DNA from: a virus
Length of the DNA stretch: 41,392 nucleotides
Virus record (IMG/VR): IMGVR_UViG_3300023223_001537
Location: 1 to 41,392 of that record
Strand: one strand, 5' to 3'
The translations under genes were made by a program, and so were the position numbers. Numbering within the stretch: position 1 is the stretch's first letter; each line of letters starts with the position of its first letter. The notes under the pieces are model-generated. The model did no database searches. It worked only from the letters and a program-made list of their open reading frames with translations, and was not told the DNA's origin. Shown in pieces: positions 1-41,392 of this stretch.

Positions 1-144
1 AAAGAAAAGCCCTATCTCCTGATGCCGCGACATTTGTTACGCTTACTACAGACACTGATACCGCTAATATTACCCTCCTTTCTAATTTACCAGCTACTGT
101 GCAGGAAATTACTATATTTCTTCAACTATGGAGTTCAGACGATA
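1..144. repeat. Terminal overlap, copy 1 (identical to 41249..41392); marks circular closure of a 41,248-bp genome
   Basis: Direct comparison of both ends: the string aaagaaaagccctatctcct...gagttcagacgata occurs at both ends with no mismatch. Confidence 0.95.
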
Positions 145-521
145 GCAACCAACAACCTAAAATTGTGCTAGGAGACAGCGGAGGTTTTGAAACCAGTGGT
201 TATTTAAGCATTGGACTAACAAGCACCCAAGCCGGAACATTATTGGACAGTGAAGTTAGCGGATTTATTGTTGGCGACCAAGCGCAATTTAGTTCTGGTA
301 GCAATAATAGCGTAACATTTGTTTTAAAAAATCAAGGCTCAAATGTGTGGTCTTACCGCGCTTTCGGTGGCCGAAGGAAAAGCAGTGACGCGGACAGTGT
401 TTTTTATAATGGACACGGTAGCAAAACTTTATCGCCAGGACCCTTAACTCAGGTTCGTTTATCAACTAAAGGCGGAACGGCGTTGAATGATGGTGGAACG
501 GCTTTTATCAGTTTTAGATAA
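1..521 (+). CDS. Tail fibre protein, C-terminal part. This is the continuation of the ORF starting at 40402; the joined ORF is 455 codons.
   Basis: The reading frame is open from base 3 with no stop before 519..521. It is in phase with 40402 once the 144-bp overlap is removed (1368 nt = 456 codons including the stop). The GTG start at 99 in the ORF track is an artefact of the window edge. Confidence 0.8.
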   Translation, partial: RKALSPDAATFVTLTTDTDTANITLLSNLPATVQEITIFLQLWSSDDSNQQPKIVLGDSGGFETSGYLSIGLTSTQAGTLLDSEVSGFIVGDQAQFSSGSNNSVTFVLKNQGSNVWSYRAFGGRRKSSDADSVFYNGHGSKTLSPGPLTQVRLSTKGGTALNDGGTAFISFR

Positions 522-725
522 AATTATGTTATAGTTATATTGAGAATAGAGCAGGACCGGAAATGAGAACCCGGCCCGACGCGAGGACACGCGCCATCGG
601 ATAACCGACTGCCCCATAGATAAAATATAAGTTGGTTTCCAGGGTGCCTTTCACTAAAGGCAATCGGATGCTAAATCAAATCCTACCTTTAAAATTAAAT
701 CCACAAAATACATGGAGGCATCCTC

Positions 726-1022
726 ATGCCTGACACGATTCATGGAATGGTGCGCTGGAAAGCTCTTGCCGGCATTTTAGTTACCATTTTTTCGATTCTT
801 TTTACCTATTCTTATCAATCTAGTTCTCATTTTACAGTTCGGATGGAAAAGCTGGAAGATAAAATGGTCACTCGTAAGGAATGGGATCAAGCGGAAAAAT
901 ATCGTTCTCAATTCCTGGCAGAATATAGAGAAGACCAGAAAACACAGAATGAATTGTTAAAAGAATTGTTGGAGAAAATTACTCATATTGAGACTAGAAA
1001 TATTTACAAATCTGGAAAGTGA
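726..1022 (+). CDS. Single-pass membrane protein with a coiled-coil C-terminus; candidate holin or i-spanin
   Basis: GGAGG lies 8 nt upstream. There is one N-terminal hydrophobic helix (ALAGILVTIFSILFTY) followed by a charged helical tail. It is the first gene of the lysis-like cassette. Confidence 0.5.
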   Translation: MPDTIHGMVRWKALAGILVTIFSILFTYSYQSSSHFTVRMEKLEDKMVTRKEWDQAEKYRSQFLAEYREDQKTQNELLKELLEKITHIETRNIYKSGK

Positions 1023-1029
1023 TAACACA

Positions 1030-1446
1030 ATGAAAAACATAATATTAAAAAGAATTCATACCGGAGAATTTGGAACATTTGGCGTATTGATGGAAAAAGA
1101 CCGACCTCCTTTTGCCTTAACGCTTGAACCCCCGTGGAAAGACAACGAACCAAATATTTCGTGTATTCCCGCAATGACCTACCACGTTTTCCCCGTAGTC
1201 TCCCCGCGTTTTGGCAAAACTTGGGAGGTGGTCGATGTTCCTGGTCGATCCCATATATTATTTCATAAAGGTAATATAGCGAAACCGAGCGTGTCAGACA
1301 CTCTTGGTTGTATTTTAGTCGGTGAAAGATTTGAATTTCTTGGCGGTCATCCTGCTATCTTAGCCAGCAAACCAGGATTTAATGAATTCATGGATATACT
1401 TGATGAGGAAAATGTTTTCAAATTATCAATTATGGAACATTATTAA
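1030..1446 (+). CDS. DUF5675-like protein with a YkuD-like H-x14-T-L-G-C motif; candidate cell-wall enzyme or endolysin
   Basis: Motifs SPRFGKTWEVVDVPGRSHILFHKGN...SDTLGCILVG. The ATG at 1030 is preferred over the upstream alternative start at 988. The gene sits between a membrane protein and a lipoprotein. Confidence 0.55.
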   Translation: MKNIILKRIHTGEFGTFGVLMEKDRPPFALTLEPPWKDNEPNISCIPAMTYHVFPVVSPRFGKTWEVVDVPGRSHILFHKGNIAKPSVSDTLGCILVGERFEFLGGHPAILASKPGFNEFMDILDEENVFKLSIMEHY

Positions 1447-1534
1447 TAAAAGATCCCAAACCTGCGACCAGTCGCTTTCGGCAGTGCCCTACACGAAAGA
1501 AACTGGCCAGAGGCATGGGATCAAAGGAGATATC

Positions 1535-1669
1535 ATGCGTATCATAATCTCATTAATTATAATGACAATCCTGAATATTAATTCAGGCTGTGCGACAACC
1601 ATGAAAAAGGCTGCAGATTGTATGGCTGACACTCAGAAATGTTGGGCAGATTATAATAAAAAACCATAG
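1535..1669 (+). CDS. Small lipoprotein (44 aa); candidate o-spanin
   Basis: AGGAGA RBS upstream of the ATG at 1535. Signal peptide plus lipobox (LNINSGC). The mature part is short and contains Cys. The 1382 start in the ORF track is unlikely. Confidence 0.5.
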   Translation: MRIIISLIIMTILNINSGCATTMKKAADCMADTQKCWADYNKKP

Positions 1670-1704
1670 ATTGAATCAGTAGCCTCGTTAAAAAAGGACT
1701 GGCA

Positions 1705-2082
1705 CTATTTCTTAATGTATGGATTTTCGATTTTTCCATTCAAAATTTCATATTCATTAAACATTTCAATAAATTTAGGATCAATCGTTTCTGGGTCTAA
1801 ATTATAAGGAATATCTTTTATTTTTTGTCTCAAATTATTCTTATATTGAATTCTAATAGTATTAATTTTTGCTTTAATTTCATTCTCGTCCATTTTTTTC
1901 TCCACTTTAAAGGATTCTTTTCCATTATGACAATGCCTTACATTCCAGCCTACTCCCCATGAAGTACAATTGGTTCTGCAATAATGACAACCGTCTGATG
2001 CTGTATTTCCAGGATGAGCAGATGAAAGAATGGGTACCGAAAGAAAGATGAAAGATGCGCAAATCAAAATTAATTTTTTCAT
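1705..2082 (-). CDS. Secreted YHYH-domain protein
   Basis: GGAGG RBS before the internal Met (MKKLILICASFIFLSVPILSSA signal peptide). The motif HPGNTASDGCHYCRTNCTSWGVGWNVRHCH matches the YHYH-domain pattern. Confidence 0.6.
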   Translation of the reverse strand: MKKLILICASFIFLSVPILSSAHPGNTASDGCHYCRTNCTSWGVGWNVRHCHNGKESFKVEKKMDENEIKAKINTIRIQYKNNLRQKIKDIPYNLDPETIDPKFIEMFNEYEILNGKIENPYIKK

Positions 2083-2142
2083 AAAACCTCCTCGGTTAAA
2101 TAGGGTTTGCTGCCAATTCCTTAATTGCATCAAGAAATTTAT

Positions 2143-2616
2143 TTAAAGCAACTTGCGAAGTCTATCTTTTTCCAGCGATAACTCACAAATAATAAATGAA
2201 TGAAATGCGTGAAATATAAGTTGAATTCCATCTTTAGAATGTCCCCATTCCTTTACTGCTACTTTATGTTCTAAATATTTTTTAAAAAGTTGTTTATTAA
2301 GTGAGTTAAGGACAGGTTTGAATAAATCTTCATCAAGTTTGTTTGGATGTCCCGCCGTATAATGGGCGAAGCTGTTGCGCAATATTATAAACCTTCTCAA
2401 GGTCTTTAAAAGAGCGGCGTCTAAACCGAATGCTGCTAATAAATTGAGTCTTGGTGAAATAAATATTACCTGAATGCTAATATGTTCGTTTTTTTCGTGA
2501 ATAGATTCTAAAATATCATTAACAATTCTTTCTATATTTATAGAACATCTCAGTAATAGATCAATAGAATCGTCACCACTTACCATTAAAACAAAATTTT
2601 CTTTATTAAAAGTCAC
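2143..2616 (-). CDS. HEPN-motif protein (predicted all-alpha, R-N-S-F-A-H = Rx4H); candidate RNase, Abi or toxin
   Basis: The LRNSFAH motif is encoded at 2362..2379 on the minus strand, and I checked it codon by codon. The ORF is 157 aa with a GTG start and AAGGAA upstream. An alternative ATG lies at 2586. Confidence 0.5.
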   Translation of the reverse strand: MTFNKENFVLMVSGDDSIDLLLRCSINIERIVNDILESIHEKNEHISIQVIFISPRLNLLAAFGLDAALLKTLRRFIILRNSFAHYTAGHPNKLDEDLFKPVLNSLNKQLFKKYLEHKVAVKEWGHSKDGIQLIFHAFHSFIICELSLEKDRLRKLL

Positions 2617-2666
2617 CTTTTATATTCCTTTATTTATTTAAAGTAATATGATTTATGTCGTGAACC

Positions 2667-2879
2667 TTATCTTGTATGACACTCTGGACAGCAGTGAAAG
2701 CATCCATCAACATTGTTGAATCCTTCTTCTTTTGCTTTTCTAACTGCACCACGACAAGTAGCAAAAGTGCCTAAATCATGTTGGTTTTTTTTGTCTGGTA
2801 AATTATTACATGTATCTAGGTTGTGCACTTCATGTTCCCCTGAAGATTGAGGATTTTTATTAACGCAAAATTTTGGCAT
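2667..2879 (-). CDS. Small Cys/His-rich protein (70 aa), C-terminal CxxCCxxCH cluster, probable metal binding
   Basis: GGAGA RBS. Sequence ...GEHEVHNLDTC...DGCFHCCPECHTR. It lies immediately upstream of the HEPN-motif gene on the same strand, with a 50-nt gap. Confidence 0.5.
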   Translation of the reverse strand: MPKFCVNKNPQSSGEHEVHNLDTCNNLPDKKNQHDLGTFATCRGAVRKAKEEGFNNVDGCFHCCPECHTR

Positions 2880-2954
2880 TTTTAAGTCTCCACGGTTATT
2901 GGTTTTCGCTGCCTATTATTTACAGCAACATTATTGTCGCCGTATAAAGTTTAT

Positions 2955-3176
2955 TTATTTCTCTTCCATTTTCCCAGAACTGGACCTCTTTTGTAGAACA
3001 ATCTGATGAGTGGAACATACACCCGTTGATACTGTACCTGTAAAACCGTTCATAACCGCTCCGCATTTTTCAATGATTAATCCTCCGGCACCATCGCTTG
3101 AAATATTGGTTACATAAGGTCCCGCTGAAGAACAACCGCTCAAAACGATGAGAAATGTAAAAATAAATTTTTTCAT
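2955..3176 (-). CDS. Small lipoprotein (73 aa)
   Basis: GAGG RBS. Signal peptide with lipobox (IVLSGC). Confidence 0.55.
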   Translation of the reverse strand: MKKFIFTFLIVLSGCSSAGPYVTNISSDGAGGLIIEKCGAVMNGFTGTVSTGVCSTHQIVLQKRSSSGKMEEK

Positions 3177-3399
3177 GGAATAACCTCATAATGTAAATAA
3201 TTAAGCAACCCCAAGTCCTTTGACAGCGAGGAAAAGGAAAGGTTTTAGACACGAAGAAGGGAATTGATTTATATATCGTGAATGGTTGCTGAATGAAGCC
3301 CTGAGGTAGCCTTATCAGCCCAATTGCGACAGAGCCAGCCCTCAGTTTTAGACGCGGATAATCCGTCCTGGAAACCGCGAATGGCTCCTCAATTAGACT

Positions 3400-3726
3400 T
3401 TAATTTTTTGGATTCTTAACAGAACTTCCTTCTTTTGTAAGTAAATAAACAGCCTTGGCAAAATCCTCTCTACTACGCTCATTGGCTTCGTATTCAGCGT
3501 GTAATTTTTCCTTTCTTTTAGCTTCAGCAGCCTTTTCTGCCTCTGTAGGGATACAAGCTTTTGGCGGTCTGTCATCGATACATAAAACTAAACTAAAAAA
3601 TCCGCCAAGAATACACATCAAACCCCAGAAAATCATAGCATTATAAAAACAGAGCAGCATACCGATGAAAAAACAAAACAAAACAAACAAGATTCCCATG
3701 ATATTTCTCCTGGCTTTACGATTCAT
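3400..3726 (-). CDS. Two-helix membrane protein with a charged C-terminal tail
   Basis: Hydrophobic segments GILFVLFCFFIGMLLCF and IFWGLMCILGGFFSLVLCI. The ATG at 3726 is preferred over the TTG at 3735. It is the first gene downstream of the repressor. Confidence 0.5.
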   Translation of the reverse strand: MNRKARRNIMGILFVLFCFFIGMLLCFYNAMIFWGLMCILGGFFSLVLCIDDRPPKACIPTEAEKAAEAKRKEKLHAEYEANERSREDFAKAVYLLTKEGSSVKNPKN

Positions 3727-3822
3727 CGTTTTCAAGAACGCTCAGTTTAGCTCGACTTGGCTTTGAATCAATGGTTTTTTCGTTAATTAATAATTCTAAT
3801 TGTCGTATGGGCTTGCCTTGCG

Positions 3823-4236
3823 TTAACTCATATTTCCTTGGTGAACCTTTTTTGGGTGGTTGGGAATTGTAAGGTCATCCAGTTTTTGTTGAAGACCTTT
3901 AATTTCTAATTCTTGGCTTTTGATTAATTTTCCCTGGGTCTTAACATGTTGCTCATGAGACTGAACTAGCAATAGAAAACCCTCAATTCTACGTTGAATC
4001 TTCTCTTCAATATAAGCGGGTTCATTTCTGCCAGAAACCAGATAATCTATGGTGGTATTGCATAGTTTACTGACCGAAAAAAGCAATTCCAAAGATGGTT
4101 TAACCTTGCCTAATTCCACATGACTGACATAGGTTTGACCAAATCCAAGTAATTCGGCAAACTTCTCTTGAGTTTTGTCTCCCCGTAATTCTTTGAATCT
4201 TTTACCGATATCTTTTTTATCGAAATTTTTATTCAT
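3823..4236 (-). CDS. XRE/cI-type HTH repressor
   Basis: HTH pattern IGKRFKELRGDKTQEKFAELLGFGQTYVSHVELGKVKPSLELLFSV. It is divergent from the early operon. Confidence 0.75.
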   Translation of the reverse strand: MNKNFDKKDIGKRFKELRGDKTQEKFAELLGFGQTYVSHVELGKVKPSLELLFSVSKLCNTTIDYLVSGRNEPAYIEEKIQRRIEGFLLLVQSHEQHVKTQGKLIKSQELEIKGLQQKLDDLTIPNHPKKVHQGNMS

Positions 4237-4252
4237 ATTATTATATTTATGC

Positions 4253-4281
4253 TTGACTCCTAGTTAAAAACATCATACTAT
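4253..4281 (+). promoter_or_regulatory. Rightward early promoter candidate (TTGACT-17 nt-TACTAT)
   Basis: The hexamers and 17-nt spacer were read directly. It lies in the divergent region between the repressor and the early genes. Confidence 0.5.
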
Positions 4282-4340
4282 TGTTCTGAAAAGCTTGTAA
4301 CCTATTATTAAACAAGGTTTAGCGCTTTCATTCATAAAAG

Positions 4341-4509
4341 GCCCGTGAAGTTATGATAAACCCTATAAAAACAAAAAATAAACCAGAGGAGCCCTATCGG
4401 ATCCCTTTGGCCACTACCGTCGATTCCTTCCTTTTGACTTCACGGGCATAAGTAAAGTTCGGCGGTAGTTTAATTTTTAAGCTAAGCGGAGGGGCTGCAA
4501 CCCCTCCGC
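4341..4509 (+). ncRNA. Structured leader of the early operon: two 11-bp long-range helices in pseudoknot topology plus a 9-bp GC hairpin
   Basis: 4341..4351 pairs with 4437..4447 (11/11). 4413..4423 pairs with 4459..4469 (11 bp with one G-U). Hairpin GCGGAGGGG-ctgcaa-CCCCTCCGC at 4486..4509. No convincing ORF is present. Confidence 0.4.
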
Positions 4510-4572
4510 TCGGTATAGCGTAACCCGCTCAAGGTCACAATAACGTCAAAATTCAACTCGGGAGGTTTTTTA

Positions 4573-4779
4573 ATGTCTCAAGAATCAAATTCTAACGGCA
4601 AAGCCAGAATGAATATTTCTATTACTCATGAAAATAAAGGGAAGATAGAAGATCTCGCTGTAAAAAATATTAGAAGTGTGAGCCAACAGGCAGAGCACCA
4701 GATTGCACTTTCCTTTAAATACGCAGATCAGATTACGCAAATGGAACTCGAAGCTGCTTTAGCTACAAAGAATTCATAG
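4573..4779 (+). CDS. Ribbon-helix-helix (Arc/CopG-like) protein; candidate Cro-type early regulator
   Basis: GGGAGG RBS. An N-terminal beta strand (RMNISIT) is followed by two helices. It is the first gene of the early operon. Confidence 0.5.
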   Translation: MSQESNSNGKARMNISITHENKGKIEDLAVKNIRSVSQQAEHQIALSFKYADQITQMELEAALATKNS

Positions 4780-4862
4780 CTCAAAAACAAATATGACACA
4801 AGTTTGAACACTATGCAACACAAAAGTTCAAATTAAATACAAAAAACTCAGCGAGGTGCGAA

Positions 4863-5621
4863 ATGGATGAAAACAGCCCAGACGAACCACAGATTGTTGT
4901 AGCGCAAATTCCAAATCTTAATCAAAGGATGCTGGCCATTACCAATGACGCTAAAAGGCAAAAACCTGATAAAAAAGTTGCTGCTGCCAGGATCAATTAC
5001 GATTATATCTCCCATAACGCCGTAACCGAGTTAATCCAACCTCTTTTGGTTAAACATGGTGTTGACGCCTGCCCGGCCCTTCAAAACGTAGTGAGGGACC
5101 AATATGACGTCGCAGCCTACAAAGCTGATGATCCTCCTACCATCAAAAACCGGCTCACAGTTTATTTTGATATTAAATTTGTCAATGTTGATGATCCAAA
5201 GGATTTCGAGATGATCCCCTGGATAGCTGAAGCTGTCGGGAATGATGACAAACAACTCGGAATAGCGGTTTCTGCGGGAATCCGGCAATGCTATCAGAAA
5301 CGATTTAAATTGAGGAGCGGTGATCCTGATATTGAGGAAGGGAATGTTGGTAATGATAACAAAGAAAAAGGGGGAACCGGAACCAAAGAGAAATATGAAC
5401 CACGCAAAGAAGAAACATCAGGGAAGCCGAGACTGGTTTCAGTAAAACAAGTAACATTTTTCAATCAGTTAGTAGAAAAACATGGGTGGTCAGAAATAGA
5501 TGTAGATATGGAAATTCATAGCAAATTTGGGGTTGATAATGCCGCTCAATTTGCAATGAGCGATTTCCAGGAAGTAGTCAAGATTCTTGAAGCTGGTCCC
5601 AAGGCTGATATCCCATTTTAA
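4863..5621 (+). CDS. erf: Erf-family single-strand annealing recombinase
   Basis: Pattern INYDYISHNAVTELIQPLLVKHGV... followed by a charged low-complexity C-terminus, as in Erf proteins. Confidence 0.55.
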   Translation: MDENSPDEPQIVVAQIPNLNQRMLAITNDAKRQKPDKKVAAARINYDYISHNAVTELIQPLLVKHGVDACPALQNVVRDQYDVAAYKADDPPTIKNRLTVYFDIKFVNVDDPKDFEMIPWIAEAVGNDDKQLGIAVSAGIRQCYQKRFKLRSGDPDIEEGNVGNDNKEKGGTGTKEKYEPRKEETSGKPRLVSVKQVTFFNQLVEKHGWSEIDVDMEIHSKFGVDNAAQFAMSDFQEVVKILEAGPKADIPF

Positions 5622-5638
5622 TTAAGGAGGAAACAGAT

Positions 5639-5992
5639 ATGACAGAACAAACTGAGAATCTAACAAAATTTAGGGAAATGTGGAAAAAGGAATATCCAGA
5701 CAAACCTTATCCATTCACTAAACAGGCAAAGATGAAAAAGAAAAGGGATCTTTATGTACGGCAATTGAGAGCAGATGCCGAAGGTCTATTCGAACAGGCC
5801 AGCGAACTTGAAAAGAATTGGTTGGATGATTTTGATGATTATAAATTAATTGAGAATCAGCTTCCTTACATTGAGCAAATAGGGGCTGAAGTAAACGAAT
5901 TATGGGAGGATATTTCTGTACTTTCCAAAGAATTGAAGGAATATATTGACGCCGATTTAACTGAGGCAGAACTTCAGGAATTTGAGGAATAA
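5639..5992 (+). CDS. Hypothetical acidic protein
   Basis: AAGGAGG RBS. Coding-like composition. No motif recognised. Confidence 0.5.
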   Translation: MTEQTENLTKFREMWKKEYPDKPYPFTKQAKMKKKRDLYVRQLRADAEGLFEQASELEKNWLDDFDDYKLIENQLPYIEQIGAEVNELWEDISVLSKELKEYIDADLTEAELQEFEE

Positions 5993-5993
5993 A

Positions 5994-6269
5994 ATGGGTA
6001 AGCGAACTCAATTCATGCAGTGCGCCAATTGCGGTTCAATGAATGAAATCATAACAGATACCAGAGATTCGGGTAATGGTCTATCCCGTCGGCGCAGAAG
6101 GCAATGTTTGGATTGTAAACATCGATATACGACACATGAATTCAAGGACGATGATTTAAAAAAACTTTTATGGAACTGGTTGGATGCTGTGAAATTAAAC
6201 ATTAATCGCGATCTAAATACTTTACCAGATATTGGTTTATTAATAAGAGAACACAGACACAATAAATGA
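5994..6269 (+). CDS. NrdR-type zinc-ribbon protein lacking the ATP-cone
   Basis: MQCANCGS...TDTRDSGNGLSRRRRRQCLDCKHRYTTHEF parallels the NrdR N-terminus (CxxC...DSR...RRRRxCxxC..R.TT.E). GAGGA RBS before the ATG at 5994. It abuts the integrase gene. Confidence 0.6.
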   Translation: MGKRTQFMQCANCGSMNEIITDTRDSGNGLSRRRRRQCLDCKHRYTTHEFKDDDLKKLLWNWLDAVKLNINRDLNTLPDIGLLIREHRHNK

Positions 6270-6349
6270 TTTCTGTTCCCAAATATCAAAATATGATAGA
6301 TTCCTTTCGCTGGGCGGTGAGGGATAGTTCACCCGTGAAGGAGGGAGCT

Positions 6350-7390
6350 ATGCCTGACCATATTATCAAGCGAAAGGATAAAAAGGGAAAGGAGTTTAAA
6401 AACTTTTATGCAAGCAGAAAATATAAAGGCGTTTTCCTAAGGGACTGTCTGGAAACGACAGACATTCTTATCGCTCAGAAGCGATTAATCGAATTGGAAT
6501 TGAAAGTTGATCGCAATGAATATCACGCATGGAAAAAAACATTTTCCAACTGTGTTGATGAATGGAAATCTTCCTTGAATATGACAAGGGGCAACCATCA
6601 GCGATATGAATCAATTGCTCGAATCCATTTAATCCCGCGCTTTGCTAATAGCCGGGTTGTTGATCTGGTGACGCATGATCAGCAAACCGGCAAAAGCGTT
6701 TTGAGTGAATACCTGGAAGAGATTTCAGGAATGCCCCAGGAAAGCGTTAAAAAATTCAGGGTTGCCCTGTCGCAGATTTTGAAGCATTACGATAAGTCAT
6801 TCAAACTGCCAAAGGCAAATTATGCCAACCCTGGGTTTTATCAGACGAGGTTTTTGACGATCGAGGAACTCAATATAGTAGTAGATAATTTGAGTCCTGG
6901 CCGACACAAACTCGTAGCGTCACTTATGGCATACACAGGGCTGGATCTCACTGAGGCACTTTTCATTAAATGGGGTTCTATTAATCTCAAGAGGAATTTC
7001 ATTACCATGAAGAGGGATAAACGTCTTTATTCTTCAGAAGCGTTAACCAGGGAAATACCTCTGACCGATGCTTGTCAGAAACTTTTACGATCCAGATTCA
7101 AGATCAGAAAATTGCATGATGACCGGGTTTTTGATATCAGCTATGCCGCTTTTCAAAAGGCATGGAATAGAGCCCGGGAAAGATGGGAAATTGAATGGAA
7201 CGTGAGGATCAAGGATCTCCGTCACTTCTTCGGCAGTCATATGTTGAATAGTGGTGTGGATCCAATGCTGGTTGCCAACCTTATGGGCCATTCTAGCGTT
7301 AATATGCTGCTTAAAAGGTACGGGCATTATCGCCTTGATACCAAACAAAAAGCGATTGACGTTTTTAACGAGTCGATGGCGGCGCGGTAG
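6350..7390 (+). CDS. int: Tyrosine integrase
   Basis: C-terminal catalytic pattern ...IKDLRHFFGSHMLNSGVDPMLVANLMGHSSVNMLLKRYGHY. AGGAGGGA RBS before the ATG at 6350. An attP-like region follows. Confidence 0.85.
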   Translation: MPDHIIKRKDKKGKEFKNFYASRKYKGVFLRDCLETTDILIAQKRLIELELKVDRNEYHAWKKTFSNCVDEWKSSLNMTRGNHQRYESIARIHLIPRFANSRVVDLVTHDQQTGKSVLSEYLEEISGMPQESVKKFRVALSQILKHYDKSFKLPKANYANPGFYQTRFLTIEELNIVVDNLSPGRHKLVASLMAYTGLDLTEALFIKWGSINLKRNFITMKRDKRLYSSEALTREIPLTDACQKLLRSRFKIRKLHDDRVFDISYAAFQKAWNRARERWEIEWNVRIKDLRHFFGSHMLNSGVDPMLVANLMGHSSVNMLLKRYGHYRLDTKQKAIDVFNESMAAR

Positions 7391-7444
7391 AGCCGGGTAG
7401 AGATGGAGTTATAACTCTGAAAGACTACCATATTTCAGAACGGT

Positions 7445-7656
7445 GCGGGGTGGGGAATCCCGCCCATCGACTTAACAAGGTACACAGTGGAAATGTTGGA
7501 ATCTGAAAGCATTATGAATAATTGCCGATGGCGGCGTGGTATCGCCGGGATAGGTGGCGTTTTTAACGATAGTAGGAGCGGGGTGGGGAATCCTGCCCGT
7601 CGGCATAAAAGGTTCACAAATGGTACACATAGGAAATGGTAAAATCTGAAAGTATT
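7445..7656. repeat. Two imperfect copies (7445..7512 and 7578..7656) of a 70-80-bp unit; candidate attP arm region
   Basis: Both copies begin gcggggtggggaatcc(c/t)gccc and end aatctgaaag(c/t)att. They lie between int and the tRNA-like core. Confidence 0.6.
7609..7631. repeat. 23-bp perfect direct repeat, left copy (aaggttcacaaatggtacacata)
   Basis: Identical to 7792..7814. The two copies flank the tRNA-like core and are candidate arm-type integrase sites. Confidence 0.7.
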
Positions 7657-7661
7657 GAAAA

Positions 7662-7711
7662 GGTGTGTCCCCAGGGGGATTTGAACCCCCGTCGCCGGCG
7701 TGAAAGGCCGG
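7662..7711 (-). other. attP core: 3-prime half of a tRNA-Glu(UUC) gene (anticodon arm to acceptor end), not a complete tRNA
   Basis: The reverse complement reads CCGGC-CTTTCAC-GCCGG-CGAC-GGGGG-TTCAAAT-CCCCC-TGGGGAC-A. This gives a UUC anticodon, a 4-nt variable loop and a T arm. The upstream sequence cannot form the D arm or the 5-prime acceptor strand. Confidence 0.75.
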
Positions 7712-7791
7712 TTTACTATTTAATCACTATCCCACACCGCCCAGCAAATCAATCCCTTTCAGACAATCCATCCTTCCTTTGGTACCCAGAG

Positions 7792-7814
7792 AAGGTTCAC
7801 AAATGGTACACATA
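7792..7814. repeat. 23-bp perfect direct repeat, right copy
   Basis: Identical to 7609..7631. Confidence 0.7.
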
Positions 7815-7861
7815 AATCCATTTTTAATAACTTCATATATAATTTCTGTAGGAGTTTAAAA

Positions 7862-8761
7862 ATGCCAAGGAAAAGATATATCAAACCAGCTTTTTTTGAG
7901 GATGAGGATTTAGCAGAATGCTCAATAAATGCCAGATATATGTTCATTGGGTTATTGGGCTATGCTGATCGAAATGGTATTCTTCTGCATAAAGCAAAGT
8001 TTTTAAAGAGCAGAATTTTACCATATGACGAAAAAATTGATGGCGAAAAGCTCATTAATGAACTCATTGACCATCCAAAATCATTCCTCATTGCCTTTGA
8101 AGTGGATGGTGTTAAATACCTGAAAATAAAGAACTTCCTTAAACATCAGAATCCTCATCCACATGAAAAATCAGGGTTTCCTAAAAATGTAATTGCATGT
8201 AATGACAATATAATTACAAGCAGTGACACTGACATTGCTTGTAACGGAAGTTCCGGCAGTAGCAAACCTTATAACTTAGAACTTAGAACTTCTAACTTAG
8301 AAAAGATTAAAACACATAGTCCAGATTCCTTAAAACCGGAATCTGAACGAGTAGTTAAAATTATAAATAAATTCTCGCCAGAAGATATGCGGTTCGTAGA
8401 AAAAATGCGAACGGATATATCCAAATTTGATCCAAAACGTAAATTCAGGGGATCAATAGAATCCTGGGCCAAGGATATATGCAAACTGAGGGAAATTGAT
8501 AAACGATCGCCTGAGGAAATGAAAGCCATGTGGCTACTGGTGCAGTCGGATAATTTCTGGCATAAACAGATATTATCCGCTTCGAAGTTCAGGGAAAAGT
8601 ATAGTGATTTAAAAACCAGGCTAGATACCAATACACGGGGTTCACCTCAGGTTAATAAACTGACCACATTTGAGAAAAAACGCAATGTTATGAAGGACTT
8701 TATGAGTGACGACACATCTTTAGGAGGACAACAAAATGCCCTTATCGAAAGAACAGTTTAA
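7862..8761 (+). CDS. Putative replication initiation or replisome-organiser protein
   Basis: The N-terminal pattern YIKPAFFEDEDLAECSINARYMFIGLLGYADRNGIL is common in phage replication proteins. AGGAG RBS. Confidence 0.5.
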   Translation: MPRKRYIKPAFFEDEDLAECSINARYMFIGLLGYADRNGILLHKAKFLKSRILPYDEKIDGEKLINELIDHPKSFLIAFEVDGVKYLKIKNFLKHQNPHPHEKSGFPKNVIACNDNIITSSDTDIACNGSSGSSKPYNLELRTSNLEKIKTHSPDSLKPESERVVKIINKFSPEDMRFVEKMRTDISKFDPKRKFRGSIESWAKDICKLREIDKRSPEEMKAMWLLVQSDNFWHKQILSASKFREKYSDLKTRLDTNTRGSPQVNKLTTFEKKRNVMKDFMSDDTSLGGQQNALIERTV

Positions 8762-9074
8762 GAATGGAATGCTCATATTTAACAGTTGTGGTGGTCCAAA
8801 TACGGACGTCATGACGCTTAAAGTCTGGCATAAATTGCTTTCAAACCTTAACCCGCAGGATTTTGAAGGAGCCGTTATCTCACTTTGCGAAGAAGTAACT
8901 GAACTGGGTCCGATAAATTTTGTGGCCCAAATAAAAATAAGGGCTAGAAGTTTGGCTGAAAGAAGAATAATGGCCAAAACTGCTCAGGATGCCATTAATT
9001 TATTAGAAGATGGCGAAGAATATGTTTCAAAAGAAGAGGTCAGTGATTTTATAAAAAAATTACAAATCGGTTAA
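8736..9074 (+). CDS. Putative helicase-loader-like protein (G39P-like pattern)
   Basis: AGGAGG RBS. It overlaps the end of the replication gene. The assignment rests on a weak pattern (VWHKLLSNLNPQDFEGAV). Confidence 0.35.
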   Translation: MPLSKEQFKNGMLIFNSCGGPNTDVMTLKVWHKLLSNLNPQDFEGAVISLCEEVTELGPINFVAQIKIRARSLAERRIMAKTAQDAINLLEDGEEYVSKEEVSDFIKKLQIG

Positions 9075-9087
9075 TAAGGATAATAAA

Positions 9088-9303
9088 ATGAGAATTTTAG
9101 GTGATAAAAAAGACAACTATATTGAAAATATATGTGAACAACTTAATCCGGTTGAACGGGTATGTGCCATTCATTATTGCCGGAGAGATATTGTTTTAGG
9201 CGACAAGTTTTATGAAGATGTGCATTCGGATGAGATTCTGTGTTCAAGAAGGTGTGTCGAACTTCATTGGGCTAACAGACCGGAGCCTATGCCAGGTGAA
9301 TAA
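9088..9303 (+). CDS. Hypothetical Cys-containing protein
   Basis: AAGGA RBS. Compact gene spacing. Confidence 0.45.
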   Translation: MRILGDKKDNYIENICEQLNPVERVCAIHYCRRDIVLGDKFYEDVHSDEILCSRRCVELHWANRPEPMPGE

Positions 9304-9321
9304 TTTTATAAAGGAGAGTAG

Positions 9322-9519
9322 ATGTTTAAATTCAATATAGGTGATGAAGTTTATCATAGAGGCAATAAAAAAAACCTGATGATCAGAGCAAAAATAAAAT
9401 ATGAGGATCATTGCTCTAATGAAAATTATTATGATACCTATATATGCGGGAATGAAATACCATCCGGCATCGATATGGTGCCTGAATTTTGGCTTGATGA
9501 AGGACATAGAATCGAATGA
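9322..9519 (+). CDS. Hypothetical protein
   Basis: AAGGAGA RBS. ATGA overlap with the next gene. Confidence 0.45.
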   Translation: MFKFNIGDEVYHRGNKKNLMIRAKIKYEDHCSNENYYDTYICGNEIPSGIDMVPEFWLDEGHRIE

Positions 9520-9953
9520 AAAATCAACGTGAGCATCATGAACAGTGCGTTGTGATTGCATGGTGTGAACTAAATAAAAAGCGGTATCCATGCTTGGGGC
9601 GCATCTATGCTATCCCAAACATGGGGAAACATCATGTTTCTTTTCGGATTAAACAGGCCCGGGAAGGATTGAAAAAGGGAATGTTGGATTTGTGTTTACC
9701 GTGGCCTGTTGTTAATGAAATTGAGGTAACAGCCACGAACAAAAGAACAAAATGTTACGCAAGATCAACACACGGCCTATATATCGAAATGAAGGTCAAG
9801 CCTAACAAGTTGTCGCCTGAACAAAAAGAATGGGTAAAATACCTGCTGGATGTCGGCTATGAAGTAAAGGTGGCATGGTCAGCAGATGAAGCAATAGAAA
9901 TTATAAAAAATTACATTGATCCTGAGGAAAAAGGATGGATAAATTACCAATAA
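9516..9953 (+). CDS. VRR-NUC domain nuclease
   Basis: Pattern EHHEQCVVIAW...IPNMG...GLKKGMLDLCL...GLYIEMKVKPNKLSPEQKEWVKYLLDVGYEVKVAWSADEA. Confidence 0.7.
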   Translation: MKNQREHHEQCVVIAWCELNKKRYPCLGRIYAIPNMGKHHVSFRIKQAREGLKKGMLDLCLPWPVVNEIEVTATNKRTKCYARSTHGLYIEMKVKPNKLSPEQKEWVKYLLDVGYEVKVAWSADEAIEIIKNYIDPEEKGWINYQ

Positions 9954-10117
9954 TAGAAGCCAAAGTCAGAAGGAAAACAGATTATCAGTTCAGCAAGGAT
10001 ATATTGGATGAAATAAAAGAATGGGCTAAAGATCAACCCTATTCATGTCACCTTACGTGGCTCTTATCTTGTGCTGAAAAACATGTTGAATCCCAAAAAA
10101 CCTGGAAGGATATGTAA
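9935..10117 (+). CDS. Hypothetical protein
   Basis: GAGGA-type RBS. Overlaps the preceding gene. Confidence 0.4.
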   Translation: MDKLPIIEAKVRRKTDYQFSKDILDEIKEWAKDQPYSCHLTWLLSCAEKHVESQKTWKDM

Positions 10118-10138
10118 AGGAGGTCAATCAATCCAAAT

Positions 10139-10229
10139 AACCCATTCATTTAAAGCGAGCCACCAGTTGTAATAAACCCATAAGGATAAAGCGTGCCAAT
10201 TTGTCCAAGTAACCCATAACGTTGAAGCG
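10139..10229. repeat. Three iteron-like repeats AACCCAT-N6-(A/G)AAGCG with an exact 36-bp period
   Basis: AACCCAT occurs at 10139, 10175 and 10211. RAAGCG occurs at 10152, 10188 and 10224. Confidence 0.7.
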
Positions 10230-10245
10230 TTTCATTAAATATTAG

Positions 10246-10357
10246 CCGTCTGCAGTTTTGTGTTCGCAAATTCAATCACTGTGAGGAAAGCTGAGAAAAC
10301 TCTCTGGGTTAATCCCAGCTGCGTATTCACACCCAAACTCAGCCAGACGGTTTTTTT
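10246..10357 (+). terminator. Long closing stem plus T7 run enclosing an internal hairpin; terminator or small-RNA 3-prime end
   Basis: CCGTCTG (10246..10252) pairs with CAGACGG (10344..10350) and is followed by TTTTTTT (10351..10357). An inner CTGGG/CCCAG hairpin lies at 10304..10318. Confidence 0.45.
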
Positions 10358-10386
10358 ATCAATTTAATTTTTGAAAGTAAGGCCAA

Positions 10387-11232
10387 ATGATTAAAGAGGT
10401 CATTGGTGACTTTACATTGTATCTAGGCGATTGTCTGGAGGTTATGGAGAAAAAGAAAAATGAAATTGAAAATGAAAATATTAAATTAGTATTACCAGAT
10501 CCTCCTTATGGGAAGACAGCGTGTGAATGGGATTCAATTATACCTATTGACGATATGTGGGAAAAATTAAACAAATTGATAGATGATACCGTTCCCGTAT
10601 GTATTTTTGGCATTGAGCCGTTTAGCTCGAGAATAAGAATCGCAAATATTGAAAAATATAAATATGATGTGATTTGTGTTAAGTCAATTCCAACTGGGCA
10701 TTTGAGCGCGACAAGAAAGCCTCTACGCAACGTGGACATAGTAAGCGTTTTTTATACAAATCAATGTACATACAATCCGCAATATACTTTAGGCGCAAAT
10801 AAAGTTTGGTCACGCAGTAATACCACTCTTTCAGTAAATTATGGCGGTCATAAAAATAGTGGGAAAAAGATTGTTTCGAGGGGAATTGATAATAGTTTAA
10901 ATTATCCGCGTGAATTTTTATTTTATCAAAGTTCTTATGCTGCAAGAGAAGAGAAATATCATGATACACAAAAATCCATTACATTATTAGAATTCTTTAT
11001 AAAAACATATACAAATGAAAAAGAAACGGTTTTTGATTTTACAATGGGGAGCGGTTCAACTGCTATTGCATGTTACAGACTAAACCGTAAATTTATTGGG
11101 ATAGAAATTGATGAAGAGTATTTTCAAAAAACTTGTGAAAGGATTACTGAAGAAAAAAGACAACTTAGGCTATTCGTTGACGAACCAACTTATGAACAAT
11201 CAACGTTAAAAATGTCAAAAAATAGCCTTTGA
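10387..11232 (+). CDS. DNA methyltransferase (DPPY type, probably N6-adenine), no cognate nuclease seen
   Basis: Motif IV VLPDPPYG and AdoMet motif FDFTMGSGSTAIAC. Confidence 0.8.
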   Translation: MIKEVIGDFTLYLGDCLEVMEKKKNEIENENIKLVLPDPPYGKTACEWDSIIPIDDMWEKLNKLIDDTVPVCIFGIEPFSSRIRIANIEKYKYDVICVKSIPTGHLSATRKPLRNVDIVSVFYTNQCTYNPQYTLGANKVWSRSNTTLSVNYGGHKNSGKKIVSRGIDNSLNYPREFLFYQSSYAAREEKYHDTQKSITLLEFFIKTYTNEKETVFDFTMGSGSTAIACYRLNRKFIGIEIDEEYFQKTCERITEEKRQLRLFVDEPTYEQSTLKMSKNSL

Positions 11233-11282
11233 ATTCAGCCCTGGCTTCCTTCTCACATCCACGGCCTTATGTGGGTAGATGG

Positions 11283-11428
11283 CCCATCCTGCTTCCCCAC
11301 GGAGTCAAAGCCTGATAAGCCAGAGGTTATCATATATAAGACAGGCTAAGGATGGGAAAAAGGCAAAGAGGGGTGCAGGGCTATCAAAACCTGAAAAGGT
11401 TTGAGCCAATGAGTCCTGCATCCCTTTT
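11283..11428 (+). ncRNA. Nested-helix structured element ending in a 10-bp stem plus T run
   Basis: CCCATCC (11283..11289) pairs with GGATGGG (11350..11356). AGCCTG (11309..11314) pairs with CAGGCT (11342..11347). GGGGTGCAGG (11370..11379) pairs with CCTGCATCCC (11415..11424), followed by TTTT. Confidence 0.4.
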
Positions 11429-11452
11429 GATATTATGATCTTTAATAAATAC

Positions 11453-11481
11453 TTGACAAAATACTATATTTATTAATAATT
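11453..11481 (+). promoter_or_regulatory. Promoter candidate for the fibre operon (TTGACA-17 nt-ATAATT)
   Basis: A consensus -35 hexamer was read directly. The -10 lies within tattaataatt. Confidence 0.45.
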
Positions 11482-11519
11482 AATGTTAATCAGCCCAATG
11501 ATTATCATGGGGTTGTTCT

Positions 11520-12386
11520 GTGTCTATTGAGTTCCAACAAGCCGGCATTCATGATGTTTCGAGGTCCAACCCACGCGATATCCTCTATATCAAGGGCAAT
11601 GAAACCACCCCTGGAAGCATCCGTTTCCATTTCATAACCCGCACCTCTCCTGATCCTCAAGAAACCTTTGCTCATATTGAATTGAGAGATTCAGGCGTTT
11701 GGAATGATACCGGCCTGATATTTTCAGGAGGATCGATTAGTTTAGGCAATGATTTAAAGGCTTCTGCTGTCGGCCTTTTTCTTTCAAGTTTTAATGAATC
11801 CTCTGATCCGATAGTAGGAACAAGATCACTTTACCCCCATATTAATTATGATCCTCTTGACGGTACGCAAGATAACCCAACTCGAATCCCTCCAAAGACA
11901 GGTTTTCCCGTTATGCCTGTTCTCAAACCAGAACTTTTTGATGTTTTCCCTGACCCAGATACGGGGGAAGTGGTAGCAAATACAATAAGTATTGTTTTTC
12001 CTCCTCTGTCTGAAAGAGTAATCTTTCGCTCACAACATCAATCGGGAAATGTATTACCAACCACTGAAGTCCAGGTAACTTATACAGACAATGGGGTGGT
12101 CATAAATCGTTTTAATGTTCCAGCATCCCTCTTTTTCGCAGGTCAAAAATTTGATCTTCTTTTTGAAGATTTTGGATTCGGGGGTTCAAACATAATTCAG
12201 ACATTTACCAGCACGTCTTTATTTTCTTTAAGAACAAATGCAGGCGGAAATTTTATTACTCTTCAAGATGGTTATCTGCAGGACACAGTTGATGTAATTC
12301 TCGAAGAGTTTGTCATTACCAATGACCTTTCCTTGCTGTTTAATAATAACGATCCTTTTTTTATAGTCCATAGTCGGTTCCCATAA
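11520..12386 (+). CDS. Hypothetical virion or tail-associated protein
   Basis: Long ORF with a TAATG overlap onto the fibre gene. GTG start with a weak RBS, so the start is uncertain. Confidence 0.5.
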   Translation: MSIEFQQAGIHDVSRSNPRDILYIKGNETTPGSIRFHFITRTSPDPQETFAHIELRDSGVWNDTGLIFSGGSISLGNDLKASAVGLFLSSFNESSDPIVGTRSLYPHINYDPLDGTQDNPTRIPPKTGFPVMPVLKPELFDVFPDPDTGEVVANTISIVFPPLSERVIFRSQHQSGNVLPTTEVQVTYTDNGVVINRFNVPASLFFAGQKFDLLFEDFGFGGSNIIQTFTSTSLFSLRTNAGGNFITLQDGYLQDTVDVILEEFVITNDLSLLFNNNDPFFIVHSRFP

Positions 12387-15300
12387 TGACAAATCAATTC
12401 CATAGAAATTTAATAGATTTTGACAACCATGCTGTAAACGCTGCTGAATATGCGACGATTGCCGCAAGGGATGCAGATACAACATTCAATGAAGCTGTTG
12501 CGAATATAAACAAAATTGTCAAAGTTCTCGATAACGGATCTGCTGAAGTCGCCTATTTTATTCTTGTTAGTGTTTCTCCCGACGTCTGGTTAGAAATCAC
12601 AAGTACATTAAGTAATTCCTTCCTTGAATTAACCGATACGCCGAATTCCTATTCTGTACCAGCTTCCGCTGGGAAAGTTCTGCAGGTTAATGCCGCCGAA
12701 ACTGGAGTCGAATTTTCCACCACTTTAATTGTTGAACCGGCAAATGACAGGGTCAAGATAGGCGATTCAGCAGCCGCACTGACAGATTTAACATTATTTC
12801 AAGATACCGGAACCCTGAGAGGATTAACGTTTTCAGGAGATGCAATAGTAGGTAGTGGAACCACCGATGGAATAACTCTTTCTATGGGGCAGAATAGTGT
12901 TGATGACAAGATTTTGCTTTTTGGGCAAACAAGCGATATAGCCGTCAGTGGCGAGTCAACGTTGGCCATTAATGTGGGGGTCGACCTGCCGTCTATTTTT
13001 GGCATTAATCCTATATTAACAATTGCTAGAAATATTGGAATAGGTGGCCCTATCTCCAATGTGGGAGTGGGTTTCGCGCCTGCCGCAATGCAAGCGGATG
13101 TTTTAGCAAAGATGCATATTAAAACGGGCGCAGTTGGAACTGTAGGGGCAATTATTGAAGCAGAAAGCGCTCAAACCGCAGATATATTTAGAATTATTAA
13201 AGACGGCGTTACAGATCCTTTAATGCAAATAACAAAGGATGGCGATGCGGTATTTCAAAGTGATAATGATTTTACTAACGCCTTTGAAGTTAAAAGAGCG
13301 GATGGGACTCTGGTTGTTGCGGTAGACACTAGTAATCGTTTTCTCAATATAACAAACACGACACCTTTGGGTAAATTAGGCATTAGAATTGATCAGGCCA
13401 GCCATGCAGGAATATTTATTCGAGGAATAGACGCACAGACCGGAGAATACCTTAGATTTACAAAGGATGACTTTACAACGATTTCAACTATAGATGGCAA
13501 TGGAAATGTTTTTTTTCGAATGATAGCAAATTCAGTAACCGCTTTTGAACTTACAGATGTGGCAAACGCAACCGTGTTTGATATTGATTCCACAAATAAG
13601 AGGGTTGGAATTGCTAACAATGCTCCTTCATTTAATTTGGATGTTACAGGAGATGGTCGCTTTACAACCAATCTGACAGTGGGGGCTGATTTAACCGTCG
13701 ATACAGATACGTTATTTGTGGATGCCTCATTAAATAGAGTAGGAATAAATATTCTCTTACCATTAGAAGCATTGCATGTATTTGGGAATGCCCGGGTAAC
13801 GGGAGCTTTCATTGATTCTTCAGGGGATCCCGGGACCAGCGGTCAAGTTTTAACAAGTACTATAACTGGAACAGATTGGGCAAGTCCAATTGGGGATGTA
13901 ATAGGGCCAGCATCATCAACGGACAATGCTATTTCCAGATTTAATGGAGTAACCGGAAAGATAATTCAAAACACTTCACAGGTAACTATAAATGATGACG
14001 GCCATATTGTAGCCCAAAATACTGTCAATTCCACAGGCGCATTCGTGGTTTTAGATGTAGCAGCCACTTCGGTTTTTTTCATCAACACAATAGCGAATGA
14101 AGTCACATCCAGAGATTTATTTGTTGTCGGAGATTTGAATGTTACCGGGGCTTTTGAAGACAGCAGTAGCAGTGCTGGCATAAGCGGTCAAATTTTATCT
14201 AGTTTAGGTACCGGGACTGATTGGATCAATAATACAATTGGTGATGTGGTGGGTCCGGCATCGGCTACCGTTAATGCTATCGCAAGATATGCGGCAGCGG
14301 ATGGGAAATCAATTAAAAATAGCACCGTCTTGGTAGCAGATAATGGAACCGTAACGATACCTCCGGGTGGGAATTTTGTTGTCGATACAGATACTTTTAT
14401 AGTGGAAGGTACACTTGATAGAGTTTCCATTGGAGCTATAGCAACGCCATTAACTGATTTTACTATTTTTCAAAGAGCTGTAGACCAAAAAGGAATAACA
14501 CTTTCTGGAGAACCAGTAATAGGAACTGCCACAAATTTGGATGGAGCCACCATATTTTTAGGTCATAGTACTGCCTTTAATCGGCAAATATTTATTGGCG
14601 AGACAAGTGACTTGGGGAATTCGTTAAAGAATGGCCTCTCGCTGATTGTAGGTCCTGATGTTCCGTCATTTTCTGGTGTTTCTATGACTGGAGTACTCAG
14701 GAATTTTATCGTGGGCGATCTTGGCGTAAAAGTTGGAGTAGGTTTTATAGCAAGCGCTGCAGTTCAAGCAGATATAATTGGAACCTTACATGTTCAAACT
14801 AACGCCGTCGATGTTGCTTTAATTGTTGAAGGTAGGAACGTCCAAACAGCAGATATATTTCAAATTATTAGAACCGGAACTACACCACCATTGATGAAAG
14901 TTACCGAAGCCGGCAATGTTGAATTTAGGAATGAAACGGATAGTGTAACAGGATTCCAGATTCTTGATGCCGATGGTGGCGTTCCTATGTTTAATGTTGA
15001 CACAATAAATGAAAGAATTGGAATAAATAATGCCGCCCCATCCGTTACCTTTGATGTTCTTGGGGATGCGCAAATCAATGGGCAGACAAGAATAAATAAT
15101 TCTTCTCCTTTGGGGGCTACTTTTTTAACTGATTTTACAGTTTTCCAAACGATGGGAACTGACAAAGGAATAACACTTTCAGGTAATGCGCCCACGACTT
15201 CAAGCATAGTTGAAGGAGCTACTCTATTTTTGGGCAATACTGCCGCAAATGTTCAACAACTATTTATTTGCCAAAAAACTCACCTTGGTAATGCGGCAGA

Positions 15301-16309
15301 ATCTGCATTGAGAATTATTACCGGATTACCAGTTCCAAATATATCAGGGATAAATCCTACGGCCACAGTTGGAAAGCATATAGATTTAGGAACTCCAAGT
15401 TTAAATGTTGGCGTAGGTCATCCAGCAACGGCGGCAACAACTCAAGCCATTTTGGATGGAGTAAAACTTTTTATCAGGTCTGGCGCAACCACAAATGTTG
15501 GTCTGGTTACGCAGGGCGAAGCAAGTCAAACCGCCGATTTATTCCAAGCGAGAAATTCTTCCGCCGTTAGTTTGGTCAAGATAGAAGAAGATGGCGACAT
15601 TATTGTAAGTGCTGTTGGCAGCAGTTCTGGGACGCCAAGAAAAATTCAAATGCTGAATGCGCCAACTGAGTTTAACCAATTTTTATTTGGCGGCGTAACC
15701 GGCATGCAATCTGCCAATGGTCATGGTTTGGATATTTTTGCATTTCATACTATAAGGATTTTTGGCGATACAACTGCTGGTATCCCACCTTTTGAGATAG
15801 TATCCGATGTAGGCGTTCAAATAGTAAATACGATTGTTTCAAACCCCGCTTTTGTCATTGATGGAGCCGCTTCTCAAACTGGCTCATTACTGCAATTAAG
15901 GACTAACGTTCCCGTAGTTTTATCAGAGTTTGACGAAGCTGGAAAATTAGTTGTTGGAGGAACCAAATTAGCAATGGTTGCCGATAGGTCAATGCTGGAT
16001 GTCAGAGGAAGCGTTGCTGTTGAGAGACTAGCATCGGCTGGAGCCGTTAGCACAGTCGATGAAGTGATCATAGCGGTTACCGGAGCGATGCCTGCAGGAG
16101 GAGTGATCGTAACAATATCAACCGCCGATATTGTTTTAGGAAGAATATTTATTATTAAGGATGAGTCGGGAACGGCAACTGTTCCAAATCCCATTACAGT
16201 ACAAGGGCAAGGTGGGGAAACAATTGACACACAAACGAGCGTTCCAATAACCGCAAATTTTGGCAGCCTTCGTCTTTATAGTGACGGCACAAATTTATTC
16301 ACATGGTGA
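12386..16309 (+). CDS. Very large tail fibre protein (1307 aa) with an internally triplicated module
   Basis: N-terminal fibre motif ELTDTPNSYSVPASAGKVLQVNAAETGVEF. Three modules start LTD(L/F)T(L/I/V)FQ at about aa 132, 689 and 914, each containing SQTADxFQ-like strings. Confidence 0.8.
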   Translation: MTNQFHRNLIDFDNHAVNAAEYATIAARDADTTFNEAVANINKIVKVLDNGSAEVAYFILVSVSPDVWLEITSTLSNSFLELTDTPNSYSVPASAGKVLQVNAAETGVEFSTTLIVEPANDRVKIGDSAAALTDLTLFQDTGTLRGLTFSGDAIVGSGTTDGITLSMGQNSVDDKILLFGQTSDIAVSGESTLAINVGVDLPSIFGINPILTIARNIGIGGPISNVGVGFAPAAMQADVLAKMHIKTGAVGTVGAIIEAESAQTADIFRIIKDGVTDPLMQITKDGDAVFQSDNDFTNAFEVKRADGTLVVAVDTSNRFLNITNTTPLGKLGIRIDQASHAGIFIRGIDAQTGEYLRFTKDDFTTISTIDGNGNVFFRMIANSVTAFELTDVANATVFDIDSTNKRVGIANNAPSFNLDVTGDGRFTTNLTVGADLTVDTDTLFVDASLNRVGINILLPLEALHVFGNARVTGAFIDSSGDPGTSGQVLTSTITGTDWASPIGDVIGPASSTDNAISRFNGVTGKIIQNTSQVTINDDGHIVAQNTVNSTGAFVVLDVAATSVFFINTIANEVTSRDLFVVGDLNVTGAFEDSSSSAGISGQILSSLGTGTDWINNTIGDVVGPASATVNAIARYAAADGKSIKNSTVLVADNGTVTIPPGGNFVVDTDTFIVEGTLDRVSIGAIATPLTDFTIFQRAVDQKGITLSGEPVIGTATNLDGATIFLGHSTAFNRQIFIGETSDLGNSLKNGLSLIVGPDVPSFSGVSMTGVLRNFIVGDLGVKVGVGFIASAAVQADIIGTLHVQTNAVDVALIVEGRNVQTADIFQIIRTGTTPPLMKVTEAGNVEFRNETDSVTGFQILDADGGVPMFNVDTINERIGINNAAPSVTFDVLGDAQINGQTRINNSSPLGATFLTDFTVFQTMGTDKGITLSGNAPTTSSIVEGATLFLGNTAANVQQLFICQKTHLGNAAESALRIITGLPVPNISGINPTATVGKHIDLGTPSLNVGVGHPATAATTQAILDGVKLFIRSGATTNVGLVTQGEASQTADLFQARNSSAVSLVKIEEDGDIIVSAVGSSSGTPRKIQMLNAPTEFNQFLFGGVTGMQSANGHGLDIFAFHTIRIFGDTTAGIPPFEIVSDVGVQIVNTIVSNPAFVIDGAASQTGSLLQLRTNVPVVLSEFDEAGKLVVGGTKLAMVADRSMLDVRGSVAVERLASAGAVSTVDEVIIAVTGAMPAGGVIVTISTADIVLGRIFIIKDESGTATVPNPITVQGQGGETIDTQTSVPITANFGSLRLYSDGTNLFTW

Positions 16310-16315
16310 AAAAAT

Positions 16316-18262
16316 ATGACAGGAAGTAATTTTAATACACACGATATGCTCCCTTCAAGACAGGGCGATAATATTCTTGAGGTTCATAGTTTAGGTGATT
16401 TACCGACGGCTATTGGAGGCATCCGAGATTTTGAACTGAATCAGGCATTAGATATAAGAGCCACCCTGTTTGAAACAAATGTGTGGCGTTGGCCTGATGA
16501 GTCTTTTATTTTTATTTGGACAAAATATTCCAACCAAGCAACCATTTTTTATTTAGGGTCAGATACTTTCATTCAATGTGCAGGGCAGGCTGGAACTACC
16601 ATTTTTAGAAATACAAATATTTTCGGCACAAGTGCCGCTTCGACAGCAAAGCTTTTGGACCTTACTGCGAGTTTAAATGTTGGTCCCGCAAGTTTTGGGG
16701 TTCAAGATACGGCATTTGTTGGCTTCCCTGGTGGGGCACGATATAACAATTTCCCGAATGGAATTATCAGGGGAATGGTTTGGTTTAACAATGTGTTTGC
16801 ATCGACAATAAGCGAAAGTATTACCTTTCAGAATTGCGGTGTTTTTGAATTGGGTGGTCAGCTGATGATCGGCATTGGAAACACGAATCAGTCTTTATTA
16901 TCTATTACGGGAGATGCCACAGCCCAAGGAAGGATCCATGATACTGACTGGAATGTACCGGGTACGCAGTCAGGGATATATCTTGGATCAAATATCACGA
17001 CTTTTGCGGCCATGGGAACTTTTGCCGTAAGTCAGCCCGGCACGGGAACATTTTTTAAGACTCAAGAATTCGGCGCATTTCAAAGCGTTGCAGATGGATC
17101 AACCACCGGAACAGTATCATCTGTTTCAGGAAGAGTAACTGCCTTTGGAACCTTTGCGGTTTTCAATGCGACTACAACGCCATTAGAGGGGGATGTTATC
17201 AACCATGTGGGATTCGCTGAAGCCACCTATAACGGTAAATTTAAAGCCCATAGGGTGGATGCGGGTGTCAGTTATCAAATAGCCTTATTTCCATTTCAGC
17301 AGCCTGTTTTACAACAGGGAGCCACGACAGGAGGCACATGGGATCGGGAATACACTGTAATAAATTCAACAGATACCTCTGAACTTAGAATCGGATTCGG
17401 AGTAGAAATACAGAACAGTTCAGACAGCTTTTATGATGGTGTTCATTCGGTGCTTGAGCTTGTCGATAATGTAAGTTTTTCGATTCAAGCAGATTTTCAA
17501 GGTTCCACATCCGTAACCGGAGATTTTACGGTCAAATCTTTAGATGAGACAAATATCCAAGTAGATGTTGACCGGGCTGGAGCGCAAAAATCCAGCGAAA
17601 CGATTGCTTTGGGATCGATTAATGCTCGAACTGGAACTACAGCTATTACGCAAGATGTATATGATGATCTTAATGTTAGCGGCTTCCTTGAAAATATAGT
17701 AGTGGAACGATTTGAATTAACTGATACGACTTTAGGTACATTCACATATAGGGGACAAAACAAATTTCAAGGTTTTGTGAATGGGGCCTTGTCAGCATTA
17801 AAAACTGGAGCCACGCAAAATTATAGATTTGCAATGTCCTTAAATGGTGGAATCCCACTTTTTACCGCTATTGCTTCCACGGCCATTACAAGCGTTATTG
17901 ATTCTCCAACCAGTCCAGGAACAGCTCGGTTTGTTCATGCAGGGACATCTCCTCCTGTAGGTTCGATTGCAACGACAACAGGCTTTACAACCAACACGCT
18001 TTATAATACGAGGGAACTCGTTACCTTTTCGGATGCGACTAATTTTGAACTAAATGGTGTAGCATTTGGAACAACTGAAACAGGCAACTTCACTGCAGCC
18101 ATCGCTAATTATATTCCTATGGAAGTGAAGACAACAAAAGTTGTTGTTCCTCTTCTTTTTATGGCGCAGTTGGAAACTGGCGATACAATACAAATAATGG
18201 TAGCTGGGGATGGTCATGCACAAGATTTAACAATAACCGATTTTACATTTGGAGTATTCTAA
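16316..18262 (+). CDS. Second fibre or receptor-binding-like protein (648 aa)
   Basis: Gly/Thr/Ser-rich beta-type composition. It lies directly after the 1307-aa fibre gene. Confidence 0.55.
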   Translation: MTGSNFNTHDMLPSRQGDNILEVHSLGDLPTAIGGIRDFELNQALDIRATLFETNVWRWPDESFIFIWTKYSNQATIFYLGSDTFIQCAGQAGTTIFRNTNIFGTSAASTAKLLDLTASLNVGPASFGVQDTAFVGFPGGARYNNFPNGIIRGMVWFNNVFASTISESITFQNCGVFELGGQLMIGIGNTNQSLLSITGDATAQGRIHDTDWNVPGTQSGIYLGSNITTFAAMGTFAVSQPGTGTFFKTQEFGAFQSVADGSTTGTVSSVSGRVTAFGTFAVFNATTTPLEGDVINHVGFAEATYNGKFKAHRVDAGVSYQIALFPFQQPVLQQGATTGGTWDREYTVINSTDTSELRIGFGVEIQNSSDSFYDGVHSVLELVDNVSFSIQADFQGSTSVTGDFTVKSLDETNIQVDVDRAGAQKSSETIALGSINARTGTTAITQDVYDDLNVSGFLENIVVERFELTDTTLGTFTYRGQNKFQGFVNGALSALKTGATQNYRFAMSLNGGIPLFTAIASTAITSVIDSPTSPGTARFVHAGTSPPVGSIATTTGFTTNTLYNTRELVTFSDATNFELNGVAFGTTETGNFTAAIANYIPMEVKTTKVVVPLLFMAQLETGDTIQIMVAGDGHAQDLTITDFTFGVF

Positions 18263-18278
18263 AAGAAAGGAATATAAA

Positions 18279-18416
18279 ATGAAGCCAGAAGATGCAATAA
18301 ATTTGCTTGATCAGATCTGCGCTCAGGTCAATTTGAGCCGGGAAATGCATGATAAAGTGAAAGAAGCGATTCAATCATTAAAGAACGAGCATAAAAAGAA
18401 AAAAGAAGAGGGATAA
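18279..18416 (+). CDS. Small hypothetical protein (45 aa), absent from the ORF track because it falls below the size cut-off
   Basis: AAAGG RBS. ATG at 18279 and TAA at 18414..18416. Helical, charged sequence. Confidence 0.35.
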   Translation: MKPEDAINLLDQICAQVNLSREMHDKVKEAIQSLKNEHKKKKEEG

Positions 18417-18485
18417 TGGTATAATAAAAGCCTGTAGAAACTAGAGTGAATCTAGTTCCAGGCTAACCTTATTCCCCGGAGGGAC

Positions 18486-18836
18486 ATGCGATTCAATATG
18501 TTTGTTTCTAACCATTCAACTGATTTGAAGTATGGTGACAATGATCTTTCATCTCTCAAGACAGTCAAAATTTATGACGGGAATGGGAACTTAAAAGAAA
18601 CTGTCACAGCAGAAATACTAACAGATGATGAAGCATTAGGCCGGAAGGGAACATATGGAGAGAAGGAATGCCGCGTTTGTCATAATATGTTTACTTTATA
18701 TAAAGGTAAGTTTAAAAGAAAACAAAAAACCTGTAGTGACTGTATTGAAAAGAGGCCATTAATAGGAGATTCTTTGCGAAGAAAACCGCTTAAATCAGAA
18801 AAATCTAACGGGAGGACACCCAAATGCCAACACTGA
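18486..18836 (+). CDS. Zinc-ribbon-containing hypothetical protein
   Basis: GGAGGG RBS. CxxC...CxxC (CRVCH...CSDC). Confidence 0.5.
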   Translation: MRFNMFVSNHSTDLKYGDNDLSSLKTVKIYDGNGNLKETVTAEILTDDEALGRKGTYGEKECRVCHNMFTLYKGKFKRKQKTCSDCIEKRPLIGDSLRRKPLKSEKSNGRTPKCQH

Positions 18837-19237
18837 AATACAAGAAGGGTTATAAATACCAGTTAACACAAGATTTCCAAATACAGACAGATATTGAACA
18901 CCATTTTTTGATTAATACGCATTTTATAGATTTGGATTTGGAAGGAAATCTATTAATTAAAGAGGACTATTGTTGGGATGGTCCCAGCGGCCCTACAATT
19001 GACACAAAAAATTTTATGAGAGGATCCCTTGTACATGACGCTCTCTATCAATTGATGAGAATGGGGAAATTACCTCTGACATGGCGAGATCATGCAGATA
19101 AACTGCTCAGAAAGATTTGCTGTGAAGATGGCATGTGCTGGATCCGCGCATTCTGGGTTTATCGCGCTCTCTACAGATTTGGTAAAAGTTCAGCTATGCC
19201 TGAAAATAAAAAAATATTATGGGTGATCAATTATTAA
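18824..19237 (+). CDS. DUF1353-like protein
   Basis: Pattern DYCWDGPSGPTID...GSLVHDALYQLMR...ADKLLRKI...YRALYRFG. Confidence 0.6.
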   Translation: MPTLKYKKGYKYQLTQDFQIQTDIEHHFLINTHFIDLDLEGNLLIKEDYCWDGPSGPTIDTKNFMRGSLVHDALYQLMRMGKLPLTWRDHADKLLRKICCEDGMCWIRAFWVYRALYRFGKSSAMPENKKILWVINY

Positions 19238-19315
19238 AAGGATAAATCATGCCAAAACATCAAAATGGAACGACTCGTAAACGAAAAAAGAAAAAGAAAG
19301 TGAAGGGTAAATAAA

Positions 19316-19642
19316 ATGCGTAAATTTATTTGGATCGTGGCATTTGTATTTGCGGTTTCCTACGTTCAGATTGCCAGTGCGAATGGCGAAGAGGCTAGCG
19401 GTAAAAAATTTCAGGGACATTTTAGCTGGGCTCTTGACCAACTTAAAGAAGGAAAAATATTATATCGAGGTCGCTGGGAAAGAAAAGATATGTGGGTAAA
19501 GATTAAAACACCAGAAGTAAACGAGACAATGACTTCCCCATATATCTACATGAAGAGCGTTGATGATGAATATGTCCCTTGGTTGCCTTCTCAGTTCGAC
19601 CTAATGGCCGAAGATTGGATGTGCAGGAATTGTAGGAAATAA
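19316..19642 (+). CDS. DUF2829 (Tad2-family) protein with a cleavable signal peptide
   Basis: Signal peptide MRKFIWIVAFVFAVSYVQIASA|NG. Domain pattern FSWALDQLKEGKILYRGRW...PYIYMKS...VPWLPSQFDLMAEDW. Confidence 0.6.
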   Translation: MRKFIWIVAFVFAVSYVQIASANGEEASGKKFQGHFSWALDQLKEGKILYRGRWERKDMWVKIKTPEVNETMTSPYIYMKSVDDEYVPWLPSQFDLMAEDWMCRNCRK

Positions 19643-19664
19643 CCTAAAAAGAAATGAGGTAATC

Positions 19665-19883
19665 ATGGCAGTTGATTTTAGTCAGGCTTTAACGGATTTA
19701 AAGGAAGGCGACAAGGTGAAGCGTTCGGGTTGGGTTAATGACCCTGCCTATATTGAAATGTTTGGGCCTTTGGCCGGTTCTTCGCCTGAAGATACAATCA
19801 TGGTATTTCATTCACAAGGAGTATTTCCCTGGAATCCTCAAAATGTGGATGTTTGCGCTGATGATTGGGAAACTGTAGTTTAA
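19665..19883 (+). CDS. DUF2829 (Tad2-family) protein, cytoplasmic form
   Basis: DFSQALTDLKEGDKVKRSGW...FPWNPQNVDVCADDWETV. GAGG RBS. Confidence 0.65.
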   Translation: MAVDFSQALTDLKEGDKVKRSGWVNDPAYIEMFGPLAGSSPEDTIMVFHSQGVFPWNPQNVDVCADDWETVV

Positions 19884-19902
19884 TTAATGAGGAAAAAGGA
19901 TA

Positions 19903-20325
19903 ATGGCAGGAACGCAGACTGGTTTCAGCGCAGAACCTCAACGGGGTATCGCATATGAATTTTATATTGGGGTATTGGATGCCATTACCGGGAATTTTAG
20001 AATAGATCCGACAATACTCGCAGGTGATTTTAGGGTTTCAAAGGATGGTGGCGCATTTGAAAATTTAGCGACATTGCCAACCGTTCAACCTACTGGGTCA
20101 TCTAATATTAGGGTGAATTTGTCAGCATTCGAAATGGATTCGAATAAAATAGTGGTAGAAGGTCTTGATAATCCTGTAGGATTTCAATGGGATGGCGTGA
20201 GAGTTTTTATTGACGCACCAAATTCAGGCCCAGCCCAAGCAGCAAAAGTTGTGCTAGATGGATTTACTTTAGCCCGGGACAATACCAAAGGATTAAGAAG
20301 ATCTGCGGGTAACAGAATCAAATAA
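19903..20325 (+). CDS. Hypothetical protein
   Basis: GAGGA RBS. Coding-like composition. Confidence 0.5.
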   Translation: MAGTQTGFSAEPQRGIAYEFYIGVLDAITGNFRIDPTILAGDFRVSKDGGAFENLATLPTVQPTGSSNIRVNLSAFEMDSNKIVVEGLDNPVGFQWDGVRVFIDAPNSGPAQAAKVVLDGFTLARDNTKGLRRSAGNRIK

Positions 20326-20339
20326 CAAGGAGGAAGTTA

Positions 20340-20783
20340 ATGACTACTATTGCGCAAGGAAGAGTAAGCGGATTGGTTGCTACAAGGTGGTTTGATAATG
20401 CCGCTATACCGATCAATCAGGGTAATGTGGCCCAAGATGTAGACTGGTTTCCAAATGATTTAAGGCCAAGCCAGGAAGCTAGAAAACGTTTTGCTTTGGA
20501 TGACGCTTTTACGGTTGTAAAACATACAATTCAAATACAGGTGAATGGTGCCGGCGTCATAGCGACTGTCATCTTGAAATTAACATCTCAAGATACTCCT
20601 ACCCCCACCGTAAACTTCTCAAAAAGTATTTTACTCAATGGTGGCGTAGCTTTAGCCGAAGAAGCTGGGAGTCAATTTGATATAATATTAGTAAAAGGGG
20701 CAAGTTATAATATTCAGCACAACGCAGGTGGCATGATAAATCCCGCAGTTTTTATCACTGAATCTTTTAATGTAGATATTTAA
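20340..20783 (+). CDS. Hypothetical protein
   Basis: AAGGAGG RBS. Confidence 0.5.
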   Translation: MTTIAQGRVSGLVATRWFDNAAIPINQGNVAQDVDWFPNDLRPSQEARKRFALDDAFTVVKHTIQIQVNGAGVIATVILKLTSQDTPTPTVNFSKSILLNGGVALAEEAGSQFDIILVKGASYNIQHNAGGMINPAVFITESFNVDI

Positions 20784-20784
20784 A

Positions 20785-20985
20785 ATGGCAAACATCGCCG
20801 GATATCCTAGCGCCATAATAAGCGGGAGTCCTGGTAAAAGTGGAAGAATTCAGCAAACAGTTACTGTTCCTTTGAGTCCTTTGACAGTAAGTGATAATAA
20901 ACGCCTTACCACTTCTGAAAAGGATCAATTGAAAGATTTTTCCGCAAATAAGCCGGCAACCACATCAACACCTATAACGCCATAG
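20785..20985 (+). CDS. Short protein sharing a 24-aa N-terminal module with the next gene
   Basis: MANIAGYPSAIISGSPGKSGRIQQ compared with MANVAGYPSAVLSGPPGKSGRIQG. Confidence 0.45.
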   Translation: MANIAGYPSAIISGSPGKSGRIQQTVTVPLSPLTVSDNKRLTTSEKDQLKDFSANKPATTSTPITP

Positions 20986-21006
20986 GGGAAAAATGGAACA
21001 GTCAAT

Positions 21007-21759
21007 ATGGCAAATGTAGCTGGATATCCCAGCGCAGTATTATCAGGACCACCGGGCAAAAGCGGAAGAATTCAGGGATTAGCGCCTGTTAGTACTTTTA
21101 CTCCATTAGATATTCTTCCTATTATAGGATGGTGGGACGGTGCTCAAGGAATAACTCTCAATGGTCCTGATGTTTCTCAATGGGATGATCAGAGTTCAAA
21201 CGCAAATAATCTCATTCAAGCAACAGCCACCAAACAACCATTATTTGTCAATCCAGGTGGGGTTCCGCCTCTTCTTCGATTTGATAAAGCTACTTCAGAA
21301 AGAATGCTTACGGCTGGTTTTGCCGGAGGAAATAAAACTCAACCTAACACAATAATGATTGTAGCCCAAAAGAGATCAGGGACAGACGGTAGCTATTTAT
21401 TTGATGGGACTGGAGCAGCAAGACATGCGGTAGCTGATTTTACTGGATTTGGTATGTTTGGTGGACAAATTTTAGTTCATGCGCCACTTGACCAGGTAAA
21501 AAGAATATTTGTATGTATTTTTGACATCCTCGTCGGTAAGTTTTATTTTGACGGCGGTGTCGGCACAACCGGTAATGTTGGTTCTTTCACTTGGGGTGCT
21601 TTAAGTTTATGTTCAAGATTTGGTGATACCAGTTTTGGGGATTATGATGTTTGGGAAATAACTGGTCATAATAAAAGATTATCTATTGATGAACTAAATC
21701 AATTGGGAACCTTTCTTGCGAACAAACATAGCTTAACGTGGACAACAATTACTTCTTAA
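21007..21759 (+). CDS. Protein with the shared N-terminal module plus a LamG/concanavalin-like pattern
   Basis: WWDGAQGITLNGPDVSQWDDQSSNANNLIQATATKQPLF...RFDKATSERM resembles jelly-roll lectin-type domains found on phage appendages. Confidence 0.5.
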   Translation: MANVAGYPSAVLSGPPGKSGRIQGLAPVSTFTPLDILPIIGWWDGAQGITLNGPDVSQWDDQSSNANNLIQATATKQPLFVNPGGVPPLLRFDKATSERMLTAGFAGGNKTQPNTIMIVAQKRSGTDGSYLFDGTGAARHAVADFTGFGMFGGQILVHAPLDQVKRIFVCIFDILVGKFYFDGGVGTTGNVGSFTWGALSLCSRFGDTSFGDYDVWEITGHNKRLSIDELNQLGTFLANKHSLTWTTITS

Positions 21760-21775
21760 ATAGATAGGAAACACA

Positions 21776-21967
21776 ATGGGACAAGCAATATTTGGCGCAA
21801 ATAATTTAAATAATCCTGGAAATACTGTCATCGGCGGTTCCAGTATGGTCAGGGAAAAAAGAATGAAAGATATTAAAGCAAGTTCCCGCGTTGCTAAATC
21901 AGACGTTAAAACGGCTCAGGCCAAAAGTAACGTGATTAAAGGATTAACAGGTAGGGTGACACCATGA
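21776..21967 (+). CDS. Hypothetical small protein
   Basis: ORF with an ATGA overlap to the next gene. Confidence 0.4.
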   Translation: MGQAIFGANNLNNPGNTVIGGSSMVREKRMKDIKASSRVAKSDVKTAQAKSNVIKGLTGRVTP

Positions 21968-22539
21968 CGAATAAACTTGTAGTAATTCAAAGAGGTGAAT
22001 CATTGCCCTTCAAATTTGACCGTGGAGGAGCTTCCATTGAACAATGGACATGCGTTATAAAAGTCAAACAGAAACCCGATGATTTACCGGATATTGCAAG
22101 AACTATCCCATCTGATGATGATAGAGCCTTTAGCGGTTTTCTTACAAGAACTGAGACTTTAAATCTGATAGAAGGATTATGGTATTTGACGGGGGTTTTG
22201 ACAAATGTAAGCACAGATGAGCAAGAAGAAATACCGGTCCGATTCCAGGTGAGCAAAACGTGGTCAATACCCAATATGGTTTCCCAAGTGATAGCCACTC
22301 CTGCCGGATCTGCAGGACCATTTACAACGATGGTTAGCGTTAATCTTATGACAGGAACGCCTGGAGCCACAATTCATTTTACGATTGATGGGTCTGAACC
22401 ATCAACATCTTCGCCTATATTTACCAGTGACATAATATTTGTAAATGCTGGAAGTCCTCATACACTTAAAGCATTTGCGGTAAGGGACGGCTTTGTCGAT
22501 AGTGATGTTTTAACAGAAATATATGTCGTGAACCCATAG
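21964..22539 (+). CDS. Protein with a C-terminal chitobiase/Fn3-associated-type domain pattern
   Basis: GATIHFTIDGSEPSTSSPIFTSDIIF...HTLKAFAVRDGFVDSDVLTEIY. Confidence 0.5.
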   Translation: MTNKLVVIQRGESLPFKFDRGGASIEQWTCVIKVKQKPDDLPDIARTIPSDDDRAFSGFLTRTETLNLIEGLWYLTGVLTNVSTDEQEEIPVRFQVSKTWSIPNMVSQVIATPAGSAGPFTTMVSVNLMTGTPGATIHFTIDGSEPSTSSPIFTSDIIFVNAGSPHTLKAFAVRDGFVDSDVLTEIYVVNP

Positions 22540-22548
22540 AGGTGAAAT

Positions 22549-22734
22549 ATGGATTGGCAAAAAGTCAGAAAGGTTCAGGAAGAATATACCCGTCAGATGA
22601 AGGATTTGGTTGCTGATATGGCTGCATCAAGAAAAGTTATTAAACCAAAATTAACAGGAGCTAATTATCATTTTACCAAGATGAAGGATAATAAAAAAAA
22701 TATCATTTCTGTTGTTATGCAGAGTTGGAATTGA
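22549..22734 (+). CDS. Hypothetical small protein
   Basis: GAGGTG RBS. Confidence 0.4.
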   Translation: MDWQKVRKVQEEYTRQMKDLVADMAASRKVIKPKLTGANYHFTKMKDNKKNIISVVMQSWN

Positions 22735-22738
22735 AATA

Positions 22739-22777
22739 TCACGCCGGCGTGAACTTTGAACTTTCACGACGTCGTGA
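22739..22777. promoter_or_regulatory. Twin 14-bp palindromes TCACG-N4-CGTGA (22739..22752 and 22764..22777); candidate operator pair
   Basis: TCACGCCGGCGTGA and TCACGACGTCGTGA are both perfect palindromes, 25 bp centre to centre, within a 62-nt intergenic gap. Confidence 0.5.
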
Positions 22778-22796
22778 TAATTGAAAGGGAATCATC

Positions 22797-22973
22797 ATGC
22801 CACTTAAAAAGCCCAGGAAGGGTGCATCAAAGAAAACAAGGCGTAAGATAGCTTCTGAGAATATAGGGGCCGAAATTAGGTCTGGGAGGCCTAAAAAGCA
22901 GGCTATTGCTATTGGTCTGAGTGTGGCTGGTTTGAGTAGGAAAAAGAGGAAGTCGGGAAAGAGGAAAAAATAA
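22797..22973 (+). CDS. Small highly basic protein (58 aa), absent from the ORF track
   Basis: ATG at 22797, TAA at 22971..22973, GGGAAT-type RBS. Contains a QAIAIGLS motif similar to small DUF6496-like proteins. Confidence 0.4.
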   Translation: MPLKKPRKGASKKTRRKIASENIGAEIRSGRPKKQAIAIGLSVAGLSRKKRKSGKRKK

Positions 22974-22975
22974 TT

Positions 22976-23200
22976 ATGTCAAAACAAAAAAAGCCCAAAA
23001 GTTTCAAGGAAATAATGAAACCTGTGTTTGCTGAATGGGAAAATAAATTTAAAGTTGCCGAATCTCTAGAAAAAAAGAATAAGAGAAAGGCTATTAAAAT
23101 ATATAAGGAAGTAATAAGTACAGCATTGGAATTTCAAAATATTTTCTCCGAAATAAGGATAAGGATGGAAAGGGAAATTGGTAAGTTATTAGCTAAATAA
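22976..23200 (+). CDS. Hypothetical small protein
   Basis: ORF immediately following the previous stop. Confidence 0.4.
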   Translation: MSKQKKPKSFKEIMKPVFAEWENKFKVAESLEKKNKRKAIKIYKEVISTALEFQNIFSEIRIRMEREIGKLLAK

Positions 23201-23233
23201 GATTTGAATTGTTACGTCGGCTTAACATTTGAA

Positions 23234-23253
23234 TTTTCCCGGCGCCGGGAAAA
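23234..23253. repeat. 20-bp perfect palindrome TTTTCCCGGCGCCGGGAAAA
   Basis: Read directly. It is preceded by a 9-bp direct repeat ATTTGAATT (23202..23210 and 23226..23234). Confidence 0.6.
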
Positions 23254-23266
23254 GTGAGTCCATAAT

Positions 23267-23306
23267 TGTCAATATATTGACATCCCACCGAATAAAGGCA
23301 TATTAT
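23267..23306 (+). promoter_or_regulatory. Promoter candidate whose -35 lies inside a 16-bp palindrome (TGTCAATATATTGACA; TTGACA-18 nt-TATTAT)
   Basis: Palindrome at 23267..23282, TTGACA at 23277..23282, TATTAT at 23301..23306. Confidence 0.45.
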
Positions 23307-23359
23307 AAAAGAGTAGTTAAAATAATCCGTCCGGGTAACTGAAATAAAAAGGCTTGGAC

Positions 23360-24574
23360 ATGAGCGATTATATTGACTTGTCAGAATTAAAACCTGACAA
23401 AAAGAATGCCAGAAAACACAATCCACGGAATATCGGAATGATTACCCAGGCCATTCAGGAAATTGGAGTATCAAGATCAGGGGTAATTGATGAGGATGGC
23501 AATATTCTTGCCGGCAATGGTACCTATGAAGCCTTGAGCGAGGCAGGAATTAAAAAAGTCAAGGTGGTTGATGTTGATGGTGAAGAATGGGTAGTAGTTC
23601 GCAGGAAGGGATTGTCAGAGGCTGAAAAGACCAAATTATCTTTATATGATAACAGGACAGCCGAAATCGCTGATTGGGATGTTGATATTCTTAAAGAAAT
23701 ATATGAAGAGAGTCCTGAAATCCTTGACGGATTATTTTATGAAGATGAAGTGGATGCACTTCTGGAAGATGTTGATAAGGACCCCGGTGAACTAGAAGGA
23801 GAGGATGATGTTCCTCAAATACCAGAAGAACCGGTCACTCAACGTGGGGATATTTACCTACTTGGCAAACATCGCCTTATGTGTGGTGATTCCACAAATC
23901 ACGATGATGTGGAAATGCTTATGAATGGTAAAAAGGCTGACATGGTATTCACAGATCCTCCCTATAATGTGGATTATGGAAATATAAAACATCCCAAATT
24001 CAAGATGAGAAGCATTAAAAATGATAATCAGGCCCCTCATGAATTCAAGCAATTTTGCGAAAAGTTTGCCAATACAATAAAACAATTCTGTAATGGGATT
24101 GTATATGTATTCGGGGCGCCAAATCTAGACGGAAGAATAATGTTTTCAATATTGGATAATCTTTTCCATTGTTCAACTACGATAATATGGAATAAGGATC
24201 AGTTTACATTGGGACGAGGTAAATACCAGAATAAATATGAGCCATTTTGGTTCGGATGGGTAAATGATGGCAGTCTTTTTACAAATGATAGAAAATTGAC
24301 CAATGTGTGGGATATTGAGAGACCAAAATCGAGCGACTTACATCCTACAATGAAACCAGTCAAATTGGTTGAAACTGCTTTAATTCACGCATCGAAGACT
24401 GGATCTATTGTTTTTGACTTATTTGGTGGAGCAGGATCAACAATAGTGGCTGCTGAAAAACTCAAAAGAAAATGTTACATGATGGAGGTTGAGCCAAAGT
24501 ATTGTGACGTCATTGTTGATAGATACAAGGATTTATTTCCTGATAAACCTGTTGAAAGGATAAAGCATGGCTGA
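23360..24574 (+). CDS. ParB-like nuclease domain fused to a DNA methyltransferase (DPPY type)
   Basis: N-terminal LKPDKKNARKHNPRNIGMITQAIQEIGVSRSGVIDEDGNILAGNGTYEA. Methylase motifs VFTDPPYN and FDLFGGAGSTIVAA. The ATG at 23360 is preferred over the TTG at 23354. Confidence 0.8.
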   Translation: MSDYIDLSELKPDKKNARKHNPRNIGMITQAIQEIGVSRSGVIDEDGNILAGNGTYEALSEAGIKKVKVVDVDGEEWVVVRRKGLSEAEKTKLSLYDNRTAEIADWDVDILKEIYEESPEILDGLFYEDEVDALLEDVDKDPGELEGEDDVPQIPEEPVTQRGDIYLLGKHRLMCGDSTNHDDVEMLMNGKKADMVFTDPPYNVDYGNIKHPKFKMRSIKNDNQAPHEFKQFCEKFANTIKQFCNGIVYVFGAPNLDGRIMFSILDNLFHCSTTIIWNKDQFTLGRGKYQNKYEPFWFGWVNDGSLFTNDRKLTNVWDIERPKSSDLHPTMKPVKLVETALIHASKTGSIVFDLFGGAGSTIVAAEKLKRKCYMMEVEPKYCDVIVDRYKDLFPDKPVERIKHG

Positions 24575-33583: not shown

Positions 33584-33605
33584 TCAGTATCCTGTTAAAT
33601 AATTG

Positions 33606-33636
33606 CTGTCCACCCTTCGGGGTGGGCAGTTCTTTT
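33606..33636 (+). terminator. Rho-independent terminator after the coat gene
   Basis: CTGTCCACCC-ttcg-GGGTGGGCAG followed by TTCTTTT. Confidence 0.8.
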
Positions 33637-33657
33637 AATCTTATTTTCGAGGTTAAC

Positions 33658-33921
33658 ATGCCAGGGAATATGGGTCCAACCAGTGTTCAAGGATATGATT
33701 CTGAAGGCAATAAACAATGGTTCGTTGGTGGAATTCCTGCAGGATATACAGGAAGTCCGCCTGAAATTAAGGAACCGGAGATCCCGGCGCCTGTTATCAC
33801 ACCTCCTAAACAGACTGAACCATCTGCTAAACCTAAAGAAGAAAAAGCTTCAAGTCCTAAAGTAAAAAGCAAACCGTCTATTCCTAAGGAACCTTCAGTT
33901 ATTCCAGCGAGCGAAAAATGA
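33658..33921 (+). CDS. Pro/Lys/Glu-rich protein (87 aa)
   Basis: The ATG at 33658 with a GAGG RBS is preferred, because the upstream start at 33622 lies inside the terminator hairpin. Confidence 0.45.
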   Translation: MPGNMGPTSVQGYDSEGNKQWFVGGIPAGYTGSPPEIKEPEIPAPVITPPKQTEPSAKPKEEKASSPKVKSKPSIPKEPSVIPASEK

Positions 33922-34364
33922 GTACTGGAACCCAACTTGTACAGGGAGCTGCAAGGAAAATAGGCGTTCATTCTGATGTCGATCCTATGACAACAGAAAG
34001 TCTGATTGTGGGTTTTGAGATCCTGCTCCCACTTCTTCAATTATGGCAATCTCAGGGAATTAAATTTCAATTTGTGGCAACAACGTTGCCAGGTGAAGAT
34101 ATATTTGAACCTGCAGATGTAACCAACGCCATCAAGAATAATTTGGCTATCGCCATGGCTCCAGATTTTGAAGATGGCGAAATTATTGTGAGCCCGATGT
34201 TGGAAAACATTGCCGAAAGTGATTATGAGTGGATTAAAACTCTTTATCAGGTTTTTACCGTTCCCAATAAGGTTGCTTCATCCCTGTTGCCACGAGGATC
34301 AGGCAATTCAAAGGGAATCTTTCGAAAAGTTTTCAATGGCAAAGATGGAACCATAGGGAATTAG
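33918..34364 (+). CDS. Putative head-tail adaptor (P22 gp4 position)
   Basis: Assigned by position and size. Sequence support is weak. Confidence 0.45.
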   Translation: MSTGTQLVQGAARKIGVHSDVDPMTTESLIVGFEILLPLLQLWQSQGIKFQFVATTLPGEDIFEPADVTNAIKNNLAIAMAPDFEDGEIIVSPMLENIAESDYEWIKTLYQVFTVPNKVASSLLPRGSGNSKGIFRKVFNGKDGTIGN

Positions 34365-34406
34365 TACGAGTTATAACAATCTATAAATTTATACTCAGGA
34401 CTAAAT

Positions 34407-35795
34407 ATGCCTGTTATCGAATATCCATTAGGTTTAGAAGGAGTTGAACAACTTCCCAGAACAAAACGGACGTTGCAAAACTGTTTCAATAATGGAAATG
34501 GAATCATTATCCATCGACCTGGCATCAAAAGTCTCCAAGATACCGGCAGGACAGCGAGGGGATCATTTCAATGGAATGGTTCTCTTTATCAAGTTGTGTC
34601 GACTGATCTTATAAAGATTACCAATACAGAAACTGGCGCATTCATCACAATCGGAACCATTTTAGGCGCAGCCGTTATCAGGACCGCTATCGGTTTTAAT
34701 ACCGCCGTCATTGTTGTAAAGGGTGGCAATATTTACACATTGGATACAGCTGATGCACTGGTTATTATTAGTACCGGAACCAATTTTAATCCTTGCGTGG
34801 ATGTAGCTCATATTAATGGTCGATTTGTTTATATTCCTATTGAAAATGCTTTACCTCCAGGCCATACGACCCCATTTTTTTCTAATATAGGAGATGCCGC
34901 CACAGTTGGGGATTTGTCATTTTTTGACGCCGAATCATTACCTGATCAAAGCAATGGTGTCATCAATTACAGAAATACTTTATATATATTTGGAACTGAT
35001 TCTATTGAACCTTTCAGAGATCAAGGACTTTCTCCTGTTCCTTTCATTAGAATAAATGGGGGAAGGATTGATAACGGTTTCATAGGTGGTTTGTTTGAAT
35101 ATAATCAGACATTTGTATTTTTAGGAAGGGAAAAAGATCAGGATTTTGGGATATATGCCTTTACCAACGGAGTTGCCGTAAAAATATCAAATGAAACCAT
35201 TGATCTCATTCTATCTGAACATACAGAAGCCGAAAGAGAAGATGCTGTAACCAGTCGTTTTAAATGGCGCGGATATGATATTTTTACAGTCACACTGTTA
35301 AAAGATTCATTCGCCTTTTTTGGTGGTAATTGGTTCCGATTAAGATCTTTGATTGATGGTGATGACACAGTGTGGGCAGGAGGGTTTATCACTCAATTAG
35401 ATGGTGAATATTTTACAGCTTTCAGGACAAAAATGGGAAAGTTGGAAAATATTGATACTGATAATGGTGAAAGAATAACATTTCTGATTGAAATGGGTTT
35501 GGAACAGGAAGATGGCAATAAATTTACCTGTCAATCCATTGAGTTGCCAATATCTCAAGGTTTCAATACTCAGGATGCTTCGGTAGGGCTTCAAATGTCA
35601 AAAGATGGTGTTGATTATGGGCAACCATTTTTCAGGAACCTAGGAGGCATAGCGGATTATCAACGTGTATTAAAATGGAATTTCCCTGGAGGATTAGGTC
35701 GATTCCGCGGATTTATGGGATGGCGATTTTTTACTTCAGAATTAGTTAAATTTTCTGCCGAACCTCCAATTGTAAAATTAAGGCGAAAATCATGA
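34407..35795 (+). CDS. Tail hub protein (P22 gp10-like)
   Basis: 462 aa. The C-terminal segment DGVDYGQPFF...YQRVLKWNFPGGLGRFRGFMGWRF parallels the P22 gp10 C-terminus as I recall it. Confidence 0.6.
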   Translation: MPVIEYPLGLEGVEQLPRTKRTLQNCFNNGNGIIIHRPGIKSLQDTGRTARGSFQWNGSLYQVVSTDLIKITNTETGAFITIGTILGAAVIRTAIGFNTAVIVVKGGNIYTLDTADALVIISTGTNFNPCVDVAHINGRFVYIPIENALPPGHTTPFFSNIGDAATVGDLSFFDAESLPDQSNGVINYRNTLYIFGTDSIEPFRDQGLSPVPFIRINGGRIDNGFIGGLFEYNQTFVFLGREKDQDFGIYAFTNGVAVKISNETIDLILSEHTEAEREDAVTSRFKWRGYDIFTVTLLKDSFAFFGGNWFRLRSLIDGDDTVWAGGFITQLDGEYFTAFRTKMGKLENIDTDNGERITFLIEMGLEQEDGNKFTCQSIELPISQGFNTQDASVGLQMSKDGVDYGQPFFRNLGGIADYQRVLKWNFPGGLGRFRGFMGWRFFTSELVKFSAEPPIVKLRRKS

Positions 35796-36082
35796 CACAA
35801 ATTGTTTCCCAAACAGATCACGGTGTCAGGATAGTAAACGAAGAAGGAATAGCCGAATTTAATATGCAGACTTTCATTGATGATCTTGTCATCCAATTGA
35901 ATTTGCGATTACTGGGAAATCAAATTGTAATGGAAACTTATTTAAAAACAGAATTGCCGCCTGTTCCTGATATTACTTTTCCTGGCTTAATATTTGTGTC
36001 TGATGCCTCTCCACAACCAGTTCCCGCTTTTTCAGATGGAACTGACTGGAGAAGTGTTATTACTGGATCAATAATCAGTTAA
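35792..36082 (+). CDS. Hypothetical virion protein (96 aa)
   Basis: ATGA overlap with the preceding gene. It occupies the position where P22 encodes its needle or plug, but it is much shorter. Confidence 0.4.
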   Translation: MTQIVSQTDHGVRIVNEEGIAEFNMQTFIDDLVIQLNLRLLGNQIVMETYLKTELPPVPDITFPGLIFVSDASPQPVPAFSDGTDWRSVITGSIIS

Positions 36083-36099
36083 TTTGAAAGGGAATTAAA

Positions 36100-36696
36100 A
36101 TGGGTTTTTTCTCATCGCTATTTGGTTTAGATGCAGGCAGACGAGCGGCGCAGGCCCAGGTTCGAGAAAGCCGAAGATCTGAGAGAGATATCAGGGGCAC
36201 TTTAGATCCTTTCGTTCAAGCCGGTCAAGGTCAATTGGGCGCGTTAACTGAAGGAACAACCGCAGGTGGTCTTGATGAAAGATTAGGCCGAATCTTTGAT
36301 ACTGATATTTTCGGTAGGCTTGTAGGTGAAAGAACCGAAGCTCTTCGAGGTCAATTAGGAGCTGCAGGTTTACAAAGATCCGGAACTGCCTTGGAGCGGG
36401 TTGCCGCTGTGCCAACTGATTTAGGTCTGCAAATTGAAGAACTATTAACGGGTCGATCAAGAGGATTGGCAGGTCAAGGTTTACAAGCTGGAGTCCCATT
36501 GGCCGGAGCTTTCGAAAGAGGTGGGCAATTTAGAGGAGGAGCAATTTCTCAAGGAATATTGAGTGATGCTCAGGCTCAGAGTAGTTTAATCAGTCAAATT
36601 TTAGGAGGACTGGGCGGCGGCATTGCTGGTTTTACTGGAAAAGGTGGATCAGCATTGAGGGGACTCCAGGGAACGCTCAGCGGTTTTAGGGCTTAA
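36100..36696 (+). CDS. Ejection/internal virion protein candidate (gp7 position)
   Basis: Gly/Ala/Gln-rich, 198 aa. Assigned by synteny. Confidence 0.5.
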   Translation: MGFFSSLFGLDAGRRAAQAQVRESRRSERDIRGTLDPFVQAGQGQLGALTEGTTAGGLDERLGRIFDTDIFGRLVGERTEALRGQLGAAGLQRSGTALERVAAVPTDLGLQIEELLTGRSRGLAGQGLQAGVPLAGAFERGGQFRGGAISQGILSDAQAQSSLISQILGGLGGGIAGFTGKGGSALRGLQGTLSGFRA

Positions 36697-36724
36697 AATT
36701 AATTTAATTTTTTCAGGATAAACC

Positions 36725-38257
36725 ATGGTTACATTAGCGACTTTTCAGGGAAGTTCTGCAGTTCCAGATTTAGGAAGACTTGGTCAAGGGTTCGAAAGGG
36801 TGCGTGGTCAGCTTCAAACTGAACAGGAACAACGTCAGCTTCAAGAGGCACAACAACAGATTTTTCAACCCGGGGCAAGTCCTGAGCAAGTGAACCAGAA
36901 TTTGCTTATATTGGGAAGATTAAATCCTCAATTAGGGAAAATGGCGTTTCAAATTTTTCAACGTGGGGACAAACTTGAAATTAGAAAACTAAGGAATGAT
37001 TCGATTCGTGCCAGAAATCAAGCCCTCGCACTCCTAAAAATTGAAGATCCCGCCGAACAAATGACTGCCCTGCTGGATATGGCAAGTGAAAAAGGGCAAC
37101 GCGGTGAAGATCCATCTGAAGAATTGAGGCTTGCTGATATGAGTCCAGAACGAAGAAAACTTGAACTGGACACGGATGTTATTACGGGCGATGCGTTACT
37201 TGGGATCACAGAGGAAAGAGAAAATTTTGAAGTTACCACTATTGATGGACGGCAAGTACTCAGATCAACTGTGTCAGGTGATATTAAAGCATTGCCGCGT
37301 GGCCCAACGGCTCAGTCACCAGCCGGAAAAATTGAATCTGACAAAAGAGCTGGTTTAATTAATTCTGTTCAAGCTAAAAAAGCTACTGATCTTTTGCAGA
37401 AAGCTTCTAAAGAAGGTAATTTTGTCACATCCCCTACTTTTCTCACACGTAAACCAGATGGAACAAATTCCCTATCAGTTCCAATAACCAATAGAAGGAC
37501 AGGCGAAACCGTTATAAATGAGATTCCAATTAAAGGAAATATTATTGAGCGCGCTGGAGGGCAAACCCCCGAAGAACGAGCCGCTTTAGGCGTTGAAACA
37601 GCTGGACTTACTACTGGGGCTACGAGAGCAGCTCAAATACGTACAGCCGCACCACTTGCCGCAGAAGCGAAACGAGGCGGAGCGGAAGAAGGAAGGGCAC
37701 AGGAAAATATTACGGGCGCATTATTGGCCGCTGATGCATTACCTCAATTAAGACGAACTCTTGGTTTATTGGATGAAGTTGAAACAGGTGGGTTGGCGGG
37801 TGTAATGATTAAAGCAAAACGCTTAATTGGACAAGAAAGCGCTGATGAGGGCGAATTATCTTTCAATTTATCCAAAAACGTGATGAAGCAATTAAAACCA
37901 ACTTTTGGGGCTGCCTTTACAGAAAAAGAAGGGCGTCAATTGACAGCTATTGAAGCCGGCATATCTAAATCACCAGCAGCAAATAAAAAGTTAATTCGTC
38001 TGGCCATAAAAATAACTCTTAACGCAATTCAACGAGGTCAAAGGGCCGCTGTAAATCGAGGAGATCAAGAAGCTTTAACGGATATTTCGGAAGCCATGAA
38101 CCTTGATCTATCGCTTGAAGGATTATCAGATGAAGGATTAACAATACCTCCTGCAACCGCAATTCAGGGAGCTGGTCAAGCTGAAAGTCAAAGAGGTATT
38201 GGTGGTGGCGAATTTAACTTTAATCCAGCTACAGGTCAATTTGAGAAAGTCAGATAA
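36725..38257 (+). CDS. Ejection/internal virion protein candidate (gp20 position)
   Basis: 510 aa. Assigned by synteny. Confidence 0.5.
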   Translation: MVTLATFQGSSAVPDLGRLGQGFERVRGQLQTEQEQRQLQEAQQQIFQPGASPEQVNQNLLILGRLNPQLGKMAFQIFQRGDKLEIRKLRNDSIRARNQALALLKIEDPAEQMTALLDMASEKGQRGEDPSEELRLADMSPERRKLELDTDVITGDALLGITEERENFEVTTIDGRQVLRSTVSGDIKALPRGPTAQSPAGKIESDKRAGLINSVQAKKATDLLQKASKEGNFVTSPTFLTRKPDGTNSLSVPITNRRTGETVINEIPIKGNIIERAGGQTPEERAALGVETAGLTTGATRAAQIRTAAPLAAEAKRGGAEEGRAQENITGALLAADALPQLRRTLGLLDEVETGGLAGVMIKAKRLIGQESADEGELSFNLSKNVMKQLKPTFGAAFTEKEGRQLTAIEAGISKSPAANKKLIRLAIKITLNAIQRGQRAAVNRGDQEALTDISEAMNLDLSLEGLSDEGLTIPPATAIQGAGQAESQRGIGGGEFNFNPATGQFEKVR

Positions 38258-40377
38258 TGCCAACAATTAATCTTCCTGATGGAACTATATTAAATTTTCC
38301 TGACACGATGACCCCTGACCAAATCAGGAATGCACTATCTGGTTTTCAGGGTTCTCAACCCGTTCAGGATCAAGTTCCAGGCCAAATTCCTCAAGATATA
38401 CCTCCAGATACGCCTCAGGGTCAGGAGGAGGGATTTCTAGACACTATTTCCCGTAACTTGAGGGATTTTACCTCAGAAGCATTAAATACCGCCACATTTG
38501 GTTTTAGCGATGTTGTCGCTGGAGCTGGAGCCGCTTTAGCGGAAGAACTTTTCGGCGGCGAAGAGGCTGATCCAGCTGCGGCATTCAACAGACCGCGACA
38601 GGAAAGGGAAGAGTTCAGAGAGGAGAATCCAATCACTTCAGGGGTGGCTTCATTTATCGGGGCTTTTGTAAATCCGGCAGGGCAAAGAGCGGGAAAGTTT
38701 GTAACTTCCGGGCAAGGTTTGCTGTCTACAGCAGGAAGATCAGCTGCGGTTGGGGCTGGTTTCGGTGGTGGTCAAGCAGGCGGTGAATTTGCCGGCGAAG
38801 CATTAGGTCAGGTTTTGGAGGGTGAAGAAGTCGATATCGCACAAGGAGCTGCGGATGTTGGCACAGCGACAGCCCTTGGAGCCGGAATTGGAGGCGCATT
38901 CCCATTTGCCGCAAGAGGGGTTAAGGCTGGATTTAGCGGGATAGCAAACACATTGAGGCGTTTTACTGAAAAGGGTCAAGGAACAAGGGCATTGAGAAAG
39001 GTTGCTGAGGCTATGGAGAGGGATGGTCTTACTCCAAGAATGGCCTTAGAGCGAATTGAAAAACTTGGACCGGAAGCCGCGCTGTTGGATGTGGGGCCAA
39101 ATTCAAGAGCATTGGCGTTTACGGTTGCCGGGATTCCAGGCACAGGAAAAACTAAAGTAACAGGTTTTCTCAGGGCGCGGCAAGAGGGTGTCAGAAATCC
39201 GAAAACTGGCGTAATAGAAGGGGGTCAGGTTAATAGAATTCAGAAACATATTGATCAGTTAATAAAAGGAAATTTTTTCACTGAAAGGCAGCAACTCGCC
39301 AATCAAAACAATTCTGCGCGATTTTATGATTCGGCTTTCGCCTCCAATCAAAATATTGAATCAAAAAATATAGATTCAATTCTTAAAACGCCAGCGGGTA
39401 GACAAGCTTTCGTCAATGCTAGAAAAACGATCCAGAATTTGAGGACAAATTTAAGTAAAGTTGATCCTGAATTGTCAGCGCAACTAAAAGAAGCTGGGCA
39501 ACTTCGTCCTCCCGGAGGCGTTGGTAGAGGGTTGAAACTGCAATTTTTAGATCAAGTAAAAAAAGAAATGTTTGATTTAGAACAGGCGGCCAAAACCCAA
39601 TTTGGCAAACCGACATCAAAATCCAGGTCAATCTCACAATTAAGGCGCGAACTTATTGATGAATTAGACGCTTCAGACGTAACCGCGGGGAAGGATTATG
39701 CACAAGCTAGATCATTGGCTGGTGACGACTTGGCAAATCAAGAGGCTTTAGAAGCCGGATCAGATTTTCTCTCAAAAACAAAATTTTCCAACCCAGAAGA
39801 ACTTGGTCTGGCTCTTAATGAAATGTCACCTGAAGCCAGGCACCTTTTCAGGGTGGGGGCGGCGCAAAGCTTAAAAGGAAAATTAGCCGAAATAGTTTCC
39901 CGCGCAGACGCTTCCAAAAAATTAATTGATATTCAAAGCCTTGAAAGGAAAATAAGGCTGGCTTTTGGGGATAATGTAAAATTCAAGCAATATGTAGATC
40001 TGCTTGAAAACGAAAAAGATTTATTCAGAGCCGTCACTGATGTTTTGGGAAATTCAAAAACCGCTGAAAGAGGGGCTGCTTTAGATGATTTAGCGTTGGA
40101 TACCGGAAGACTCGCTCAAGGTGTTAGAGATTTATTGGCTGGTGATTTTATATCGGCTACTAGAAATATAATTCGTGGATCTTCTGAAAGATTGCTTATT
40201 TCACCAAAAGAGACAGAAAAAATAGCAGATATTCTTTTACGGAGGGATGTCCGAGGTTTAAGCGGCCAGATACCGGCACCAGTTAGCAGGGTTACGGAAA
40301 CTGGAAGACCTGTAGCATTAGAGGAATCTCTTATTCGCGCATTGTCGTCAACAGCTGGAACGCGAGTCGATAATTGA
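38257..40377 (+). CDS. Ejection/internal virion protein candidate (gp16 position)
   Basis: 706 aa with a Gly/Ala-rich hydrophobic stretch (AAVGAGFGGGQAGGEFAGEALG...). Assigned by synteny. Confidence 0.5.
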   Translation: MPTINLPDGTILNFPDTMTPDQIRNALSGFQGSQPVQDQVPGQIPQDIPPDTPQGQEEGFLDTISRNLRDFTSEALNTATFGFSDVVAGAGAALAEELFGGEEADPAAAFNRPRQEREEFREENPITSGVASFIGAFVNPAGQRAGKFVTSGQGLLSTAGRSAAVGAGFGGGQAGGEFAGEALGQVLEGEEVDIAQGAADVGTATALGAGIGGAFPFAARGVKAGFSGIANTLRRFTEKGQGTRALRKVAEAMERDGLTPRMALERIEKLGPEAALLDVGPNSRALAFTVAGIPGTGKTKVTGFLRARQEGVRNPKTGVIEGGQVNRIQKHIDQLIKGNFFTERQQLANQNNSARFYDSAFASNQNIESKNIDSILKTPAGRQAFVNARKTIQNLRTNLSKVDPELSAQLKEAGQLRPPGGVGRGLKLQFLDQVKKEMFDLEQAAKTQFGKPTSKSRSISQLRRELIDELDASDVTAGKDYAQARSLAGDDLANQEALEAGSDFLSKTKFSNPEELGLALNEMSPEARHLFRVGAAQSLKGKLAEIVSRADASKKLIDIQSLERKIRLAFGDNVKFKQYVDLLENEKDLFRAVTDVLGNSKTAERGAALDDLALDTGRLAQGVRDLLAGDFISATRNIIRGSSERLLISPKETEKIADILLRRDVRGLSGQIPAPVSRVTETGRPVALEESLIRALSSTAGTRVDN

Positions 40378-40401
40378 TTGTAATATTATAAGGATTAAAA
40401 A

Positions 40402-41392
40402 ATGCCAGCATTTATTGATGAAAATACTCAGTTTGTAGATAGTGGTGGAATTCCTCTAGCAGGTGGAAGTGTTTTTATAGGAGCCAAAAATCAGGATCCT
40501 GTTTTAAATCCTATTGCCATCTTTTCAGACAGGGCATTGCAAAACGCTTTATTGAATCCTCAAACCTTGAATGCGGAAGGGCGATCCACAAACAAGATAT
40601 GGATACCTGCTGAATATTCTCTTAAAGTTACAGATATTAATGGTTTTCAGCATTTGCAGGAATTGGATCAGGGTGAAGCCCCGGGAGCGGGAAATGTTAA
40701 CTTAACCGTCACAGGCACAGAAACTTTAATTGGTACAGCTTCTCCTTTAGTATCCGCATTAGTTGATAAAACGCTTTATATTTTTCAGACAATCGGCGCA
40801 AATAGCGGAGATGTTACATTAAATATTGATGGAATTGGCGCAAAATCAGTATTGCAGAATGTTAATCAACAAATACAGCCAGGAAAATTTCAAGATAAAC
40901 AGACGGTCATTTTAGCCTTCAATGAATCAGAAGACTTTTTTTCATGGGTAAATCACAGCGATAAAGTTATTTATTTAACTAAAGCTACCGATATAGCTTC
41001 ATCTGGCACCACAGATATTTGGGCATCAGAAGGGAATTATGTGGTTGTTGACGGAACCGCTACAATAACCTCATTGGGGACGGCTCCGCAAGCTGGATCA
41101 TTGAGAGAAATAAGAGCGAATGGAGCGTTTACCCTCACCGACAACGCAAATATTATTCTGCCAGGCGGCGAAAATATCGTAGCGGCTATAGGTGATACAT
41201 TTAAAGTAATCGCCGACACAACGGCAATAGCCATAGTTGTTCGATACCAAAGAAAAGCCCTATCTCCTGATGCCGCGACATTTGTTACGCTTACTACAGA
41301 CACTGATACCGCTAATATTACCCTCCTTTCTAATTTACCAGCTACTGTGCAGGAAATTACTATATTTCTTCAACTATGGAGTTCAGACGATA
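40402..41392 (+). CDS. Tail fibre protein, N-terminal part (continues across the circular junction to 521)
   Basis: ATG at 40402 with an AAGGA RBS. The frame stays open to the window end. The N-terminus MPAFIDENTQFVDSGGIPLAGGSVFIGAKNQDPVLNPIAIFSD is a common fibre/tailspike N-terminal pattern. The ORF is missing from the track because it runs off the window. Confidence 0.8.
   Translation, partial: MPAFIDENTQFVDSGGIPLAGGSVFIGAKNQDPVLNPIAIFSDRALQNALLNPQTLNAEGRSTNKIWIPAEYSLKVTDINGFQHLQELDQGEAPGAGNVNLTVTGTETLIGTASPLVSALVDKTLYIFQTIGANSGDVTLNIDGIGAKSVLQNVNQQIQPGKFQDKQTVILAFNESEDFFSWVNHSDKVIYLTKATDIASSGTTDIWASEGNYVVVDGTATITSLGTAPQAGSLREIRANGAFTLTDNANIILPGGENIVAAIGDTFKVIADTTAIAIVVRYQRKALSPDAATFVTLTTDTDTANITLLSNLPATVQEITIFLQLWSSDD
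41249..41392. repeat. Terminal overlap, copy 2
   Basis: Identical to 1..144. Confidence 0.95.

Follow-up and report, generated by a model that had tools for sequence, protein, structure and literature searches.

The 157-aa protein encoded on the minus strand at positions 2143..2616 of the window, as the whole stretch of 41,392 nucleotides of viral DNA analysed here is called, is predicted from its sequence to be an HEPN-superfamily RNase, and profile comparisons place it as a distant relative of HepS, an abortive-infection tRNase encoded by the Gifsy-1 prophage of Salmonella Typhimurium (Sargen et al., Nature 2026; PMC13043305). The HEPN assignment, which had been proposed originally, is borne out by the conservation of the catalytic motif, by matches of family members to Pfam HEPN models, by a profile match to HepS in which the motifs of the two are aligned, and by a predicted fold whose nearest structures are HEPN-superfamily members. 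The gene immediately upstream, which encodes a Cys/His-rich protein of 70 aa, is an independent and widespread accessory gene and is not a conserved HEPN partner. The reading favoured here, to which a probability of about 60% is attached, is that the 157-aa gene encodes a stand-alone, HepS-related HEPN RNase within a post-repressor accessory block, and that the 70-aa gene, whose product is probably zinc-binding, is a separate gene that has come to lie next to it by chance.

Inspection of the open reading frame list and of the sequence showed both ORFs, the RNSFAH motif, the CxxCCxxCH cluster and the 50-nt gap between the genes to be as originally described. The 157-aa ORF opens with a GTG codon, a start that is supported by the alignment of its closest homologue, designated P0031, which begins at residue 1 of the window protein. 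The predicted HEPN Rx4H catalytic motif, R80-N-S-F-A-H85, is encoded at 2362..2379 on the minus strand (CGC AAC AGC TTC GCC CAT). The gene for the 70-aa protein, a match to PHROG 4298, occupies 2667..2879 on the same strand, with an ATG start, and the codons for its CxxCCxxCH cluster (C60..H68) lie at 2676..2702. A promoter/terminator scan detected no terminator-like site in the 50-nt spacer that separates the 70-aa gene from the HEPN gene (2617..2666, minus strand), and co-transcription of the two is therefore likely, although the scan as a whole did not outperform shuffled sequence (nine promoter-like sites as against 11.8 expected). We infer the operon structure of the minus-strand block in which both genes lie.

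HEPN proteins are defined by an Rx4-6H motif, conserved among homologues, in which the arginine is followed by a polar N, D or H (PMC3710099). By itself the Rx4H motif is weak evidence for an HEPN protein: R[polar]xxxH is present in 16% of shuffles of the 157-aa protein and in five of the 66 window ORFs of at least 100 aa, with RNxxxH being found in only one of the 66. What raises the motif above chance is its conservation in a family of 51 members, all of which have R80 and H85 and at least 90% of which have N81. An exhaustive search of 1.84 billion representative proteins at E ≤ 1e-3 returned nine proteins for the 157-aa query, these being the window protein itself, seven full-length relatives, which were aligned, and one fragment of 65 aa. 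A profile of the aligned relatives then retrieved 60 proteins, mostly of 155-220 aa, and the family as a whole consists of stand-alone proteins of about 165 aa. G64 and F83 are likewise invariant among the 51 members, while D16, E29 and A84 are conserved in at least 90%. E29, an acidic residue in an earlier helix, is invariant in the eight-sequence alignment; the exact Ex3[KR] spacing is absent at this position, where the sequence reads E29-R-I-V-N. Two of the features by which membership of the HEPN superfamily was judged, a conserved Rx4H with N after the arginine and an acidic position conserved further towards the N-terminus in a preceding helix, are found in the family.

Direct searches with the window protein in Pfam, NCBIfam, PADLOC and PDB sequences yielded no significant match, and no Pfam match even at E ≤ 1. 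A homologue search by word index recovered nothing but the query, and comparison with GenBank phages, by megablast of window positions 1-8000 and tblastn of the 157-aa protein, gave no match. Among the 51 family members, PF18735 (HEPN_RiboL-PSP) is matched by 19 at E ≤ 0.01 (1.7e-6 for the best of them), HEPN_Cthe2314 by three and Abi_2 by one. The PF18735 matches of most members appear weak, as read without comparison of their bit scores with the Pfam cut-off, and the link between the window protein and the Pfam HEPN models is transitive, running through the members of its family. Profile HMM searches, which had been suggested originally as a check on the HEPN assignment, returned HEPN models for members of the family but not for the window protein itself. 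PF18735 and other HEPN-clan families, such as HEPN_Cthe2314 and Abi_2, have in common with the protein the Rx4H motif with N after the arginine and, within the first of the long helices, a conserved acidic position (E29 here); relative to PF18735, the family differs in being stand-alone, without fusion to an L-PSP domain. Of the other family members whose loci were inspected, most are encoded in chromosomal surroundings that could not clearly be assigned to a prophage.

HepS (STM14_3211; PDB 9oij and 9oik) is the only solved protein matched by the family profile, with chain 9oij_A being found at an E of 1.5e-5 when the profile was built from eight sequences and of 2.7e-9, over HepS residues 37-121, when it was built from 51. 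The LRNxFAH of the family is aligned in these matches onto IRNKYAH of HepS (R100..H105), within a block, GL..L..L...RNk[FY]AH, that is common to both, and the match of the family profile is lower for the H105A mutant chain of HepS. A profile from which the window protein and its five nearest relatives had been left out scored the window protein at 53 bits and residues 37-132 of HepS at 40 bits. Since a single-sequence search of the 157-aa protein against HepS gave an E of 0.3, which is not significant, the link to HepS rests on profiles.

HepS, or "HEPN Solo", has no partner; it is prophage-encoded, constitutively expressed and non-toxic on its own, and forms a tetramer that, once triggered, cleaves tRNA anticodon loops with abortive infection as the outcome, an activity that requires both R100 and H105 (PMC13043305). 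The trigger is a tail-tip peptide, which is bound by the N- and C-terminal segments of the protein (S13, D15, S202 and T203), these segments forming the beta-sheet that binds it, and 393 homologues of HepS are listed (PMC13043305). An HEPN protein that has neither MNT nor another partner is no longer without precedent, as HepS is exactly such a protein (PMC13043305). Like HepS, the 157-aa protein is a solo protein without a conserved partner, and its gene lies among the accessory genes of a temperate phage; it is a single domain of less than 250 aa, and its homology to HepS includes the catalytic motif. However, the homologous core that is shared with the family is limited to residues 37-132 of HepS, and the terminal segments that bind the tail-tip trigger, at both the N- and C-terminus, have no aligned counterpart in the 157-aa protein in the profile alignment. 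As the protein is also 55 aa shorter than HepS (157 as opposed to 212 aa), the trigger mechanism of HepS cannot simply be transferred to it. The encoding phage, moreover, looks P22-like, with Hc3 and Ad3 connector proteins and ejection proteins, and not like a siphovirus. Judged on homology, the protein would be a distant addition, with predicted RNase activity, to the already described class of solo prophage HEPN abortive-infection proteins.

The AF2 model of the 157-aa protein, derived from an alignment of only eight sequences (pLDDT 79, pTM 0.74), comprises seven helices and no strands, in agreement with the apparently all-helical character that had been ascribed to it, and its C-terminus is modelled as one long helix (residues 128-156). 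The best Foldseek matches were to YggD/MtlR (3c8g and 3brj), with probabilities of 0.60-0.96 and TM values of 0.46-0.58, all with an E of at least 0.24; HepS (9oik) was placed at rank 15 with a similarly weak E (≥ 0.24). MtlR (3c8g, 3brj) is listed as an HEPN family (PMC3710099), such that the best structural matches to the model, the mannitol-operon regulators MtlR/YggD (PDB 3c8g, 3brj and 6kcr), are themselves members of the superfamily. They nevertheless differ from the 157-aa protein in having no match to it at the sequence level, and MtlR is regulatory, is encoded in mannitol operons and is often without the catalytic motif (PMC3710099). That regulatory HEPN proteins head the structural matches (PMC3710099), and that many family members are encoded in ordinary chromosomal contexts, for example near a WYL/HTH regulator or metabolic genes, could be taken to indicate that the protein has no function in defence, and is either the phage's own RNase, active in the processing of phage or host RNA, or a non-catalytic, MtlR-like RNA-binding regulator. 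This is considered unlikely, given that the full R, N, H signature is invariant or nearly so in the family, whereas regulatory MtlR proteins are often without it, that the relative at the sequence level is HepS as opposed to MtlR, and that the location of the gene after the repressor, where it runs counter to the lytic genes, favours its being expressed in the lysogen.

The window comprises a complete temperate phage, with genes for an integrase, an Erf-like protein, a cI-like repressor, a terminase, a portal and a major capsid protein, and its ends share a 144-bp terminal overlap. The HEPN gene follows the cI-like repressor in a block of six same-strand genes that are separated by short gaps and run counter to the lytic genes. 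The first gene of this block (3823..4236, minus strand) encodes the HTH repressor (Pfam HTH_3, E 1e-10; PHROG transcriptional regulator and repressor families), and is preceded by a promoter-like site on the minus strand at 4267..4240, which is only suggestive. Also in the block are genes for a predicted membrane protein of 111 aa (3400..3735, minus strand), which is hydrophobic in its N-terminal half and has no significant family in Pfam or PHROG, and for a predicted lipoprotein of 73 aa (2955..3176, minus strand), the N-terminus of which, MKKFIFTFLIVLSGC, contains a lipobox (Pfam LPAM_1, E 0.024) and which has weak Cor-like and spanin-like PHROG matches in the signal region only. The last gene (1705..2133, minus strand) encodes a secreted Cys/His-motif protein with a signal-peptide-like sequence, MKKLILICASFIFLSVPILSSA, and a match to NCBIfam YHYH_alt that is below the cut-off (E 0.11); translation of this gene probably begins in fact at 2082, with MKKLIL. 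The promoter/terminator scan placed a terminator-like site after this gene, at 1587..1570 on the minus strand. Searches of the flanking genes with Pfam and NCBIfam revealed no nucleotidyltransferase (MNT) domain.

Membrane proteins and lipoproteins encoded downstream of a repressor are typical exclusion factors, such as Cor, Sie and Rex. The occurrence of a membrane protein and a lipoprotein in this position, in a run of six same-strand genes with short gaps between the repressor (4236) and the terminator-like site at 1587..1570, would be consistent with a multi-gene superinfection-exclusion operon made up of the HEPN protein, the membrane protein, the lipoprotein and the YHYH-like secreted protein, with the 70-aa gene as one component. 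Little weight is given to such an operon, however, as the block neighbours recur beside no HEPN-family member elsewhere (10 loci), the block genes match no defence-system model in PADLOC, and proximity by chance is to be expected within a block of accessory genes. The region downstream of a prophage repressor is also a typical site for prophage defence genes, and from its location there a role in defence or abortive infection is plausible for the 157-aa protein.

If the favoured reading of a stand-alone HEPN RNase is correct, the 157-aa protein would, by analogy with HepS, be produced in the lysogen, presumably as a homo-oligomer that brings a pair of RNxxAH motifs into opposition, and would be held inactive without the need for an antitoxin. 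Binding of a protein from a superinfecting phage would then bring about activation, upon which the RNase may cut tRNA or other RNA, such that translation is halted and the infection aborted. Since the family is without the known trigger-binding segments, a different sensing surface and a different trigger would be expected. A second solo prophage protein with the HEPN motif Rx4H, gp57r of mycobacteriophage Butters, is constitutive and non-toxic and defends against heterotypic phages, with escape mutations arising in tail proteins (10.1101/2023.01.03.522681); its resemblance to the 157-aa protein is one of description, and the HEPN assignment of gp57r is itself weak. The HEPN-MNT type II/VII toxin-antitoxin systems also contain a small HEPN toxin with Rx4H, as here, but no nucleotidyltransferase gene is present near the 157-aa gene. 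Should the 157-aa protein prove to be an active defence RNase, solo, trigger-activated prophage immunity of the HepS type would extend to a very divergent family, with proteins of about 165 aa, that is found in many environmental bacteria and in at least one P22-like temperate phage.

The original prediction had viewed the HEPN and 70-aa genes as a candidate two-gene module, and had proposed gene-pair co-occurrence in other genomes as a check. A dedicated toxin-antitoxin or abortive-infection module, with the zinc protein as antitoxin, sensor or regulator, would suit the arrangement of the genes on one strand, 50 nt apart and with no terminator-like site in the spacer, and also the frequent location of the 70-aa gene in defence-rich surroundings, among restriction-modification genes, AAA_21/AAA_15 ATPases, and GIY-YIG and TIR domains. 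The two genes are not co-conserved, however, in either direction, and the module proposal is for this reason abandoned as a conclusion and regarded as improbable: in 92 loci bearing a 70-aa homologue, the HEPN profile matched no ORF with the threshold as loose as E ≤ 10, and at that same threshold the 70-aa profile matched no ORF in the 10 HEPN-family loci, which were obtained from exact-protein look-ups and several of which are on very short contigs. Both HMMs passed positive controls on the window. The 70-aa gene is instead found by itself in very diverse contexts, its 363 neighbours falling into 280 clusters, with no close same-strand neighbour at all in 34 of the 92 loci; in many cases the genes downstream of it encode secreted SH3/DUF3761 proteins or restriction-modification subunits, and not toxins, which also speaks against a module. 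So too does HepS, the nearest characterised relative, being partner-free and non-toxic by itself.

The neighbours differ also over the 10 HEPN-family loci, where they include a WYL regulator, membrane proteins or DUF499/DUF1156, or are lacking altogether. Several family members do have a small ORF of 56-73 aa tightly upstream or overlapping (about four of nine independent contexts), which makes toxin-antitoxin-like arrangements conceivable within the family, and might be read in favour of a module if the HEPN family tolerates variable small partners. These small ORFs were ruled out as relatives of the 70-aa protein by negative bit scores, a result that counts against the dedicated pairing. It is conceivable, if doubtful, that the HEPN family constitutes a toxin core served by interchangeable, unrelated small upstream proteins, in which case PHROG 4298 would act here as a promiscuous modulator (antitoxin, sensor or anti-defence factor) that moves through the defence islands and prophages of many phyla.

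With seven Cys and five His residues in all, and two putative zinc sites, the 70-aa protein has the C-terminal sequence C60-F-H-C63-C64-P-E-C67-H68. All of 29 homologues have H19, C60, C63 and C67, confirming that the protein has conserved His and Cys residues, as had been noted; at least 90% of the same homologues have H16, C24 and C42, whereas position 64 varies between A, C, S and T and the residue at position 68 is usually His. The match to PHROG 4298, which carries no assigned function, has an E of 7.6e-22 and places residues 1-69 on profile positions 1-69 of 70. Matches to the 70-aa protein were found in 261 stretches of reference genomes, and it occurs across phyla and in phages, with homologues in Streptococcus Javan prophages, Erysipelothrix phage SE-1 and a Vibrio inovirus. 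Direct searches with the protein identified no relative in Pfam, NCBIfam, PADLOC or PDB sequences, no member of the family has a Pfam match, and a profile of the family found no match in PDB sequences. The protein was modelled by AF2 with a pLDDT of 95, and comparison of the fold with PDB and BFVD gave nothing significant; an MbtH-like fold was considered and set aside, as the match was not meaningful (TM about 0.4, probability < 0.3). With a compact and confidently predicted fold that has no structural or Pfam relative, and with a wide spread in prophages, an inovirus and defence-rich islands, the 70-aa family is a reasonable target in the search for a new small phage-host interaction factor.

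Both predicted open reading frames were found on the minus strand, 50 nt apart: the gene for the 157-aa protein (2143..2616) has a GTG start, which is supported by alignment of its nearest homologue from residue 1, and the 70-aa gene (2667..2879) has an ATG start. The motif that had prompted assignment of the larger protein to the HEPN RNases is present as R80-N-S-F-A-H85 (codons 2362..2379), and the 70-aa protein, with 7 Cys and 5 His in total, carries the expected CxxCCxxCH cluster at its C-terminus (C60-x-x-C63-C64-x-x-C67-H68). By itself R[polar]xxxH is weak evidence, and it is conservation that gives the motif meaning; it is present in 16% of shuffled versions of the 157-aa protein and in 5 of the 66 long ORFs of the window.

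Direct scans of the 157-aa protein against Pfam, NCBIfam and PADLOC returned no match, and a word-index homologue search recovered only the protein itself. When 1.84 billion representative proteins were searched exhaustively with HMMER, nine fell at E ≤ 1e-3: the window protein, a 65-aa fragment and seven full-length relatives, for which the alignment gives identities of 21-42%. A profile prepared from full-length relatives recruited 60 proteins, nearly all of 155-220 aa and without other domains. In a 51-sequence alignment of this family, G64, R80, F83 and H85 are invariant and conservation reaches 90% or more at D16, E29, N81 and A84, with the signature ...GL....L.pL...g.LRNkFAH. Profile HMMs failed to detect the query directly but did detect its family: 19 of the 51 members match Pfam HEPN_RiboL-PSP (best E 1.7e-6), and others match HEPN_Cthe2314 or Abi_2. 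HEPN proteins are defined by an Rx4-6H motif in which the R is followed by a polar residue, together with an acidic residue that is conserved (Anantharaman et al. 2013, PMC3710099), and the 157-aa protein has both. The AlphaFold2 model is all-helical (pLDDT 79, pTM 0.74); Foldseek comparison placed YggD/MtlR best (probability up to 0.96, TM 0.5-0.58), albeit with weak E-values (≥ 0.24), and HepS at rank 15. MtlR (3c8g, 3brj) is counted as a HEPN family (Anantharaman et al. 2013, PMC3710099).

HepS was the only PDB protein matched by the family profile, with E-values of 1.5e-5 when the profile held 8 sequences and 2.7e-9 with 51. The LRNkFAH of the family was aligned with IRNKYAH of HepS, the site of catalytic R100 and H105, and the H105A mutant chain of HepS scored lower. 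A profile from which the query and the five relatives nearest to it had been left out still gave 53 bits for the window protein and 40 bits for HepS residues 37-132, indicating that the link to HepS is not an artefact of including the query. From the Pfam matches of the family, the HepS match, the conserved motif and the helical model, we conclude that the 157-aa protein is a member of the HEPN superfamily, as originally predicted, and a distant homologue of HepS.

The 212-aa HepS ("HEPN Solo") is the product of an accessory gene of the Gifsy-1 prophage; it is expressed constitutively, is non-toxic alone and has no partner gene (PMC13043305). It forms a tetramer with occluded active sites. Its N- and C-terminal segments make up a beta-sheet, and when this sheet is bound by a peptide from protein J of the siphovirus tail tip, the active sites open; the opened enzyme, in which R100 and H105 are needed, then cuts tRNA anticodon loops, chiefly of tRNA-Thr, resulting in abortive infection (PMC13043305). 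Mycobacteriophage Butters gp57r is another solo prophage protein with a HEPN motif (10.1101/2023.01.03.522681). The 157-aa protein shares core and architecture with HepS, but is 55 aa shorter, and the alignment does not extend to the trigger interface of HepS; it is therefore classed as HepS-like rather than as an orthologue, and its sensing mechanism probably differs. It likely represents a divergent new defence protein beside the solo HEPN proteins already known.

Conservation of the pairing was examined in 92 loci bearing 70-aa homologues, each fetched with 4-6 kb of flank. No ORF in these loci matched the HEPN-family HMM, even at E ≤ 10, despite a positive control that worked, and the reciprocal search with a 70-aa HMM of 10 loci bearing HEPN-family members was likewise without a match. 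The nearest neighbours of the 70-aa gene (363) fell into 280 clusters, and 147 immediate neighbours matched 110 different Pfam families. Secreted SH3/DUF3761 proteins, AAA_21/AAA_15 ATPases, type I restriction-modification subunits, GIY-YIG and DUF2188 were commonest, and the 25 commonest Pfam families listed included no HEPN family. Approximately one-sixth of immediate neighbours are of restriction-modification or defence type, as a raw share rather than an enrichment test. A close same-strand neighbour is lacking in 34 of the 92 loci, and in GenBank phages the gene occurs by itself: Streptococcus Javan prophages have it between repressor and antirepressor, Erysipelothrix phage SE-1 has it beside an integrase, and a Vibrio inovirus has it within its accessory region. 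Since the two genes do not co-occur in any of the 92 or the 10 loci searched, and the neighbours of the 70-aa gene are diverse or absent, the proposed two-gene abortive-infection or toxin module does not hold, whereas assignment to HEPN stands, as does a probable role in defence. The best reading of the adjacency is that the two are accessory genes independent of each other that happen to be neighbours here.

Several HEPN-family genes are preceded by small ORFs of 56-73 aa, which overlap the start of the gene or end at most 16 nt upstream (fetched loci L098, 530-751; L099, 455-658; and L106, 43-243; contig P0033, 1634-1804). None is related to the 70-aa family, and they may hint at variable small partners. 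The tight spacing leaves some chance that the family employs interchangeable small partners, with the 70-aa protein in that role here, although this seems improbable. In a further locus (L100, 5549-10522) a family member adjoins a 1110-aa protein (HEPN_Swt1 plus DUF499) and a DUF1156 protein, surroundings that resemble a defence island and contain a second HEPN domain.

Returning to the reading of independent genes, the 70-aa protein is matched over its full length by PHROG 4298 (E 7.6e-22), to which no function is assigned, and no relatives were found in Pfam, NCBIfam or the PDB. Family identity is 51-65%; V6, N7, Q11, G14, E17, V18, H19, P28, L36, A45, A49, D58, G59, C60, C63 and C67 do not vary, and H16, C24 and C42 hardly do. 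A one-genome-per-species collection contained 261 matching stretches, in Bacteroidota, Proteobacteria, Planctomycetota, Firmicutes, Actinobacteria, Cyanobacteria and Patescibacteria, and 8 viral contigs also carry the family. Two loci hold two copies, adjacent in L054 (3597-4204) and ∼740 nt apart in L070 (3758-5171). The very confident predicted structure (pLDDT 95) comprises four short strands and one helix, without a significant match in the PDB or BFVD. Eight conserved potential metal ligands (H16, H19, C24, C42, C60, C63, C67 and usually H68) would suffice for two tetrahedral zinc sites, and our best guess is that this accessory gene encodes a small binding protein stabilised by zinc.

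The first 144 bases of the window are identical to the last 144 (41249-41392), and the genome is therefore complete, either closed into a circle or terminally redundant, with ∼41,248 unique bp. This is a complete temperate phage, encoding an integrase, an Erf-like annealing protein, a replication initiator, two DNA methyltransferases, terminase, portal, scaffold and major capsid proteins, P22-like connector proteins and an ejection protein; no tRNA genes were found within it. The HEPN and 70-aa genes belong to a six-gene minus-strand block that begins with a cI-like HTH repressor (4236..3823), continues with a 111-aa membrane protein (3735..3400) and a 73-aa lipoprotein with a lipobox (3176..2955), and closes, directly after the HEPN gene, with a secreted YHYH-like protein (2133..1705, probable start 2082), followed by a terminator-like hairpin (1587..1570). 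A promoter scan of the window performed no better than on shuffled sequence. Temperate phages usually keep lysogen-expressed functions, including exclusion and defence, downstream of the repressor, as with lambda rexAB, and from their position there it is reasonable to infer that the genes of the block are expressed in the lysogen.

The analysis establishes that the protein is homologous to HepS, that its motif is conserved, that it has no partner and where its gene lies in the genome. The likeliest mechanism is solo abortive infection, to which, as a whole, a probability of roughly 0.6 is given. The lysogen would make the HEPN protein, which would assemble as a homo-oligomer with paired RNxxAH motifs, inactive without need of an antitoxin, until a protein of a superinfecting phage switched it on; the activated protein would then cut tRNA or other RNA and abort the infection. 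Activity, oligomeric state, trigger and target are inferred from HepS.

Within the same block, the lipoprotein and membrane protein are candidate superinfection-exclusion factors, with only weak Cor-like and spanin-like matches confined to the signal region. The secreted protein combines a signal peptide with the motif HPGNTASDGCHYCRTNC...RHCH and is similar to the YHYH domain (NCBIfam YHYH_alt, E 0.11, under the cut-off); the secreted SH3/DUF3761 proteins that often follow the 70-aa gene in Bacteroides loci have a similar C-terminal Cys/His motif. A 68-aa ORF (4573-4779, plus strand), divergent from the repressor across a gap of ∼340 nt, is likely its Cro-like partner in the immunity switch. 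Three consecutive ORFs of the early or middle region, of 288, 1307 and 648 aa (11520-12386; 12386-16309 and 16316-18262, plus strand), have no Pfam match and next to no PHROG annotation; for a phage of 41 kb, this uncharacterised block is large. The two methyltransferases (10387-11232 and 23354-24574, both plus strand), the second fused to a ParB-like N-terminal domain, are probably anti-restriction functions.

Follow-up and report, generated by a model that had tools for sequence, protein, structure and literature searches.

To our knowledge, every sponge of the Tad2, Tad1 and Acb2 types characterised so far works in the cytoplasm, because the signals of the Thoeris, CBASS and Pycsar systems are made and sensed there. 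The founding Thoeris anti-defence sponge is SPO1 Tad2 (Gp34.65; PDB 8SME/8SMF/8SMG/8WJE), a cytoplasmic protein without a signal peptide, in which gcADPR is held by W25, N26, W73 and D79, with contributions from T78, S76, D67 and H71, and in which N26 contacts the phosphates (10.1101/2023.05.01.538930). In HgmTad2, also known as AcrIIA7 (PDB 8KBI-8KBM, 9KZR), the diphosphate is bound by N22 and G23, and the substitutions W21A/N22A and S90A/T92A/D93A abolish gcADPR binding; an anti-CRISPR activity ascribed to AcrIIA7 could not be reproduced (10.1101/2023.11.15.567273). The ligands described for the family include His-ADPR, N7-cADPR, cUMP/cCMP and cyclic dinucleotides, sometimes bound in a second pocket, and MoTad2 from a prophage of Myroides odoratus (PDB 9EIB/8V3E), a binder of His-ADPR and of cUMP/cCMP, showed that the fold can switch its ligand and use the second pocket (10.1101/2025.08.24.671296).

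The window, that is, the whole stretch of 41,392 bp (40% GC) analysed here, apparently a complete JGI contig, is by its gene content a novel temperate P22-like podovirus and carries two adjacent small Tad2-like genes on the plus strand. The first encodes 108 residues (19316-19642) and the second, a minimal Tad2-like gene, 72 residues (19665-19883), the gap between them being 22 nt. Each reading frame is preceded on the same strand by a Shine-Dalgarno-like element read from the sequence, GAAGGG at 19302..19307, 8 nt 5' of the ATG at 19316, and GAGG at 19656-19659, 5 nt 5' of the ATG at 19665.

The first-pass annotation had recognised the DUF2829 pattern in both products and had proposed a profile search, the result of which agreed with the pattern. 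Pfam PF11195 (Tad2-like; gathering threshold 25 bits) matched residues 35-102 of the 108-aa copy with 74.9 bits (E 7.6e-21; profile positions 2-71 of 73) and the 72-aa copy with 55.8 bits (E 6.7e-15; positions 2-73 of 73). The Tad2-like (DUF2829) domain of the longer protein is thus placed at 19421..19621 of the plus strand (codons 36-102). Both copies also matched PHROGs 1048 and 872, and their sequence matches in the PDB were SPO1 Tad2, MoTad2, HgmTad2/AcrIIA7 and SptTad2; entries of HgmTad2/AcrIIA7 gave E 5.7e-6 and 7.6e-8. MoTad2 ranked third for the 108-aa copy after two SPO1 Tad2 entries (E 5.7e-8) and was effectively the joint best match of the 72-aa copy (E 2.8e-4).

The models agree with this assignment. 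AlphaFold2, run on single chains with the family alignment, gave a mean pLDDT of 85.8 for the 108-aa protein, with 91-95 over residues 36-103, and of 89.1 for the 72-aa protein, and in both the N-terminal helix, the antiparallel beta-sheet and the short C-terminal helix of the Tad2 fold were predicted. All Foldseek matches in the PDB at E < 1e-3, 24 for the longer model and 22 for the shorter one, were Tad2 or AcrIIA7 chains, among them 8wje, 8smf, 9eib and 8kbi for the 108-aa model. SPO1 Tad2, which shares helix alpha1 and the antiparallel sheet with both, was matched at E ~3e-7 and 1e-5, and the 72-aa model superimposed on it with a TM of 0.8. The invariant core pattern of the family, consisting of R..W in the beta1-beta2 loop, PW and D....DW, is kept as R51, W54, P88, W89, D95, D100 and W101 in the 108-aa copy and as R20, W23, P55, W56, D62, D67 and W68 in the 72-aa copy. 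Identity between the two copies is only 29%, lower than that of each to typical family members, and the identity to SPO1 Tad2 is only 31-36%. The pair had earlier been described as paralogues; the common family holds, and a recent tandem duplication as the origin of the pair is ruled out by the low identity.

The residues of the ligand pocket were mapped on an alignment of 116 sequences, and the frequency of each was counted among the 113 other members. The equivalents of W25, W73 and D79 of SPO1 Tad2 are kept in both copies (W54, W89 and D95; W23, W56 and D62), and those of S76 and D67 only in the 108-aa copy (S92 and D83). N26 is replaced by E55 in the 108-aa and by V24 in the 72-aa protein, T78 by Phe and Val, and H71 by Val and Phe, respectively. 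In terms of the family consensus, the 108-aa copy deviates by N55E (Asn in 105 of the 113), G56R and R53 (Gly in 101 at each position) and T94F (Thr, Ser or Ala in 101), and the 72-aa copy by the changes of Asn to Val, Ser to Gln and Thr to Val, together with the loss of the conserved segment SKMT.PYIYMKT. Where a gcADPR pocket contains the W-N-G clamp and S-x-T-D, the 108-aa copy reads W-E-R and S-Q-F-D, and the 72-aa copy W-V-N and Q-N-V-D. The Asn-Gly diphosphate clamp, seen as N22/G23 in HgmTad2 and present as a pair in ~90% of the family, and the adenine-contacting Thr are missing from both. Neither protein contains the GWNGKG motif retained by the cytoplasmic MoTad2, and both have short loops at the place of the long beta2-beta5 insertion which forms the cyclic-dinucleotide pocket of HgmTad2.

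On these residues, neither copy is a canonical gcADPR sponge. The 72-aa copy had been regarded in the first-pass annotation as the canonical one; it has in fact diverged further than the 108-aa copy, its Pfam score being the lower and its PDB E-values lying at ~3e-4. Since the ligands of the family are diverse, an altered pocket is compatible with an altered ligand, and the retention of the aromatic/acidic core (W54, W89, D95) together with the replacement of Asn-Gly by Glu-Arg suggests that the 108-aa protein may bind a small ligand other than gcADPR.

The 108-aa copy differs from SPO1 Tad2 also in its architecture: a signal peptide and a linker precede the domain, and a CxxC tail follows it. 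The signal peptide, MRKFIWIVAFVFAVSYVQIASA (19316..19381, codons 1-22, plus strand), has a predicted SPase I cleavage site after ASA, followed by NGEEASGKK. The assignment is a heuristic reading of the n-, h- and c-regions: an n-region MRK of net charge +2, an h-region FIWIVAFVFAVSYVQIA of 17 residues (F4-A20) with a mean Kyte-Doolittle value of 2.2, a polar Gln at -5, A-S-A at -3 to -1 and, directly after the cleavage site, a stretch that is acidic or neutral (NGEEASG). All elements of a Sec/SPase I signal are therefore recognisable, namely a basic n-region, a hydrophobic h-region, small uncharged residues at -3/-1 and a non-basic mature start. In the AlphaFold2 model, residues 2-24 form a detached helix, and no secondary structure was predicted for residues 25-35 of the flexible linker NGEEASGKKFQGH (19382..19420, codons 23-35, plus strand), which would be the mature N-terminus; the mean pLDDT was ~59 over residues 21-30, covering the end of the signal helix and the start of the linker. 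The Sec-type signal with an ASA|N site proposed for this copy is thus borne out by its anatomy, by the separate helix and by its conservation in relatives (see below).

Other types of export signal were considered and rejected. A lipoprotein signal (lipobox [LVI][ASTG][GA]C) is not compatible with the absence of Cys before residue 103, a Tat signal (S/T-R-R-x-F-L-K) with the absence of RR in an n-region composed of MRK only, and a SAR-type signal with an h-region rich in F, I, V and W and not in Gly/Ala. Among the 56 plausible genes of the window, five have a strongly hydrophobic N-terminus, the 108-aa gene included; the other four encode a secreted Cys-rich protein, a lipoprotein, a two-TM protein and a spanin-like protein. 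The charge of +2 before the h-region and of net 0 after it predicts an N-in/C-out topology for the 108-aa protein, which is not the cytoplasmic location of a gcADPR sponge, whereas the 72-aa copy, having neither a hydrophobic segment nor a signal peptide, is predicted to be cytoplasmic. At the other end of the longer protein, a CRNCRK tail with a CxxC motif (19622..19642 including the stop codon, plus strand) is specific to the lineage: C103-R-N-C106 is invariant in the window protein, in its homologues P0001 and P0002 and in the contig L060, and is absent from the 113 other family members, in which the corresponding columns contain V/I/L or gaps.

The compartment to which such a signal would lead depends on the host. 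The structural genes of the phage include a P22 portal (E 2.5e-115), a P22 coat protein (E 1.2e-69), a scaffold and a large terminase subunit, and further virion genes encode gp4-like and gp10-like tail factors and ejection proteins; an integrase, an ERF recombinase, a CI-like repressor and a replication initiator represent lysogeny and replication. Positions 7666-7727 correspond to the 3' end of tRNA-Glu(UUC), the candidate attB. The nearest coat proteins, 37-43% identical, are those of freshwater metagenomic phages and of Pseudomonas and Ralstonia phages, and relatives infect Pseudomonas, Ralstonia and enterics. A look-up of the exact coat-protein sequence, and of the protein P0270, turned up no recorded entry. 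A near-identity DNA search with positions 17000-22000 against GenBank phages gave no match. The lysis cassette (726-1669) comprises a protein with a TM segment and a coiled coil, a DUF5675 candidate endolysin and an embedded short lipoprotein, and resembles a two-component spanin arrangement. A P22-like phage with spanin-like lysis genes almost certainly has a diderm host, in which the domain would reach the periplasm by means of a Sec signal. Export, or periplasmic exposure, of the Tad2 domain of the 108-aa protein is accordingly predicted to be very probable.

The close relatives of the 108-aa gene were found in three other short metagenomic contigs only (L001, L002 and L060), and the lineage is therefore narrow. 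On L002 (ENA ERZ23498372) the protein is 98% identical and the same 72-aa gene is again located downstream; the first gene differs from that of the window by 4 synonymous changes and, in the h-region, by the two conservative substitutions V8L and V17I. L060 (JGI 3300023284) contains the last 53 codons of this gene with 6 synonymous and 0 non-synonymous differences, followed by the second Tad2 gene (74% identical) and by a homologue of the window ORF at 19903-20325. The GAGG element before the 72-aa gene is kept in L002 and L060, and three contigs, obtained from different samples, share the order of the genes.

L001 (ENA, from a sample shared with L002) encodes P0002, which is 52% identical overall to the 108-aa protein, and the gene that follows it is not a Tad2 gene. 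The signal peptide of P0002 is identical in 20 of 22 residues and its coding segment in 91% of nucleotides (3.5 synonymous and 2.5 non-synonymous changes, dS 0.30, dN 0.05), the equivalent of the cleavage site being A-N-A, whereas the mature part showed only ~45% protein identity and 60% DNA identity, with dS saturated and dN 0.43. The linker is not conserved, and both the signal peptide and the C-R-N-C tail are retained. The 5' UTR of L001 differs from that of the window, and a strong AAGGAG RBS is located 6 nt before the homologous ATG. These comparisons show that translation includes the signal peptide, which is preserved in front of two mature domains that differ greatly, and that purifying selection acts on the gene. 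The segment coding for the signal peptide has 22 codons, and its low dS may reflect a recombination boundary and not selection alone.

The start codon is a critical point, and the earlier annotation had named use of a downstream start as an objection to export. This is excluded: no in-frame ATG, GTG or TTG was found between codons 9 and 58 of the 108-aa ORF, the domain starts at residue 36, so that a downstream start could not yield a cytoplasmic full-length domain, and in L001 the RBS precedes the same ATG. It is hence very unlikely that the 108-aa protein is an ordinary cytoplasmic Tad2 sponge, the hydrophobic N-terminus of which is an artefact, a relic or a membrane-proximal tether. All characterised Tad2 proteins do act on cytoplasmic signals (10.1101/2023.05.01.538930, 10.1101/2023.11.15.567273, 10.1101/2025.08.24.671296), and some homologues are apparently tethered to the membrane with the domain inside; but, beside the missing in-frame starts, the occurrence of an RBS before the same ATG in two diverged relatives, the purifying selection on the signal peptide, the N-in/C-out charge distribution and the lineage-specific CxxC, which suits an oxidising compartment, are all difficult to reconcile with a cytoplasmic protein.

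That the two genes represent a duplicated anti-defence gene, decaying or neutral and without function at present, is scarcely credible. The deviation of both copies from the family consensus at pocket positions could be read in this way, but both ORFs are intact and their folds are predicted with high confidence, the ratio of 6 synonymous to 0 non-synonymous differences to L060 in the first gene and the order of genes kept in three contigs from different samples do not suggest decay, no frameshifts or stop codons were seen in the relatives, and copies that are 29% identical are not a fresh duplication.

The extent to which export is unusual in the family was evaluated by several searches. A HMMER search of 1.84 billion representative proteins yielded 2,200 family members at E <= 1e-3, and a profile search of a word-indexed protein database more than 7,300; the sequences inspected, 269 homologues from protein databases and 55 further loci from JGI metagenomes and IMG/VR, amount to a few percent of the family. 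No signal peptide was present among these ~320 sampled members outside the lineage of P0001 and P0002, and, the sample being a few percent of the family, further exported lineages may exist. One locus (L055) with an apparently hydrophobic N-terminus was rejected, because stop codons divide this segment from the gene and make it an upstream ORF of its own.

Searches aimed at the N-terminus gave the same picture. The 108-aa protein had 132 tblastn matches in GenBank phages, none of which extended across the N-terminus, and single-sequence searches of word-indexed databases returned only two relatives per copy. When IMG/VR and 185k species, each represented by one genome, were scanned, only one remote match, in Pantoea, was obtained, and the exact DNA pattern of the segment coding for the signal peptide was not found in IMG/VR or in JGI metagenomes. 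A profile-based scan with MRKFIWI and D[LM]MAEDW retrieved 53 + 1 loci, all of them through the C-terminal motif and none with a signal peptide. In the text of two Tad2 surveys the term 'signal peptide' does not occur, and in one of them 'secreted' and 'periplasm' are absent as well; when the literature was searched for DUF2829 in combination with 'signal peptide', only one genome report, of no relevance here, was retrieved. Of what the first-pass annotation had stated, the family membership, the Sec-type signal and the anomaly of export in a Tad2 family, the last now supported by the absence of any other member with a signal peptide in the sample, were thus upheld, and the 72-aa product as a canonical gcADPR sponge was not.

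A minority of the family is directed to the membrane, although by means that differ from the signal peptide of the 108-aa protein. Membrane anchors were found in four sampled homologues (P0043, P0059, P0100 and P0106), three of them N-terminal TM segments and one a C-terminal TM segment; two of the three N-terminal anchors are followed by RRRKP or RRKPKEK. None of the four has an AXA site, and GWNGKG is kept. Basic residues after the TM anchor predict that the domain of those homologues is cytoplasmic. Their existence bears on a variant within the export scenario, in which the N-terminus of the 108-aa protein is an uncleaved signal anchor and the domain is tethered at the periplasmic face of the inner membrane. 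The 17-residue h-region (F4-A20) has no helix breaker, and the AlphaFold2 helix is continuous over residues 2-24, both as expected of an anchor, and anchors are used by the four homologues. We nevertheless regard this variant as unlikely, since A-S-A with Gln at -5 and a non-basic mature start form a textbook SPase I site, with A-N-A in P0002, and since the anchored relatives, with basic residues after the TM segment and a cytoplasmic domain, have a different topology.

The genomic context of the pair suggests a further possibility. The two genes are located in a long plus-strand block (11520-22539) that has the replication/methylase genes on one side and the packaging genes on the other; two very large orphan proteins are also encoded in this block. 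For the neighbours of 1307 and 648 aa no match was found in Pfam, NCBIfam, the PDB or GenBank phages, and only a 40-residue patch of the 1307-aa protein matches a PHROG, of unknown function. Directly upstream, on the plus strand, a DUF1353-like protein is encoded at 18824..19237, with a match to phrog_1158 ('tail assembly chaperone', E 3e-22) and a below-threshold match to Pfam DUF1353 (E 0.012). With this neighbour, the pair belongs to a block that contains tail-fibre-like genes. Immediately downstream is a predicted 140-aa ORF (19903..20325, plus strand), a homologue of which also follows the pair in L060 and which had no Pfam, PHROG or NCBIfam match; the downstream ORFs include duplicated fibre-like N-termini, a virion structural PHROG match and a CHB_HEX_C carbohydrate-binding domain. 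A scan for promoters and terminators revealed nothing that sets the pair apart as a separate unit or moron. In a related phage from Manatee Spring, a single Tad2 gene is located in the early replication module.

Llp of phage T5 and Cor of phi80 and N15 are exported lipoproteins encoded beside receptor-binding genes. By likeness to these small exported proteins of phages with diderm hosts, the exported Tad2 fold could have been repurposed for binding a protein or another envelope component, acting in periplasmic superinfection exclusion or receptor masking and not as a small-molecule sponge. This is the main rival explanation, and a serious one, yet on balance improbable. It is favoured, beside the precedent of Llp and Cor, by the tail-fibre-like neighbourhood, with DUF1353/PHROG 1158 upstream and fibre-like ORFs downstream, by the temperate nature of the phage (integrase and CI-like repressor), and by the loss of the diphosphate clamp and the lack of conservation of the pocket between the two exported relatives. 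However, Llp and Cor are lipoproteins of unrelated folds, whereas the 108-aa protein has no lipobox and combines an SPase I-type signal with a Tad2 fold; the aromatic/acidic core (W54, W89, D95, D100, W101) is strictly retained, as ligand binding would lead one to expect; no promoter or terminator points to expression from the prophage; and no Tad2-fold protein is known to work through protein binding.

The explanation that we prefer is the following. Two distantly related Tad2-fold genes (29% identity) would be co-transcribed in a tail-fibre-like block. The 72-aa product would stay in the cytoplasm and, by analogy with the family, may be a small oligomeric protein that binds a nucleotide-type immune signal, but its pocket is altered. 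Translation from the ATG at 19316 would give the 108-aa product, which would be exported by Sec and cleaved most likely after ASA22, and its 86-residue Tad2-fold domain would be released into the periplasm, or tethered there if uncleaved; the lineage-specific C-terminal CxxC could be oxidised in this compartment, and the domain would bind or sponge a small ligand other than classical gcADPR. Analysis of the sequence shows the family and the fold, how the signal peptide is built, that it is conserved and rare in the family, that purifying selection acts and that the host is almost certainly diderm; that export and cleavage really take place is inferred, and so are the state of oligomerisation, the binding of a ligand and the role of the protein.

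As a whole, a periplasmic oligomeric binder of a small non-gcADPR ligand with a cytoplasmic 72-aa partner is proposed tentatively, its probability falling somewhat short of even. Against it can be set the length of the h-region, the 17 residues of which would allow an uncleaved signal anchor, and the fact that no Tad2 fold is known to have a ligand outside the cytoplasm. Moreover, the pocket differs between the window protein and P0002 (RWERKD versus AW-GNW, and F94 versus Val), which makes one conserved new ligand less likely; the low dS of the signal peptide could result from recent recombination; neither a promoter nor a terminator delimits the pair as a unit of its own; and the lineage is confined to three other short metagenomic contigs beside the window.

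It is tempting to speculate about the nature of such a ligand. A Tad2-fold sponge outside the cytoplasm could intercept a nucleotide-type signal or metabolite in the periplasm or the medium, for example immune nucleotides from lysed neighbours that have yet to enter other cells, while the 72-aa protein covers the intracellular pool; we consider this doubtful, but it was reported that cCMP or cUMP added externally triggers Pycsar toxicity (10.1101/2025.08.24.671296). If an extracellular sponge were confirmed, it would mean that immune signals have an extracellular phase contested by phages.

As far as can be judged from sequence, the 108-aa protein is an unusual architectural variant of a known anti-defence family in a narrow metagenomic lineage and not a new kind of system. 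For experimental work, the 86-residue domain offers a compact construct. A match to Pfam PF11195 is not enough for naming a protein an anti-Thoeris sponge; its pocket residues should be inspected as well. A Tad2 domain kept behind a secretion signal suggests either that the fold has been recruited for some unrelated task in the envelope or that there is a ligand worth sequestering outside the cytoplasm, and either reading would broaden the meaning of 'DUF2829/Tad2-like' annotations, which are now taken as anti-Thoeris by default.

Upstream of the Tad2-like gene pair lie two very large ORFs, of 1307 aa (12386-16309) and 648 aa (16316-18262). Searches of Pfam, NCBIfam, PDB sequences and, by tblastn, GenBank phages gave no match for either, and the sole match of the 1307-aa protein was a 40-residue patch to a PHROG of unknown function. 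Both are possible tail-spike, tail-fibre or cargo proteins. A 116-aa ORF (18486-18836), which overlaps the 5' start of the DUF1353-like gene, encodes a zinc-ribbon-like CxxC...CxxC motif and a very basic C-terminus, and gave no family match. Downstream of the pair, a 66-aa ORF (20785-20985) and the next ORF (21007-21759, 250 aa), which matched a virion structural PHROG, are nearly identical in their first 25 residues, MAN[IV]AGYPSA..SG.PGKSGRIQ. This shared segment looks like a duplicated N-terminal anchor of a tail-fibre or receptor-binding protein, of which the 66-aa ORF appears to be a truncated first copy.

The probable lysis cassette (726-1669) consists of a 98-aa i-spanin-like protein with an N-terminal TM segment and a coiled coil, a 152-aa DUF5675 protein (PF18925, E 3.5e-24) as candidate endolysin and a short o-spanin-like lipoprotein (MRIIISLIIMTILNINSGC...) embedded in ORF 1382-1669; no clear holin was found. 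The lysogeny and moron block occupies the minus strand at 1705-4236 and includes a CI-like repressor (3823-4236). Several of its products are envelope-targeted, namely a 73-aa lipoprotein with an LSGC lipobox, a two-TM protein and a secreted protein rich in Cys (MKKLILICASFIFLSVPILSSA|HPGN...). On the minus strand at 7666-7727, some 280 nt downstream from the integrase gene, a tRNA-like element was recognized (Rfam RF00005, 31.6 bits; no ARAGORN call). Its anticodon arm (UUC, Glu) is intact, as are the T-arm and the 3' acceptor, but the D-arm is missing and the 5' acceptor strand contains mismatches. The element probably represents the core of attP and stems from a host tRNA-Glu. Two genes for N6/N4 DNA methyltransferases (PF01555), located at 10387-11232 and 23354-24574, the second with an N-terminal extension, probably encode anti-restriction methylases.

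In L001, the metagenomic contig coding for the 52%-identical, predicted exported relative of the 108-aa protein, the downstream gene (381-542) is not a Tad2 and represents a low-complexity ORF rich in Pro, Asp and Glu (MSDETNAVVEPEAPATPIPENGSNGDSPP...). Therefore the tandem Tad2 arrangement is not universal across the exported-Tad2 lineage. Among the database homologues, the Tad2-like proteins P0043, P0059, P0100 and P0106 carry N-terminal or C-terminal transmembrane anchors, a sub-architecture apparently not discussed in the cited Tad2 papers. In two of these four the anchor is followed by RRRKP or RRKPKEK, and on the basis of this motif both homologues are predicted to be membrane-tethered cytoplasmic sponges.
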